From the IMG/VR virus record IMGVR_UViG_3300003666_000032: a stretch of 47,304 nt of DNA; one strand, written 5' to 3'. Both the position numbers and the translations under genes were made by a program. The notes below the pieces were generated by a model. The model was not told where the DNA came from, ran no database searches, and saw nothing but the letters and a program-made list of their open reading frames with translations. Origin of the DNA: a virus. Below, one piece after another: positions 1 to 47,304 of this stretch. Numbering within the stretch: position 1 is the stretch's first letter; each line of letters starts with the position of its first letter.

Positions 1-99
1 CAATACAAATCAAAGGAAAAATATAATTTACACAACTAAGAATGAATTAAAAAACAGTATTATTGAAAAAAATATTAAAAAAGCAATTATAATTGACGG
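1..99. repeat. 99-bp terminal direct repeat identical to 47206..47304 (circular-assembly overlap)
   Basis: The first 99 nt (caatacaaatcaaagg...ataattgacgg) recur exactly as the last 99 nt of the window. Confidence 0.95.
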
Positions 100-178
100 C
101 ATTGATGATCCTGACGATGTTGATACTGAAAAAGTAAAAAAAGCCATTGAAGTAGGCTTGTTTAAGAAGGCAAAATGA
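1..178 (+). CDS. C-terminal part of the wrap-around CI-like XRE-family repressor (5' part at 47018..47304)
   Basis: Frame 2 continues the ORF that starts at 47018 through the terminal repeat to TGA at 176-178. The joined product is about 121 aa. Confidence 0.75.
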   Translation, partial: NTNQRKNIIYTTKNELKNSIIEKNIKKAIIIDGIDDPDDVDTEKVKKAIEVGLFKKAK

Positions 179-293
179 TTAATTTATCAGAGCCTTTATA
201 ATCGGAGTTAATATATAAAATATTGTCAAGTACATAACCATATATATTACAAAATTCATCGCCAAAACTTATATATTCTTCTCTAATATGCAT
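162..293 (-). CDS. 43-aa protein, member a of a small paralogous family (LYINxxYKGSDxLxIxP)
   Basis: ATG at 293 follows GGGGAGG by 7 nt. Product is MHIREEYISFGDEFCNIYGYVLDNILYINSDYKGSDKLIILPS, similar to the ORFs at 12361..12492 and 12482..12649. It is below the ORF-track length cutoff. Confidence 0.45.
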   Translation of the reverse strand: MHIREEYISFGDEFCNIYGYVLDNILYINSDYKGSDKLIILPS

Positions 294-338
294 ATTTGAT
301 TACCTCCCCAAATAATAGAACTAATGTTCTTTTGAAAT

Positions 339-367
339 ATTATACAACTTGTATTATAGGGAATCAA
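339..367 (-). promoter_or_regulatory. sigma-70-like promoter for the 43-aa gene
   Basis: On the minus strand: TTGATT (362-367), 17-nt spacer, TATAAT (339-344). Confidence 0.45.
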
Positions 368-451
368 GCCAAATAATGTTAAAGCAAAGATACAAAATAC
401 ATTAAACACTTTGTTGCTACCGCATTAAAAGACACTTTTATTACATCGTTA

Positions 452-496
452 CGGATTATGTATACAATGGTAGGTAGTTAAGTATATGTAATCCGA
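452..496. other. Imperfect inverted repeat, candidate attP core or integrase regulatory site
   Basis: cggattatgtatac (452-465) and gtatatgtaatccg (483-496) form a 14-nt inverted repeat with 2 mismatches around a 17-nt centre. It lies about 65 nt upstream of the serine integrase start. Confidence 0.3.
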
Positions 497-560
497 CAAA
501 ATATATTGATGTTAGCAACAAACCGTTGCTGTTGATCTTATAAATATATGGGGTGAATAA

Positions 561-1949
561 ATGATAGCTGCTTTATATGTTCGTGTTAGTACAGAGGAAC
601 AAGCTCTTGAAGGGTTTAGCATAGCTGCCCAAATAAAACTATTGAAAGAATACTGTGTTAAAGAGAATATTGTGATCTATAAAGTCTATGCTGATGAAGG
701 AATCACTGGGACAATAGAAAAACGGCCACAATTTCAGCTTATGATTAAAGATGCAGAGAATAAATACTTTGATGTTGTATTGGTCCATAAATACGATAGG
801 TTTGCTCGCAGTACTGAAATTAGTACCAGGATAGAGAACCAAATAAATAAAGCCGGCATAGTCCTTATAAGTATAACAGAACCGGTCCCGGATAATCCAT
901 TTGGGTTTCTGCAAAAAAGAATGATGCAGTTATGGTCCGAGTTCTTTGTAAAGAATCTTTCAGCAGAAGTAAAAAAAGGATTAGTTGAGAGAGCATCCCA
1001 GGGATTATATACCGGATTTGTTCCGTATGGCTATAAGATAAAAAACGGGACCGTTATAGTTGAGCCAAAACAGGCTGAAATAGTTAAAAAAATATTTGAT
1101 CTATATTTATCCGGCATGGGTTACCGTGGTATTGCTGTATGGCTTAATCAAAACAAAATACCCACATCTAAACCAGGAGGAACATGGGGGCAATACCAGG
1201 TTAGTTATATCCTTACTAATGTTAGGTATATAGGTAAATTATATTATGCTGGAAAGACATACGAAGGACAGCAAGCAGCTATTATTGACGAGGATTTATT
1301 TAATACTGTACAAGCACATAAAAAAAAGAAACACGATGAATATACTTACGCAAAAAGAGGAAGTAATTTTAATAAATATCTTTTATTAGGCTTGTTGCAT
1401 TGTGGGGAATGTGGTAATGCTTACAGGGTAATAGTTAACAAGAGGTACAATCATGGTAAGCAATATAATACTTATATTTGTAATCTAGCAGCTCAGTATA
1501 AATTACAATGCGGTAATACTAAACACTATAAGACTCATCTACTCGAAGAGGATATAGAAGAATACATAGAAAAAGTATTAATGGAAAAGGAACCTCTTAT
1601 ATACGATACTCCTGAAATTGATACAAATAAAATCTTACAGGATCGTAAAGAGAAAATAGAAAGAGAATTGAACAGAGCAAGAGAAGCATACATACAAGAA
1701 ATATTTACTTTAGAGGAATATGAGGGCATAAAAAAAAGATCGATCAATGAATTGAAAGAAATTGATGTAACTATGATAAAAGAAACTAAAGTTAATAGTA
1801 AAGATAAGGCAATGTATAAAAAGCTTAAAATAGCATATCAACAGTATAAAAAGGCTAAAACAATAGAGGATAAAAAGAAAATATTATTCGGGGTAATAAG
1901 AAGGATAGAGTTAACCCGCAGGTCTTTAGAGATAACATTCTACATGTAA
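561..1949 (+). CDS. int: Large serine recombinase (phage integrase)
   Basis: The N-terminus AALYVRVSTEEQ...GFSIAAQ is a resolvase-type catalytic domain with the Ser nucleophile. The middle is a recombinase domain. A Cys cluster (HCGECG...CNLAAQYKLQCGN) forms a zinc ribbon, followed by a coiled-coil tail. SD gggg lies upstream. Confidence 0.93.
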   Translation: MIAALYVRVSTEEQALEGFSIAAQIKLLKEYCVKENIVIYKVYADEGITGTIEKRPQFQLMIKDAENKYFDVVLVHKYDRFARSTEISTRIENQINKAGIVLISITEPVPDNPFGFLQKRMMQLWSEFFVKNLSAEVKKGLVERASQGLYTGFVPYGYKIKNGTVIVEPKQAEIVKKIFDLYLSGMGYRGIAVWLNQNKIPTSKPGGTWGQYQVSYILTNVRYIGKLYYAGKTYEGQQAAIIDEDLFNTVQAHKKKKHDEYTYAKRGSNFNKYLLLGLLHCGECGNAYRVIVNKRYNHGKQYNTYICNLAAQYKLQCGNTKHYKTHLLEEDIEEYIEKVLMEKEPLIYDTPEIDTNKILQDRKEKIERELNRAREAYIQEIFTLEEYEGIKKRSINELKEIDVTMIKETKVNSKDKAMYKKLKIAYQQYKKAKTIEDKKKILFGVIRRIELTRRSLEITFYM

Positions 1950-1951
1950 AT

Positions 1952-1997
1952 GCAACTTATTGTTATGTTGGGGACACCCAGCATATTAATAAGTTGC
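1952..1997. other. 46-bp near-perfect palindrome just after int (alternative attP candidate or stem-loop)
   Basis: gcaacttatt (1952-1961) pairs with aataagttgc (1988-1997). Inner arms atgttggg and cccagcat flank a gaca centre. No T-tract follows. Confidence 0.4.
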
Positions 1998-2010
1998 TAT
2001 AATCCGGATA

Positions 2011-2050
2011 CAAAAAGAAGATACCTATATAGTAGAGCTATATGGGTATC
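2011..2050 (-). terminator. Rho-independent terminator ending the 3581->2108 operon
   Basis: 13-bp stem gatacctatatag / ctatatgggtatc (one G-U pair) with a 5-nt loop. On the minus strand it is followed by ttcttttt. Confidence 0.55.
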
Positions 2051-2107
2051 GAGGGTATAAGGTCCATATTTTCTTCTTACCTCCTATAGAATTGATTTAA
2101 TGAACAG

Positions 2108-2380
2108 TTATGCGTCTTCAATTAATATCCATTCACCTTCTCCCCACGTGTCTGATTCGTCACCATACTTTTTTACATCTTCTTCGTCCGCTTCAATGCA
2201 TAATGGGCAAGAAAAGCAATAACATTTTCCTACTTCTAGCCCTTTGTGATATTCAGTATCAACAGGGTCTTTTTCTTCCTGCTTAGGATGTGCGCAATTA
2301 TATCCGTTGTTTACTGGATAACTTGAGTTGTAAAAATATGGACATTGTCTTGCAAAAATATCAAAGTATACTAGTTTCAT
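2108..2380 (-). CDS. Hypothetical Cys-rich protein (90 aa)
   Basis: ORF with AAGGAG SD 7 nt upstream. It abuts the upstream stop codon. Confidence 0.6.
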   Translation of the reverse strand: MKLVYFDIFARQCPYFYNSSYPVNNGYNCAHPKQEEKDPVDTEYHKGLEVGKCYCFSCPLCIEADEEDVKKYGDESDTWGEGEWILIEDA

Positions 2381-2581
2381 CTATACCACTCCTTCCTCGT
2401 CATACATGGCTAATTTAAATAGCCTAAATTCATCAGGTTCATCATTAACGGGTATATCTATTGGAACAGGTGGACTATTAATAATTTCTTTTAGTCTATC
2501 AATAGATTTTTGTAGATTTTCAGCAGATAATTCTCCACTTACTATATTTAAATGTGTAGCACACAAAGGCTTTTTACTCAT
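2381..2581 (-). CDS. Hypothetical protein (66 aa)
   Basis: ORF with GGAAGGAG SD in a tightly packed operon. Confidence 0.6.
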   Translation of the reverse strand: MSKKPLCATHLNIVSGELSAENLQKSIDRLKEIINSPPVPIDIPVNDEPDEFRLFKLAMYDEEGVV

Positions 2582-2587
2582 ATACTA

Positions 2588-2962
2588 TTACACTCCTTCC
2601 AGTGTTAATAATGCAGCCCTTAGACGGTCTATAGGTGATGCGTGGATAAGGTCAAATATGTCAAAATCATCGTCATACATAGGATCATGGTTTCCGGCAA
2701 TGATTAAGTTTGTATAATATACCCCTGTTAATTTCTTTTCCTTTAGCTTTTCTTCTACTTCATAAGCACCAGAATGAGAACAATAATTCCTTAAAGGTGT
2801 TCTATGATCTGGGTATCTTTTGTTAGTCCCCTTAACTTCTGTTTTTATTACTCGTTTTTTTGAATAATATGTTGTCTCTACAACTTCATACCCGAAAAGT
2901 TTTTCCGCAATAGTTTTATTTATTTGATCTTCGCTGAGTGCCATTATTTCTTCTCTTGTCAT
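2588..2962 (-). CDS. Hypothetical phage protein, possibly of the ABA-sandwich-domain type
   Basis: GGAGGG SD. The N-terminal LSEDQINKTIAEKLFGYE, the central YCSHSGAYEVEEKL and the C-terminal ASPIDRLRAALL resemble that family, recognised by eye only. Confidence 0.55.
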   Translation of the reverse strand: MTREEIMALSEDQINKTIAEKLFGYEVVETTYYSKKRVIKTEVKGTNKRYPDHRTPLRNYCSHSGAYEVEEKLKEKKLTGVYYTNLIIAGNHDPMYDDDFDIFDLIHASPIDRLRAALLTLEGV

Positions 2963-2965
2963 ACT

Positions 2966-3178
2966 TTAACCCTCCTTAAACTTTAATAGATTTATAATAT
3001 CTTTAGCTGTTAATCCTCTTAATGATATTTGGCTAAAAGGAACCTCTTCTTTAAAAGTACATTCTGAATGTTTGCCAAATTGTTCCTTAATGCGTTTGTC
3101 AAAGTTGTTTTCTTCTTCAATTATAACTGCTTGGAAGGACACGTCTGGGCATTCAATATCACATTTAAATGCTTTCAT
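2966..3178 (-). CDS. Hypothetical protein (70 aa)
   Basis: ORF with GAGGGGG SD. It overlaps the upstream gene by 4 nt. Confidence 0.6.
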   Translation of the reverse strand: MKAFKCDIECPDVSFQAVIIEEENNFDKRIKEQFGKHSECTFKEEVPFSQISLRGLTAKDIINLLKFKEG

Positions 3179-3384
3179 ACTCTAGCCCCCTCGTTTAATA
3201 TTCTTACCGATTCAATAACCTTATCATCTGTTACCATGCTATTGACTACACATTGTAATAATGATCTGTTATCTTTCTTTATTAATTCACCGTAGAAAGG
3301 ACATTCGGTACATCTTAGATCGCCAGTCTCTACATTGCATATTGCATAAGCTATTAGTGTTTTTAGTGCCTGTTCTTTATCCAT
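3175..3384 (-). CDS. Hypothetical protein (69 aa)
   Basis: ORF with AAAGGGG SD in the operon. Confidence 0.6.
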   Translation of the reverse strand: MDKEQALKTLIAYAICNVETGDLRCTECPFYGELIKKDNRSLLQCVVNSMVTDDKVIESVRILNEGARV

Positions 3385-3404
3385 ACTCTATTTACCCCTT
3401 TCCT

Positions 3405-3581
3405 TTATAATTTCTCACTAGACAACATCTCCTTTACCCATTTGTCTATTTCTTCTTCTAGAAATCGCCACTCCCTTCCAAACTTATAAGCTGGCATACC
3501 TTTTTTAATGTAGTTAAAAACTGTTCTATCTGTAATCTGTAATAATTCACATAATTGCTTCATAGTTAAATATTTTGCCAT
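3405..3581 (-). CDS. Excisionase/MerR-type helix-turn-helix (HTH) protein (58 aa), candidate recombination directionality factor or regulator
   Basis: Product is MAKYLTMKQLCELLQITDRTVFNYIKKGMPAYKFGREWRFLEEEIDKWV, a typical HTH_17/Xis-like motif. GGAGGTG SD. It is below the ORF-track cutoff. Confidence 0.7.
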   Translation of the reverse strand: MAKYLTMKQLCELLQITDRTVFNYIKKGMPAYKFGREWRFLEEEIDKWVKEMLSSEKL

Positions 3582-3599
3582 GTCACACCTCCTGCATCC

Positions 3600-3628
3600 A
3601 TTATACTATATATTCCCGTCAATTGCAA
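3600..3628 (-). promoter_or_regulatory. Candidate promoter of the xis-like operon
   Basis: On the minus strand: TTGCAA (3623-3628), 17 nt, TATAAT (3600-3605). The leader would be very short. Confidence 0.35.
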
Positions 3629-3645
3629 ATATTTCGTACAATTTC

Positions 3646-3675
3646 TTGACAGCATACGCAATTTAGGTATATACT
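3646..3675 (+). promoter_or_regulatory. Candidate promoter of the plus-strand accessory cassette
   Basis: TTGACA (3646-3651), 18 nt, TATACT (3670-3675). Confidence 0.45.
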
Positions 3676-3773
3676 ATTATTAAGTAGTATAGGTTGTAGC
3701 TTAGAGAGAAGATTCTCTATTTAACGTGGCGAATCCTATACTGCTTAGTATAACAATAAGGGGGAATAGAAAA

Positions 3774-4202
3774 ATGAGCAAATTAGATATTGAGAAAATA
3801 ATTGATCAGTTAAAAGAATTTGGATATAAAATCAGATACAAAGAAAATGGAGAGTATGGTTCGGGTTATTACGATATTAAAAATGATTTTATGTATCCTA
3901 ATGAAATACATTTAAAAGATAAGCTAGATAGGTTAGTAGATGCAGAAAAGTATGGTCTTGCAAAGAAACTGTACGATGTTGATGAATGGGGGTATCCTTT
4001 AATAAATGGATTGAAAAATATTATTTCGAACTGTAACTTTTCAACTAGAAATATATCCGAAATAAATGAGGAAACCAAATTAAAAGATATTGTTGGTAAT
4101 AATTATGACGATTTTATTAAAGTAGTTGAGTGTGAATATAGTTTACTCATAAATTGCGAAACGTTAAGTACATTCAATGACTTAATAAGTTTTTTAAAAT
4201 AA
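3774..4202 (+). CDS. Hypothetical protein (142 aa), accessory/moron gene
   Basis: An internal ATG of the 3726 ORF is preceded by AAGGGGGA. It lies on the opposite strand to nearly all phage genes. Confidence 0.55.
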   Translation: MSKLDIEKIIDQLKEFGYKIRYKENGEYGSGYYDIKNDFMYPNEIHLKDKLDRLVDAEKYGLAKKLYDVDEWGYPLINGLKNIISNCNFSTRNISEINEETKLKDIVGNNYDDFIKVVECEYSLLINCETLSTFNDLISFLK

Positions 4203-4264
4203 TATTCCGCTGTAATCACAATATGGAATAAGGTTTATATTATTATAACAATAAAGGGGAATTG

Positions 4265-4284
4265 ATAAGGAGGGGTAAGGATGG
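4265..4284 (+). repeat. 20-nt direct repeat ataaggaggggtaaggatgg, copy 1 (SD plus start codon)
   Basis: Exact copy at 4518..4537. Each copy ends in an ATG that opens an ORF. Confidence 0.85.
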
Positions 4285-4517
4285 ATAGATATAAAAGCAC
4301 TTTAAATATGTTTGAAAATTTAGGTAATCAAATGATTAGAGAAAATAAAACACCTAAGAAAAATATACAAACAGAAACATTACATATAATGACTAGGGAA
4401 TCTAACCAACATAAAGAGGTATGTATTCAATGTGGTGATAAATATATTCCCATACATGCAATTGCACAAACAGCAGATAAAATAATCTTAGTACCTATAT
4501 CAGTTGTTAGAGGATAA
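4281..4517 (+). CDS. Hypothetical protein (78 aa)
   Basis: ORF with a strong AAGGAGGGG SD. Confidence 0.5.
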   Translation: MDRYKSTLNMFENLGNQMIRENKTPKKNIQTETLHIMTRESNQHKEVCIQCGDKYIPIHAIAQTADKIILVPISVVRG

Positions 4518-4537
4518 ATAAGGAGGGGTAAGGATGG
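4518..4537 (+). repeat. 20-nt direct repeat ataaggaggggtaaggatgg, copy 2
   Basis: Identical to 4265..4284. Confidence 0.85.
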
Positions 4538-4593
4538 TTACTCTTGGTACATTTTGTCTAAATATATTGCAATTATGGGTATATATGATATAA
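4534..4593 (+). CDS. Possible 19-aa hydrophobic micropeptide (MVTLGTFCLNILQLWVYMI)
   Basis: It uses the duplicated strong SD-ATG. It is very short, so this call is speculative. Confidence 0.2.
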   Translation: MVTLGTFCLNILQLWVYMI

Positions 4594-4676
4594 TAACATT
4601 AACGTGTATTAAAGGTTGCAGCCTTTATGACCTAAAAAATTTTATTATTAATGAATAGCAATATACAAGCAAAGGT

Positions 4677-4730
4677 GGATATTTCATGTTGTGAGCCTCG
4701 TAAACTCAATGAAATATCCTCTTTCGTTTG
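4677..4730. terminator. Stem-loop between the convergent plus-strand cassette and the lysis genes
   Basis: 11-bp stem ggatatttcat / atgaaatatcc (4677-4687, 4709-4719) followed on the + strand by tctttcgtttg. Confidence 0.5.
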
Positions 4731-4731
4731 T

Positions 4732-4938
4732 CTAGAACTTTTCTGAGTCAGTAGGATTATTCAAAATCCCAAATGCTACAAAAGAAGCACCCACCGCCAT
4801 AAACAACTTTGTAAATATATCCTGTGGCATATTAATTACATTCCACATACCGTATGTATCACCTAATATAGTGATAACAGGAATAAGTGTTAACCATGTT
4901 GCCCAACTTTTAAATCTTGATTGTTTCATTTTAATCAT
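4732..4938 (-). CDS. Holin (small membrane protein)
   Basis: 68 aa with two hydrophobic segments and an NPTDS tail. It lies directly downstream of the endolysin. The N-terminus MIKMKQ offers two starts, at 4938 and 4929. Confidence 0.7.
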   Translation of the reverse strand: MIKMKQSRFKSWATWLTLIPVITILGDTYGMWNVINMPQDIFTKLFMAVGASFVAFGILNNPTDSEKF

Positions 4939-4952
4939 CCTTTCTTATTTAA

Positions 4953-5609
4953 TTAGATATCCTTGCCTATTACCAAGGCCAAGAGTTTGAACACTTCGCC
5001 TCTAGTTATATTGCCGTCAAAGTCAGTTTCTTTAATTGCCACACCTTTTGATATTAAATAATCATAGTACTGTTGAGCCCAGTGCTGTTTATCTCCTTTA
5101 ACATGCTGCTTAAGTGTGTTTATAAAACAGGTTCGGTCTATCCCTGTACCTGGGCATGTTTTCCCTGCCGTTGGGCTGTCACGATGGAACTTAACATCAG
5201 AATCAACATTAAGCATCTTGGATAAGCAGAACCATGCACAGAATTCAAACATTGATTCAGCTTGGGCGCCTTCGAACTTATCGTGACCGGTATCAAAATT
5301 ACCTATCATTTCAATTGCAAAAGCTTCTGTATTCCATCCGGATATGGATGCAGGGTCAAAGTTAAAGTCTCGACCTGTTACCCATTGACCGTCAGGAAGT
5401 AAGGTAAGGTGTTGGCCTATGTCCTTCCATCCATTTGTTTTTACATGATAGTTTCTCATGCTCTGCTGTAATCCTAGTCCATTGCTACCATTGTAATCTT
5501 TATGGTTTGGTTGGTATGTATGATGTACATGTAATTTAGTAACTTTACGGGTCCATTTAAATGATTTGCAATAGTCTATTAACTGAGCTGTTGATAGAAT
5601 CTTATCCAA
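4953..5609 (-). CDS. Endolysin, N-acetylmuramoyl-L-alanine amidase (Amidase_2/PGRP type)
   Basis: HVHHT..., GWKDIGQH, AFAIEMIGNFD and FHRD...KTCPG match the amidase_2 zinc site. The C-terminal ITRGEVFKLL is SLH-like. The probable start is TTG at 5609, 8 nt after AAGGAG; the ORF itself extends to 5618. Confidence 0.85.
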   Translation of the reverse strand: MDKILSTAQLIDYCKSFKWTRKVTKLHVHHTYQPNHKDYNGSNGLGLQQSMRNYHVKTNGWKDIGQHLTLLPDGQWVTGRDFNFDPASISGWNTEAFAIEMIGNFDTGHDKFEGAQAESMFEFCAWFCLSKMLNVDSDVKFHRDSPTAGKTCPGTGIDRTCFINTLKQHVKGDKQHWAQQYYDYLISKGVAIKETDFDGNITRGEVFKLLALVIGKDI

Positions 5610-5621
5610 TTTGATCACTCC

Positions 5622-6011
5622 TTACTTTAGTATTATTTTTAAAATAGCTGTTACACTGTCTGCATTAGTCCATACTAAGACAATTACAAAAGTAAGTATG
5701 GTAAATGTCCATTTCCTATTTTGTCGGTTAAATAGTTTGCTAAAAAAGTCCCACATACCCTTTGTGCTTGATTTAGCTTCTTTTGCTTCATCCTTTGCAC
5801 TTTGTAGCATAAGGTCATATATTTTATCAACCTTACTCTCTACTTTGTTAACATGTTCGCTTACATTATTGATATGGTCCGTTATTGTCTCAATCTCAAA
5901 TAGTCTTCTTTTGTCATACTCTGCGGTCCATTTGTCGATTTTCTTTTCAATACGTTCGTCAATGTGGTTTAAAATACCACAGCTTTCGTAATCCATGCCA
6001 CACCCACCCAT
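5622..6011 (-). CDS. XhlA-like lysis-associated membrane protein
   Basis: A coiled-coil N-terminal region is followed by a C-terminal transmembrane (TM) segment (WTFTILTFVIVLVW). It sits first in the lysis cassette. The start is moved to ATG 6011 because the terminator T-tract abuts the ORF-track start at 6041. Confidence 0.5.
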   Translation of the reverse strand: MGGCGMDYESCGILNHIDERIEKKIDKWTAEYDKRRLFEIETITDHINNVSEHVNKVESKVDKIYDLMLQSAKDEAKEAKSSTKGMWDFFSKLFNRQNRKWTFTILTFVIVLVWTNADSVTAILKIILK

Positions 6012-6040
6012 CCTTATACACCTACTTTCATTTTTTTGCA

Positions 6041-6073
6041 TAAAAAGAGAGACTACATTTCTGTAATCTCTCT
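6041..6073 (-). terminator. Rho-independent terminator after the 1388-aa virion gene
   Basis: On the minus strand: agagagattaca-gaaa-tgtagtctctct followed by ttttt. Confidence 0.65.
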
Positions 6074-6200
6074 GTCGGCGTATTATAGTTCCCTACTTTA
6101 CACCCCGCCCACGGGCTGCCTATTTATGTACCAAGGAAGCAAGTTAGGCTAACTTGCTTGTCGGGAGCGACCCTATCCTTAGTCTTTACATAATAACAAA

Positions 6201-9200
6201 TTATTCTTTCTTTGGCAACTTAATTATTCCACGATCAATTAATACTTTTACCCTTGCTATTTGGTTTGCTTCTGTTAATATTTCCGCAAGCCACTTAGTT
6301 TTAGTTAAATCAGTGCTTATTTTTGAATCATCAGGCAACGCCTTATATTCTTCTGTACTTATGATTTTATTAAAAGCGTTATTGGTAATAGTACCAAGGT
6401 ATTTTTGATAATTAACGTATTCCTCTGATGTTAATTGTATTTTATCCTTAGTCTTAGTCAATGGGTTCTGATACTCAAAAGATTTAGGAGCTACCCGAGG
6501 GAATTGATCTTTAATTCCAGTCGCATCATACAACCTTAATATTTCTTCCTGTACAGGAGTCGGGTCATATTTCGTTGTAAATCCAGGGTTTAACATTACA
6601 TTCCATACATTGTTTTTACCCTGATAAGCTTTTACGTCATTGCCTAAAGTATCCTGTTTAATAGGCAATGTTTTAGTGGCAAAAGGTATCTTAGCAACAA
6701 ATTTATTCTTAGCCTGTTTGAATGGGTTGGGGTCATAAGTTTCCCTAACATAAGGGTCGATCAATTGGGATATTTGTTTTCCGCCGGTTGGCGCTGCTTG
6801 CAAAGGTGCCCCTAGTAATGTTTTACCGAATCCAATTACAGGAGAATATCCGCTAAACATGCTTGTTAATCCTTGGAACATTGACTGTTTAACTAGTGTA
6901 TTACCTGCACCTTCTACCCCTGCCATTGCTGAACTAAGGAAATCCTTTTTATCTTTCCCTGAATAATATGCATCTGCTCCCATAGCTAACATTCCAGACA
7001 TAGGTTGTGCCCAGTCATATGTATGGTATGTATTCCCTATTTTAATAGCATACGGGCTTTTACCTGCGTTCTTTTCCATGTCTGCAACATCTTTATCGCT
7101 GTTTGGCTTGCCTGTTATAATGCCTTTTTTAGCCATAACATAACCCAAAATACCAATACCAGTTCCTGTTAAAGCCCTTCCAATTCTATCAGCAAATAGT
7201 TTTTGGTTAAATGTTCCTTTTCCTGCCGTTGTTCCTAAATGGTATATACCTTTTGCAAATCCACCTGGGCTATAGTCAATAAGTTTATCAAGTACATTTG
7301 CAGGAGTTTGGGTAAATGGCATTACTATATCTCCTACTATACCAAATCCATCTCTTATTTTCTTTACTCTTTGTGCTAAATCAGAATTATTTTGAAATAC
7401 TTTATCTAATGCATACAATTTAGACTGTTCTTCTATTTCAGTAGCCGTTAACTTGGTTTTATTGGTTTTGTTAAGTTTATTTAATTCTATCATCCTTGAA
7501 TTTTTCCAAGACTCGTAAAATGGTCTATCGCCTAATTGTAGCATTCTCCTTTCTACTTGATCAACAAAATTTAATATATCGCTCTTGGCATCTAATACCT
7601 TATTTACTGCTTTAAACCTTGTTTCTGTAGTATTTTTAAATATTCTTTTATTAGGTAATTCCATCATTCCTCTAGCAGGTGACGTATCAATTTTATTTTT
7701 AACATCACTAGCCCAACCTTTAACGCCCTTACCTAATCCGGAAACTTGACCTTCTTTTAATATTCCATACTTAGGCAATAAGGTTGTTCTATTGCCAGTT
7801 TTAAAGCTCATAACCTTATCTAATAATGTTGTGGGGATATCTTTTATATTTTCTGCTGTTCCCAATATAACATTACTTAGAGGGTTTTTGACTACTAATG
7901 ATTTTATACCTGATAGTAAAGATATCCTTTGAAGACCTTTAAATTTTTCTTTTGATGTTGCCGGTAACCTATCTGCTATTCTTTGCATAACTTTAGCAAA
8001 TTCTATTTTACTTACCCTATCTTCGGTAGCATTTTTAAACTTCTCCATATGCTCAAGAATAAATTTAGTATCTTCAGGAGTTGGTTGTAAATCCCGTATA
8101 ACCTTCGGTAATAGCTTCTGCTTTCCTGCAAATAACTGTAGGTTAACTTCTATCATTCCGTCAATATCGTCCAATTCTTTTGCCAACGCTGCTGTCTTAC
8201 CTTCTGCTTTTATACGAGATTCAACTTTTGCCTTTCTAGCATTTAAACTGTCAATTTTACTTTGCACGGCTTTAAGCTCAGCTTTAATTTCTGTATGTTT
8301 AGGTGTCTCAATTTTACTTGCGGCATTTTCCCATTGTTTATAAGCATATTTAAGCATACCTTGTGGCGTTTGCCTTTTCCACATTGAAGCAGCTTGAATT
8401 GCTTGACCGTGTTCTGTAAGGTCGGTTGTTACTTTATCAAGTATCCTATTTACTTCATCAAATTTACCTTCTGCATTGTACTTATCAATCAATGCCATTC
8501 CTGTTGCTACATCATCAGCACTAGAAGAATCCGCTTTAGTTAATATATCTGTCATTGCTTTATCCGGATTTTTATTTACTCTTTCTGTAGCCGCTTTCCA
8601 TGTTGCATCATTATGTTTTATTTCGTATGGAGTATCAGGAATAGTACTTTTTAACTCAGGGCTTATTCTTTCTGAATTCTTAACTGTCTGACCAAATTTA
8701 CTTATACCTTTCTGTAAAGGTTCTTTTAGCGCATACGTCTTTTTGATTTTAGGCGGTTGTGCTTCTCCTGCTTTCCCTAGTGCGGCTCTTGCTCTTTCCA
8801 CCATGTCAGGTGGGTATTGAGTTGGGTTATTTGCTATCCTCTGTAAAGTTTCTTTACTTGCTGATTGTGGTCCTTTAGGCGTATACTTAACTTCATCTAA
8901 CGGAACTCCTGTATTGCTACCTTCGATTTTGACATATCTCCTGCCGTTTATTTCGCCTAAATCTCCGACAACTTTTATAGGTTGGTCACCAGACTTGTTT
9001 CCCCAAGTAGCCTCACCAAGTTTTATTTCGGGCAAAATTTTAGCACCCTGTTTAGGTGCTACCGGTTGTGGGTTCTGTGCATTATCTATCATTTTATTAA
9101 GATTGCCAAATTTAGATTTAGGTATAAATTCAGGTTTTCCATCTTGTACCTTTTGGAAAGGTTTAGGTAAAGGTCGTTGCTGTGGGGTATATGTTTCCTT

Positions 9201-10367
9201 TATGCCCGCTGGAAGCTTAACGGGGTCTTTAGGTTCTAAGGCTTTCTGTATGGCTATTTTCTCTTGCATTGTTAGCGGTTTTCCATCTTTTACTTTTTTT
9301 ATTATGCCGCCTATAGTTCCAAGTCCTGTACCTAATCCAAACGCAAATAGTGATTCAAGACCGACTTTCTTTGCCGTATCTGCTGCATTAAGCCCTTGGA
9401 ATTGAGCTTGACCAAATGATACAGGAGCAATAGAAGTTGCACCCTCTATACCACCCCTAAGAGCATTGTTTACTACCTTACCGCCTACTTTCTGGAGTCC
9501 TTTGCTTTCAAGTTTGGCTACTACATTTTTGCCAATCTGATTACCTATATTGCCAAACGATGTTCCTGCACCGCTTGGTTGTGCAAAGCTCCCAATAGTT
9601 CCTATTGTATCAGCCGCAAAATTAGCAAGCGGAAATCCTAAATCTGTATCACTTGATACTCCACCGGTGGCTTCATAAAGTCTGTCGGATACTCTTCCTC
9701 CAAATTTCATTAAGGCGTTTGGCTCCTTAACCGGCGAACTTCCTAATTTAACCTTTTCTTTCGACCACTCTTGTTTACTAGGTAGCTTTTCGGATGCAAT
9801 ATTCTTCTTTATACTTACCAAGCTTCCATCAGATAGCCTAGTATAATAATAACTCTTACTCTCTGCTACTGCTACATGCTTTACAGGGTCCGTCATTTCG
9901 CCAGTGTTATCATTTTTGTACTGATAAATTGTCTTAGGCTTAATAGACGATGGTATTTCAGCGCTACCCAAAAACCCTTCTATTTTGTTGCCTAAAGTTA
10001 TTTTATTGTCGGTGCTATCATTCCTATCATATACCTTTTCATAAGGTCTTGCATAGTTTTCTTGAGCCTTAGTATAATCTTTAATACCTTGTTTTATTGT
10101 TGGCTTACCTATTTTATTCATTAGATTTTGAGTAATCGGAGTCGGTTTAGGGTCCGAAAACTTTGCAGGTCCAAACACACTTTCAAGCCTTTTCTGTACA
10201 GGGACTTTGCTTACTTGAGATAAATTATCCTGTAATTGCTGTTGCTGTAATTGAACCTGCTTATTCTGATACTCTACCGATTTTGTATTATCCATTTCCC
10301 ATGAAGGTAAATTTATATTTGATTTACTACTTGTATCGGTTTCCCATGAAGGCTTTGCGAATGCCAT
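6201..10367 (-). CDS. Very large virion protein (1388 aa), possibly internal/ejection or tape-measure-like
   Basis: Long ORF with AAGGGGG SD. It has Gly-rich hydrophobic segments and coiled-coil stretches, and lies at the end of the structural module. Confidence 0.8.
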   Translation of the reverse strand: MAFAKPSWETDTSSKSNINLPSWEMDNTKSVEYQNKQVQLQQQQLQDNLSQVSKVPVQKRLESVFGPAKFSDPKPTPITQNLMNKIGKPTIKQGIKDYTKAQENYARPYEKVYDRNDSTDNKITLGNKIEGFLGSAEIPSSIKPKTIYQYKNDNTGEMTDPVKHVAVAESKSYYYTRLSDGSLVSIKKNIASEKLPSKQEWSKEKVKLGSSPVKEPNALMKFGGRVSDRLYEATGGVSSDTDLGFPLANFAADTIGTIGSFAQPSGAGTSFGNIGNQIGKNVVAKLESKGLQKVGGKVVNNALRGGIEGATSIAPVSFGQAQFQGLNAADTAKKVGLESLFAFGLGTGLGTIGGIIKKVKDGKPLTMQEKIAIQKALEPKDPVKLPAGIKETYTPQQRPLPKPFQKVQDGKPEFIPKSKFGNLNKMIDNAQNPQPVAPKQGAKILPEIKLGEATWGNKSGDQPIKVVGDLGEINGRRYVKIEGSNTGVPLDEVKYTPKGPQSASKETLQRIANNPTQYPPDMVERARAALGKAGEAQPPKIKKTYALKEPLQKGISKFGQTVKNSERISPELKSTIPDTPYEIKHNDATWKAATERVNKNPDKAMTDILTKADSSSADDVATGMALIDKYNAEGKFDEVNRILDKVTTDLTEHGQAIQAASMWKRQTPQGMLKYAYKQWENAASKIETPKHTEIKAELKAVQSKIDSLNARKAKVESRIKAEGKTAALAKELDDIDGMIEVNLQLFAGKQKLLPKVIRDLQPTPEDTKFILEHMEKFKNATEDRVSKIEFAKVMQRIADRLPATSKEKFKGLQRISLLSGIKSLVVKNPLSNVILGTAENIKDIPTTLLDKVMSFKTGNRTTLLPKYGILKEGQVSGLGKGVKGWASDVKNKIDTSPARGMMELPNKRIFKNTTETRFKAVNKVLDAKSDILNFVDQVERRMLQLGDRPFYESWKNSRMIELNKLNKTNKTKLTATEIEEQSKLYALDKVFQNNSDLAQRVKKIRDGFGIVGDIVMPFTQTPANVLDKLIDYSPGGFAKGIYHLGTTAGKGTFNQKLFADRIGRALTGTGIGILGYVMAKKGIITGKPNSDKDVADMEKNAGKSPYAIKIGNTYHTYDWAQPMSGMLAMGADAYYSGKDKKDFLSSAMAGVEGAGNTLVKQSMFQGLTSMFSGYSPVIGFGKTLLGAPLQAAPTGGKQISQLIDPYVRETYDPNPFKQAKNKFVAKIPFATKTLPIKQDTLGNDVKAYQGKNNVWNVMLNPGFTTKYDPTPVQEEILRLYDATGIKDQFPRVAPKSFEYQNPLTKTKDKIQLTSEEYVNYQKYLGTITNNAFNKIISTEEYKALPDDSKISTDLTKTKWLAEILTEANQIARVKVLIDRGIIKLPKKE

Positions 10368-10379
10368 AATATTACCCCC

Positions 10380-11423
10380 TTAAGGTTGTGTAAACAGTCC
10401 AAGATAATTGTTTGACTTAGGATTAACATAATTATCTAAGAATTTATATACATCAGTTCCAGCGTTTTGTATTATTTCTTTCGCATGTTCGTTAAGCCAT
10501 TTTTGCTTTGACTTTTGGTCAGGCATTTGGTTTAACTGTCCCATTGAAGAAGCAGCCCAATAATCAGTAGCGCCTTCGTTACCTTTTGCGTTAACTTGAG
10601 ACATTTTATAAATATTATCTGGATTTTTGTCACTCATAGACCAATTTAAAGCAGCCCATTGTCTTGCATTATCCGCTGAAACATTGCCCAAACTTGCGTT
10701 CTTGTATATTTGATCTGCTGCATAAGTCTTATCCCTATATGCTTGGTCTGCTGTAGGCTTACCATTATATACTCCAGTTAATCCAGCTTCGGCTACTCCA
10801 CGGTTAAAACTACTATCCTGTGCTGCTTGAGTTCTGTATGGACCACCGTATTTCTGCAATAGGTTCATATCACCGAATATCTTATTTATCCTTGCTGTTT
10901 CCAAATCGGATATCATTGCATCGTCTGCTGTGTCAGGAGTTGCTTTCCTCCTGTTTATTTCAGCCATGTAATTCCCTTCATATTGGTTAGTTGCAGGATT
11001 AATTGGTTTGCCTAAAACAGGATTACCATACCCTAAGGCTGAGTATATACGCTCTTGACGGTTTAAGGTGTCTTGATACCTGTTATAGTTCTGCTGTTCT
11101 GCTTCTGGAAGGTAATCTACAGCCCTTTGATAAAATGGTTGTGCTGCTTGGGCTCCTGCTTGTGTTGCTGCTCCTACTGCATAAGAACTCGGCATGCCTC
11201 CACTCATAGCAGATAATGAAGCAATGGAGCTGTTTGTGGTTCTCTTCGCTAGTTGGTCTCCTGCTGTCTCGTTAGCTGTTTTATACAGGTTATATGTTGC
11301 ATTTGTAGCAGGGTTAAAGTTTCCATACGGTGAACCGCCACCCCATGCATTAGGGTCTGGTTTCTTCTTATAAGCATTCGTTAATGTTTTTAAACCTGAG
11401 GTTAAACCTGGATATATATTCAT
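10380..11423 (-). CDS. Virion-associated protein (347 aa), function unknown
   Basis: ATG at 11423 lies 9 nt after AAAGGAG. The protein is rich in Q, N, A and G. Confidence 0.7.
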   Translation of the reverse strand: MNIYPGLTSGLKTLTNAYKKKPDPNAWGGGSPYGNFNPATNATYNLYKTANETAGDQLAKRTTNSSIASLSAMSGGMPSSYAVGAATQAGAQAAQPFYQRAVDYLPEAEQQNYNRYQDTLNRQERIYSALGYGNPVLGKPINPATNQYEGNYMAEINRRKATPDTADDAMISDLETARINKIFGDMNLLQKYGGPYRTQAAQDSSFNRGVAEAGLTGVYNGKPTADQAYRDKTYAADQIYKNASLGNVSADNARQWAALNWSMSDKNPDNIYKMSQVNAKGNEGATDYWAASSMGQLNQMPDQKSKQKWLNEHAKEIIQNAGTDVYKFLDNYVNPKSNNYLGLFTQP

Positions 11424-11461
11424 GTATACCGCTCCTTTCTTCATTGTATACTTGTATACAA
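11423..11461. promoter_or_regulatory. Three TGTATAC heptamers, including an 18-bp palindrome
   Basis: TGTATAC occurs at 11423-29, 11445-51 and 11453-59. ttgtatac-tt-gtatacaa (11444-11461) is a palindrome between the terminator and the start codon. Confidence 0.35.
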
Positions 11462-11468
11462 TAGTCCA

Positions 11469-11500
11469 ATAAAAAAGGAACCGCTTTTACACGATTCCTT
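11469..11500 (-). terminator. Rho-independent terminator closing the rha module
   Basis: On the minus strand: aaggaatcg-tgtaaaag-cggttcctt followed by tttttt. Confidence 0.6.
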
Positions 11501-11510
11501 AATTCTTTTT

Positions 11511-11637
11511 TACTGAGCTCAAAATTGAGCTCAGTATTATTTCCACTGAGCCCATTATTCGGCTCAGTATTATTTTTACTGCCCCCAAATTTGGGGGCAG
11601 TGGTTTTTGTAATTTTTTCTTCGATTTTAAATCGAAG
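11511..11637. repeat. Array of four consecutive perfect stem-loops with conserved ACTG...CAGT clamps and ATTATTT spacers
   Basis: The four stem-loops are tactgagctcaaaattgagctcagta (11511-36), cactgagcc-cattattc-ggctcagt (11544-68), actgcccccaaatttgggggcagt (11578-601) and cttcgattttaaatcgaag (11619-37). Confidence 0.85.
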
Positions 11638-11686
11638 TATTATTTTGCTTCGCTTTCTTTTCTCATTTTAAAATCCTCCTATACCA

Positions 11687-12361
11687 TTATGCGCCTATTT
11701 GCCTTATACTAATCCTCTTGAAATATTCTGTCAATATTCTTTTTCTTTCAGCATAGTTAGGCGTAGTAAGTATTATGCCTATGTCAATTTTTTGAAGAGT
11801 TTTAACCGCTTTAATTTGTTCAGGCTGTAAATATGGTCTTATGCTTTTAACCTTTGAATCAATTCCGTTTTCCTCCTTAAACTTTTTAGCAGGAATACCC
11901 AGAACAACGCTATTAATCATATCCAATTCATTTGAAAAGTGATACCATTTAGGGTCTTCATGTGCTGCCATAATTGCGTCAGTAAATTCGGGGAAATCTG
12001 CTTTTGCTTCAAGTAAGTCTTTTATGAATTCTTCCATTTGGTTGAAACGATTTATGTATGCTTCTTTAAATTGCGATGCCTTTTTCCCACTATATCCCAT
12101 AACAAGAAATGTGAACCCATCTTTGGTTAATAAATATTCGGGATACTTTTTACCTCTTTCAATATAATTTGACGGCCGAAAATTCGGCTGTGAAAATTTT
12201 TCACTGAGCCCATTTTTCGGCTCAGTGATTTTTCTTATAGAGTCAAGAACATGTTTATGGTCTTTATTGAAAATCTCTGCTATTTTCCTACTACTTACCA
12301 CAGGAACACCTTTTAGTTCTTCAACTCCATATATATCATTTAATACTAATTTATTATCCAT
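11687..12361 (-). CDS. rha: Rha-family phage regulatory protein / antirepressor
   Basis: The N-terminus VVSSRKIAEIFNKDHKHVLDSIRKI matches the Phage_pRha motif. The central region is YLLTKDGFTFLVMGYSGKKASQFKEAYINRFNQME. Confidence 0.85.
   Translation of the reverse strand: MDNKLVLNDIYGVEELKGVPVVSSRKIAEIFNKDHKHVLDSIRKITEPKNGLSEKFSQPNFRPSNYIERGKKYPEYLLTKDGFTFLVMGYSGKKASQFKEAYINRFNQMEEFIKDLLEAKADFPEFTDAIMAAHEDPKWYHFSNELDMINSVVLGIPAKKFKEENGIDSKVKSIRPYLQPEQIKAVKTLQKIDIGIILTTPNYAERKRILTEYFKRISIRQIGA
12202..12227. repeat. Intragenic copy of the array stem-loop
   Basis: cactgagcccatttttcggctcagt matches 11544-11568 at 24 of 25 positions. A second hairpin, cggccgaaaattcggctg, lies at 12173-12190. Confidence 0.85.
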
Positions 12362-12492
12362 TACAATACCTCCTGAGGAATAATTGTTAAATTGTCAGAC
12401 CCTTTATAATTTGGATTTATGTACAATTCGCCATCAATTATACAGCCGTAAACTCCACTTAATTCATTGATAAGGCTTGTGTGTTTATCCAT
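12361..12492 (-). CDS. 43-aa protein, member b of the small paralogous family
   Basis: Product is MDKHTSLINELSGVYGCIIDGELYINPNYKGSDNLTIIPQEVL. GAGGAGG SD. Its stop overlaps the rha ATG (TAATG). Confidence 0.5.
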   Translation of the reverse strand: MDKHTSLINELSGVYGCIIDGELYINPNYKGSDNLTIIPQEVL

Positions 12493-12649
12493 TAAAAGAT
12501 ACCTCCTCATCCAACGATATAATTACAGTTTTTTCTCCTTTATATGCGTAATTATCATTAATAAATAATACGCCCTTATAATAGACACTCTTTATATGAT
12601 TAAACTTTCTCTCCAATGTAACATGAATATCGTTACCTATTTTTCCCAT
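12482..12649 (-). CDS. 55-aa protein, divergent member c of the small paralogous family
   Basis: Product is MGKIGNDIHVTLERKFNHIKSVYYKGVLFINDNYAYKGEKTVIISLDEEVSFNG. CAGGAGG SD. It overlaps the next gene by 11 nt. Confidence 0.5.
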
Positions 12650-12675
12650 AAAAAATCCTCCTGTAATATTTTTTC

Positions 12676-12704
12676 TTTACACGAGGTCACACCTATACTA
12701 TAAT
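12676..12704 (+). promoter_or_regulatory. Near-consensus plus-strand promoter inside the minus-strand module
   Basis: TTTACA (12676-81), exactly 17 nt, TATAAT (12699-704). Confidence 0.45.
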
Positions 12705-12710
12705 ATAGAT

Positions 12711-12780
12711 GTAACCTTTAGTGGTTTAGGAAGTCTTTTTTGCTTTGCGGGCGATAGACTTCCTTTTAATTTTCACTTTT
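12711..12780 (+). ncRNA. Candidate 60-70-nt antisense sRNA (sar-like)
   Basis: The predicted transcription start (TSS) is about 12711. A 9-bp stem aggaagtct / agacttcct (12729-37, 12756-64) is followed by ttttaattttcacttttttt. It is antisense to the 3' end of the RHH gene and the intercistronic region. Confidence 0.3.
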
Positions 12781-12903
12781 TTTGAAATGCTCTTCTAAAA
12801 TTTGTTCTAATAAATCATTAAACCTTAAATCCTTTTTAACGGCTTCAATTTTTAATTTCTTTATCAACTCCTCGTCAATTATAGTTGCAAATTTCTTTTT
12901 CAA
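12766..12903 (-). CDS. Ribbon-helix-helix (Arc/CopG-like) protein, 45 aa, TTG start
   Basis: GGGAGG lies 8-9 nt upstream of the TTG start. The sequence KKKFATIIDEELIKKLKIEAVKKDLRFNDLLEQILEEHF has the RHH beta-strand plus two-helix pattern. Confidence 0.6.
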   Translation of the reverse strand: MKKKFATIIDEELIKKLKIEAVKKDLRFNDLLEQILEEHFKKSEN

Positions 12904-12938
12904 TATAAATACCTCCCTTCATGTATTAGTATATTCTG

Positions 12939-12952
12939 CTTTTCATGAAAAG
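12939..12952. promoter_or_regulatory. Perfect 14-bp palindrome CTTTTCATGAAAAG, candidate operator of the RHH protein
   Basis: It lies between a possible -35 (TTTACT) and -10 (TATACT) on the minus strand, upstream of the RHH gene. Confidence 0.45.
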
Positions 12953-12980
12953 TAAAGAGGTATTTATAAATTTTTACAAA

Positions 12981-13009
12981 TAAAAAGAACACCTCGGATA
13001 AAGTGTTCT
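12981..13009 (-). terminator. Rho-independent terminator after the membrane-protein gene
   Basis: On the minus strand: agaacac-tttatccgag-gtgttct followed by ttttatttg. Confidence 0.6.
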
Positions 13010-13064
13010 ATGTTATTCATTTGAGTCTATAAATTTTTCTAAAATTGAGGGTTCTTTTCAACTT

Positions 13065-13520
13065 TTAATATTTTTTTGTTGTTTTAACCATTGTTTTTAT
13101 ATTTTCAGCCATTAGTAAAGTTGATATGATATCTTCTTTATTATTAATATCAAAGTATTGATTATATATAAAATATTTATGGTAATTACAAACATATTCT
13201 TCTATATGAGTTTCAGTATAACCAGTAGAACCATATCCAAGAAGTATAGTAATTACCATTCCCGCTAAATAGGCTATAAGATTTAAATTACTTGCAAAAC
13301 AATATGTTAATAAAGTTAATAAAACTAATATTATACTCCATGTAAAAATTGTACTTAAATTTCTTTTTGTTATTAACTTACTGTCATTAAGTAAATTTTG
13401 ATGATTTAATTCTTTTGTATATGGAATACTGAATCTTATTACGGTTAACATTTGTATAACCCCAAAACTTCCAATAAAATAACCTAATATTAAAAACAGA
13501 AATGCTATCACATATTGCAT
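13065..13520 (-). CDS. Multi-pass membrane protein (151 aa), accessory
   Basis: At least three hydrophobic helices. GAGGGGG SD. Confidence 0.7.
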   Translation of the reverse strand: MQYVIAFLFLILGYFIGSFGVIQMLTVIRFSIPYTKELNHQNLLNDSKLITKRNLSTIFTWSIILVLLTLLTYCFASNLNLIAYLAGMVITILLGYGSTGYTETHIEEYVCNYHKYFIYNQYFDINNKEDIISTLLMAENIKTMVKTTKKY

Positions 13521-13561
13521 ATATAAATCCCCCTCAAAATAATTTTATTTGCAATAAGTTT

Positions 13562-14158
13562 TTACATTTCCGCCCAAAGAGTATCACCTGCTATAGTATA
13601 TTTAAGTCCACAGGCTTCTATATCAATGTAAGTAAGACCATTTACATTTATAGCTTTATCAGTAACAGTATTACCTTGCTTTATTAAAATAGGCTCTTTG
13701 TTAGAAAGTTTAAAATAAATATTTTGAGTATTATTTTCATTTTCCACATCTATATTTCCTGCTTGGCGAAAAACCTCTAATGCAACATAACATTTATTTT
13801 TACTAAAAACAATAGGCATAACAGGATAACCGCCAGAATTAAAATTAAAAGTATTGGATTTTATTTTTAATTCATTAGCATTTATTGTTGGTTTAATAGT
13901 TTTGCCTACTTCAACTCTTTTCAATTCCGTATTCCATTCTACAGGTACACTTAAAGCGTTTCCCATAGAACGCAATGGTAAATAAGTACTTCCGTCAATT
14001 ACTACGGCTGGCTTGTCAGTATTGGAAAACTTTTCTCCATTGACAAGAATGTCAAACCCTGCCTTTTCAGCTTTAAACACATTTACCGTGGATGCCATAG
14101 TCTGAAATCCTATGCACACAAGCATACCAATAATAAAACCAAATAATACTTTTTTCAT
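13562..14158 (-). CDS. Secreted protein with a copper-amine-oxidase-N-like domain
   Basis: The N-terminal signal peptide is MKKVLFGFIIGMLVCIGFQTMA. VIDGSTYLPLRSMGNALSVPVEWN resembles the Cu_amine_oxidN1 motif. Confidence 0.7.
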   Translation of the reverse strand: MKKVLFGFIIGMLVCIGFQTMASTVNVFKAEKAGFDILVNGEKFSNTDKPAVVIDGSTYLPLRSMGNALSVPVEWNTELKRVEVGKTIKPTINANELKIKSNTFNFNSGGYPVMPIVFSKNKCYVALEVFRQAGNIDVENENNTQNIYFKLSNKEPILIKQGNTVTDKAINVNGLTYIDIEACGLKYTIAGDTLWAEM

Positions 14159-14219
14159 AATAAATCATCCCCCTTTTTGATCTTTATATTTCCATCGTAT
14201 ACCAATAGGGGAATAAATG

Positions 14220-14864
14220 TCAAGTCATGGTAACTGTTTTTATGGTTCCATCGGGAAGCCTTGCTTTTAAAGCCGTACCGTCATAGTAAAGTTTTATTTT
14301 GCCCGTCTCTGCGGTAGGTGCTGTCTGCGTAGTTAATGCCATATTATCAATATTTGCAATTGGAATATTAATAGTTCCTGCAAAATTTGTGTTACATTCA
14401 GAAGCGCCTATACTTAAAGCTTTACCTGTTTCTGGTTTTAACGAAGTGCCTTCCAATGCATTATAAATTGTAAACAGTTTTGTACCATTAGAGTAAAAGC
14501 TAACATCACCATATTGAACATCAGATTTGTCTATACAAAACCCATTAAGCTTATTATCTGTATTATAGCACTTAATCTGATTCTCTGATATCTCAACCCT
14601 TTTTCCTGTAGCTGCTGTCCTTATAGTACCTCCTGTTATAGTACCACCTGTTATCAAAGGACTGATTATTTCAATCAATGCCTTTATAGTTCCTGCTGTT
14701 ATCTTACTAGCTGATATCTCCCTGACATTGTTAGTGTCAAGCATACCGTCCAATAGGTTTAAAAGCTGCCGTTGCATCACCATATAACAATCAGTAAGAT
14801 TACGAATCATTTTTTCATTATCGGTTTTGTTTGGGTCTTGTGGTGTTTTTAAATTTAAATTCAT
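14220..14864 (-). CDS. Tail fibre-like protein
   Basis: ITAGTIK and TGGTITGGTI repeats. It abuts the upstream tail gene. Confidence 0.65.
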   Translation of the reverse strand: MNLNLKTPQDPNKTDNEKMIRNLTDCYMVMQRQLLNLLDGMLDTNNVREISASKITAGTIKALIEIISPLITGGTITGGTIRTAATGKRVEISENQIKCYNTDNKLNGFCIDKSDVQYGDVSFYSNGTKLFTIYNALEGTSLKPETGKALSIGASECNTNFAGTINIPIANIDNMALTTQTAPTAETGKIKLYYDGTALKARLPDGTIKTVTMT

Positions 14865-16646
14865 TTATACTCCTCCTCCGGGAATTACCCCTGTTCCTAT
14901 TTCATGTATTTTATATGATCCTGTTCCGGTTATTTTTAACTGTACATGATCTAATCTTTTTGGCATTAATTTTATTTCGTATGTGGTCAAAGCTGTTACT
15001 GCAATAGTTTTTAAAGAAACAAAACTACCGTTGTCTTGTTTCATATGCACAGATACTGTACCTGATACTACTTCGAGCCTTATAAATACTTTGGTTACAT
15101 ACTTTTTGATATAACTGCCGTATGTTTCTACATTCAGTATCCCTTCACTGTTTATTGATTCTGTACCGGAATTGAACTTTATCATATTCCCCGATGAATC
15201 AAGGGCGTATAGATAACCACCCATTTTCGCAAAGTCTATAACCTGTAAACTGTCTTCTTGCATCCATAGCCCAAATTGGTCATAAACATAAAGCTTATAA
15301 GATGTACCATTATAAATAGAACAATACACCCTTTTATTATCCGTTCCACATACTGCTAAAACGTAAGTTTCGTTTAATGCATCAGATTCAGGGCGAGGAA
15401 ATCCCCCGCCATAGGATACAATACCCTTTTTATCGTTCAAAAAATATAGCATTCCATTAAACTCAACGATTGATTTATGAGATATTCCGCCCTCTTTTAT
15501 TACTCCCTTTATTCTGTAAGGCGGATTTTCGTTGTATATCTCAAATAATATATCTCGTTTCATAGCGATAATATAAGTATTATATGACGCTATTCCAGTA
15601 AAACTTCCCTTTAAATCAGTTTCGCCAGCATAAGCGAAATCCAGTGTATTGAAGTCTATAGTGAATGGCTCAAACAAATTATATCTTCCAAGTCCACTGA
15701 CATAGATTGTATCGTTTTTTACTCCCCATATGCGGTTATTATGGGAACATCCGTAGTCCATAGCCGGTACAGGAATTTTTATTGTTATTGCTTCGGCAAC
15801 GGCGCTTGGGTACAAATCGTTATAGTTGAATGACAATATGCTGCTTGAAACTCCTTTTATTTCGATGGTTTTGTTATTAAGTTTCTTTGTTGTGTTACCG
15901 GATATTTTAACATAGTCAGCTACAGCAAATCCACTAAAAGCTGTACCAGTTGTTGTTATACTGCTAAATCCAAACGATAATGAGGTTGTTGCTAATTCTG
16001 ATCCTGCCGTAAATGAAGCAGCTGCAAATCTTAACACAGTGGTAGAAACTACTTCTAATATTGTAAAATATCCTTCGTTCTCGGGGTACTTTGTATTACC
16101 TGTTATTTTTAGCGTGTTCCCGGCTGTCATATCTGCGTTCCAAGTTGCTCCAGAAATAGTTATCCTATCAGATGCAAATGTAACAGTTGAACCATCAGCA
16201 ACAGTTTGCAACACATTCTTATATGTAATTTGAGAAGCTCCCGAAGTATAGGAAGGATTCATTATCCCGAAGGTGTCTAACACAATGTCATAATACATTA
16301 AGTCTGGCAATATAATTATTTTATTCCCAAACTGAAACATGTTCTTAGTGCTTGATGCTAGAGCAATTGTGTTCTTTTTTACAGTATCATAATAAAAGTC
16401 AGTACCAGACACCCAATACAGTTTATCTTCTGTTGCTCCCATACCTTGGGGCGTTAAAATTGTCCTTATTGTTTCCCTAGAAGGTCTAGGTGACATATAC
16501 GGTAAATTGTCAGTTGACAGGTTTGTTGTGCTGCTAAACTCACCTGTTTTAATCTCTGCATTGCGGTTTAAACCTAAAAACTTTTGTGAAACAGTTTTTA
16601 CAGATGCATTTTTAGGTATAAGGTTAGGGTCTACAAGAGGTATCAT
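14865..16646 (-). CDS. Tail/baseplate structural protein (593 aa)
   Basis: The start is reset to ATG 16646 (GGAAGGA 9 nt upstream), after the upstream stop at 16678. The sequence is beta-rich. Confidence 0.7.
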   Translation of the reverse strand: MIPLVDPNLIPKNASVKTVSQKFLGLNRNAEIKTGEFSSTTNLSTDNLPYMSPRPSRETIRTILTPQGMGATEDKLYWVSGTDFYYDTVKKNTIALASSTKNMFQFGNKIIILPDLMYYDIVLDTFGIMNPSYTSGASQITYKNVLQTVADGSTVTFASDRITISGATWNADMTAGNTLKITGNTKYPENEGYFTILEVVSTTVLRFAAASFTAGSELATTSLSFGFSSITTTGTAFSGFAVADYVKISGNTTKKLNNKTIEIKGVSSSILSFNYNDLYPSAVAEAITIKIPVPAMDYGCSHNNRIWGVKNDTIYVSGLGRYNLFEPFTIDFNTLDFAYAGETDLKGSFTGIASYNTYIIAMKRDILFEIYNENPPYRIKGVIKEGGISHKSIVEFNGMLYFLNDKKGIVSYGGGFPRPESDALNETYVLAVCGTDNKRVYCSIYNGTSYKLYVYDQFGLWMQEDSLQVIDFAKMGGYLYALDSSGNMIKFNSGTESINSEGILNVETYGSYIKKYVTKVFIRLEVVSGTVSVHMKQDNGSFVSLKTIAVTALTTYEIKLMPKRLDHVQLKITGTGSYKIHEIGTGVIPGGGV

Positions 16647-16677
16647 GTTATCAGTCCTTCCAAAAACTATTTCTGTA

Positions 16678-17790
16678 TTACCAAGTTGTTTGAATAATAT
16701 CATCTGCGGGATAATTTTCTTTATTCTCTTTATACGTTTCTTTAAATCTCTCAATAATATTTGATGCAATATTTCGTTTATACCGTGCTACGGCAATGTT
16801 CTTTTGATATTCGTATATTTTTGATGCAATAAAGTAGTTATATGCATCAGAATATGTATCGGGCAAAAGTAAATGTGCTGTGCTACTTTCTAATTTGGGG
16901 TAAAAAGGCTTTTTGTATGTTATCCTTATACCAGGTATAAAAACAGACATAATAGGAGAAGCACCAAAACCGGATACTTCCATACGGGTAGAATCAATTA
17001 CTGAACCGTAAGCATATGAGATAATAGTACTGGAAGTAAGTAATTTAGAATATGTGCATTTTACTAAGTAATCAATATGCTCATAATTATTGTTTACCAA
17101 AGCAATCTGATACCTTTTTACAAAATAATCCCCTTTTGATATTGCAACGTTTGAAAAATCAATCTGTATTGCTGCACCTAATATCGTTACCAAATAAGTA
17201 CCCGTTGTAAACGTAGCATTTTCGAGAACCATCTCACTTGCAGAAAGCGATAGTACCACATATTCGCCAGCATTAACGCCTATTATAGTAATTTGCATAC
17301 CTACGCAAAAATAGGTAAAATCACCCTTTACGGAATTACTCGTAAATTCGTAAGATGAATTATAGATATTAGAGTATTGTTGCATAACATAATTATCAGA
17401 CATTGTGAAATACGGGTCGGTTTTATCTTGTGGAGGTATACATATACTGTTGTTATTATTCCAGTAATATGAACCAATCTTAGAATCTCTATCCGTTATT
17501 TTTTTTGCTTTTTGGAAATCATCATTACTGTCTTTTATGTAGATTTCCCTTATATCATCCCATTTTATAGATGTTTCTGTGTAGATATCGATTGTTTTGT
17601 AAACAGAATCAACAGGCAAATCGAAATAAGATTTACCTTTTACACGAGGATAATAAAGCGTTTTATATTCATCAACAATATTATAAACGTTGCCTTCGAA
17701 TTGGTTAAATGCAGTAACAAGACTTATACTAGTTGCGTTTTCGTTTTCCAGTTTTACCTGATCTAGTATACTAGATATTGTTTTTGGCAT
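16678..17790 (-). CDS. Structural protein, paralogue 2 of a tandem pair
   Basis: It shares EYKT.(W/Y)YPR.K, IKDSN..FQ.AKKIT, YYW, IPP.D.TD and the C-terminal YNYFI.SKIYE...YPADD.I.T.W with 17801..18937. The start is ATG 17790, after GGTGAGGTG. Confidence 0.7.
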   Translation of the reverse strand: MPKTISSILDQVKLENENATSISLVTAFNQFEGNVYNIVDEYKTLYYPRVKGKSYFDLPVDSVYKTIDIYTETSIKWDDIREIYIKDSNDDFQKAKKITDRDSKIGSYYWNNNNSICIPPQDKTDPYFTMSDNYVMQQYSNIYNSSYEFTSNSVKGDFTYFCVGMQITIIGVNAGEYVVLSLSASEMVLENATFTTGTYLVTILGAAIQIDFSNVAISKGDYFVKRYQIALVNNNYEHIDYLVKCTYSKLLTSSTIISYAYGSVIDSTRMEVSGFGASPIMSVFIPGIRITYKKPFYPKLESSTAHLLLPDTYSDAYNYFIASKIYEYQKNIAVARYKRNIASNIIERFKETYKENKENYPADDIIQTTW

Positions 17791-17800
17791 GTTATACACC

Positions 17801-18937
17801 TCACCATTCTGTAATAATATGATCATCTGCTGGGTAATAGGCTTCGTCTTTGTTATACATATCTTCATACTGCTCAATCATTGAAAAAGCCATTTGATGG
17901 TTGTATTTAGCTTCTTCATATTCTTCTAGCATTTCATATATCTTAGAAAATATGAAATAATTATACGCTTCGTTGAATTGCTCCGGCAAAATTAATTCAT
18001 CAGTACTGGATATACTAGATTTACTGTAATATACAGGTTTGTATGTAATTTTTATACCGGGCACAAATACTTTAACAACCGAATTTATTTCACTTACATC
18101 AGGGATATCGCCATATCCAAACGACAATACCGTTGATGCAATATTTTCTTTAACGTTTATAACTTTAGAGTAATAATCAAAGTACTCTAATTTTAAGTCA
18201 AACTTAGGTCTTAACATTATTACCTCAATAACAACATTTGAGTCTTTGATTATATTTGTTTTAACATGCGGCAAGCTTACCGCCGCACCTTCAATTATTA
18301 AATATGTGTCATTTGCTACAGGAGTTAATTTCGTGGTTTCCAGCACTATTTCTCCGCTCGTTACAGATTTTATTATATATTCGCCGTTATTTGCATTAAC
18401 ACTTGAACATTTCAAGTTAATAACCATTCCAGGAATAAAGTAAGTTGTAAAATCTACATTTACACTTTTGATAGAATTTGATGTAATTTCTGGTCTAACA
18501 CTTAAAGTTGGAGTCTCGCATTTGAGCGATTTGTTTATGATATTTATAGTACTATATCCAGGTCGGAAATCATTATCCGTAATATCTGGTGGAGGTATTG
18601 CAATATTAGTATTTTCATACCAATAGTAAAGCCCCGATGTCTTAAAATCACACTGCGTTATTTTTTTTGCTGTTTGAAATTCTCCATTGCTATCTTTTAT
18701 TTGGACAGATCTTATGTCATTCCACATTATTAATTCAGATGATTTGTTATCTTTAGGTATATTGTAATGCGACAAATTTTTAAGCCTTGGATACCATATT
18801 GTTTTATATTCATTTTTTATATTGTATATACTATTTTCAAATTGATTAAGCCATAATAAAAGAAGGGTATCTGTCACATACCCTATATCAATAAGCCCTT
18901 TTATTTCGGTTATTTTTGCGCTTACTGTAGTACTCAT
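17801..18937 (-). CDS. Structural protein, paralogue 1 of a tandem pair
   Basis: See paralogue 2 (16678..17790). SD AGGCAGGTG. Confidence 0.75.
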   Translation of the reverse strand: MSTTVSAKITEIKGLIDIGYVTDTLLLLWLNQFENSIYNIKNEYKTIWYPRLKNLSHYNIPKDNKSSELIMWNDIRSVQIKDSNGEFQTAKKITQCDFKTSGLYYWYENTNIAIPPPDITDNDFRPGYSTINIINKSLKCETPTLSVRPEITSNSIKSVNVDFTTYFIPGMVINLKCSSVNANNGEYIIKSVTSGEIVLETTKLTPVANDTYLIIEGAAVSLPHVKTNIIKDSNVVIEVIMLRPKFDLKLEYFDYYSKVINVKENIASTVLSFGYGDIPDVSEINSVVKVFVPGIKITYKPVYYSKSSISSTDELILPEQFNEAYNYFIFSKIYEMLEEYEEAKYNHQMAFSMIEQYEDMYNKDEAYYPADDHIITEW

Positions 18938-18964
18938 TTAATCACCTGCCTATACTTATACAAA

Positions 18965-20737
18965 CTAACTAATGATATAATCAATACTTACTTTTACAGA
19001 TGTTCCATTACTTATCCCAGCACTTGCAGGAATAGCAATACCTTTACTAACCGTAAGTGGCGCTAGCATTCCTGCTCCATCCGTTACATTTGCCACAGCT
19101 ACATTAGACGATATTTTTGCTCCGTCCGTTAACGCAGCTTTAGCAATTGTGGTAATTATTACAGGTGTTGCGTTGGTATCTTGTATTACAACATTTGTGC
19201 CACCTCCGATAGAAAAATCACCTGTTGATTTTACAAAATACCTTAATGGTGTAATTTGGCGACCTACGATAGCGGGTATTAATGTTTTCCCTGCCACTAT
19301 TTCCGCTGTAGTAACTGTTTTTGTAATATTTTTAACTTTATTAAGTTCAATTACAGGCATATCTTCCACGGCTTCCCTAAGAGCAGGAACATAAACTTGA
19401 TTAATGCCAATACTTGACGGATGGTTAATACCATTACCGCCATATGGTGATTTTGTGCTTGTATCTCCACTTACATATTTGCCATACATATCCTCGTCAG
19501 TCATAGATTCTGAATATGTTTCATACTCATATTCCCAAAGTTTTATAGTGTCTTTTTTTATTGTAGCAACACCAGTTGAACCAGCATCTTTCTTGAGGCT
19601 TATTTTTGCAGGGAGATTGTTTATGCAAAAATAAGGGTCTGTTAATATTAATAAATCATCAATATAAAACTTGAATATGTTGTTAATTTTTTCTATGGCA
19701 TATTTTCTGTATATATCGTCAGAATATGAAACTGAAGCAGCGTATAATTTTGTTTCAGTTGCACCAAGTTCAGCTGAGTCAGGATTATTGCCATAAGACT
19801 TAATTTTAAAAACATTTGTTGCATTTGGGAATAATAATATTCTATTATCCATAACATTATCTGTGGTATTATTACACGAAACTGTTAAATTTTCAGTACC
19901 AGAGGGAAAGGCTGAAAATTTAGCTTCAAATTCAATTTTGAAGTTTTTCAATTCAACTGCCAAATCCATTCTTACAGCACTTGTCTGAAAAACTAATTCA
20001 TTGCCATTGGTTGCATATGTACCAGAAACCGCAGAATCTGCTAATATATAAGTTTTTAACCTTGTTTTAATTGGGTCAAATCCGTTACGCATAATGTTGT
20101 ATAGTCTATTAACATCAACGATATAACAACCTCTTTCAAATCCATAGCACCGAGCCGCAAAGGCTGCTAAATCTCTACTATTTTGAGCTATAGAGGTATT
20201 ATATGCCTCTTGTTGTACAGGGCGTGGGGTTGTAACTACCATAATGCTAGGCATCTTCGTAAAGTTTGCAACAATATAATCTATTATGCTCTTAAGATTG
20301 TACTTGAATTGCTTAGCTGTTGCATAATCTGTATTGTTCATTCCCCATCCGATTATAAGCAAATCAGGGCTAGAATCTTTTACATGCTCAATCCATGTTT
20401 TTTCAACGGAATTGATTGTTTTCAAAGCGTTCCATTCCTGTATTGATGTACCGCCTATTGCCAGATTGGTATATGCTATAGTAGTTGAAGAATACTTTGC
20501 AGAAATCAAGTCCTTAAGCTTTCCCCAATACTGTTCGGACTGGGAAAGCGCATTAGCTGATGATACAGTCGAAATACTATCGCCTATGACTGTAACGTTA
20601 ATTACTCCTGCCTCAATCGCAGCTTTTAGTATAGCAAACGCAGTGTCTTTATTTGCGACACTATTGATTTTTATAAATTTATTTTGTTCACTAACTAATG
20701 TATTAACGTTTGAAGGGTTATAAATCTCTAGTGCCAT
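18965..20737 (-). CDS. SGNH/GDSL-hydrolase-domain tail protein (590 aa)
   Basis: VTVIGDSIS (block I Ser), GWGMNNTD (block III) and a beta-rich C-terminal part. Confidence 0.7.
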   Translation of the reverse strand: MALEIYNPSNVNTLVSEQNKFIKINSVANKDTAFAILKAAIEAGVINVTVIGDSISTVSSANALSQSEQYWGKLKDLISAKYSSTTIAYTNLAIGGTSIQEWNALKTINSVEKTWIEHVKDSSPDLLIIGWGMNNTDYATAKQFKYNLKSIIDYIVANFTKMPSIMVVTTPRPVQQEAYNTSIAQNSRDLAAFAARCYGFERGCYIVDVNRLYNIMRNGFDPIKTRLKTYILADSAVSGTYATNGNELVFQTSAVRMDLAVELKNFKIEFEAKFSAFPSGTENLTVSCNNTTDNVMDNRILLFPNATNVFKIKSYGNNPDSAELGATETKLYAASVSYSDDIYRKYAIEKINNIFKFYIDDLLILTDPYFCINNLPAKISLKKDAGSTGVATIKKDTIKLWEYEYETYSESMTDEDMYGKYVSGDTSTKSPYGGNGINHPSSIGINQVYVPALREAVEDMPVIELNKVKNITKTVTTAEIVAGKTLIPAIVGRQITPLRYFVKSTGDFSIGGGTNVVIQDTNATPVIITTIAKAALTDGAKISSNVAVANVTDGAGMLAPLTVSKGIAIPASAGISNGTSVKVSIDYIIS

Positions 20738-20738
20738 A

Positions 20739-21008
20739 TTAGCACCCCCTTAGATGCAGTATCTTTAAAGTGGAAGTACTAGCACCTACATAATGCAAAG
20801 TTTGTATACTAAGAGGTCCTAGTTTTTCACCTGCTGCAAGCTCCCATTTAGTGCTGTCAACACCTGTATAAACATCAATGTAAATAATGCTTGTGCCTGC
20901 ATTGTGTAGGTAAACCGTGCTGTTTATATTGGTGCTTCCTGCAACTGTTGCTATGTCTATTTTGGTTTGTTTGTATATTTCATAGCCACGTTCTAGAAAT
21001 AATGGCAT
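20739..21008 (-). CDS. Hypothetical structural protein (89 aa)
   Basis: ORF packed between structural genes. Confidence 0.6.
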   Translation of the reverse strand: MPLFLERGYEIYKQTKIDIATVAGSTNINSTVYLHNAGTSIIYIDVYTGVDSTKWELAAGEKLGPLSIQTLHYVGASTSTLKILHLRGC

Positions 21009-21051
21009 TTATATCACCGTCCTAAAAAAAATAGTGGCTTTAATTAGCCAC

Positions 21052-21795
21052 TTAAGTTCCAATTGCTATCCAGTCTACTGCACCCCACGGTGTAGTTGCT
21101 GCGACTGGTGTTACATCTGCTGCACCAGTAGGTTTGTAACTATTGATAAGTATTGAACCAGCAACAGGCGCACCAGCCTGGTCACCAATATCTGCGGCAG
21201 TAATCATATGCGTTAAGCTGGGAGCACCTTTTAATGAGGCTACTGCTGCTACTACTGTTGCCAGCCCTGTTGCTACGGTATGGCTTGCGCTTGTCGGAGT
21301 CACTGTTCCCCTGGCAATCTTATATCCTGCCGCTACGCCCTGAGTCAAAAGATTGATCTGTGCTGCCGTGGGGGTAATCGCAGTTCCTGCTCCTGCTCCT
21401 AAACTCAGAGTACCGACAGTCACAGCATCTACACGTTTATTCGAGTCAACAACCACAGCCTTGCTTGCCGTTACAGTGCCTGCCACTACTCCTGCGAGGT
21501 TGTTTATTTCTGCCGCTGTCGAAGTAACGGATGTTCCTGCACCTGCTCCAAGTTTCAAGTCAGCGACTGCGAGAACGTCAAGGTTCTTGTTCGTGCCGAG
21601 TACAGCTGCTTTACTTGCTACCGCTGTTCCTGCTACTGAACCGTCAACTAAATTTAATTCAGCGGGAGAAGCTGTTACGCCCTTAAGTATATTTAATTCT
21701 GCGCCCGATGGCGTTACAGCAACATCTTCTATATGCAATCCATTTACGGGTATATTTAAACCGTTGGGGAATCTTGTACCGTATCCACTATTCAT
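21052..21795 (-). CDS. Virion protein with internal AELN/AEIN...GAGAGT repeats
   Basis: The unit SAAELN.L.G..AGT..ASKA.V...NK..D...V..L.LGAGAGT repeats about three times. The start is ATG 21795, 8 nt after AAGGAG. Confidence 0.65.
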   Translation of the reverse strand: MNSGYGTRFPNGLNIPVNGLHIEDVAVTPSGAELNILKGVTASPAELNLVDGSVAGTAVASKAAVLGTNKNLDVLAVADLKLGAGAGTSVTSTAAEINNLAGVVAGTVTASKAVVVDSNKRVDAVTVGTLSLGAGAGTAITPTAAQINLLTQGVAAGYKIARGTVTPTSASHTVATGLATVVAAVASLKGAPSLTHMITAADIGDQAGAPVAGSILINSYKPTGAADVTPVAATTPWGAVDWIAIGT

Positions 21796-21800
21796 GTATA

Positions 21801-21992
21801 TCACTCCTTCTTCTTATTTTTCTTAGCACACGCCAGCCTTTGGCCTACATTATCATGTGTCTTGCCACAGTACTGGCATGGTTTAGGTTCTTGTTTTACT
21901 GCTTTTGATTCTGTTTTTTTTAACTCCTGCCAGATATTGAACAGGAGTTTATTTGTTTGTCCTACACAATCCTCTTTCTTAATATCAAACAT
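21801..21992 (-). CDS. Hypothetical small basic protein (63 aa)
   Basis: ORF with GAGGTG SD, between the capsid gene and the repeat protein. Confidence 0.5.
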   Translation of the reverse strand: MFDIKKEDCVGQTNKLLFNIWQELKKTESKAVKQEPKPCQYCGKTHDNVGQRLACAKKNKKKE

Positions 21993-22029
21993 AATTCACC
22001 TCGTGCAGAAGAGGGCTTAAGCCCTCTTA

Positions 22030-22953
22030 TTAACCTGCTACCTTATGACCTATTAACCATCTCCACGAATTAGCATTCAATCCGTGTCTTGCATATCCGC
22101 CAAATGTAAGAATTTGAAGGTCTTCATCAAACTTTTTATAGTTCTCAATAGCTACCCTTGTTAACCACCAAAGAGCCCTTTTCATTCTCTTCTCATCAAT
22201 GGAAAACCAATTATTGGAGTCAGTCAATTCTTCCCATACAGCTAATTTATAACGACCTTCATGGAAGTTTGCGTTATTCTCTGCTGTGTTAACTTTCTTA
22301 GTTGAATTGATAATCTCCCATCCAGTTTCTTCCAAGGCAGTAGGGATTAAAAGCATCTTCATTCTTGCTTGAACCTTGTTACCTTTACCATCAGTTATCT
22401 TCATCATGTCCTGTCTGTCAAGCTCAACTTCTGTTGGACTGAATACAGTAGTTTTATAGTTACTTCCAGAGTATGTGTCCTTAGCTTTGCTTGGATGATC
22501 TATAGCGCACAAAGCTTTACCGTCTGCATGTGCTGTTAAGTTACCGCTTGAAAATGTATCAACAGCCGAAAACGCATAGTTAAATATTTCTGCCGCATGT
22601 GCTTCTTTTGTTCTGTTATATGCAAGACCTAATTCTTTGACCATATTCATTACGGTTCTGTCTTTCCTATCGTCCCACAGTTTACGTTTTATATCTACAG
22701 ACTGCATAAATTCAGGGAAATTGAAATTTGTTTTGTAGCCTTCGTTAAGATCATCCTTTATTGCTGTTCCAGTAAAGAGCTGGAAGTTACCGACTCCTTC
22801 ATATGACATGTCTGATTCTTCCTGTTGATCTGAAGTGTCAGTACTATATAACTTTGATATCATTGATTCAAAATCTTCAAGTGATTCACTAAACCATTTG
22901 CGGGCATCTGTTAAACACAAATTTACCCAGTTATTAGAATTCATTACTGCCAT
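22030..22953 (-). CDS. Major capsid protein (probable)
   Basis: 307 aa, positioned after the scaffold and decoration-like genes. Strong AAGGAGG SD. The family is assigned by gene order only. Confidence 0.65.
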   Translation of the reverse strand: MAVMNSNNWVNLCLTDARKWFSESLEDFESMISKLYSTDTSDQQEESDMSYEGVGNFQLFTGTAIKDDLNEGYKTNFNFPEFMQSVDIKRKLWDDRKDRTVMNMVKELGLAYNRTKEAHAAEIFNYAFSAVDTFSSGNLTAHADGKALCAIDHPSKAKDTYSGSNYKTTVFSPTEVELDRQDMMKITDGKGNKVQARMKMLLIPTALEETGWEIINSTKKVNTAENNANFHEGRYKLAVWEELTDSNNWFSIDEKRMKRALWWLTRVAIENYKKFDEDLQILTFGGYARHGLNANSWRWLIGHKVAG

Positions 22954-22967
22954 TTAATACCGCCTCC

Positions 22968-23651
22968 TTATGATAATGCATTGCCCAGTTTATGTTTAAT
23001 AAACTTGACATACACGGTTGATTCTTTTGTTTGACCATTCCATACAACGTCTTTTATTAAGACCGAAGTACCGCCTGCGGTATCAAGGTCTATGTTATCC
23101 GCTGCTGTTGCACTATCCAAGTCAAAAGCTATACATCCAACAGCTAATTTGCCAGGGAAGAACCGGCCTTTCATTCCTGCCGCAATTGTTCCGCCTGCTC
23201 CGGTAACAGTGAATGCACCGCCAGTATTGGCAAAATCAGTTATATTCAAAATATCACCCACACTAAACCCTGCAACATTGTTTGTATTGGTAATAACAAT
23301 TTTACCTCCGTTGAATATATCATTAGCGGCCGTAACGCTTGTGTCATTCCATGCAGTAGCTGAGCCACTTGTTACAGTTGACTCGGTATCCGGTATTGTT
23401 TTGAATATGATATCTGCATCGTCCCAAATTTCTATTTCTGTTCCCGACTGCCTACCTGCTGTAGTAGCATCGTGATTCTCTGCTGCTACGCCCCATATTG
23501 CAGTTGTGAAATTGGTACCGTCAAATACAACAATACCTACTCCTTCCGTAAATCCAACAACCATACCTTTTTTAACTACCGTTGTGGCTGGTATGTAGTA
23601 AGGGTGTGACTCTATAGCTCCTCCACCTTGTCTATATGCTGGTGTAAACAT
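22968..23651 (-). CDS. Capsid decoration/cement-like protein (probable)
   Basis: 227 aa, rich in Gly, Thr and Ala, between the scaffold and capsid genes. Confidence 0.5.
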   Translation of the reverse strand: MFTPAYRQGGGAIESHPYYIPATTVVKKGMVVGFTEGVGIVVFDGTNFTTAIWGVAAENHDATTAGRQSGTEIEIWDDADIIFKTIPDTESTVTSGSATAWNDTSVTAANDIFNGGKIVITNTNNVAGFSVGDILNITDFANTGGAFTVTGAGGTIAAGMKGRFFPGKLAVGCIAFDLDSATAADNIDLDTAGGTSVLIKDVVWNGQTKESTVYVKFIKHKLGNALS

Positions 23652-23667
23652 TTATAACCATCTCCTT

Positions 23668-24411
23668 TTATTTATTTCGAAGCCATTTCCATGCTTCTTT
23701 TATTGATTTATAGGTTCCTTGCTTCACTCGTCTTTCCGCCCATGCCTTCTCTTCAGACGTAAAGTCTAAACCCTCTTCGGATATAGGCGCACCATCTGAA
23801 TTCTCAGTACCACGTTTAGATTGACGAATGTGTTCTTCTACTGCTTTTTTGCGCTCAATTTCTGCTATCTTTGAGCTATTCTGGCCACAAATAACATCGT
23901 AAGCAAGTTGAGCGTTTACATTTGGTGTTTGCTTTAAAAGCGTTTCAATATCTTTTTCAAATTCCTTGAAGTAAACATTTTTTTTGTTTGCTTCTAATTC
24001 TTTAAGTGATTCGCTTATGACTACCTTTCTAAAAGCAGGGTGAGAGTTTATAACTTCTTCGGTAGCCTTTTTAGGGTCTTCCTTGTATTGCTGTTGAAAT
24101 CTTTCATCCTCTTCCTGCCTATCTGCTTCTTCTAACTTTGCAAGATATCCGTCAACATCGTCACCCCAACCATTCAATTTAGCCGCTTTCCTTGTAGCCG
24201 CTTCAAATGTGTCGGCTTTACCCTTCACCTTGTCGTAGTTGTACCCTTTTTGAAGATACGTCTTTCTCTCGGATGCGGGTAATTTAACCGCTTCGCCGTT
24301 GTAGGTTATCTCGTCAAATTCCTCGGATGGTATATCCGTTGGTTCTGCCTCGTCTGTTGATGGTTTATCAACATTGTCTAAAATCTCGTTTTCTTGGATT
24401 GGTGTATCCAT
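23668..24411 (-). CDS. Scaffolding protein (probable)
   Basis: Acidic, helical and coiled-coil-rich, 247 aa, directly after the portal gene. Confidence 0.6.
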   Translation of the reverse strand: MDTPIQENEILDNVDKPSTDEAEPTDIPSEEFDEITYNGEAVKLPASERKTYLQKGYNYDKVKGKADTFEAATRKAAKLNGWGDDVDGYLAKLEEADRQEEDERFQQQYKEDPKKATEEVINSHPAFRKVVISESLKELEANKKNVYFKEFEKDIETLLKQTPNVNAQLAYDVICGQNSSKIAEIERKKAVEEHIRQSKRGTENSDGAPISEEGLDFTSEEKAWAERRVKQGTYKSIKEAWKWLRNK

Positions 24412-24529
24412 TGTTTACATCTCCTTTAATTTGTTTTTGTGCATAAAAAAAGCACCTATTACAGTGCGGAATTAGCTATTATATTTTAGGATGCATCAGC
24501 ACCACCCCCTTTCTTTTAGTGCAATAAAC

Positions 24530-26587
24530 TCACCTTGACATTTCTTCTTTAATCCTCAATTCCTTATCATGTGGACTCATAGACTGGAAATCTTCTCTCT
24601 CCTTATCCGTCATATTTGCCCACATATTTTGTATAATTTCGTCCTGTGAAGGAGTAACTTGGTTAATCATATCTTGCACGACTTGCTGTAGTTGTTCCGG
24701 TTGCATCTGCATCATTGACTGAATCATCTGTGATTGTTGTTCTGGTGGCATTTGTGATAATACCTGTTGTGCTTCTGGTGGCAATGATTGAACAAACTGT
24801 GCAATTAACTGATCTCCTTGTTGCTGTTGCTGCATTTGTTCCGCTTGTTGCTGTTGCTGCATCATTCTGTCAAGCGATTCTTGTTTGCCAGGGAATTCCG
24901 GTAAAAGTTTGTAAAAACCTTGTATATCAATTGTTTTTTGTTGCCATAAACTAAAGGCTATTTCCATTTGGTACGCTTTAGTCATTGCCAAAGCTGCTCC
25001 GACATCTACAGAGGTTTTAAAGTATAACCTTGATTCTTCTTTACCTTCTGTTACCTGTTCGCCTTGTATTGTCCGTGTTGGTGCTTTAGTAATAGATGAT
25101 GGATTAAAAGTGAATGATTCTACACCTCCGTCAGACGATGGCTTTGTATACTCTCTGTCTTCTGTAACAAACTCGCTTATATGTGCTATCATGATTTCAA
25201 CTAACTCTCTAAGACCATAATTGAGAGTATTAATATTATCGTTCTGCGGCTTTTGCGCTTGCTCCATTAATAAAGATGTTTGTCCAAGTGTCTTAATGCT
25301 TGGGGTATTTCTGCCCTGTGTGATATCCCACTGACCGCTTATTCTATCGCCATGTGTTAAAAATGCTTCTACGGCAGGTATAAGATCGTTCTGGTTTAAC
25401 CCAGGTATTCTCATAATATCTTGGGATGGTATACCTTTTGTGGTTATTATTAATCCTGCTTCTCCGGTTATCTTACTTGAGTCTTTTACAGCTCCGTTTC
25501 TTACTGCTATTTGTCCTTGACCGTTAAGCTTTTCATTAACAAGGTAGTCTTGAGTAAGCTTATTTATGATGTCTTGTATACCGTCTTTCTTTGATTTTCC
25601 CACATGAGATTGTAAGCATGATCGCCCATCTAATCTCTTATCTCGAAATATAAACGGTATATATACTAATGGGAATAATCCGTGCGCATAGAATCCATTA
25701 GTCTTGCTTTCCTCGTCTTTTGCCGAATCTTTCAATAATGCTTTCCCGGCTACCCATCTTACTTGTAGCTTACCGTTATCATCTTTGTAATAGTACTCAT
25801 GCAATTTAACCGTATCCCGATAACTAAAGTCTTGTGTTTTTGCAGTTCCTACAGCTTTTTGCATACCTGTTGACATATTACCCGAATTACCGGTTAATAT
25901 ATCACCATAAATTTCTGTGTCTGACATATCACTTTCGGGTTCTAAAATATCCTTCAACTCGTCTTTAGTGTATATACACATACCTGTTTTATCATTATCT
26001 TTACTGTACTTTTTAAGAATATGCCGCATTGATACAGGCTTAACAAAGTCTACATACTCACCCTTCTGTAATTTCCTTGGGTTAGTAACATTAGAATCAA
26101 TAAACACATTAGCAGGATGAACTACCTCAACATCTAAGTCACCACGACCATCATTCTTGCTTGGGTTCCATACACATTTTATAGCAACAGAACCTAACTT
26201 TGGTCTTATCCATTCAGCCTCGGACACTTCTAAATCCATGTCTAATTCATCCCAATAGGAATTTATTACATCGTTAAGCTTTTGGGCGTAATCATCGTAT
26301 AGAGGCTTTTTACACGTTATACTAATTGATGTCTTACCACTTGTCATATTAGCATGTATGGTTCTAAGCATTGACCAACATATATTTAACTGCGGTCTTG
26401 GCTTCCATTCATCCTTTGGTTGTGCTGTGTCCCATTGATCGTCTTCTATGTATTGGTCGTACTTCTGCCATATGTCAATAGGTTTCTTTTCTTTAGCCTC
26501 TTGAAAGGCTTCATATACTTCTTCCATGGCTTTGCGATCTTCTTCGGATACTAACTTATCTTTTACTTTATGGTCCAACTGTATCAC
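24530..26587 (-). CDS. Portal protein
   Basis: 685 aa, positioned after TerL. The C-terminal extension is Gln-rich. The start codon is GTG. Confidence 0.8.
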   Translation of the reverse strand: MIQLDHKVKDKLVSEEDRKAMEEVYEAFQEAKEKKPIDIWQKYDQYIEDDQWDTAQPKDEWKPRPQLNICWSMLRTIHANMTSGKTSISITCKKPLYDDYAQKLNDVINSYWDELDMDLEVSEAEWIRPKLGSVAIKCVWNPSKNDGRGDLDVEVVHPANVFIDSNVTNPRKLQKGEYVDFVKPVSMRHILKKYSKDNDKTGMCIYTKDELKDILEPESDMSDTEIYGDILTGNSGNMSTGMQKAVGTAKTQDFSYRDTVKLHEYYYKDDNGKLQVRWVAGKALLKDSAKDEESKTNGFYAHGLFPLVYIPFIFRDKRLDGRSCLQSHVGKSKKDGIQDIINKLTQDYLVNEKLNGQGQIAVRNGAVKDSSKITGEAGLIITTKGIPSQDIMRIPGLNQNDLIPAVEAFLTHGDRISGQWDITQGRNTPSIKTLGQTSLLMEQAQKPQNDNINTLNYGLRELVEIMIAHISEFVTEDREYTKPSSDGGVESFTFNPSSITKAPTRTIQGEQVTEGKEESRLYFKTSVDVGAALAMTKAYQMEIAFSLWQQKTIDIQGFYKLLPEFPGKQESLDRMMQQQQQAEQMQQQQQGDQLIAQFVQSLPPEAQQVLSQMPPEQQSQMIQSMMQMQPEQLQQVVQDMINQVTPSQDEIIQNMWANMTDKEREDFQSMSPHDKELRIKEEMSR

Positions 26588-26591
26588 CTGC

Positions 26592-26915
26592 CTATTCGTA
26601 AATTACCATACCTGTATTATCCTTAATGAATATCCTGTGTTCTCTCTCGGCACAACAATGTCCTATTCCCGATAGCCTCGATTCACTGTTTACGTTGTAC
26701 TCTTTGAATAATGCCATTGCCCGTGTTGCTCTGTCTTGACTATCTGTATCCGGACTTTCGTATTGTGATAACCGCTGAACTTTCCATCTATAATACTTTC
26801 CACACTTTTTGCACTGGCCTTCGTTAATCAATTCTTCTTTCTTCGCATGACGGGTTATAATCTGCGGCTTCTGGACTATATAAAACTTTTTCTGTGCTAT
26901 AAGAAAGTCGCTCAT
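26592..26915 (-). CDS. Hypothetical Cys-containing protein (107 aa)
   Basis: ATG 26915 overlaps the upstream stop (ATGA). It contains CKKCGK...HCC. Confidence 0.55.
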   Translation of the reverse strand: MSDFLIAQKKFYIVQKPQIITRHAKKEELINEGQCKKCGKYYRWKVQRLSQYESPDTDSQDRATRAMALFKEYNVNSESRLSGIGHCCAEREHRIFIKDNTGMVIYE

Positions 26916-27106
26916 ACTTTCACCATCACTTTCTTTGATTTCTGTTCCTGTTCCCAAGGGCTTATTATATCGGGAAGCTCTGGTTCTTTATCCATAAACA
27001 TTACAGGGTTTTTATGCTGATATGATTTGTATGTAACCCATGAACCCAACAAAAAAGCCGCCAATAAACTGACGGCAAACACTATCATTGTAATTATATC
27101 TACCAT
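26912..27106 (-). CDS. Small membrane protein (64 aa)
   Basis: ATG 27106 lies 9 nt after GGGAGGA. One TM helix (IITMIVFAVSLLAAFLLGSWV). Confidence 0.5.
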   Translation of the reverse strand: MVDIITMIVFAVSLLAAFLLGSWVTYKSYQHKNPVMFMDKEPELPDIISPWEQEQKSKKVMVKV

Positions 27107-28932
27107 TCCGTATCTTCCTCCCATTCTTTCTTCTGTCTATCTTCTACCATAGACGGATGAACAAATGTACCATTAACCCATCCTGTACGCTCCCTTTCTC
27201 CTCCCGGAACCATTGGAACAGGCATTGGATTATATAACGATTCTTGTTGACTTGAACACTCATTGCATATCATATCAGAGAATAATAAATCGTCATGTTT
27301 ACCGCTCATTGCATCAGGTCTTCCGTCTTTATCTTTTACAAACGTTATACACTCTTGAAGCATTGGCATGTCTGTAAATAAGTCTATATTGTCCCTAAGT
27401 AATGTTAATTGTTTTGAGATAATTAGAGGCCTTGTGTTTCCGTCTGTCTTCCACCCATACTTCTTTTGATACTCATTTGTCATACTGTCGAAATGTTGTC
27501 GCATGTATTGGTTAGCATATCCCAACCGCTCCAATTCTTTGATTGGGTATATGTCAAAGTTTACTTCGATACCTATTAGAGCATCATTATAATACTTGCC
27601 TAAACAATACATTTGATGAGTATATTCATCAGGTGACATGTCGGAGTGTAATGTACAGCACCTTTTACCTGTATTATTGTTTTTGACTGTACCTGCAAAA
27701 AAATCTGAACCGTCACCTTTTGTGTCGCCACCAATTACATAAGGTACACCTGGAAGCACATCTTCATATATTGTAATACTTCCAGATTTTGAAGGAATAA
27801 ACTTGATTGTTGAATTAACTATCTTATCTTTGTATACTGCATTGTGCCACTCAAATATAAAATAGCCTTTCTTCGGTGGTTTCTTCTCATACTCTTTTCT
27901 TAAAAATTCAATCCTACGCATTATTATTTCTGTATTAAATACAGGCGATCCACTGAACACAAATGCTTCTTCCGGAAATGTTGGATTTTCCTGTTTCATT
28001 AAGTTTTCATCACCGTGGCAATCGTTTTCTAGCATCCACCTATACCACTTTATTTGTTCCGCTGTTATATCATAAAGTTTAACTATCTCAGTTTCATACT
28101 CATTAAGGCTTGACATTATTTCTTTGCGTTCTAGTTCAGTTACTTCCATCCTGTAATCTTCGTACTCGTGCCATGGAAAGAACATTGGAACCCATTGTGT
28201 TTTGCCTGTCATTGCACTATCCCACAAAGTCTTGAAGTCATTAAATCCCTGCGCCGTACTCTCTATGATAACTATTGATTCTGTTATCTTTGGAACTGCT
28301 TGTAATATACCTGTTAGCTGATTTAATGGTCCTTGACCTTCTGCACCTTTCCAGTATGCAAACTCTGATAGATGAACATGAGTGTAAGTATCTCCACGGC
28401 CTATATTTGTCTTTCCTGCAACCTGTACACTTATCTTACTGTTTAATCCTTCTTCTTCTCCTTTGTATCCTGTTGGCTTATCAAATATAATTTCTTTTGC
28501 GTTTGATGCTCTTTGAAGAGGTCTTATATTATCAGGCAGCTTTGTAACCATATACTTTGCTTTTTCAAATATAGCGTTTGTTGCCTTATCATCATCAGCA
28601 ACAATAAGAGCATTAGTATTCTTATGTTGTGTAGTATTCCACACCATACGCCCTTGTTCGTTTGTGCTGACTCCCTGCTGTCTTGCTTTTGCTATAATTA
28701 TGCGAACCGGTTTACCTTGATCTTGAAGCTCCTTAACTTTTGCATTTATTTTATTTTGTATGCTATTGTGTTTGAAAGGTACTGTATCTGTATCCTTGTT
28801 AACTATCTTTATATACTTCTCAGCAAATAAATCATAATCACCCTTTGCCCTCTTCTCCTCTTCCTCCTGCTTCCTTTTCTCCATCTCCACTTCGAGCCTA
28901 TACCGGAGTTGTAGTTCTGCTTTTATATCCAT
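27100..28932 (-). CDS. terL: Terminase large subunit
   Basis: About 610 aa with a Walker-A-like KARQQGVST, an ATPase core and C-terminal nuclease acidic residues (GGDTKGDGSD). It lies upstream of the portal gene. The start is ATG 28932. Confidence 0.88.
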   Translation of the reverse strand: MDIKAELQLRYRLEVEMEKRKQEEEEKRAKGDYDLFAEKYIKIVNKDTDTVPFKHNSIQNKINAKVKELQDQGKPVRIIIAKARQQGVSTNEQGRMVWNTTQHKNTNALIVADDDKATNAIFEKAKYMVTKLPDNIRPLQRASNAKEIIFDKPTGYKGEEEGLNSKISVQVAGKTNIGRGDTYTHVHLSEFAYWKGAEGQGPLNQLTGILQAVPKITESIVIIESTAQGFNDFKTLWDSAMTGKTQWVPMFFPWHEYEDYRMEVTELERKEIMSSLNEYETEIVKLYDITAEQIKWYRWMLENDCHGDENLMKQENPTFPEEAFVFSGSPVFNTEIIMRRIEFLRKEYEKKPPKKGYFIFEWHNAVYKDKIVNSTIKFIPSKSGSITIYEDVLPGVPYVIGGDTKGDGSDFFAGTVKNNNTGKRCCTLHSDMSPDEYTHQMYCLGKYYNDALIGIEVNFDIYPIKELERLGYANQYMRQHFDSMTNEYQKKYGWKTDGNTRPLIISKQLTLLRDNIDLFTDMPMLQECITFVKDKDGRPDAMSGKHDDLLFSDMICNECSSQQESLYNPMPVPMVPGGERERTGWVNGTFVHPSMVEDRQKKEWEEDTEW

Positions 28933-29001
28933 AATCTCACCTACATATACCTCCTTGTATAAACTTAATAAGCAGCCCATTAGGCTGCCGATAAATCTAC
29001 A

Positions 29002-29265
29002 CTAACATTTTGCATTCTCAATCTCAGCCCGTTCCTCTAAATACGATAAATAAAGCTTCATAGCCTTTAACTGACCGTTTAGCAAATCGTAACTGCATGA
29101 GGGTGTAAAATTAAGTGTGCCTGCCTTATATTTTTCAAGCATTACACTTAACCCTTCGATCCTAATTTCCAACTGCAACTGTTCTGCCTTACATCTTTCT
29201 TTGTAATCTGCGCTACTCATCATTTCTGCTGTGTCACTTAAGGTTATTTTACATTCACCATCCAT
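29002..29265 (-). CDS. Hypothetical protein (87 aa) conserved next to terminase genes
   Basis: The SADYKERCKAEQLQLEIRIEGL...LNFTPSC pattern, with CAGGAGG SD. Confidence 0.6.
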   Translation of the reverse strand: MDGECKITLSDTAEMMSSADYKERCKAEQLQLEIRIEGLSVMLEKYKAGTLNFTPSCSYDLLNGQLKAMKLYLSYLEERAEIENAKC

Positions 29266-29404
29266 CTTCTTTCCTCCTGTACATTTATTTTTGATATAAA
29301 AAAAGAGCCTCAGCCCTAATTTCCAGTTGATTTATTTATTTCTCTGATACTCGCCCGGTGGAGCAATGTCATTCGATGCGATTATATAGCTATTCTTATT
29401 TATG

Positions 29405-29926
29405 TTATTTATTCCCATTACTGGATATCATCTTGTTGTATGTCTCAATTAAACTCCCTTTAGGAGCATTACTAAGCTGTTCCAGTTGATCCGGTGTGAG
29501 CTTGTTTAGGTCTATGTCTATGTTAGTCATGATACCGCTAATCGTTGTATCAACCTCCTGCTTATCTCTCCATCCGCGAAAATTGTTTATAAGATTGAAT
29601 TTAGCGCCGTTTACACCGTCTTTATCATAGAGCCGTGATTCTGCATATTCTTCGATTTCCATCTTCGCACGTGTAATGGTGTCCACAAATTCTTCCTTTT
29701 CTGCATAATTCAATAAACTTTGCCGGCTATTAAATCCTAGTGCTAATGCCAATCCAGTAACGGTTGGAGGCTTTTGACCAATAATAACAGGTTGACCATA
29801 CTTATTATATATAACTTCATCGTCTTTATCTTTTAATACAGTCCCTTCACAGCTTTTAAAGTATTTATCTATTATTTTCTGCATGTCTTTCGCAGTAGTA
29901 AATGCTGGCGGTCTTCCTGCTGGCAT
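29405..29926 (-). CDS. terS: Terminase small subunit
   Basis: The N-terminus is MPAGRPPAFTTAKDMQKIIDKYF, followed by PPTVTGLALALGFNSRQSLLNY (HTH), which is typical of TerS. Confidence 0.8.
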   Translation of the reverse strand: MPAGRPPAFTTAKDMQKIIDKYFKSCEGTVLKDKDDEVIYNKYGQPVIIGQKPPTVTGLALALGFNSRQSLLNYAEKEEFVDTITRAKMEIEEYAESRLYDKDGVNGAKFNLINNFRGWRDKQEVDTTISGIMTNIDIDLNKLTPDQLEQLSNAPKGSLIETYNKMISSNGNK

Positions 29927-29992
29927 ATATACTCACCTCCTCAAATTTGAGCAATAAAAAAGAGACCTTGTGGTCTCTGTAATACTTAAACT

Positions 29993-30187
29993 CTATGCGC
30001 TTTTAGCTTGATCGTGAAACTTCTTTGCTTTTTCATGACTTTCGAATACGTCTATATACTCATCATATTTCTTAGAGTGATTTGTGTAGCTTCTGCCTAC
30101 ATCATAATCTTCATTGTCTTCTACTTTTGATAGCGTAGAAGTAACTTTCCCATTATCCCAAAATCTCTGTACTACTTTGTATTTCAT
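29993..30187 (-). CDS. Hypothetical protein (64 aa)
   Basis: ORF with AAAGGGGGA SD. Confidence 0.55.
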   Translation of the reverse strand: MKYKVVQRFWDNGKVTSTLSKVEDNEDYDVGRSYTNHSKKYDEYIDVFESHEKAKKFHDQAKSA

Positions 30188-30276
30188 TTCACTTATCCCC
30201 CTTTATTCTCTTATACTCAGCCTCTATCAGCATCTTAAGTGCTGATGTATTATTGTTTGTTGCTGTACCAAAGTCT

Positions 30277-30468
30277 CTATATTATTACAAATCCGTCCTT
30301 GTCTATCTTCTTGAGACGCTTATATTCGTCTCTTATCCAATTTTGGACCTGGCGGCTCATGCTTGTATTATACTGTTCACTAATGTATTTCAGCTTTTCT
30401 ATGTCACTTTGTAAGAGCTTCAAGCCCGGGGTTACCGGGCTGTCATTAGCTTTTTTGAATCGGGGCAT
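30277..30468 (-). CDS. Hypothetical small DNA-binding-like protein (63 aa)
   Basis: ORF with GGGGGG SD. The protein is basic. Confidence 0.55.
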   Translation of the reverse strand: MPRFKKANDSPVTPGLKLLQSDIEKLKYISEQYNTSMSRQVQNWIRDEYKRLKKIDKDGFVII

Positions 30469-30480
30469 ATCACCGCCCCC

Positions 30481-31059
30481 CTATTCGCCTAAATTGAAGT
30501 GCTTGTTGAATTCATCAAAGCTGTTAAACTTCTGTGTTGTATATACATATCCGCAATGTCCATCAGCTTGTATTTCAGACAGCCCTTCATAGTTGCACAT
30601 GATCTTTTCTCTTATTTCTGTAATAAGTTCGTCAATTTCTGAATCCTCTGCGTCTTCGCCCAGTACTCTTTGAGCTAAATCTCTAAAGTAGTATGTGCAA
30701 TCGCTGTCGTCTATGTAGCCGACTCTTGCTATTTCTGCTTCAATTTCTTTCTTTGCAGTGTCTAGGTTACTTACTTTTGCTGATTCAATCATTTGTTTGT
30801 CAACTTTCTCGTAGAAGAAATAAAGAACTCTTTCAATCTTCCTTTCAATTACTGACAAACCGCTTAATTCTGTTTCTATGTTGTCTATAGAACTTTTTGC
30901 AGTATAGTGAGTAACATCTCCATCTCCCATAAGTGCTACTAATGTGCCGTTCTCTTTAATGCTGTACGAATAATTTTCACCAGTTGATGCAGTTACTATC
31001 TCTTCCCAAGTCTTTAGCCCTTTTGCATAATCAAGTAATTTTTGCATTGCTTCTTTCAT
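30481..31059 (-). CDS. Hypothetical protein (192 aa)
   Basis: Start chosen at ATG 31059, after AAAGGGGA. The ORF extends to 31152. Confidence 0.55.
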   Translation of the reverse strand: MKEAMQKLLDYAKGLKTWEEIVTASTGENYSYSIKENGTLVALMGDGDVTHYTAKSSIDNIETELSGLSVIERKIERVLYFFYEKVDKQMIESAKVSNLDTAKKEIEAEIARVGYIDDSDCTYYFRDLAQRVLGEDAEDSEIDELITEIREKIMCNYEGLSEIQADGHCGYVYTTQKFNSFDEFNKHFNLGE

Positions 31060-31411
31060 AATCAATTTCCCCTTTACTCGTCGTGCTTTCGCCTCCCGAC
31101 ATTTACAATTATACGTAATTGCTACGTAACATTCAAACGTCATTTTAGACAATTTAAGTTGATTATGATTATTTATCTTAGCTTATCTTTTTGTTAATCG
31201 CTAATTCTCACGTTTTCGTTAATTTTCTATCTTTTTGAAACTTATCTATATAAATGTTGCACAGTAGCTTAGTGATCGTGGTGACTATCTACTGTGATCT
31301 TGCAAAATATATAGCCCCCATTTCTGAGAGCCCAAAGGAGGTATGAACATCAAATAATCAATTAAAAAGTTAAAAGGGGAAATATCAGAAACATCTGACA
31401 TCTTAATTATA

Positions 31412-31909
31412 TCACCCCACATTGTCAAGGGGAATGTCGGCTACGTGTCGTTTATGTGTCGTTTTTGTACTTTGCATATGCTTAAGCTGTATTTTTAGAA
31501 TGATATCGCAGTCAATATGTTTGCACCTTTCTTCACTTTTGTGTACTCTATCGCCTATTTCTACCCAGTTATATTTTGCTCTTCCGATCGGTATTTCTAA
31601 GTATCTCCATCTTATTATTTCTTTTTGGTCTTCGGGGATATAAAATATAATTGAGTTTATAGATAATAGTAACCTCATTTTGTGGTCTAATTCGTCCTCC
31701 AGCCTCTCCATATATTCTACCCTTGTTAATGCCATAAGTTCCGTTTTAGATGTATTACTATGGTGTATAGGCATATCTGTTATTACTTGTGCCTTAATAC
31801 CTGATATATCCATCCTTCTGTACTGGTCTAATGCTTCCTGTAGGTTCTTAACCTCTACTTTTAAGTTATCATAGTTGTGTAAGTAAAATCTTATTTCATT
31901 TGTATTCAT
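31412..31909 (-). CDS. ArpU/RinA-like late transcriptional activator (sigma region-4-like)
   Basis: QKEIIRWRYLE...WVEIGDRV resembles the phage late activator/DUF1492 families. It is the last gene before the packaging module. The start is ATG 31909, after AGGTGGTAGGTG. Confidence 0.55.
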   Translation of the reverse strand: MNTNEIRFYLHNYDNLKVEVKNLQEALDQYRRMDISGIKAQVITDMPIHHSNTSKTELMALTRVEYMERLEDELDHKMRLLLSINSIIFYIPEDQKEIIRWRYLEIPIGRAKYNWVEIGDRVHKSEERCKHIDCDIILKIQLKHMQSTKTTHKRHVADIPLDNVG

Positions 31910-31939
31910 AAACACACCTACCACCTTTCTCAAATGGCT

Positions 31940-32269
31940 CTATCTCCCGTTTCGAACGGCGTTTATATCGCCCTCTATTACATCTAATTCCTTCTTTTTC
32001 AGGTATATATATTGTTGTGCTGACTCATATAGCGTTTCTGCATAGTCCCTGATAAACTTAAGTTGTGCTATTTCCTCTTTTCCTCTCGCAAGATCAGACA
32101 ATATCGTTGCTGGCTTCTTATCATCCCGGAGTATTAACATTTCTTTTGCTAATTCAACCCGGTATTTCCGTTCCGCTTCCGCCTTATCTTTGCCCCGACT
32201 TTTGAAATTTGTTACACCTTCGTTTAAATCTTTTATGATCTCCCATCTTTTATTTAAGAGGTCTTGCAT
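31940..32269 (-). CDS. Hypothetical coiled-coil protein (109 aa)
   Basis: The ORF start overlaps the upstream stop (TAATG). Confidence 0.55.
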   Translation of the reverse strand: MQDLLNKRWEIIKDLNEGVTNFKSRGKDKAEAERKYRVELAKEMLILRDDKKPATILSDLARGKEEIAQLKFIRDYAETLYESAQQYIYLKKKELDVIEGDINAVRNGR

Positions 32270-32379
32270 TACTTAATCCACCCCTTTCCCCTTGCTATAT
32301 CTTGTAGCAAATTGTATATAGCACATAGAGCGCAGAATATTGCTATATCTATGACTAAATGTGCTATATTGTACGCCAT
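32269..32379 (-). CDS. Possible 36-aa membrane peptide
   Basis: MAYNIAHLVIDIAIFCALCAIYNLLQDIARGKGWIK. It is linked by TAATG overlaps at both ends. Confidence 0.3.
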   Translation of the reverse strand: MAYNIAHLVIDIAIFCALCAIYNLLQDIARGKGWIK

Positions 32380-32867
32380 TATACAGCCCCCTTAATGTAT
32401 TTGTCATAGTATGTTACGCCTACAGCGTATGCTTGCCAAACATCATCAGCAAACCCATAAAACCATCCTGGGCTTTTTTTCTTACCTTTTCCTTTGTTTG
32501 GAATTCCTAGTGCAAACCTATCTACAAGGGCTTGAGTTATATTGCTATCTTTTGCTTTCATGCTGCCACAAAGGTTCATTTTTTCATCTTTTCGGTATAC
32601 TAAAGATGTGTACCCATCACCGAACAACTCATAGAATCTTCCGATCCAAACGCAAGTGTCAAACACTTCCTTACCTACTGCCATTCCATAAGATGCTATC
32701 ATTTCAATTGCTACATGTATATCAGGATGATGCTTCATAAACAATCTTCTTGTTTCGACTCTTACATTTTGATTACAAAACTTTCCAAATTCTACAGGTT
32801 TTAAATCTTTGTCTATTAAAACATAAGCGGATTCAACAGGACCTGGGTCAATTGATAATATAAACAT
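32379..32867 (-). CDS. RuvC-like Holliday junction resolvase
   Basis: MFILSIDPGPVESAYVLID and VAIEMIASYG carry the catalytic Asp/Glu pattern of phage RuvC-like resolvases. Confidence 0.7.
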   Translation of the reverse strand: MFILSIDPGPVESAYVLIDKDLKPVEFGKFCNQNVRVETRRLFMKHHPDIHVAIEMIASYGMAVGKEVFDTCVWIGRFYELFGDGYTSLVYRKDEKMNLCGSMKAKDSNITQALVDRFALGIPNKGKGKKKSPGWFYGFADDVWQAYAVGVTYYDKYIKGAV

Positions 32868-33335
32868 TTATGCCACCCCCAGCCATCTAGCTATATGATA
32901 CAGTGACGTACTATAAGCCATATCTCCTACCATATCGCCTGATATTAGTTTCAAAAACCCTTTTATATGCTGCCTGTATAATTCGTCCATACTTATATCT
33001 AATTTCCCTGACACCATATTTAAAGGGTATATTGTGTAAGGCTTAAATAATGTATCTATACGCTGTCTTAATATCTTATCTGCTTGTTTCAAAAATTCCG
33101 TATTATCGTGATTATGACACCTGTCACCTACGCCCAAGCAGTTTATTTGTATGCCTAATCCCCTGCCGCCGCCCATACCCTTCTCTGTTATGTGGTGATA
33201 CTGGGTTATAGGCTCGCTGTGGCATATACGGCATATACCTTTTGCATCTTCATACTCAGCTTTCTTTACTTTTGCAGAGAAATCATGGACCGCTTTTCTG
33301 CTATGCTTTTTATATTCAGGTTTAGGGTATTGCAT
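32868..33335 (-). CDS. Zinc-binding/HNH-like protein (155 aa)
   Basis: CRICHSEPITQYHHI...GDRCHNHDN. The start is ATG 33335, after GGAGGTG. Confidence 0.5.
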   Translation of the reverse strand: MQYPKPEYKKHSRKAVHDFSAKVKKAEYEDAKGICRICHSEPITQYHHITEKGMGGGRGLGIQINCLGVGDRCHNHDNTEFLKQADKILRQRIDTLFKPYTIYPLNMVSGKLDISMDELYRQHIKGFLKLISGDMVGDMAYSTSLYHIARWLGVA

Positions 33336-33348
33336 ATACTTACACCTC

Positions 33349-33615
33349 CTACCATGCTGAAAACTCAGGTAAATTATTGAATTTTGCTTCTTCCATTTCT
33401 TCACATTTTATTTCTAATTTAGCTCTTTCAATACGTAGTAAGAATGTTTCTCCGATATTTAAATCCTCTATTTCCTTATTAAATTCTTCTTTCGGAAGAA
33501 CTCTTCCAACAAAATCCGCACATTCTATCACAGTTTCATAATCGTGGTAAAATCCTTCTATTTCGTTATCCGTCCAACCTCTTATATCATCCAAATATAT
33601 TGTATATACTTTCAT
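33349..33615 (-). CDS. Hypothetical acidic protein (88 aa)
   Basis: ORF with GGAGGTG SD. Confidence 0.6.
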   Translation of the reverse strand: MKVYTIYLDDIRGWTDNEIEGFYHDYETVIECADFVGRVLPKEEFNKEIEDLNIGETFLLRIERAKLEIKCEEMEEAKFNNLPEFSAW

Positions 33616-33617
33616 AA

Positions 33618-33905
33618 TTACACCTCCTTATACTCTGGGCATATCTTAGGGCAATTTTTAAGTTGTAGTTCGTGTCTCTTTACAACTTTTTCATATGGTT
33701 TGTAGTATTGTGATTCTATTTTTATCATTTTCATATCTCTATCCATAGTGCATAACGTATTACAATTGTATGGTATCTTTTCACATTCCTTTTTGTGTTC
33801 TGCTTCTGTCTCTTCTATCAATTTTGAAATCTCTTCGAACTCATCATAACCAAAATGTTTATATAGTTCGCTTACTTTTTCGCTAAGCTTATCAAATATA
33901 CTCAT
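33618..33905 (-). CDS. Hypothetical protein (95 aa)
   Basis: ATG 33905 lies 8 nt after GGAGG. Confidence 0.55.
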   Translation of the reverse strand: MSIFDKLSEKVSELYKHFGYDEFEEISKLIEETEAEHKKECEKIPYNCNTLCTMDRDMKMIKIESQYYKPYEKVVKRHELQLKNCPKICPEYKEV

Positions 33906-33945
33906 TACATTACCTCCATTTACTTTTATATTCACTTAATTACAC

Positions 33946-34353
33946 TCAAAAAGGCAAATCCGTGTCGTTTTCATCTGCGTTATATGGACCTGGTTCCGGC
34001 TCCCCTGCTCGTGTCTGCTGCTGTCCTTGCTCCCTCTTACTATCCGCAAAAAACGCTTCCTCTGCAACAATCTCCGTAGCATAGTGTTTCGTGCCTCCGT
34101 TATCTTCCCAAGTACGTGTTTGTATCCTGCCAACTATCGCTACTTGCTGCCCTTTTACGAAATACTTGCTGCAAAACTCAGCTGTCTTATCCCATGCAAC
34201 AATCTGGATGAAATCCGCTTGCTGCCCTTCACCTTGCTTTGCAAATTTGCGGTTAACTGCTAGAGTAAATGTTGTTACCTGTGTATTACTTTGCGTAAAT
34301 CGTGTTGATGGATCGGCAGTTAGTCTGCCCATAAGTATAGTTTTATTGAGCAT
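33946..34353 (-). CDS. ssb: Single-stranded DNA-binding protein
   Basis: MLNKTILMGRLTADP...TFTLAVNR...FIQIVAWDKTAE forms the OB fold. The tail is Gln/Pro-rich and ends in the acidic tip DLPF. Confidence 0.92.
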   Translation of the reverse strand: MLNKTILMGRLTADPSTRFTQSNTQVTTFTLAVNRKFAKQGEGQQADFIQIVAWDKTAEFCSKYFVKGQQVAIVGRIQTRTWEDNGGTKHYATEIVAEEAFFADSKREQGQQQTRAGEPEPGPYNADENDTDLPF

Positions 34354-34591
34354 TATCATAAACCTCCTCTGATGGTTTGTTGTTACGGGTTAACCTTGAC
34401 GAACTTGATACATACACCCTCATTACTCCATTATGACTTCCTAACACTTCATCAGAGTGTTTTCCCAGTTCTTCAACATGCTTACTGCAAGCTATTTCGT
34501 TATACGCAGGTCCCATTTCGTCTGCTTCTCTGTATATCTGTGTGTAACATTTACGACTATTGCAAAACAAACATTCATCTTTTCGTTTCAT
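34343..34591 (-). CDS. Hypothetical Cys-containing protein (82 aa)
   Basis: ORF with GGAGGA SD. Confidence 0.55.
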   Translation of the reverse strand: MKRKDECLFCNSRKCYTQIYREADEMGPAYNEIACSKHVEELGKHSDEVLGSHNGVMRVYVSSSSRLTRNNKPSEEVYDNAQ

Positions 34592-34751
34592 TGTCGTTAT
34601 CCTCCAATTCCTTATAGAATGGGTCTAATTCATACTTGCTGCAATTGCTTGTGTCACAGTCTCTTGATTCAAATTTATCAGCTATTTTTAGTTTACATTC
34701 CCCTTCGAACCCGTCGAAGTTACTACATGTATCACAACCTTTTTCGATCAT
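34575..34751 (-). CDS. Possible 58-aa Cys-rich protein
   Basis: MIEKGCDTCSNFDGFEGECK...DCDTSNCSKY, after GGGGA. It is below the ORF-track cutoff. Confidence 0.4.
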   Translation of the reverse strand: MIEKGCDTCSNFDGFEGECKLKIADKFESRDCDTSNCSKYELDPFYKELEDNDNETKR

Positions 34752-34752
34752 A

Positions 34753-34971
34753 TTATTTATCCCCCTTTGCTTGTTTTAATATATTTTTAGCGTTCAAGAT
34801 ATCCGATTCAGGTCCACACATTTGCACATATTCAATTAAGTTGTCAGCTATCTTAACCATACTTTCTAATGCCTTGATAAGTTGATCTCTTTCTTCATGC
34901 ATACCCTTTAAGTCGTTTTCAATATCTGTTAACATTTCTATTGCCTTTAACAATGTTCTTTTATCGTCCAT
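34753..34971 (-). CDS. Hypothetical helical protein (72 aa)
   Basis: ORF with GGAGGTC SD. Confidence 0.6.
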   Translation of the reverse strand: MDDKRTLLKAIEMLTDIENDLKGMHEERDQLIKALESMVKIADNLIEYVQMCGPESDILNAKNILKQAKGDK

Positions 34972-35162
34972 ATCTCTTGACCTCCATTTTATTATTTTTA
35001 ACCGCTTTATTTTTCTTTGTATAAATTTATACTGTTTGGATATAATAATAAGTTTTACATGCCATTTTGAGCTAAATTGCTATAGGTGGGAGGTTACAAT
35101 TAATAATATATTTTGTTAGCAATACAATCATTATTGGTGATACCCTCCACCTAAAAATTACT

Positions 35163-35432
35163 TCAATACCCCAAAAGTGCTATGTCTTTACCTCTAAGTA
35201 ACTTCAAATAGTCCATTATTTCGTCATAGTCCATATGTTCCAATACTCTTGTTGCAAAGTTGTGTCTTTCCTCCATACGCCTTATTTCTTCTGCAAATAT
35301 TAACCTTATAGATTCCGCAGATTCATCCATTGGGCAATCGTCACCGTGTTTTCTGTATTGATCGTAAACTATACTATTTTTATTCTTGCATTTGTCGCTA
35401 TTGTAGTGACACTCTATACCACATCTAATCAT
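35163..35432 (-). CDS. Hypothetical protein (89 aa)
   Basis: ATG 35432 lies 9 nt after GGAGG. The ORF-track start at 35474 lacks an SD. Confidence 0.55.
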   Translation of the reverse strand: MIRCGIECHYNSDKCKNKNSIVYDQYRKHGDDCPMDESAESIRLIFAEEIRRMEERHNFATRVLEHMDYDEIMDYLKLLRGKDIALLGY

Positions 35433-35592
35433 TGCTTTTGACCTCCATTTTGTTAGCGTATATTGCCCAATCAATATTATTTGCTAAACAATCCTCCATC
35501 AGTTTCCAGTTACCTTCTGATATCGCATCTTCTTCAGATTCAGCTTCAACTTCATAAGTTACTAATACTTGACATTCAACTTTATATTTCAT
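35425..35592 (-). CDS. Possible 55-aa acidic protein
   Basis: MKYKVECQVLVTYEVEAESEEDAISEGNWK..., after GGAGGTC. Its ATGA overlaps the upstream stop. Confidence 0.45.
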   Translation of the reverse strand: MKYKVECQVLVTYEVEAESEEDAISEGNWKLMEDCLANNIDWAIYANKMEVKSND

Positions 35593-35864
35593 TGCTTTGA
35601 CCTCCTCTTCATATACTCAACCTGTTTCGGTTCAAAGAATGTGTTCATATACCATTTAAGCCGTTTATTATTCTCCTGTAGCGTTATGTTTTCTTGCTGT
35701 AATGCCTGTAGCTGTGTCTTAAGCTGCTGCTTCTCTGTATCAACCTGTGTCGGCTGTGGTGTTGTAATTATCTGTGTTATCTCTGCTCTGTTTGTGTAGC
35801 TGTATATTATTATTGCTGTCATTATTGCTAAGCTTAGTATGTAGAGTATTGATATTTTACGCAT
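35589..35864 (-). CDS. Membrane-anchored coiled-coil protein (91 aa)
   Basis: N-terminal TM segment ISILYILSLAIMTAIIIY. The start is ATG 35864, just after the upstream stop. Confidence 0.55.
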   Translation of the reverse strand: MRKISILYILSLAIMTAIIIYSYTNRAEITQIITTPQPTQVDTEKQQLKTQLQALQQENITLQENNKRLKWYMNTFFEPKQVEYMKRRSKQ

Positions 35865-35865
35865 G

Positions 35866-36117
35866 TTACACCGCCTTCCCATTATCTTGCATACAATCCC
35901 TTATGTACCCTTCTCCTGCACTTTCGCTTTCTATACAAGATTGGCACTTTCTTTCTTTGCACCAATTTCGGCAATTATCACACATGTATAAGGTGTATAT
36001 TCCGTCACATACATTAGTTTGACTGTATACCGAGGTTCCTATAGGTATCATTTGATTGCACCCGTGGCACCTATGTTCTTTTCGGGTTTTTACTATACCG
36101 TCTTTTAATATGTCCAT
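35866..36117 (-). CDS. Cys-rich zinc-finger-like protein (83 aa)
   Basis: HRCHGCNQ...MCDNCRNWCKERKCQSC. Confidence 0.6.
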   Translation of the reverse strand: MDILKDGIVKTRKEHRCHGCNQMIPIGTSVYSQTNVCDGIYTLYMCDNCRNWCKERKCQSCIESESAGEGYIRDCMQDNGKAV

Positions 36118-36133
36118 ACATTACACCGCCTTT

Positions 36134-37009
36134 CTATGATGCATAATCATCAAATTTCTCACATGTTCTGAAAATAAATTTATTATTAGTCCATCTAGCA
36201 ATTTTCTTTAATTTCTTTGGTGCTTTTTCTTTATCATAAATCATTACATATGGGTCATATCCAAGATCTTTAAGCTTATAAATTCTATATAAATCGAATT
36301 CTAATTCGGTGTTAAAATTGGTTAATACATATACCCTGAGTTTCCTAAAATCTATGTCCGTTGACTTCTTAAACTGTTCAAGGTTCTTTAATATTAACTC
36401 GCTGTCCTTTTCTCCATCCCATGCAAAGTGAAGCATCTTAAGCTTGAGTTTTACTATCTTTTCAGTTACTTCTTCTGTCATAAAGCGTATGTCAAGCCCT
36501 TGGTTAATGTCTATCCATGTTTTTGACTCAATAAGTTGATCTAGCAATTCAAGTCTATTCTTGCAAGCCAATAAATTTGGGTCTTGCAGTACTATTGTTT
36601 TTTGTCCTTTCCAAAATTGGTCTAAATCTGCAACCTTGTGGCTTATTAATCCTTCTTTTTTTCCTACAATGCAGAAAGGACAATTGCGAGGGCAACCACG
36701 GGTTAAGAATCCGTAAGCTTCTTTGAATTGTGGGTATATAGTGTAGTCAGGACACATATTTTCTATTGCATCAGGCAATTTATTTTCAAGATCGTAACCG
36801 GTACCTCCAAAGATCATTTCTTTGGTATCCACGAAAGTGTCAAAGTCAGGCGTAAATGTAAATACCTTTGCAGCATATACCCTGTCATACTTCATCATAG
36901 GGATGCACCATTCAACATCATTACTGTTCTGCTTCTCCCATGCGGATATTTTCATTAATGCTATATTTGGGTAATTGTGTCCATCCACATCTACTAACCC
37001 TACTTTCAT
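36134..37009 (-). CDS. Radical SAM-domain protein (291 aa)
   Basis: LTRGCPRNCPFC is a CX3CX2C 4Fe-4S/SAM motif. The N-terminal part is Rossmann-like (MKVGLVDVDGHNYPNIALMKISAW). Confidence 0.75.
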   Translation of the reverse strand: MKVGLVDVDGHNYPNIALMKISAWEKQNSNDVEWCIPMMKYDRVYAAKVFTFTPDFDTFVDTKEMIFGGTGYDLENKLPDAIENMCPDYTIYPQFKEAYGFLTRGCPRNCPFCIVGKKEGLISHKVADLDQFWKGQKTIVLQDPNLLACKNRLELLDQLIESKTWIDINQGLDIRFMTEEVTEKIVKLKLKMLHFAWDGEKDSELILKNLEQFKKSTDIDFRKLRVYVLTNFNTELEFDLYRIYKLKDLGYDPYVMIYDKEKAPKKLKKIARWTNNKFIFRTCEKFDDYAS

Positions 37010-37012
37010 CCC

Positions 37013-37321
37013 TTACACCGCCTTTCTAAGCACACGTTCACCGGTTAATATTTCCGCTAATAAAATAGATTCAATCCTTCCGGTATCATTGTTCCTTACG
37101 TATATTGCCATTGCTGTTTTCTGTGTTATCGTACCTGCTATCTCTTTCTTTTTCTTTGTACGTTTATCTATCTTCTTAGCTATTATTACAGTGTCACCTA
37201 TTGCAATGTTCCGTATTAAGCTTTTACTTGTCTTCAAGGCGTTCATAGCCTTACTAATCATCGCTTGTTTATTTGCTTCAATCTGTGCTGCTCTCATGTG
37301 CTGTCTTTGTTTGTCTTGCAT
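37013..37321 (-). CDS. Hypothetical basic protein (102 aa)
   Basis: AGAGGGGG SD. It overlaps the upstream gene by 44 nt. Confidence 0.55.
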   Translation of the reverse strand: MQDKQRQHMRAAQIEANKQAMISKAMNALKTSKSLIRNIAIGDTVIIAKKIDKRTKKKKEIAGTITQKTAMAIYVRNNDTGRIESILLAEILTGERVLRKAV

Positions 37322-37472
37322 ATCTACGCCCCCTCTTGTAGTACTCTGTCAGATACCGTTTAACTGTTCCTTCATGGCAATGCAGCTTATCTGCTATTTG
37401 TTGATACGTTAGCCCTCTGCCCTTTGCTAGTGCCATTAACCCGATTTGATAAGGTTCAAATATCTTACGCAT
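37278..37472 (-). CDS. Small HTH (sigma-70 region-4/LuxR-like) protein
   Basis: GLTYQQIADKLHCHEGTVKRYL. Confidence 0.6.
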   Translation of the reverse strand: MRKIFEPYQIGLMALAKGRGLTYQQIADKLHCHEGTVKRYLTEYYKRGRRYARQTKTAHESSTD

Positions 37473-38016
37473 ACTTAAGCCCCCATTTATTTTGTAATCT
37501 CTCGATCTGCTTTTTTACCGTGTCAGGCATTGGAACAGGATTACCACTATTACTTTTAGCCGAGAACATGTTCCTTGCCTTTAATTCCTCAACATCATAG
37601 TACTTTGTTACAGGGCTTACATAATAATCTGTTTTCTTCTGACACTGCCTACCGTCATATTTTTGCTTCTGCCCTTTTTCGCATTCTGTACAGTACAAGG
37701 CGTAATCTGCTTCCGGAGTTCTATGTTCTATCAACCCTTCATTCATACAGCACCAACAAAAATCTTGATTACTTATCAATGCCCTGTTATCGTTGTCTAT
37801 CTTTTCAAGCTTTTTACATTCTTCGTATATATCCGCAGGTTTGGGGCAAAACTTACATACCTTTATCAAATTATCAATACATTCAGAAACCACTTCATCG
37901 TCGAACTCAGTTATTATTTTTATGTAATTATTCCTTACTTCTGGATAGTCAAGCCCTTTTTCATTGTATTGAAAACTAAGTGTTTTTAAATATGCTTTGG
38001 CTAATTCTTCATTCAT
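37465..38016 (-). CDS. Replication-associated protein, possibly helicase-loader-like, Cys-rich
   Basis: It lies immediately after the replication organizer. It has a CKFCPKPADIYEEC and CWCC...CTEC cluster. Function is inferred from position only. Confidence 0.45.
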   Translation of the reverse strand: MNEELAKAYLKTLSFQYNEKGLDYPEVRNNYIKIITEFDDEVVSECIDNLIKVCKFCPKPADIYEECKKLEKIDNDNRALISNQDFCWCCMNEGLIEHRTPEADYALYCTECEKGQKQKYDGRQCQKKTDYYVSPVTKYYDVEELKARNMFSAKSNSGNPVPMPDTVKKQIERLQNKWGLKYA

Positions 38017-38027
38017 TTATAATCACC

Positions 38028-38783
38028 TCACCAATCCGCTGTACGGTCATATTGATTTTTGTCGTAAGCACCTTCAAGTACTTTTAAATAGTTCCTGTCA
38101 TTCTCAATAAGCCAATCAAATGTGGCTTTCCATCCGTTATCATTGTCACCTTTCAAAAATGGTGTAGACTCAACTTTAGTAAATAGATCAGTCCATTTAT
38201 CAACTGTTGCTATTTCTCCTAGCCGAACATTAATTTTATCTTTGCGGCTTTGAGATAACACTTGCACTCTTGGAAGAGACTTGCATAATAAATTAAACAT
38301 GTCTTGTATTTGGATCGGTGTCGGTTTACCTTCACTTACCTTCTCCTTCTCCTTACCTTCTCCTTCACTTACCTTCTCTTCTCCCATATTTTGTCCGTCA
38401 AGTCCTGACATGTCATGACTTGACATGTCAATATCTTCAGGAGCAGGATAATCACTGTTGTATGACCTATCTTGACGCAATTTTTGGTAACCAGAAAAAT
38501 TTGGGAATTGTATATATTTGTTTTCTCCATACTGATACCAAAAAATTAATTTTTCCTTTTGTAATTCTGTTAAAGCTTCTTGAATCTGTTTTTCAGTTAC
38601 TTTGTGGTATGGAAATATCATCCCCTTAATAACTTCAACATCTCCTTCTATTCGTCCTAGATCATCGAGGTTAGGTATTAACCATGTAAATAACAAGTTG
38701 GCTAATAGAGAACACCTTGATAATTGCTTGCAGTATGAAATTTTCCAATATACCATTCTTCCCTTTGCGTTTCTACTTGCCAT
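38028..38783 (-). CDS. Replisome organizer/DnaD-like replication initiation protein
   Basis: The N-terminal winged-helix-like region (LLANLLFTWLIPNLDDLGRIEG) and the C-terminal GWKATFDWLIENDRNYLKVLEGAY are typical of phage replication proteins. It contains internal DNA iterons. Confidence 0.6.
   Translation of the reverse strand: MASRNAKGRMVYWKISYCKQLSRCSLLANLLFTWLIPNLDDLGRIEGDVEVIKGMIFPYHKVTEKQIQEALTELQKEKLIFWYQYGENKYIQFPNFSGYQKLRQDRSYNSDYPAPEDIDMSSHDMSGLDGQNMGEEKVSEGEGKEKEKVSEGKPTPIQIQDMFNLLCKSLPRVQVLSQSRKDKINVRLGEIATVDKWTDLFTKVESTPFLKGDNDNGWKATFDWLIENDRNYLKVLEGAYDKNQYDRTADW
38329..38378. repeat. Iteron-like direct repeats inside the replication gene (candidate origin)
   Basis: ccttcacttaccttctc occurs twice (38329-45, 38362-78). 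The core ttaccttctc occurs three times (38336, 38353, 38369) at 16-17-nt spacing. Confidence 0.5.
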
Positions 38784-38835
38784 ATAACCACACCTTTACA
38801 GTAACCACTCACCTAGAAGGGAAGTGGCTCATATT

Positions 38836-39948
38836 CTATTTATTTGTTTCTATATCTGCTATTGCTTGTAATATAGGGTATACTTGGGCTGGGACTACCA
38901 TGTTACCTAAACATTTAAGTCTGTCCACCCTATTTTTTATTCCTGTTGCTACTCTTGGTATATCAGGTTCTTTTATCCAATATCCGTCCAAGATTCCGGT
39001 AAACCCATTAACCACTCCACCCAGTTCGGGTTCAACTGTCCGCCTATAACTGAATTGAGTTCCGTCTTTTGCTGAAATCTCTTTGATTCTGGATTCATAT
39101 CTGGCGATTTGTAATCTCTTGTTGTAGGTGTTGGAAACATTTTCACTGCCGCCGATAAATCTGGTGATCTCCTCGTTCTTTCCGAAGGGCAATCCCCTCT
39201 CAAAGATGCTTTCGGTGTTGGCCATAATTTCATTATTTCTGGATTCATACGTTTGTTTATTTCCTCGTTCCACTTCTCCATCGGTACATTGTTTGATTCC
39301 AAACTGGCTTCGATATAAGCCAAATTCATTAATGGATTTACCTGTTCTCTTAGATTCCCCGGTCTTTTTCTGTTCTTCCGGCCTCCGTTTGTTGCTTGAC
39401 GCTTCATTGCTTCGTAACTCCTGCACGGTAGAATATCCATTGTGTTTGGAGTAGCCCACAAAGAATACTCTCTCTCTTCTGTGTTTTGCTCCGACAGCCG
39501 CAGCTTCAAAATTAAATATGAAGACTTCGTAGCCTTGACGCTCCAAGTCCTTGCAAATGTCATCAGCGGCAATTCGCAAGATTCCAGGGACATTCTCACC
39601 AAGTACCCAAGTTGGCTTAATTTCGGAGATAACCCGGAGCATTTGTGGCCACAAGTAACGTTCGTCTTCTTTACCTTTTTGGTTTCCTGCCACGGAAAAT
39701 GGTTGGCAAGGAAATCCTCCTGAAATAAGTCCAACTGTTCGTAACCCTGTTCTATCGTTAAAGCTTTCTGCTGTAATCTCATGTATATCCCTCCATCTTG
39801 GTACATTAGGCCAGTGTTTTTCTAATACTTTAGTTGGGTAGTCTGCCCATTCGCACTGGCCGACTGTTTCGAATCCCGCCCATTCAGCCGCTAAATCAAT
39901 TCCCCCGATGCCACTGAATAATGATAAGTGAGTTAACACTTTTACCAC
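38836..39948 (-). CDS. dcm: DNA (cytosine-5)-methyltransferase
   Basis: Motifs present: I FSGIGG, IV GFPCQPFS, VI ENV, VIII GAKHRRERVFFVGY and X LGNMVVP. The start is GTG at 39948, or GTG at 39939 after AGGTGG. Confidence 0.9.
   Translation of the reverse strand: MVKVLTHLSLFSGIGGIDLAAEWAGFETVGQCEWADYPTKVLEKHWPNVPRWRDIHEITAESFNDRTGLRTVGLISGGFPCQPFSVAGNQKGKEDERYLWPQMLRVISEIKPTWVLGENVPGILRIAADDICKDLERQGYEVFIFNFEAAAVGAKHRRERVFFVGYSKHNGYSTVQELRSNEASSNKRRPEEQKKTGESKRTGKSINEFGLYRSQFGIKQCTDGEVERGNKQTYESRNNEIMANTESIFERGLPFGKNEEITRFIGGSENVSNTYNKRLQIARYESRIKEISAKDGTQFSYRRTVEPELGGVVNGFTGILDGYWIKEPDIPRVATGIKNRVDRLKCLGNMVVPAQVYPILQAIADIETNK
38973..39806 (-). CDS. Overlapping +1-frame ORF inside dcm (WPTP-repeat / EWLMG.P..WT protein)
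   Basis: 277 codons are open in the +1 frame. Motifs are LWATP, LWPTP, MFPTPTTRDYK and LNPNWVEWLMGLPESWT. An internal ATG at 39782 lies 7 nt after GGAGGG. Confidence 0.45.
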   Translation of the reverse strand: MYQDGGIYMRLQQKALTIEQGYEQLDLFQEDFLANHFPWQETKKVKKTNVTCGHKCSGLSPKLSQLGYLVRMSLESCELPLMTFARTWSVKATKSSYLILKLRLSEQNTEEREYSLWATPNTMDILPCRSYEAMKRQATNGGRKNRKRPGNLREQVNPLMNLAYIEASLESNNVPMEKWNEEINKRMNPEIMKLWPTPKASLRGDCPSERTRRSPDLSAAVKMFPTPTTRDYKSPDMNPESKRFQQKTELNSVIGGQLNPNWVEWLMGLPESWTDIG

Positions 39949-39991
39949 CTCACTTTATTTAGGAGTATAGGGGACTATATGTCCCCATATA

Positions 39992-40402
39992 TTAATCTTC
40001 TATAAGCCATTTACCGTTAATCATGCGTTTTATGATAACGCTGTTATACGCAGACACAGCATCTAATGTAACCGATAAATTATTGTAATATTTCAAGCTA
40101 GATGAAACGTTCAAAAACTCATATTTCTCAGGTTCGAACAGCTTAATATCTTTACCACTATTAGCTGCTGTAATAAAATCAACAGGCTTTTGTATAAGTG
40201 TCCATTTGTCCGTTATGTTTCCTTTTGCATACGGATGTGTAGGGTCATGGTGTATTGTGTATTTTTCATTACCTTTGTTTCTTATCCAAACTAAATCACC
40301 ATTTATTAACCCAACCGAAGTTCCACATCTTTGATTTTTAAATTGAAGTTCAGGATTATCCATTATTGCCTGTATCATTTCTGGCGTTGTATACTCTTTC
40401 AT
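39992..40402 (-). CDS. Hypothetical protein (136 aa)
   Basis: ORF with GGAGGGG SD. Confidence 0.65.
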   Translation of the reverse strand: MKEYTTPEMIQAIMDNPELQFKNQRCGTSVGLINGDLVWIRNKGNEKYTIHHDPTHPYAKGNITDKWTLIQKPVDFITAANSGKDIKLFEPEKYEFLNVSSSLKYYNNLSVTLDAVSAYNSVIIKRMINGKWLIED

Positions 40403-40423
40403 GTTAACCCCTCCTTAACTAGC

Positions 40424-40978
40424 TTAAAATGGTAACTCTGATTCGTCCACTTCAAATATTGCAGTAGATTGATAACTATATATGTTGTTATTCTTTAACC
40501 GTTTTATAGCAGGTACTTCAACACCTTTTTTTATCTGCTCAACGCTGCGAGCATAAAAGCATTTGGTAGAAAGTTTTACTTCTCCTTGCCTGTTTTCAAA
40601 TTCTTCCTGCCCGAATACTCCGCCAAATAATTTTCCTTTAAGCTTCTTTTCGTCCCAGTCCCATTTGTAACCGGAATTACTGTTTTCTATAGCTGAGATA
40701 AATCCTTTGAAATATTTAATGTCACTGCCCTTGATTGTTTGGTAATACATTCCCGGCCATTTAGCATCAGGATTAGTTTCTTTCTTTCTGTCAAACGATC
40801 TCTTGTAAAAATCCTTGTGTTCACCTTCTGAAATGTCAAACCCAATACGCATTAAATGTCCGTAATCTTTTTCCTCAACTGTAACCTGTAATATCTTGCA
40901 TATGTAACCACCTGGCTCCAATACTTCAAAATCTCCCGTAAAAGCTTCCGACCCTTCGTATTCGTCATATTTTTTCAT
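40424..40978 (-). CDS. DUF669-like protein (partner of Sak4-type ATPases)
   Basis: 184 aa, coupled (ATGA) to the upstream AAA_24-like gene. The assignment rests on gene context and an N-terminal pattern recognised by eye. Confidence 0.55.
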   Translation of the reverse strand: MKKYDEYEGSEAFTGDFEVLEPGGYICKILQVTVEEKDYGHLMRIGFDISEGEHKDFYKRSFDRKKETNPDAKWPGMYYQTIKGSDIKYFKGFISAIENSNSGYKWDWDEKKLKGKLFGGVFGQEEFENRQGEVKLSTKCFYARSVEQIKKGVEVPAIKRLKNNNIYSYQSTAIFEVDESELPF

Positions 40979-41622
40979 GTCTCATATTCCTCCATTCGTT
41001 TAATAACTTCGTTTACATCGTTTGGTATTTCATCTTCTTCAAAACATCCCATAGGGCTCTTTGCTGTACTATTCTTCGAGTGAGTTTCAAATATGTATTT
41101 TCCATCAACACATTTTGCCAATAAAACAGTTGTAAACTTGCTTTCTAAACATATTTTGTCTAGTTTCTTACCGCTTGTTTTAATCCTTGTGAACACATAT
41201 CCGCTATCGTCTCTTTCTGTCTGTGTGTGGGCTAAAAATATAATGGTAAGATCATCTCGAAAAAGATGTGAATCACTTATAAGGTTCCAAACACTTGAAG
41301 CCATATCTTGCCATTTATCGAAGCCCTTTTCTTTCATCCTTGACATTTCATCATCGACCATAATAGTGTTAATGGTGTCTATAACGATTGTTTTAATGTG
41401 TGTAGCTGTTTTATTTGCCCAGTCAAGTATTTTATTTATGTTTATAACATTGCTAGTCTGAGAGTAGTTTTTAGACTCTTTGTTATATTGTGATTTCCAA
41501 CCCTTCCAGCTTAGTCCTTTTCTGTCAGAGTCAATAATGTATGTAGTTGAAGGATCTAAGTTTCTTAAACTTGTAGTTTTACCACTTCCACTTTCTCCAG
41601 CTAAACAAATTACTCTAGACAT
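40975..41622 (-). CDS. P-loop ATPase, AAA_24/Sak4-like recombination protein
   Basis: Walker A is LAGESGSGKTTS and Walker B is TIVIDTIN. It is the size of phage Sak4 proteins. Confidence 0.7.
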   Translation of the reverse strand: MSRVICLAGESGSGKTTSLRNLDPSTTYIIDSDRKGLSWKGWKSQYNKESKNYSQTSNVININKILDWANKTATHIKTIVIDTINTIMVDDEMSRMKEKGFDKWQDMASSVWNLISDSHLFRDDLTIIFLAHTQTERDDSGYVFTRIKTSGKKLDKICLESKFTTVLLAKCVDGKYIFETHSKNSTAKSPMGCFEEDEIPNDVNEVIKRMEEYET

Positions 41623-41624
41623 TG

Positions 41625-41825
41625 TTATTCCTCCTTATCCATTGTCTTATCATCCTGTATATTCCGTTTAGTGTCGTTATTACTGCCCTTGTCGCTTTCG
41701 GCATCTAAATACCCCATTTCGATTAAGTCTGCTATATTCTTATCCATAGCTTTAGTCAATCTTTCAAACTCTTGTATAAACTCTTTGCCGAATATATTTT
41801 CTAACGGTATAGGGTTTGAATGCAT
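41625..41825 (-). CDS. Hypothetical acidic protein (66 aa)
   Basis: ORF within the operon. Confidence 0.55.
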   Translation of the reverse strand: MHSNPIPLENIFGKEFIQEFERLTKAMDKNIADLIEMGYLDAESDKGSNNDTKRNIQDDKTMDKEE

Positions 41826-41829
41826 GGTC

Positions 41830-42003
41830 TCAATCCTTTCCCTTGAATCTTACTGGTTCAAAATCGCACTTTGTATTTTCGGGTTTAACACCATAAGCTT
41901 TTTTACACCAATTAATATTTGCACAATCACCACACGTTTTATTATTTGGTAAGTCCATACATTGTCGTTTACATGGCTTAAAAGTACATCTATCACAAGT
42001 CAT
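41830..42003 (-). CDS. Cys-rich small protein, paralogue of 42722..42919
   Basis: MTCDRCTFKPCKRQCMDLPNNKTCGDCANINWC...CDFEPVRFKGKD. ATG 42003 lies after AAAGGAG. Confidence 0.6.
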   Translation of the reverse strand: MTCDRCTFKPCKRQCMDLPNNKTCGDCANINWCKKAYGVKPENTKCDFEPVRFKGKD

Positions 42004-42022
42004 ATCTTTATATCTCCTTTCA

Positions 42023-42121
42023 TTAATCAAATTGTTCAAAACACTGTTTAGGATTATGGCGGTACTTATTTCTAAGATACCGCTTGAATTTTATGTAACA
42101 CTTGCGTTGGCGTTTATACAT
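42023..42121 (-). CDS. Possible 32-aa highly basic peptide
   Basis: MYKRQRKCYIKFKRYLRNKYRHNPKQCFEQFD, after GAAAGGCGG. Confidence 0.3.
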   Translation of the reverse strand: MYKRQRKCYIKFKRYLRNKYRHNPKQCFEQFD

Positions 42122-42144
42122 TGCAATATACCGCCTTTCATACT

Positions 42145-42513
42145 CTAAAGTTTAAGTATAAAATCCTGTACTTTTTGACGATTTTCGCGGTAGTTATCAT
42201 CGTAACCACCACAACTAAGACAAAAACTATTAGATTTAAGATATTCTATAGTTGTTTCTTCTGGTTCAAATTGATCTTCGAAACCATAGCAAGAACAATG
42301 AGAAGCGTTAACTTCAAATAGTTCTTGTGAGTCTTTGTGTTTAAGTAAGAAGAATGAAGAGCTATCGCATCCCCAAGAACCTACACTTTCATATGCAATT
42401 AATATGTGATAATTTGATAGCTCTTCAGAGCTTACTTTATATTCTTCTTCTAAATGAAGCCGTATCTCTTCATCTGTCATTTTATTTAAGTCTTCTAAGA
42501 ATAACTGTTCCAT
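42145..42513 (-). CDS. Hypothetical protein (122 aa)
   Basis: ORF with GAAAGGAAGG SD. Confidence 0.65.
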   Translation of the reverse strand: MEQLFLEDLNKMTDEEIRLHLEEEYKVSSEELSNYHILIAYESVGSWGCDSSSFFLLKHKDSQELFEVNASHCSCYGFEDQFEPEETTIEYLKSNSFCLSCGGYDDNYRENRQKVQDFILKL

Positions 42514-42560
42514 TTACATTACCTTCCTTTCATGTTATACTGACATAGATAAATACTTTT

Positions 42561-42719
42561 TTAAGCAGTCTTTTTTATAGTCGGTGTTTCAGCATCGGCT
42601 ATATTTGTGTCAAAAATGCTGCTGTAGGTGTCGTCTGGTTGCGGCTGTGGTCTATTGGTGTTCATTCCTGTAAAGATATCTTCTTCAAGTTTCCATCCGT
42701 CTGTATCGAAGTAATCCAT
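42561..42719 (-). CDS. Possible 52-aa acidic protein
   Basis: MDYFDTDGWKLEEDIFTG..., 6 nt after AAGGAGG. It is below the ORF-track cutoff. Confidence 0.4.
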   Translation of the reverse strand: MDYFDTDGWKLEEDIFTGMNTNRPQPQPDDTYSSIFDTNIADAETPTIKKTA

Positions 42720-42721
42720 TG

Positions 42722-42919
42722 TTATACCTCCTTGGCTTTAAATCTTATAGGATAGAAATCACAATCTTTACGCTCAGTAGTTGCGCCAAAAAGATTGCTA
42801 CACCTTTGGAAATGTTTGCAATTGAAGCATGTCATTCCATTAGGTAAACACATGCATTTTTCAACTTCGTTTTCAAATACAAAATGACACTTTTCACATT
42901 TCTTCGTATGTAACGCCAT
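42722..42919 (-). CDS. Cys-rich small protein, paralogue of 41830..42003
   Basis: CEKCHF...KCMCLPNGMTCFNCKHFQRC...CDFYPIRFKAKE, with AAGGAGG SD. Confidence 0.65.
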   Translation of the reverse strand: MALHTKKCEKCHFVFENEVEKCMCLPNGMTCFNCKHFQRCSNLFGATTERKDCDFYPIRFKAKEV

Positions 42920-42931
42920 TTTCGTTCCTCC

Positions 42932-43057
42932 TTATAGTTGAATATTAAACATTGCCTTAAACCTGTTTTTCTTTGCTGCCTTCTGCTTCCTGTTGATGTA
43001 CACATATACAGCCCAATTTAAGCCGATAATTAAAGCACAGAATAGTATAAATCTCAT
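42932..43057 (-). CDS. Possible 41-aa membrane peptide
   Basis: MRFILFCALIIGLNWAVYVYINRKQK..., after AGGAGG. Its TAATG overlaps the upstream stop. Confidence 0.35.
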   Translation of the reverse strand: MRFILFCALIIGLNWAVYVYINRKQKAAKKNRFKAMFNIQL

Positions 43058-43230
43058 TAATTTAACCTCCTGACCACACCTACAACATCAATACAAAGTT
43101 GTTCAAACTCAAATGCTGTCATGTTAAATTTGTTTTGCCTTGTTATGTCCTCGTCTAACAGCTTTTCAAATAGTGAGTATTGTTCGTCTGACATTGGACC
43201 GACCTTTTGTTCTAGTACCTCTTTCCTCAA
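43057..43230 (-). CDS. Hypothetical protein (57 aa, TTG start)
   Basis: TTG 43230 lies 8 nt after GGAGG and directly after the upstream stop. The ORF extends to 43263. Confidence 0.45.
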   Translation of the reverse strand: MRKEVLEQKVGPMSDEQYSLFEKLLDEDITRQNKFNMTAFEFEQLCIDVVGVVRRLN

Positions 43231-43232
43231 TG

Positions 43233-43424
43233 TTAACGCCTCCAACCTATGCTCGTATTGCAACCATACCTATCCGCGTAACTAGTGGCTACATACAAAC
43301 CATCCCCGTCTTTTTTACATGCGTTATTGCTTTCTTGTGAAACCGTCATTCCGTTAAAATTGCAACCCTTACGGCAGCCGAAGCAGCCTTTGTTTAATAC
43401 TAATGCCTTAGAAAATACCTTCAT
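43233..43424 (-). CDS. Cys-containing small protein (63 aa)
   Basis: ORF with GAGAGGAG SD. It contains GCFGCRKGC. Confidence 0.55.
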   Translation of the reverse strand: MKVFSKALVLNKGCFGCRKGCNFNGMTVSQESNNACKKDGDGLYVATSYADRYGCNTSIGWRR

Positions 43425-43439
43425 TGTTTCAATCTCCTC

Positions 43440-43682
43440 TCAACTTATTAATTTTCCTGCTAATGGTCTTAGCTGCTTGCCTATTGCGTAATCAATAATA
43501 TCTTCGCAACCTAGTATTTCAGCTAATTTTACGTACTCTTCCGGTTTAAATTTGTTATCTCTTAACCTTTTACATATACTTCCTTGATCTGTGTAAAACA
43601 CGTCTGCAATTTGTTGTTGCTTTATGCCGTTAAGCTCAAGTTGTAAGGCTAAGAAGTTGCCAAAGCTGAACCCCTTCTTCAT
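43440..43682 (-). CDS. XRE-like HTH regulator (80 aa)
   Basis: NGIKQQQIADVFYTDQGSICKRL, with GGGGAGG SD. It is the first gene of a new transcription unit. Confidence 0.7.
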   Translation of the reverse strand: MKKGFSFGNFLALQLELNGIKQQQIADVFYTDQGSICKRLRDNKFKPEEYVKLAEILGCEDIIDYAIGKQLRPLAGKLIS

Positions 43683-43708
43683 TTCTGTACCTCCCCGTTT
43701 TTGAAATC

Positions 43709-43737
43709 ATAATTATGTGAATTTTGAATAATTATGT
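43709..43737. promoter_or_regulatory. Direct repeat ATAATTATGT x2 just upstream of the HTH gene (candidate operator)
   Basis: Copies lie at 43709-18 and 43728-37, between the putative promoter and the SD. Confidence 0.4.
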
Positions 43738-43806
43738 ACTTTTTTGTATAGATATGTCATTCGCATACCTTTATAATAAAAGCATAAACACACTTACTTC
43801 CACTTC

Positions 43807-43822
43807 GGGGGAACAATCCCCC
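43807..43822. terminator. GC stem-loop GGGGGA-acaa-TCCCCC after the pentapeptide-repeat gene
   Basis: A perfect 6-bp G/C stem in an AT-rich spacer. The flanks are only weakly T-rich. Confidence 0.45.
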
Positions 43823-43867
43823 AAATATTCTTTTGTCTATCAGATATGTTCTTGCGGGTTCTCCGCT

Positions 43868-44605
43868 TCATGATTGTTTTATATCCTTTATACTTCTTAT
43901 GTAATTTATTGCACCAAGGTATTCGGATAAATATTGTGGATTATTTTTATGAGTTTCGTTTACCTTGGCTTCAAACTCTTCCAATGTACCTTCGAAACAA
44001 CCACACCATATACTGTCAGTATCAAAGCAGTAAGTTGTGCTATCCTTTCTACTGCCTATACATGAAATAACAATATATCGATTATCTGTTCCTGCACCGC
44101 TGAGGTCTGCACCGCTGAGGTTTGCACCGCTGAGGTTTGCACAGCTGAGGTCTGCACCGCTGAGGTCTGCACAGCTGAGGTTTGCACAGCTGAGGTTTGC
44201 ACGTCTGAGGTTTGCACCGCTGAGGTCTGCACCGCTGAGGTTTGCACCGCTGAGGTTTGCACGTCTGAGGTTTGCACCGCTGAGGTTTGCACCGCTGAGG
44301 TTTGCACAGCTGAGGTCTGCACCGCTGAGGTCTGCACAGCTGAGGTCTGCACCGCTGAGGTTTGCACCGCTGAGGTTTGCACCGCTGAGGTCTGCACAGC
44401 TGAGGTCTGCACAGCTGAGGTTTGCACAGCTGAGGTTTGCACCGCTGAGGTTTGCACCGCTGAGGTTTGCACCGCTGAGGTTTGCACAGCTGAGGTCTGC
44501 ACAGCTGAGGTCTGCACAGCTGAGGTTTGCACGTCTTCCACCCTCTTTGTTTTCAAGCCATTTTTTGTGATTTTCCAATATTTGTTTTAATTCTGCATTA
44601 TCCAT
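43868..44605 (-). CDS. Pentapeptide-repeat protein with a C-terminal globular domain
   Basis: About 30 consecutive A(N/D)LS(G/C) pentapeptides, typical of the family. The N-terminus is [25 protein letters not shown]. Confidence 0.85.
44094..44528. repeat. 29 tandem copies of a 15-bp unit (gcacNNctgaggtYt)
   Basis: 12 of 15 positions are invariant in all 29 copies. Only positions 5-6 (cg/ag/gt) and 14 (c/t) vary. Confidence 0.95.
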
Positions 44606-44624
44606 TCTTATCTCCCTTCTAGCT

Positions 44625-44768
44625 TTATGCTGATTGCTTTTTGAGTTCAGATTCTAACCGTTGTTCTCTCAAAAGTCTTAGATATTCTTCCTCTGATACT
44701 TCTTTTCCGGTTTTGTCAAAGTATCGAAGGGTAACTTCTATTTCTGGAAAGTGCTTTAAATGTGCCAT
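44625..44768 (-). CDS. Possible 47-aa protein
   Basis: [47 protein letters not shown], after AGGGGG. Confidence 0.45.
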
Positions 44769-44816
44769 TGATTAAGCCCCCTTGTTTAAGAATTGGGGCA
44801 TAAAGCCCCATCCACA

Positions 44817-45593
44817 TTATTTGAGTCTGTTTTTTGTACGTCTCTTGTTGTAGTGATTAGCAATAGCGTTTGCATATCTCATATAGCCTAGATTTTTATT
44901 CAAATCGCTATCGCCTTCACGTTTAATTGTTATAGGAGAAACAGCAGCCAATGACTTTATAAAAATACTTTTAGAGTAATTTGGATGTGATTTAACGAAA
45001 TTATATGTACCTAGCATAATTTCTTTAACCATAGATTCTGATTCGCCGTCCCAGGTTTGTTTTACTAATTCAAGAACATCTTTTAAAACGTCATAGTCGC
45101 TTGATTTATATATCTGAATTAATGTTGAAAAACAAATCGGTGTATTATGTGTACTGGTTTTCTTTAACGCAAAATTGAGTCCAGATTCCAATATTGCATT
45201 CCTAACATTTACAGCACATTCCTCTCCGCGTTCGAGCCATGACTTAAATTTAAAAACAATATCAATATTTCTTACATTATCCATTTGAGTATCAAACATT
45301 TTAGCTTCTTCACTATATGTAAGACCTCTGAACACTTCACAATTCCATGCATGATATCCAAGGGTTATTAATGTAACAAGTCTGTGCTGACCATCAATTA
45401 TCCAATTTTCACCGTCACGACAAGAAACAGTCAAGACACCAACTTTTTTAGAATCAAAATCTTTAGCAATTTTCTTTACCCTAAGCATATCAACAGTACG
45501 CTGATATCCTGGTATCCTGATTTTTTTAAGGTCTAAATTTTCAAATGTAGATTGAAATCTATGTGGGATTATTTCATGGAATAAGCTTTTCAT
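44817..45593 (-). CDS. ParB/Srx-fold protein with a DGQHR motif (DndB-like)
   Basis: IPGYQRTVDMLRVKKIAKDFD...WIIDGQHRL. ATG 45593 lies after GGAGGAA and directly after the upstream stop. Confidence 0.7.
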   Translation of the reverse strand: MKSLFHEIIPHRFQSTFENLDLKKIRIPGYQRTVDMLRVKKIAKDFDSKKVGVLTVSCRDGENWIIDGQHRLVTLITLGYHAWNCEVFRGLTYSEEAKMFDTQMDNVRNIDIVFKFKSWLERGEECAVNVRNAILESGLNFALKKTSTHNTPICFSTLIQIYKSSDYDVLKDVLELVKQTWDGESESMVKEIMLGTYNFVKSHPNYSKSIFIKSLAAVSPITIKREGDSDLNKNLGYMRYANAIANHYNKRRTKNRLK

Positions 45594-45594
45594 A

Positions 45595-46632
45595 TTAATT
45601 TCCTCCTGAAATTGTATTTTTGATTTTAACAATATTGTTGTTGACCTGTTCAATAAGAGACAGTGTTAAATGTTTGTCATATTCCGTTAAATTCTTTAAA
45701 TCAGTAATCATGTTTGAATATGGGTTAATCATTAAAAGGACATTATTGATTGTTGATTCAAACTGTGATATACTGAATATGGAATAAGTTTTTTTCTGCC
45801 CTTCATCGGGAGTTTTAAGTGAAGGGCCTTTCATTTCTTCAATCATTTTTTCTAAGGTATCAGTGCTTACATCAAATAGTTCACTTTTGTTATAACGATG
45901 AATACTATTAAGACATGGTTTACATTTGCCTTTTCCTTTATAAAACTCTGTTACTGGAAATTCTTTTTTGCACTCTGAACAAGTTTTCGTTTTCACATCC
46001 GTATCTTTTACCTCGCTTTCTATATTATTTTCAAGCTCGTTAGGCTTTGGTGTAACTTTTGATTCCTCCTTTAAAGTATCATGGGCTTTGCGAATGCTAA
46101 TTTCGCCTTTATCCATCTTCTCTATAAGTTCCTTATTTCCACTATCCACTACCGCTTTTGCCCTATCATATGTTGCACGACTGCCAAGACCAGCTTTTTT
46201 TGCAGCAATATCTTTTGCTACTCCTTTTTCGCCTTCTACGGTTATGCTCCTTGGAGCAGCACCGTGAATAATTTGTGTAGATTTCTGTCTTTCCTCTGCT
46301 TTGAGCTTTTCAACTACTTCAATGTCCCTTGCTATTTCAACACGTTCAGACGGTGTAAAAGCCTTGTGCAATTCGTTTTCATCACGTTCCAAATACTTTA
46401 TTTCATATTCTGATGCGTTCATTACATAGGCTTCAATTTGGGATAATCCAAGAGTTTTACACGCCTTTATTCTTCTCTCTCCTGCTATTAAAATGTTATC
46501 TGGCGTAATGGCTATTGGCTGAATTATTCCATGTTCTTTAATGCTTTCAGCTAGTTCTTGTATATCTCCAAAATCTTTACGACTTCGGTCTTTTATAATA
46601 ATTTTGGATATATCTATTTGAATTGACCCCAC
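45595..46632 (-). CDS. ParB-like nuclease-domain protein with a C-terminal zinc ribbon
   Basis: IQELAESIKEHGIIQPIAITPDNILIAGERRIKACKTLG is the ParBc motif. It also has CSECKKEF...CKPC. The start is GTG, after GGGAGGG. Confidence 0.8.
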   Translation of the reverse strand: MGSIQIDISKIIIKDRSRKDFGDIQELAESIKEHGIIQPIAITPDNILIAGERRIKACKTLGLSQIEAYVMNASEYEIKYLERDENELHKAFTPSERVEIARDIEVVEKLKAEERQKSTQIIHGAAPRSITVEGEKGVAKDIAAKKAGLGSRATYDRAKAVVDSGNKELIEKMDKGEISIRKAHDTLKEESKVTPKPNELENNIESEVKDTDVKTKTCSECKKEFPVTEFYKGKGKCKPCLNSIHRYNKSELFDVSTDTLEKMIEEMKGPSLKTPDEGQKKTYSIFSISQFESTINNVLLMINPYSNMITDLKNLTEYDKHLTLSLIEQVNNNIVKIKNTISGGN

Positions 46633-46646
46633 AATATTTCCCTCCC

Positions 46647-46871
46647 TTATGCTGATTTTATACCCGCATCGTGGATTTTTACATCAAAAAAAATTTCTTC
46701 ATACGGTAAATTAAAAAGAGCCTTTATTTTTTCAATTTCAGTTATTGTAAAATCTCTTTTACCGTTGATTTTTAAATTAAAAGTGCTTAGATCAATACCT
46801 AATTTATCTGCAATATCAGATTGCTTAAGTTTATGCAAAGACATTAACGCTTTAAGTTTTAAATGTTCCAT
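46647..46871 (-). CDS. Cro-like XRE-family HTH protein
   Basis: LKQSDIADKLGIDLSTFNLKINGKR. It is divergent from the CI-like gene. Confidence 0.8.
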   Translation of the reverse strand: MEHLKLKALMSLHKLKQSDIADKLGIDLSTFNLKINGKRDFTITEIEKIKALFNLPYEEIFFDVKIHDAGIKSA

Positions 46872-46891
46872 AGTTTCACCTTCTTTCCTCG

Positions 46892-46968
46892 AAGTGTGGA
46901 TTTGATAATCAAATTATATTACACAGTATGTGGAATTGTCAATATATTTTTTTAAATATGTGGATTTT
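46892..46968. promoter_or_regulatory. Three operator-like boxes (A/G)TGTGGAWTT in the switch region
   Basis: tgtgga occurs at 46895-900, 46929-34 and 46959-64. A TTTGATAATCAAA palindrome lies at 46901-13. Confidence 0.5.
46913..46942 (-). promoter_or_regulatory. Early lytic promoter (cro side)
   Basis: On the minus strand: TTGACA (46937-42), 18 nt, TATAAT (46913-18). The middle operator box lies in the spacer. Confidence 0.6.
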
Positions 46969-47017
46969 TTATTTTATTTCACAATACGAGGATATAATTT
47001 ATAACGGAGGTATTAAT

Positions 47018-47304
47018 ATGAATTTTAGTGATAGATTGAAATTTTTACGTGAAGAACTTGGATTGAAGCAAATTGAATTATCTGAAAAATTAAACATGTC
47101 TAACTCTACTTATAATAATTATGAAATAGGAATAAGAACGCCAGATATAGAGACTATTAAAATTATAGCTAATTTTTTTGATGTTTCAGTTGATTACATT
47201 GTTGGCAATACAAATCAAAGGAAAAATATAATTTACACAACTAAGAATGAATTAAAAAACAGTATTATTGAAAAAAATATTAAAAAAGCAATTATAATTG
47301 ACGG
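47018..47304 (+). CDS. CI-like XRE-family repressor, N-terminal part (continues at 1..178 across the circular junction)
   Basis: MNFSDRLKFLREELGLKQIELSEKLNMSNSTYNNYEIGIRTPDIETIKIIANFFDVSVDYIVG, with GGAGG SD. There is no S24 peptidase domain. Confidence 0.8.
   Translation, partial: MNFSDRLKFLREELGLKQIELSEKLNMSNSTYNNYEIGIRTPDIETIKIIANFFDVSVDYIVGNTNQRKNIIYTTKNELKNSIIEKNIKKAIIID
47206..47304. repeat. Second copy of the 99-bp terminal repeat
   Basis: Identical to 1..99. Confidence 0.95.

Follow-up and report, generated by a model that had tools for sequence, protein, structure and literature searches.

Setting and borders of the cassette

The window, that is, the whole stretch of DNA analyzed (47,304 nt), was assembled as a circle with a terminal repeat of 99 bp and represents a circular temperate phage of ~47.2 kb that is podovirus-like and has a low-GC Gram-positive host, probably one of the Clostridia. 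In its late structural region, between the tail-fiber and secreted-protein genes and the genes for internal virion proteins, lies a small cassette with the order ribbon-helix-helix (RHH) gene, opposite-strand promoter, smORF-A, smORF-B, and rha, the last three of which overlap each other. The smORFs and rha are referred to below as the cargo. The features of the cassette and of its immediate surroundings are as follows:

13562..14158, minus strand: secreted protein with a signal peptide and a Cu_amine_oxidN1 domain (Pfam, 8.7e-13)
13065..13520, minus strand: 151-aa multi-pass membrane protein, accessory (from the ORF list)
12986..13009, minus strand: intrinsic terminator (AGAACAC..GTGTTCT, then a T-run) that closes the upstream genes and forms the 5' border of the cassette
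12928..12968, minus strand: cassette promoter element of sigma-70 type, with TTTACT-17-TATACT at 12956-12928 (promoter scan)
12939-12952, minus strand: perfect palindrome CTTTTCATGAAAAG, putative RHH operator, filling the promoter spacer
12766..12903, minus strand: putative RHH protein, 45 aa, TTG start, first cassette gene (ORF list, profiles, AF2 fold)
12676..12770, plus strand: counter-transcript unit with promoter, predicted start at ~12711, and terminator hairpin (12728-12764) followed by TTTT
12676-12704, plus strand: opposite-strand promoter TTTACA-17-TATAAT (consensus score 11/12)
12650..12765, minus strand: structured sense leader (RNA fold, z of -5.6)
12729-12763, minus strand: leader hairpin 1 (RNA fold)
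12684-12717, minus strand: leader hairpin 2, 13 bp (RNA fold)
12485..12649, minus strand: smORF-A, 54 aa, of a small "LYIN-NYKG" protein family (ORF list, sequence comparison)
12361..12492, minus strand: smORF-B, 43 aa from the ATG at 12492 (gene-caller version) or 49 aa if the start is at 12510
11687..12361, minus strand: Rha-family protein, 224 aa (Pfam Phage_pRha, 1.3e-32; TIGR02681, 2.6e-27)
11511..11637, strand unspecified: hairpin array with four members, of which three recur with a 33-nt period
11475..11500, minus strand: intrinsic terminator at the cassette end (terminator scan)

The initial annotation of this DNA, made from the sequence alone, had described a self-contained unit embedded in late structural genes, and our data agree with this: the cassette has a terminator on each side and a promoter of its own. 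An almost identical terminator precedes the cassette of the related contig L005, and a terminator is also present 3' of rha in L001, according to our own reading of the aligned sequence. The stem-loops and the terminator that had been placed behind rha were found as the hairpin array (11511-11637) and the minus-strand terminator (11500-11475). The array reads as terminator-like on the plus strand and is absent from L001; it holds two copies of the palindrome ACTGAGC-N10-GCTCAGT, a third copy of which is located inside rha (12203-12226). The start of the adjoining virion gene at 11423, as given in the initial annotation, is probable; the ORF 10380..11444 encodes 354 aa, and the gene-caller version has 347 aa.

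Directly upstream of the cassette are the genes of the membrane protein and the secreted protein, as had been noted before. The membrane protein had no family match in the Pfam and PHROG searches, and its gene is absent from L001 at the corresponding site. The secreted-protein gene has a promoter-like site (TTGACA-18-TACGAT, 14223-14194), the hexamers of which are identical in L001 by our own reading of the sequence. Homologs of the secreted protein precede the cassette in L001, L005, and L014, and L008 and L009 have similar signal-peptide proteins beside the cassette on the opposite strand. The gene is a conserved neighbor of the cassette and lies outside the regulatory unit.

A simple explanation of the locus is that these are ordinary late genes, co-transcribed with the structural operon, and that the promoter- and terminator-like sequences are chance matches. 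All cassette genes are indeed on the late-operon strand, and promoter-like sites are without overall enrichment (26 observed versus 22.7 expected). However, terminator-like sites are strongly enriched (12 observed versus 2.3 expected), the gene content at the site varies among phages with common flanking structural genes, and the promoter, the palindrome, and the antisense promoter persist from locus to locus in spite of diverging coding sequence. We therefore regard this explanation as very improbable.

Promoter, palindrome, and the putative RHH protein

A perfect 14-bp palindrome had been reported in the promoter region and was found inside the promoter spacer. It is unique in the window even when two mismatches are allowed; taken alone it is not significant, with at least one match in 37 of 100 shuffles. 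In L005, promoter and palindrome are kept and the RHH protein is 93% identical, and in L001, where the RHH protein is 49% identical, a different repeat, TGACTATA, present twice, replaces the palindrome (own reading of the sequence). The palindrome is thus shared where the regulator is close and replaced where it is distant, which points to co-variation of operator and regulator. The adjoining arm of the promoter element (12957-12968) is a 12-nt perfect complement of the Shine-Dalgarno/start region of the RHH gene (12904-12915), and in the predicted fold of read-through RNA this anti-Shine-Dalgarno sequence pairs with the RHH Shine-Dalgarno sequence in three loci.

With respect to the 45-aa RHH gene, the ORF was recovered, the Pfam profile check stayed below threshold (CopG_antitoxin, 0.0023; RHH_10, 0.024), and the AF2 fold supports the assignment. 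Furthermore, the protein gave an Arc-like match in PHROG (7e-5) and a match to SvtR (2kel; 0.09). The AF2 monomer consists of an extended N-terminus and two helices (pLDDT 83), and most of the PDB matches listed by Foldseek for this model, the top ones included, are RHH proteins such as CopG, Arc, and PutA, with TM values of 0.65 to 0.78 but E > 0.3. These lines agree, none of them being significant alone; an RHH fold is thus weakly indicated by sequence and supported by the model. We presume that the protein is an autorepressor in the position of Arc. There is no divergent small ORF upstream of it, since 12904-13064 contains the terminator and the promoter only, and an Mnt-like maintenance repressor was not found in the cassette, the single RHH ORF of which is co-transcribed. 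In L014, a divergent HTH repressor takes this place.

An RHH protein could also be antitoxin and autorepressor of a toxin-antitoxin or abortive infection system, with the small proteins or Rha as toxin. CopG_antitoxin is the best Pfam match, RHH antitoxins are among the Foldseek matches, and an RHH gene followed by small ORFs, with autoregulation at a palindrome, is a typical type II layout. On the other hand, no toxin family was matched in Pfam, NCBIfam, or PADLOC, and a 116-nt structured leader with an antisense promoter is atypical between "antitoxin" and "toxin." Moreover, an M78 peptidase plus ORF6N can take the place of the cargo, and next to CI there is a lone paralog of the tiny genes that has no RHH partner (see below), all of which makes a toxin-antitoxin system highly unlikely.

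Antisense promoter and structured leader

The near-consensus opposite-strand promoter that had been noticed in the 116-nt spacer is real in sequence terms and strong (TTTACA-17-TATAAT, 11/12); only five sites in the 47-kb genome match its score. The counter-transcript unit overlaps the RHH stop codon. Its predicted antisense RNA of ~57 nt is complementary to the leader between RHH gene and cargo and ends upstream of the cargo ribosome binding site (RBS), without overlapping it. Antisense promoters are found at the equivalent place in the window, L001, L005, and L014 (10 to 11 of 12 matches, with differing -35 hexamers), the stem of the antisense terminator changes compensatorily (GGAAGTCT, GGAAGTTG, and GGAAGCC, by our own reading of the aligned sequences), and the antisense strand folds 4 to 8 kcal/mol better than the sense complement in four loci. 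Sequence turnover notwithstanding, four loci retain the antisense promoter with its terminator, which makes a sar-like RNA of about 57 nt credible.

The sense leader is predicted to fold into a third hairpin, in which CCUC..GUGUAA pairs with UUACA..GGAGG and masks the Shine-Dalgarno sequence of the first cargo gene (12656-12662). Three loci share the leader fold, as does L014, and the cargo RBS is sequestered in all four; in the predicted folds the antisense RNA makes no difference to this. All of hairpin 2 is paired (100%), and its G.U/G-C switches pair on the sense strand only, the pair counts being without statistical power. The RNA elements rest on three to four independent loci only.

The cargo: two tiny proteins and Rha

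smORF-B shares 8 nt with smORF-A and 1 nt with rha (TAATG), an arrangement that suggests translational coupling, and the smORF-A/smORF-B/rha string is probably coupled in this way. Both tiny genes of the initial annotation are present; their mutual paralogy, which had also been claimed, is weak (30% identity, E of 2e-4). smORF-A is weakly related to other smORFs as well, and the family has members elsewhere, but few. No known domain was detected in smORF family members by profile searches, a beta-hairpin is the only structure in the AF2 model of the smORF, and the small cassette proteins had no defense or anti-defense family match in PADLOC.

The Rha-family gene was confirmed by profile search well above the family cutoffs (PF09669, 112.6 bits versus 29.9; TIGR02681, 95 bits versus 45.95), and the protein has 1,143 homologs at E <= 1e-10. 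The N-terminal Phage_pRha domain comprises residues 22-111; the C-terminal half is conserved in the family and weakly matches the PADLOC candidate PDC-S22 (1.6e-5). In the Pfam scan at E <= 0.1, Phage_pRha was the sole domain, and domains of the P22 Ant type, which we take to be P22_AR_N/P22_AR_C or ANT/KilAC-type, were not found. In PHROGs, the N-terminal domain is common to families labeled anti-repressor, and the best full-length family is labeled "transcriptional regulator." The designation of Rha as an antirepressor goes back to annotation only: the one phenotype recorded for the Rha lineage of P22/ES18 concerns growth in hosts lacking IHF, and the close homologs are early genes, the usual location being an early operon, with Cro as neighbor. 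In ES18, gp79, a full-length homolog with 34% identity whose annotation notes similarity to P22 Rha, is encoded after the lysis genes behind a terminator, and its sole annotated phenotype is growth in hosts lacking IHF. In the literature, we found no demonstrated antirepressor activity of a Rha-family protein.

These properties of Rha are also those expected of a generic moron, in which a Rha-type DNA-binding regulator modulates host or phage transcription, as has been proposed for Rha of phi80, P22, and ES18, the tiny ORFs encode unrelated accessory peptides, no repressor is targeted, and RHH protein and antisense RNA merely set the expression level. The location and the IHF phenotype of ES18 gp79, the early-operon homologs, and the label of the full-length PHROG family are all in line with this. 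However, the smORFs overlap rha, which suggests coupling, a paralog of theirs is tied to CI and a LexA box, and the cargo of relatives (ImmA-like peptidase plus ORF6N; CI/Cro-like pair plus smORFs plus ORF6N) points to repressor control. We consider a generic moron unlikely.

A third paralog beside CI

A third paralog of the tiny genes, smORF-C, was not part of the initial annotation and is new here. It lies outside the cassette coordinates, is presumably linked to the cassette in function, and is convergent with the gene of the CI-like repressor, with a strong promoter ahead of it:

47018..47304, continuing at 100..178, plus strand: CI-like repressor, 121 aa, HTH_3 only, crossing the circular junction
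162..293, minus strand: smORF-C, 43 aa, paralog of smORF-B, convergent with the CI gene, the 3' ends overlapping by 17 nt
318..382, minus strand: smORF-C promoters TTAACA-18-TATAAT (382-353) and TTGATT-17-TATAAT (367-339) (promoter scan)
318-329, minus strand: GAAC-N4-GTTC (Gram-positive LexA/Cheo box), the sole occurrence in the genome

The split coordinates of CI reflect the circularity of the assembly and its terminal repeat. As had been stated, a CI-like repressor of about 121 aa is present that has no S24 peptidase domain; Pfam gives HTH_3 alone. smORF-C is 41% identical to smORF-B (E of 5e-12). In a single genome, the LexA box carries no significance by itself (at least one match in 23% of shuffles), and its weight comes from position and recurrence, in three phages only: in the window, L013, and L004, a smORF converges on CI behind a promoter with TATAAT and GAAC-N4-GTTC, the box following TATAAT by 7 to 12 nt. 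Between the window and L013, CI (46%) and smORF (42%) diverge in step. The combination of a LexA box at the promoter of a small gene with a non-cleavable repressor is thus found at smORF-C and not at the cassette, which itself has no LexA box. The position of the paralog smORF-C, convergent with an S24-less CI and preceded by a LexA-box promoter, makes the tiny proteins, ahead of Rha, the best antirepressor candidates.

Related loci share the front end and exchange the cargo

Related contigs have an equivalent front end at an equivalent site of the late region, followed by swapped cargo. In L001, the cassette is at the corresponding site and Rha is 75% identical; another cargo variant among the related contigs is an 87-aa ORF plus Rha. 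In L005-L007, near-identical terminator, promoter, palindrome, and RHH gene are followed by Peptidase_M78 and ORF6N, the Peptidase_M78 of L005 being ImmA/IrrE-like with an HExxH motif (8.4e-9). L014 has, at the corresponding site, a divergent 116-aa HTH and a 66-aa HTH protein, which form a CI/Cro-like pair, an antisense promoter, two smORFs, and ORF6N. In L008, Rha is located directly upstream of a virion-protein homolog, and in L009 the RHH gene is divergent from the smORFs. The cargo thus differs among L001, L005, L008, and L014 at a shared site. The fact that relatives carry other types of repressor-inactivating genes there strengthens the reading of the cassette as a second immunity locus of the ant-moron type. 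It is also a moron according to the definition of Hendrix/Juhala: promoter and terminator belong to the cassette itself, and phages that are otherwise syntenic may have or lack it.

P22 Ant can inactivate the repressors of other resident prophages. The cassette might likewise serve against competitors, with a burst on entry that inactivates the repressors of other prophages or counters host defense, and not the phage's own CI. Its own promoter and the autorepressor in the position of Arc would give an infection pulse, the exchange of cargo between close relatives is reminiscent of an arms-race locus, the C-terminus of Rha has the weak PDC-S22 match, and cross-acting antirepressors are documented (PMC3121763). 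Against this, smORF-B has a paralog next to the phage's own CI, which suggests the same target class, and none of the small proteins matched a defense or anti-defense family; an inter-phage weapon is, in our view, an unlikely function.

A model for the function of the cassette

Judged from its sequence, the cassette most likely controls proteins able to inactivate the main repressor of the phage. The best explanation, which we hold with about even confidence, is an autonomous cassette of the ant-moron type, whose RHH- and antisense-gated cargo would inactivate CI-type repressors without cleavage. In our model, the RHH protein would bind the palindrome and thereby shut its own promoter, just as P22 Arc represses its own promoter. 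The cargo would be made only as a pulse, either upon DNA entry into an RHH-free cell or upon loss of the RHH protein, and antisense RNA or promoter, together with the RBS hairpin, would keep cargo translation low in lysogens. In late read-through transcripts, the upstream anti-Shine-Dalgarno element may additionally silence translation of the RHH gene. Inactivation of CI-type repressors would be non-cleaving, with the tiny proteins as the most likely antirepressors: smORF-C would be triggered by the SOS response, and the copies in the cassette would provide a second route under SOS-independent control. As for Rha (ORF6N in relatives), it may be a DNA-binding partner of the tiny proteins or a second antirepressor. 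It speaks against this model that negative autoregulation by a co-transcribed repressor alone does not give tight silencing in a lysogen and that the cassette has no Mnt-like maintenance repressor.

More tentatively, and less likely than not, the "LYIN-NYKG" smORFs (~40 to 55 aa) could be an unrecognized antirepressor family that provides two-input induction in Clostridia-type phages, within a convergent and modular immI. If true, the first input would be the smORF-C copy, tail-to-tail with a non-cleavable CI and released by LexA cleavage, with its transcription also running antisense into cI. The second input would be the late-region paralogs, under the joint control of an RHH autorepressor, a small RNA transcribed from the opposite strand, and two RBS-masking folds that silence the cassette even during late read-through transcription. 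The front end would then be combinable with smORFs plus Rha, an ImmA-like protease plus ORF6N, or smORFs plus ORF6N.

Comparison with known systems

In the immI region of P1/P7 (c4 antisense RNA, icd, and ant), a small RNA holds off an antirepressor operon, and the large antirepressor gene is coupled in translation to a small ORF ahead of it. There, c4 RNA arises by processing of the same transcript and has its target sites upstream of icd, whereas the RNA of the window is a predicted true counter-transcript. With its Peptidase_M78 cargo, the L005 cassette resembles the ImmA/ImmR metalloprotease antirepressors (ICEBs1; MpaR of a Listeria phage). Canonical ImmA is encoded beside its HTH repressor, whereas the M78 gene of L005 is located in the late region behind the RHH gene; the window has no M78 gene.

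The initial annotation had seen in the cassette a mirror of P22 immI. In P22-like phages, the ant moron is an insert in the late operon that is independently controlled and variable in content among relatives (PMC2629481), and the cassette, with independent promoter and terminators and a content that differs among relatives, is such an insert, again in a short-tailed temperate phage. Like immI, it has a small repressor of putative RHH type co-transcribed ahead of the cargo, an operator-like palindrome in the promoter, a predicted short counter-transcript with its promoter in the repressor-cargo intercistronic region, antirepressor-type cargo, and adjoining membrane and secreted accessory genes (sieA in P22). 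The parallel breaks down at Ant homology, Mnt, and the position of the RNA: the cargo has no sequence homology and carries the Rha domain instead of P22 Ant domains, there is one RHH protein and no divergent Mnt (P22 has divergent Mnt and co-transcribed Arc), and the predicted antisense RNA, unlike sar, misses the cargo RBS, which a cis hairpin masks instead. Furthermore, two tiny proteins are coupled to a large one, and the host is low-GC Gram-positive. We see the cassette as functionally analogous to P22 immI and not as its homolog.

LexA-controlled small antirepressors, such as Tum of 186, AntC of N15, and GfoA/GfhA/GftA of the Gifsy phages, some of them cross-acting, are documented (PMC3121763). 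As in these systems, a repressor without self-cleavage is accompanied by a small protein, smORF-C, behind a LexA-box promoter, and the paralogs may act in trans. Homology to the known antirepressors was not detectable. Unlike in these systems, the SOS-box gene and cI lie tail-to-tail, the former not being outside the immunity region, extra paralogs are under putative RHH/antisense control and not under LexA, and the phage belongs to a Gram-positive host lineage.

In the TF-smORF modules of Vibrio and Aeromonas phages, a transcription factor (TF) activates a divergent smORF, the product of which inactivates cI (Silpe et al. 2023; PMC10432266), and AimX of arbitrium phages is a further precedent for a small-protein route of induction (10.1101/2025.11.23.689978). 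The window shares with them a TF adjoining orphan small ORFs and a location that can adjoin late genes, and the proposed inactivation of CI would likewise be non-cleaving and SOS-independent. In contrast to the TF-smORF modules, regulator and smORFs of the window are co-directional in one operon, the regulator is probably a repressor, and the system additionally includes a predicted antisense RNA and a large partner, Rha/ORF6N. L009, with its RHH gene divergent from the smORFs, comes nearer to the layout in Vibrio, and this arrangement was seen in L009 only.

A probable autonomous cassette in the late operon

The minus-strand unit at 11445-13064 is very probably a genuine autonomous regulatory cassette within the late genes of a phage. 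The same 99 bases form an exact direct repeat at 1-99 and 47206-47304 of the 47,304-base window, and the assembly is therefore closed into a circle of about 47.2 kb. The GC content is 35.7%, and nearly all genes lie on the minus strand:

46647..46871, minus: cro-like HTH gene, followed by replication and early genes
31412..31933, minus: weak sigma-like gene, followed by terminase, portal, and capsid genes, tail genes down to 14220, and the cassette region
10380..11444 and 6201..10367, minus: two internal virion-protein genes (PHROG "internal virion protein"), with lysis genes and then a few accessory genes 3' of them
561..1949, plus: serine recombinase gene, past the accessory genes

Named homologs of the cassette protein Rha come from Oxobacter, Caloramator, Alkalibaculum, and uncultured Clostridia, from which we infer a low-GC Gram-positive host. 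When the region was compared by blastn with 50,697 phage records, only short matches to the Rha gene (~74% identity) appeared, and therefore, this collection contains no sequenced relative at the DNA level. An exact-protein look-up of Rha gave no record.

The module described in the initial annotation was borne out overall, with the ribbon-helix-helix (RHH) gene weak by sequence. Read on the minus strand, the region has the following parts:

13009-12986, minus: terminator ending two upstream accessory genes
12956-12928, minus: cassette promoter, TTTACT-17-TATACT, with the perfect palindrome CTTTTCATGAAAAG within its spacer
12903-12766, minus: 45-aa ORF (RHH) with a TTG start
12676-12704, plus: opposite-strand promoter, TTTACA-17-TATAAT (11/12 matches), inside the 116 nt after the 45-aa ORF
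12649-12485, minus: first cargo gene, 54-aa ORF (smORF-A)
12492-12361, minus: second cargo gene, 43-aa ORF (smORF-B; 49 aa from an upstream ATG), followed by the 224-aa Rha gene
11666-11640, minus: mini-ORF of eight codons (MRKESEAK) directly after the rha stop, with a strong AGGAGG Shine-Dalgarno sequence, preceding a hairpin array
11500-11475, minus: terminator after four hairpins 3' of rha

The unit has the layout of an insulated cassette, with its own predicted promoter, a presumed operator, and the RHH gene in first position. Its cargo ORFs overlap by 8 nt (54-aa and 43-aa ORFs) and 1 nt (43-aa ORF and rha) and are probably translationally coupled. Only five sites in the genome, the opposite-strand promoter included, score as well as that promoter; by our reading of positions, three of the other four lie where promoters are expected, namely, as the early promoter in the cI-cro gap, at a small gene beside cI (smORF-C), and at an accessory gene on the plus strand. 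Between 10300 and 14900, we counted 12 terminator-like sites vs 2.3 expected.

Late transcripts must cross the cassette, since virion and lysis genes lie beyond it, and such read-through transcripts can, we infer, do so without translation of the cassette. A 12-nt perfect inverted repeat (12957-12968 and 12904-12915) brackets the cassette promoter; in RNA reading in from upstream, 12957-12968 is predicted to pair with the Shine-Dalgarno sequence and start codon of the RHH gene. Equivalent pairing with a different sequence is present in two related contigs (L005 and L001). Plain late genes would simply share the transcript of their neighbors, and next to the promoter, presumed operator, and terminators of the unit, we hold this explanation to be very improbable.

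Proteins of the cassette

The assignment of the largest cargo protein to the Rha family is secure (Pfam, 1.3e-32; TIGR02681, 2.6e-27). The RHH assignment is weak by sequence (Pfam below cut-off; PHROG Arc-like, 7e-5; SvtR, 0.09) but is supported by fold. Modeled by AF2 from its sequence alone, the protein shows two helices of good confidence behind an extended N-terminus, and most of the Foldseek matches listed against the PDB, the top ones included, are RHH proteins (CopG, Arc, PutA, and an RHH antitoxin), with TM scores of 0.65 to 0.78 and nonsignificant E-values. Sequence searches of the PDB with the RHH protein and its three-sequence profile returned SvtR only (E, 0.09 to 0.3). An antitoxin among the structural matches recalls toxin-antitoxin or abortive-infection modules; the products of the tiny cargo genes matched no family in Pfam, NCBIfam, or PADLOC, and we consider such a module hardly credible here. 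The two tiny genes had been called paralogs, and their products are only weakly alike (30% identity; E, 2e-4). The AF2 model of the smORF protein consists of a beta-hairpin only.

The genome has just three copies of the palindrome ACTGAGC-N10-GCTCAGT, two in the hairpin array at 11511-11637 (33-nt period) and one in rha (12203-12226). All three copies resemble intrinsic terminators when read on the plus strand and are absent from all related loci. The copy in rha encodes TEPKNGLSE, a peptide kept in many Rha homologs, and therefore, it does not mark an inserted mobile element. As a separate observation, residues 134-213 in the C-terminal half of Rha (11687-12090) weakly match the PADLOC candidate defense family PDC-S22 (1.6e-5).

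Related loci exchange cargo behind a common control region

Relatives in public data were few, and those found came via protein look-ups; the comparative set comprises three to four independent loci. Contig L001 encodes a Rha 75% identical to that of the window and has the same order: a tail-fiber homolog, a secreted Cu_amine_oxidN1 protein, a promoter, a 43-aa RHH (49% identical), a leader, an unrelated 87-aa ORF, Rha, a terminator, and a virion protein. It is devoid of the membrane gene and of the hairpin array. In contigs L005 to L007, located through the virion protein, terminator, promoter, and palindrome are nearly identical to those of the window, as is the RHH (93% identity). Their cargo consists of a Peptidase_M78 protein of 116 aa (ImmA/IrrE-like; HELGH motif; 8.4e-9) and, next in order, an ORF6N protein of 275 aa. 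L008 has no RHH; its rha directly precedes the gene of the virion-protein homolog and is itself preceded by another hairpin. The 41.7-kb phage contig L014, located through a tiny-protein homolog, has at the same site two HTH genes, one for a divergent repressor of 116 aa and one for a 66-aa protein; after these come a leader, two smORFs (the first, of 48 aa, belongs to the same family; the second has 45 aa), an ORF6N gene (273 aa), and the virion-protein genes. IMG/VR scans with the tail-fiber protein, Rha, and the smORF alignment gave no confirmed match, and two DNA patterns of the conserved leader had zero matches in viral, metagenome, and genome collections.

Relatives have, judging from these gene orders, exchanged their cargo. 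Since the cassettes vary in this way, the position ahead of the virion-protein gene is, by comparison of the loci, a hot spot for independently regulated cassettes, and every cargo predicted there is of a type associated with the control of repressors. The hot spot resembles, in its variable and independently regulated content, the "ant moron" of P22-like phages, which is variable, independently expressed, and often carries ant, mnt, arc, and sar (PMC2629481). The cargo could also be an inter-phage or anti-defense weapon against other elements, a role that overlaps our main model and that we regard as improbable.

The RHH regulator and the operator-like palindrome appear to co-vary. The palindrome is common to the loci where the RHH is 93% identical; in L001, where it is 49% identical, a direct repeat, TGACTATA, replaces the palindrome (our reading), and the RHH has another N-terminal strand (KFATII vs KFQTTL).

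Rha itself is found in several settings. In other phages (L003 and L004), homologs that are ~60% identical lie in early operons directly after a cro-like gene. The homolog in ES18, whose annotation notes similarity to P22 Rha, comes after the lysis genes, with a terminator ahead of it. That the cassette is a generic regulatory moron built around Rha, we consider rather unlikely.

The secreted Cu_amine_oxidN1 gene upstream of the cassette has its own promoter-like site (TTGACA-18-TACGAT; 14194-14223, minus), and by our reading, the same hexamers precede the secreted gene of L001 (~7033-7062). Homologs of the secreted protein precede the cassette in L001, L005, and L014, and similar signal-peptide proteins lie beside the locus on the opposite strand in L008 and in the bacterial contig L009. 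The gene may be a lysogenic-conversion or exclusion gene.

A putative counter-transcript and a structured leader

The region between the regulator gene and the cargo combines a predicted counter-promoter and its terminator with folds that mask a ribosome-binding site. An antisense promoter is found at the same place in L001 (TTTACA-17-TATAAT), L005 (TTGTCA-17-TATAAT), and L014 (TTGATT-17-TATAAT), in the last case within unrelated sequence and with an HTH protein as the upstream regulator. A hairpin followed by TTTT(T) lies 3' of the promoter and abuts the stop codon of the regulator. In our own reading of the aligned sequences, the stem of this putative terminator changes compensatorily (GGAAGTCT/AGACTTCC, GGAAGTTG/CAACTTCC, and GGAAGCC/GGCTTCC); that of L014 is CCCTAT/ATAGGG. 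The predicted antisense RNA of 57 to 65 nt folds 4 to 8 kcal/mol better than its sense complement in all four loci, because inner G.U pairs occur on that strand only. Promoter placement, compensatory stem, and better folding of the antisense strand across four loci make a sar/OOP-like counter-transcript credible. An Rfam search of the cassette returned no family; the best matches were at chance level, with none to any sar, c4, or OOP model.

The sense leader is unusually structured (z = -5.6). Across three loci, every position of its 13-bp hairpin 2 is paired (100%), and substitutions there swap G.U with G-C or A-U such that pairing is kept on the sense strand only, in a set too small for statistics. 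In each of the four loci, the Shine-Dalgarno sequence ahead of the first cargo gene is taken up in a third hairpin. Hairpin 2 is not a CI operator, as it has, by our reading, no likeness to the TGTGGAWTT repeats of the cI-cro intergenic region.

The predicted antisense RNA stops short of the ribosome-binding site of the first cargo gene, and in constrained folds this site is masked with or without the antisense RNA, which gives no support to the RNA as an opener or closer of the hairpin. Its action, if any, would be transcriptional interference or duplex-dependent processing rather than occlusion of the ribosome-binding site in the manner of sar.

In L003, from an unrelated phage, a promoter with TATAAT and a LexA box is followed at once by the hairpin GGAAGTC..GACTTCC and TTTT (7490-7590), alike in stem and loop to cassette hairpin 1. 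This may be a short SOS-induced RNA.

A tiny-protein family linked to phage repressors

The gene of the CI-like main repressor (CI) spans the circular junction (47018..47304, continuing at 100..178) and encodes HTH_3 only, in agreement with the earlier description of a 121-aa protein without an S24 domain. Next to it lies a further small gene:

162..293, minus: smORF-C, 43 aa, good Shine-Dalgarno sequence, 41% identical to smORF-B (E, 5e-12)

One tiny gene of the cassette is thus a predicted paralog of a gene beside cI with a candidate LexA box. smORF-C is convergent with cI, with a 17-nt 3' overlap, and its transcription would run antisense into cI. Upstream of it (162-382 region, minus), two near-consensus promoters are followed by AGAACATTAGTTCT, which contains the sole GAAC-N4-GTTC of the genome, a motif matched in 23% of shuffles and so nonsignificant in one genome. 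In Gram-positive bacteria, GAAC-N4-GTTC forms the core of the LexA (Cheo) box. Two other phages have the same layout. The family member of L013 (449-612), of 43 aa, shares the same 17-nt overlap with the gene of a CI homolog of 120 aa (46% identical to the window CI over its full length) and is preceded by TTGATT-17-TATAAT-N7-GAACATTCGTTC. In L004 (8913-9156), a family member overlaps a 157-aa HTH repressor and is preceded by TATAAT-N12-CGAACAAACGTTCG.

A word-indexed homolog search with the smORF profile found the window's own proteins only, and a full HMMER scan of 1.8 billion representatives gave only three further true family members of 39 to 48 aa. One such set is found at 5325-6291 of L009, a bacterial contig of 278 kb, where the gene of a 50-aa RHH (RHH_5, 5e-5) diverges from a group of four small ORFs that includes three family members in tandem; the locus adjoins an integrase fragment and a tRNA-like sequence. 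L009 and L014 also have in common a fourth small family (ISLGVPFIKSIG). In these arrangements, the tiny-protein family is repeatedly linked to phage repressors (HTH or RHH) and, in three phages, tied to a putative SOS-box promoter beside a non-self-cleaving CI.

Model of cassette function

In our model, the RHH protein would autorepress the cassette in an Arc-like manner, and entry into a cell without RHH, or a fall in RHH, would give a pulse of cargo. In lysogens, the antisense unit and the leader fold would damp cargo expression. The smORF proteins would bind and inactivate CI-type repressors, with smORF-C as the SOS-triggered copy, and Rha (or ORF6N) would be a partner or second antirepressor. 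This full antirepressor model, built on gene arrangement and predicted folds, stands evenly poised between right and wrong. Of the initial interpretation, the module and the immI analogy hold, but Rha as the antirepressor is unproven; the tiny genes, rather than Rha, are probably the key players.

To our knowledge, secondary immunity or antirepressor regions have been detailed almost only in enterobacterial phages (P22 immI, P1 immI, Gifsy, 186, and N15) and small-protein induction modules in Vibrio and Bacillus phages. Our literature search turned up no account of a late-region cassette of the immI type in any short-tailed phage of Gram-positive bacteria. The cassette resembles P22 immI in position, Arc-like first gene, predicted counter-transcript, and antirepressor-type cargo, but falls outside that family: it carries no Ant and no Mnt, and the predicted RNA has another target. 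It has some features each of LexA-gated small antirepressors and of TF-smORF modules. The smORF-family genes at an SOS-box promoter beside a non-self-cleaving CI match the SOS-box small-antirepressor logic of Tum, AntC, and GfoA (PMC3121763), and the same logic applies to the smORF antirepressors of Vibrio and Bacillus phages (PMC10432266; 10.1101/2025.11.23.689978).

If the model is true, immI logic (autorepressor, antisense RNA, and antirepressor in a late operon) arose independently in phages of anaerobic Firmicutes, and the control front end is a portable part that takes different repressor-inactivating cargos. Prophages with a noncleavable CI in gut or anaerobe Clostridia would have a concrete induction candidate, a LexA-gated 43-aa protein with paralogs gated independently of LexA, relevant to prophage induction and to competition between co-resident prophages. 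The conserved combination of promoter, counter-promoter, and leader masking the ribosome-binding site would be a compact natural "default-off" expression switch.

Other features of the genome

An int-alpA RNA (Rfam) is matched at 6118-6183 (minus) with 37.4 bits vs a gathering score of 35.8 (E, 3e-4), between the gene of the 1388-aa virion protein and a putative holin gene. Directly after cro (44817-46632, minus) lie adjoining genes for a ParB_N-domain protein (345 aa) and a DUF6551/GmrSD_N-like protein (278 aa). A 245-aa early protein (43868-44605, minus) consists mostly of pentapeptide-like repeats, A[ND]LS[GC].

What the first reader, a model, noticed from the sequence alone, without database searches (positions are those of the whole stretch)
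38836..39948. 834-nt same-strand overlapping ORF with its own conserved-looking motifs inside the C5 methyltransferase gene
Two long ORFs on the same strand overlap in an AT-rich genome.

Frame A (39948->38836, 370 aa) carries the C5-MTase motifs:
- FSGIGG (39901-39918)
- GFPCQPFS (39694-39717)
- ENV (39589-39597)
- GAKHRRERVFFVGY (39451-39492)
- LGNMVVP (38890-38907)

Frame B is +1 relative to A (39806->38973, 277 aa) and is not a featureless shadow:
- It has three (W/F)(A/P)TP boxes: LWATP (39447-39461), LWPTP (39213-39227) and MFPTP followed by TTRDYK (39126-39140).
- It ends in LNPNWVEWLMGLPESWT (38985-39035).
- From memory, this pattern belongs to the target-recognition and motif-IX-like parts of phage-encoded cytosine methyltransferases.
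- A frame-B ATG at 39782 lies 7 nt after GGAGGG, so B has a plausible independent initiation site.

The two frames complement each other. Between motif VIII and the WIKEPDIPRVA..RVDRLKCLGN tail, frame A encodes about 150 aa of low-complexity hydrophilic sequence, exactly where frame B looks conserved. Upstream of that region, the frame-B residues (EDFLA, TCGHKC, RTWSVKAT) are simply the +1 images of conserved frame-A motifs (GGFPC, YLWPQM, KDLERQGY).

Having both frames free of stops over 277 codons is unlikely by chance at this base composition. Three explanations are possible:
- A genuine overprinted gene.
- A +1 recoding event that swaps the specificity domain and yields two MTase isoforms.
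- Two compensating indel errors.
Basis: partly seen in the sequence, partly recalled or inferred. Interest (0 to 1): 0.85.

Follow-up and report, generated by a model that had tools for sequence, protein, structure and literature searches.

The report
Two-frame, two-subunit phage cytosine methyltransferase gene
One stretch of phage DNA is read in two reading frames to make two different proteins that most likely assemble into a single DNA cytosine methyltransferase. The same layout recurs in 118 of the 136 related viral and bacterial loci that could be classified, where gene finders annotate only one of the two proteins.

Summary

- **Frame A** (39948->38836) encodes C5-methyltransferase motifs I-VIII, about 155 residues of unconserved, predicted-disordered filler, and motif X.
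- **Frame B** (+1; 39806->38973, probable start ATG 39782 behind GGAGGG) encodes the (W/F)xTP-box target-recognition region and a motif-IX-like box.

Frame B's middle matches 66 phage methyltransferase genes; frame A's middle matches nothing. The same nested pair is found in 62/72 classifiable IMG/VR loci and 56/64 classifiable GTDB loci, including Paenibacillus, Salmonella and Acinetobacter phages.

Both frames are open far beyond chance: 0 stops against 7.6-15 expected, 0 of 20,000 shuffles. Frame-A synonymous sites are frozen where they encode conserved frame-B residues. 39 of 52 loci have a Shine-Dalgarno motif ahead of frame B's ATG. Neither junction has a conserved slippery site. Where motif X sits in frame B instead, frame A fills with stops.

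Best explanation (about 0.72): a nested two-subunit enzyme of the M.EcoHK31I kind, but with the whole recognition domain in the embedded subunit. Expression and assembly are inferred, not shown.

The parts
38836..39948 (-). Frame A ORF = alpha subunit (370 aa from GTG 39948; more probably 367 aa from GTG 39939). It consists of the catalytic large domain, a filler and motif X.
   Evidence: ORF list; PF00145 E=7e-41; TIGR00675 dcm E=3e-35; P0121 = this contig's own 367-aa call.
39946..39951 (-). Shine-Dalgarno-like GAGGTG, 6 nt upstream of GTG 39939 (probable alpha start).
   Evidence: Read directly from the sequence; agrees with the 367-aa database call.
39451..39948 (-). Alpha residues 1-166: C5-methyltransferase motifs I (FSGIGG), IV (GFPCQPFS), VI (ENV) and VIII (HRRERVFFVGY). 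This is the AdoMet-binding and catalytic large domain.
   Evidence: AF2 pLDDT 84-98 over residues 1-170 apart from two short dips. Foldseek to M.HaeIII and M.HhaI E~5e-13 over ~170 columns. Profile match to M.HhaI residues 11-174.
38980..39450 (-). Alpha residues 167-323: frame-A filler or tether. Hydrophilic, unconserved, kept free of stops.
   Evidence: No tblastn hit. Alignment consensus is 'x' apart from VADT, the -1 image of WPTP. pLDDT below 50 almost throughout and almost no secondary structure. Pairwise identity 0.24, equal to the third frame's 0.23. 0 stops against 7.6-15 expected.
38836..38979 (-). Alpha residues 324-370 plus stop: conserved C-terminal segment WIKEPDIPRVATGIKNRVDRLKCLGNMVVP... 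containing motif X. It begins exactly where frame B ends.
   Evidence: Invariant or near-invariant columns W324...P353 in 96 homologues. Motif X helix pLDDT 87-92. phrog_32758 match to residues 322-367.
38973..39806 (-). Frame B ORF = beta subunit (277 aa from ATG 39806; probably 269 aa from ATG 39782). +1 relative to frame A and wholly inside the alpha gene.
   Evidence: ORF list. 1,055 homologues at 90% clustering. 40,359 representative clusters at E<=1e-3 and 2,623 at E<=1e-30. phrog_1008 'DNA methyltransferase' E=3e-28.
39789..39794 (-). Shine-Dalgarno-like GGAGGG, 6 nt upstream of frame-B ATG 39782-39780. It is embedded in frame A's conserved W-R-D codons.
   Evidence: Sequence. In 39 of 52 nested loci an SD-like motif precedes frame B's first ATG, against a 17% background.
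39462..39782 (-). Beta N-terminal part (~107 aa), overprinted on alpha motifs IV-VIII. Mostly a shadow of frame A but kept open and carrying a few selected residues. Predicted as a helix plus beta-hairpin just before the first xTP box.
   Evidence: 0 stops against 4-7 expected. Frame-A synonymous variability 0.60 before the overlap against 0.42 within it, P=2e-7. Frozen codons not explained by stop avoidance. pLDDT 67-77 for residues 52-100. Overall identity no better than the third frame.
39036..39461 (-). Beta target-recognition region: three (W/F)(A/P)TP boxes (LWATP, LWPTP, MFPTP) with a confidently folded helical core after the first box.
   Evidence: tblastn to 66 phage methyltransferase genes. 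In-frame homologous boxes in collinear actinophage enzymes. pLDDT 81-95 for beta residues 110-180. Frame B better conserved than frame A in 240 of 300 locus pairs.
38985..39035 (-). Beta C-terminal box LNPNWVEWLMGLPESWT: motif-IX-like by pattern and by position.
   Evidence: Invariant or near-invariant in 91 homologues. Lies directly upstream of motif X in collinear and AquI-like relatives. No statistical match to motif IX of solved enzymes or to PF00145.

Best explanation
The locus encodes a two-subunit orphan DNA cytosine-5 methyltransferase from two overlapping same-strand reading frames.

- Alpha comes from frame A. It is the catalytic large domain (motifs I-VIII), joined by about 155 residues of unstructured filler to the motif X helix that completes that domain.
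- Beta starts independently at an internal SD and ATG (39782) in the +1 frame. It supplies what alpha lacks: a target-recognition region built from (W/F)xTP modules and the motif-IX-like box.
- The two chains then assemble into the active enzyme, as shown experimentally for M.EcoHK31I and M.AquI. The enzyme would methylate phage DNA and protect it from host restriction.

What is shown here:
- Both frames are conserved and open beyond chance.
- Each frame is under selection where it carries enzyme parts.
- Frame A's filler is selected only to stay open.
- Frame B has its own start signals.
- The layout is widespread.

What is inferred: that both products are made, that they associate, and that the complex is active.
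For: 1. Frame-B middle matches 66 phage methyltransferase genes; frame-A middle matches none.
2. The layout is conserved in 62/72 classifiable IMG/VR loci and 56/64 classifiable GTDB loci. It is also present in Paenibacillus phage Bloom (both CDSs annotated), phage C75C1, Salmonella phage S9-5 and Acinetobacter phage ABMM1.
3. Openness: in the window, 0 stops against 7.6-15 expected, 0 of 20,000 shuffles. 42 of 46 loci are individually P<0.05. The third frame is full of stops.
4. Natural control: in 6 loci where motif X lies in frame B, frame A carries 5-17 stops between motifs VIII and IX. In L010, where beta is a separate gene, the +1 frame over motifs IV-VIII has stops.
5. Frame-A synonymous sites are less variable inside the overlap (median 0.42 against 0.60, P=2e-7). 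They are frozen at codons that fix conserved frame-B residues, and this is not explained by stop avoidance.
6. An SD-like motif precedes frame B's ATG in 39 of 52 loci against a 17% background. The usual form is AAGGAG, 8 nt, then an ATG 44 nt before PCQ. Most database homologues start at the same profile position.
7. Structure models: alpha has a confident large domain and motif X helix with a disordered middle. Beta has a confident core after the first xTP box.
8. Precedent: in M.EcoHK31I beta is encoded entirely within another frame of alpha and both chains are needed for activity. M.AquI is a two-chain enzyme split in the variable region (PMC2836561, PMC3404938).
Against: - There is no expression, proteomic or activity evidence for either product.
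- Beta's N-terminal ~100 residues are, overall, no better conserved than the third frame (0.40 against 0.39). Why the ORF starts so far upstream is unexplained.
- The motif IX assignment is not statistically supported.
- The beta model has only moderate confidence (mean pLDDT 64) and no structural neighbour in the PDB.
- No complex could be modelled.
- The loci were retrieved by similarity to frame B, which biases the sample towards intact frame B.
Confidence: 0.72

Rival explanations
1. Double programmed ribosomal frameshifting. Ribosomes shift +1 after motif VIII into frame B and -1 after the IX-like box back into frame A, producing one collinear chain (I-VIII, TRD, IX, X) like the actinophage enzymes.
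For: A collinear order does exist in relatives: Gordonia phage Leonard and Mycobacterium phage DLane. The hypothetical A-B-A chimera still scores PF00145, E=2e-38. The window has an (AG)5 run at 39468-39477 near the first junction.
Against: - Neither junction has a conserved slippery motif. The distance from motif VIII to the first xTP box varies, and so does frame B's stop position.
- The (AG)5 run is unique to the window.
- Frame A does not stop after the supposed shift site; it stays open for ~155 codons against expectation.
- Frame B is open, with its own SD and ATG, ~100 codons upstream of the supposed shift site.
- The AquI-like loci show no prfB-like context at frame A's stop.
- Two shifts in series would give a low yield.
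Confidence: 0.1
2. Frame B is entered by a +1 slip, or by a DNA-level T-run length change, at the T4 run inside motif IV (CCA TTT TCC, 39696-39699). This gives a fusion of motifs I-IV to the frame-B protein rather than an independently initiated beta.
For: Three independent database clusters (P0071, P0073, and P0093 with 8 members) are exactly such fusions, all joined after GGFPCQPF.
Against: - The fusion would lack motifs VI, VIII and X.
- In L011 the downstream frame-A part is left without a start, so these look like dead alleles at a homopolymer hot spot.
- A conserved SD and ATG sits upstream of this site.
- Only 3 of the best 120 hits are fusions.
Confidence: 0.05
3. Beta is translated but works separately from alpha, for example as a DNA-binding or anti-defence protein. 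Alpha alone would then be a non-specific or inactive methyltransferase.
For: Beta has no Pfam, NCBIfam or PDB match. Its N-terminal part has no known counterpart.
Against: - Beta's xTP boxes and IX-like box are homologous to in-frame parts of collinear methyltransferases.
- They are fused to motif X in AquI-like and HNH-split relatives.
- Alpha has no recognition domain of its own.
- The two frames are always found together.
Confidence: 0.07
4. Artefact or decay. Either two compensating sequencing indels, or a recently frameshifted pseudogene whose old frame is still open by chance.
For: Some relatives are clearly decayed by extra indels or deletions: L011, L027, L064 and L085.
Against: - The same two-frame layout is seen in well over 100 independent assemblies at 30-60% protein identity, from isolates and metagenomes.
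- Openness is far beyond chance in both frames.
- There is site-specific synonymous constraint.
Confidence: 0.02

Closest known systems
M.EcoHK31I (E. coli HK31, YGGCCR), a naturally heterodimeric C5 methyltransferase
   Same: [quoted passage not shown] Both chains are needed for activity (PMC2836561, PMC3404938). The window has the same gene topology and the same split of motifs IX and X.
   Different: - EcoHK31I beta is small (61 aa, from memory) and alpha is reported to carry the recognition domain.
- Here beta is 269-277 aa and carries the whole recognition region plus an N-terminal part overprinted on motifs IV-VIII. Alpha's middle is unconserved filler.
- EcoHK31I belongs to a restriction-modification system, whereas this is an orphan phage enzyme.
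- Sequence relatedness to EcoHK31I could not be tested.
M.AquI (CYCGRG), a two-subunit C5 methyltransferase
   Same: The enzyme is split within the variable region into a chain with motifs I-VIII and a chain with the distal recognition region plus motifs IX-X (PMC3404938). Sister loci of the window (L009, L018, L055, L068, L127, L154) have this division, with the second ORF overlapping the first in the +1 frame.
   Different: In the window, motif X is in frame A, not in the second chain. Alpha must therefore read through ~155 codons of filler, and the overlap is ~830 nt rather than short.
Collinear xTP-box methyltransferases of actinophages (Gordonia phage Leonard gp5, Mycobacterium phage DLane gp65)
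   Same: Same building blocks in the same order: motifs I-VIII, repeated (L/W)PTP boxes, IX-like box (LNAAFAEWMMMLPAG), motif X. The boxes are homologous to the window's frame B: 57% identity over 44 aa, E=9e-8.
   Different: All parts lie in one annotated frame. Even there, the +1 frame over motifs VI-VIII and the next ~80 codons reads a beta-like N-terminus with two more xTP boxes.
Phage lambda Rz/Rz1 spanin genes (a gene embedded in another gene)
   Same: [quoted passage not shown] That Rz1 lies in the +1 frame on the same strand, and that the two products form one functional complex, is from my own knowledge of lambda biology.
   Different: The proteins are unrelated and the overlap is much shorter. 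In Rz/Rz1 the embedded gene is not a displaced piece of the same ancestral enzyme.

Membership tests
DNA cytosine-5 methyltransferase (PF00145 / TIGR00675 dcm) | Large-domain motifs I (FxGxG), IV (PCQ), VI (ENV) and VIII (QxRxR-like) on one polypeptide | tested here: met
   Frame A scores PF00145 E=7e-41 and TIGR00675 E=3e-35, above cut-off. The profile matches M.HhaI residues 11-174. The fold matches M.HaeIII and M.HhaI at E~5e-13.
DNA cytosine-5 methyltransferase (PF00145 / TIGR00675 dcm) | Motif X (GNxVxP) after the variable region on the same polypeptide | tested here: met
   LGNMVVP lies in frame A, is invariant across 96 homologues, and forms a confident C-terminal helix.
DNA cytosine-5 methyltransferase (PF00145 / TIGR00675 dcm) | Target-recognition domain and motif IX between motifs VIII and X on the same polypeptide | tested here: not met
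   Frame A's middle has no homologue, is unconserved and is predicted disordered. The homologous recognition region lies in the +1 frame.
M.EcoHK31I-type nested heterodimeric C5 methyltransferase | Second polypeptide encoded entirely inside the first gene in another reading frame | tested here: met
   Frame B (38973-39806) lies within frame A (38836-39948), at +1. This is conserved in 118 of 136 classifiable related loci.
M.EcoHK31I-type nested heterodimeric C5 methyltransferase | Large chain has motifs I-VIII and X; small chain supplies motif IX | tested here: inconclusive
   Motifs I-VIII and X in frame A are confirmed. Frame B's LNPNWVEWLMGLPESWT resembles motif IX and sits just upstream of motif X in collinear relatives. 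It has no significant match to PF00145 or to solved enzymes.
M.EcoHK31I-type nested heterodimeric C5 methyltransferase | Recognition domain on the large (alpha) chain | tested here: not met
   The xTP-box recognition region is in frame B. The corresponding stretch of alpha is filler.
M.EcoHK31I-type nested heterodimeric C5 methyltransferase | Both polypeptides made and required together for methylation | not testable with these tools
   Only indirect evidence: selection on both frames, and an SD and ATG for frame B.
M.EcoHK31I-type nested heterodimeric C5 methyltransferase | Sequence homology to M.EcoHK31I alpha and beta | not tested
   The sequence and the original paper (PMC306636) were not available.
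M.AquI-type split C5 methyltransferase | Second chain carries motifs IX and X | tested here: not met
   In the window, motif X is in frame A. The feature is met only in sister loci L009, L018, L055, L068, L127 and L154.
Programmed ribosomal frameshift gene | Conserved slippery sequence at the frame junction | tested here: not met
   52 loci compared at both junctions show no conserved heptamer or shift-prone codon pair, and junction positions vary. The AquI-like loci show no conserved context at frame A's stop.
Programmed ribosomal frameshift gene | Zero frame closes soon after the shift site; the new frame is not open far upstream of it | tested here: not met
   Frame A stays open ~155 codons past the junction. 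Frame B is open ~115 codons before it. Both are against expectation.
Same-strand overlapping (dual-coding) gene pair | Both frames open beyond chance, reduced synonymous variability in the overlap, independent start signals | tested here: met
   Shuffle tests. Synonymous variability 0.42 against 0.60, P=2e-7, with frozen sites not due to stop avoidance. SD and ATG in 39 of 52 loci against 17% background.

The most novel reading that the evidence does not exclude
The window represents a very large, phylum-spanning class of phage and prophage cytosine methyltransferases that are obligate two-chain enzymes encoded by reciprocal dual coding. Over roughly 0.8-1 kb, each frame alternately carries a functional enzyme part while the other frame carries filler. 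The embedded chain would be a structurally unsolved recognition domain built from a variable number of xTP modules. The nested form may be ancestral to the AquI-like forms and to the actinophage 'single-chain' forms, whose post-VIII linker still reads as xTP boxes in the +1 frame.
Probability: 0.55. Interest if true: 0.8.

Novelty: new variant of a known kind. Interest (0 to 1): 0.72.

Why it matters
- **Annotation.** Gene finders keep only one of two same-strand overlapping ORFs. These loci are therefore annotated either as a methyltransferase with no recognition domain or as a domain-less 'hypothetical protein'. Frame B has no Pfam or NCBIfam model, yet it has 40,359 representative relatives. 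Specificity prediction and methylome interpretation for such phages miss the recognition subunit.
- **Overlapping genes.** At ~830 nt this is a long and very widely conserved same-strand overlap in dsDNA phages. The ancestral and overprinted roles swap between the frames along the gene, and natural controls exist (AquI-like, HNH-split and collinear relatives). It is a tractable system for studying how overlapping genes arise and persist.
- **Enzyme engineering.** Naturally split C5 methyltransferases are platforms for targeted methylation (PMC2836561). This family offers hundreds of natural alpha/beta pairs with modular recognition regions.

Tried and rejected
- Megablast of the gene and of 24 kb of the window against INPHARED phages found no match, so no close relative exists for read-level or near-neutral comparison.
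- Pfam and NCBIfam on frame B found nothing.
- Foldseek of the frame-B model against the PDB gave no match at E<=0.001. The model has moderate confidence and is extended.
- A frame-B profile against PDB sequences found nothing.
- I tried to place the IX-like box on PF00145 through collinear relatives. Pfam sees only motifs I-VIII there. A profile running from the IX-like box to motif X found no methyltransferase in the PDB. The motif IX assignment stays pattern-based.
- The original M.EcoHK31I paper (PMC306636) is not held, so frame, start site and sequence could not be compared.
- The (AG)5 run at 39468-39477 was considered as a slippage or phase-variation site. It was rejected because it is absent from the other 51 loci.
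- L064 and L085 were considered as 'single-chain' forms. They were rejected because they carry extra indels or deletions and leave motif X out of frame.
- Literature searches for a prior description of this architecture in phage C5 methyltransferases found only M.EcoHK31I and M.AquI. The Paenibacillus phage papers list two adjacent cytosine methyltransferase genes without comment.
Full report
**1. The observation**

The window holds two same-strand ORFs on the minus strand.
- Frame A runs 39948->38836 (370 aa).
- Frame B runs 39806->38973 (277 aa) and is +1 relative to A.

Frame A scores PF00145 at E=7e-41 and frame B has no Pfam hit.
- 38890-38907 covers GNMVVP.
- GGAGGG is at 39789-39794, 6 nt before ATG 39782.
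- Frame A probably starts at GTG 39939, behind GAGGTG. This agrees with the 367-aa database entry for this very contig.

I held the conserved frame's protein fixed and shuffled synonymous codons.
- Frame A should carry 7.6-15 stops across the middle. It carries none, and 0 of 20,000 shuffles reach that.
- Frame B should carry 4-7 stops across the upstream 115 codons. It carries none (P=0.0017 and 0.0001).
- The third frame carries 15 and 10 stops, as expected.

**2. Which frame is 'real' where**

tblastn of frame B's middle (LWATP...WTDIG) finds 66 phage records, all under genes annotated as cytosine or DNA methyltransferase. Frame A's middle finds none.

In an alignment of 96 frame-A homologues, residues 1-166 and 324-370 are strongly conserved. 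The middle has no consensus except 'VADT', which is just the -1 image of frame B's WPTP.

For the same middle DNA compared between loci, median protein identity is 0.31 in frame B, 0.24 in frame A and 0.23 in the untranslated third frame. Frame B exceeds frame A in 240 of 300 pairs.

Structure models agree.
- The frame-A model has a confident large domain (pLDDT 84-98 over residues 1-170 apart from two short dips) and a confident motif X helix (87-92).
- Frame-A residues ~174-347 fall below 50 almost throughout and have almost no secondary structure.
- The large domain superposes on M.HaeIII and M.HhaI (E~5e-13, ~170 columns), and the profile matches M.HhaI residues 11-174 only.
- The frame-B model has a confident helical core after the first xTP box (pLDDT 81-95) and a moderately confident helix plus hairpin before it.

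**3. Not an error: the layout is conserved**

Paenibacillus phage Bloom carries the same nested pair, and both CDSs are annotated as cytosine methyltransferase. Translating all frames shows the same arrangement in Bloom and in phage C75C1, in Salmonella P22-like phage S9-5 and in Acinetobacter phage ABMM1.

Frame B has 1,055 homologues in the 90%-clustered protein database. Most are 220-300 aa, cover ~93% of frame B and have no Pfam domain. In their contigs the gene finder chose frame B, yet a complete frame-A methyltransferase ORF spans it.

An exhaustive profile search finds 40,359 representative clusters at E<=1e-3 and 2,623 at E<=1e-30. Most hits begin at the same profile position.

I classified frames in two independent samples of 80 loci each.

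| Sample | Nested | Classifiable | AquI-like |
|---|---|---|---|
| IMG/VR | 62 | 72 | 3 |
| GTDB species genomes | 56 | 64 | 2 |

The GTDB sample comes from at least 517 matching places across Bacillota, Spirochaetota, Chloroflexota, Synergistota, Bacteroidota, Planctomycetota, Proteobacteria and CPR. There was no clean collinear case in either sample. The rest are decayed or ambiguous.

In 42 of 46 nested loci, frame A's openness across the middle is individually improbable (median P=0.004). This holds even under a conservative within-segment permutation.

**4. Natural controls**

- In six loci motif X lies in frame B (L009, L018, L055, L068, L127, L154). There frame A ends within about 15 codons of the end of motif VIII and carries 5-17 stops before the IX box. 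So frame A is open across the middle only when it needs to reach motif X.
- In L010 an HNH endonuclease gene separates a 155-aa gene with motifs I-VIII from a gene carrying the xTP boxes, IX and X in one frame. There the +1 frame over motifs IV-VIII has stops.
- Actinophages Leonard and DLane encode all parts in one annotated frame. Their xTP boxes are homologous to the window's frame B. This ties frame B to the enzyme.

**5. Is frame B's upstream part more than a shadow?**

Overall it is not.

Three things still indicate selection on it:
- It is kept open.
- Frame-A synonymous variability drops from a median of 0.60 before the overlap to 0.42 within it (Mann-Whitney P=2e-7).
- Particular frame-A codons are frozen in a way that fixes conserved frame-B residues, and no alternative codon would create a stop. 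Examples are ACA 37/37 (B=Gln), CCT 25/25 (B=Leu) and GCT 49/50 (B=Leu, 98% conserved). At Val codons, one of the two stop-free choices is used almost exclusively.

One caveat applies. The loci were retrieved by similarity to frame B, and one retrieval pattern lies in this region. The frozen sites listed lie outside that pattern.

**6. How frame B is translated**

In 39 of 52 non-identical nested loci an SD-like motif precedes frame B's first ATG, against a 17% background inside these genes. The usual form is AAGGAG, 8 nt, then an ATG 44 nt before PCQ. The frame-B ORF most often opens exactly 59 nt before PCQ. In the window the equivalent is GGAGGG, 6 nt, then ATG 39782.

Neither junction shows a conserved slippery sequence. 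The spacing from motif VIII to the first xTP box varies, and so does frame B's stop position. The window's (AG)5 run is unique to it.

Independent initiation is therefore the best-supported route. Programmed frameshifting is not supported.

**7. Mechanism proposed**

- Alpha is the catalytic large domain, a tether and the motif X helix.
- Beta is a short N-terminal element, the xTP-module recognition region and the IX-like box.
- Together they would form an orphan methyltransferase. It sits in the replication module of a temperate phage with a serine integrase, portal, terminase and DnaD-like initiator, and presumably protects phage DNA from restriction.

Selection on both frames and the start signals are shown here. 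Synthesis of both chains, their association and their activity are inferred from the M.EcoHK31I and M.AquI precedents.

**8. Comparison with what is known**

M.EcoHK31I has the same gene topology. Its beta is encoded entirely in another frame of alpha. [quoted passage not shown] It differs in that its alpha is reported to hold the recognition domain and its beta is small.

M.AquI corresponds to the minority sister arrangement.

PHROGs already holds a family for frame-B-like proteins (phrog_1008, 'DNA methyltransferase'). The Paenibacillus phage papers list two adjacent cytosine methyltransferase genes without comment. I found no paper in the held library that describes this architecture for phage enzymes. 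Subscription literature and REBASE were not searchable.

My verdict is a new variant of a known kind, and a widespread one.

**9. Limits**

- There are no expression data.
- The motif IX assignment rests on pattern and position only.
- Beta has no structural neighbour in the PDB.
- No complex could be modelled.
- The role of beta's N-terminal part is unexplained.
- The direction of evolution between the nested, AquI-like and collinear forms is unresolved.

Noticed in passing
window 39696-39699 (T4 run in CCA TTT TCC, motif IV); L011:337-1512; proteins P0071, P0073, P0093: Three independent database clusters are in-frame fusions of frame-A motifs I-IV to frame B, all joined right after GGFPCQPF. 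This is consistent with one T fewer in this homopolymer. They are either dead alleles at an indel hot spot or a recurrent switch.
   Followed up: partly
L010:2721-5416 (ERZ27296429 k141_1907178): An HNH endonuclease gene (3193-4023) sits between the motif I-VIII gene and the xTP/IX/X gene. A duplicated motif VIII remnant (VGAWHKRERVWIV) lies in the -1 frame at the start of the downstream gene. This looks like a methyltransferase split by a homing endonuclease.
   Followed up: partly
L093:811-2370 (Gordonia phage Leonard gp5); L094:931-2325 (Mycobacterium phage DLane gp65): In these annotated single-chain enzymes, the +1 frame over motifs VI-VIII and the next ~80 codons reads a beta-like N-terminus (TLPTSGMTRNG...) and two more xTP boxes (LLPTPRATDGTKGGPNQRGSSGDLMLPSAV). 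The annotated post-VIII linker is the -1 image of them. This hints that the collinear form derives from a nested one.
   Followed up: partly
window 38920-39040, frame A: Frame A's C-terminus has two similar segments: EPELGGVVNGFTGILDGYW (the -1 image of the IX-like box) and EPDIPRVATGIKNRVDRLK. In many relatives (for example L006) only one copy exists, and it overlaps the IX box directly. There, two conserved motifs (GWTDLNA* in frame B and RVDRLKCLG in frame A) share the same nucleotides.
   Followed up: partly
window 39970-39986: A perfect 6-bp inverted repeat, GGGGAC-ATATA-GTCCCC, lies between the stop of the upstream ORF (39992-40402) and the methyltransferase start. It has no following T run. 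It could be a terminator-like or regulatory hairpin.
   Followed up: no
window 39468-39477: An (AG)5 dinucleotide run lies inside motif VIII codons (RRER), next to the A-to-B junction. It is not present in the 51 other nested loci.
   Followed up: yes
alignments A1 and A2 (frame-B homologues); L083:475-2211: The number of (W/F/L)xTP modules in frame B varies from about 2 to more than 7 between relatives. Frame A's filler changes length in step. In L083 frame B runs on for ~220 codons past the IX box, with further xTP boxes and an extra C-terminal region.
   Followed up: no
window 36134-37009 (minus strand): A radical SAM domain protein (phrog_9298, E=2e-112) lies about 1.8 kb downstream of the methyltransferase, in the same early/replication module.
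   Followed up: no
L092:1023-1757 (Salmonella phage S9-5); L095:1278-2192 (Acinetobacter phage ABMM1): In these Proteobacteria phages the +1-frame ORF starts at the very beginning of the methyltransferase gene, within a few bases of its start codon (MSWLFSQAL...). It spans nearly the whole gene. Alpha's filler is much shorter in S9-5 (about 40 aa) and about 110 aa in ABMM1.
   Followed up: partly
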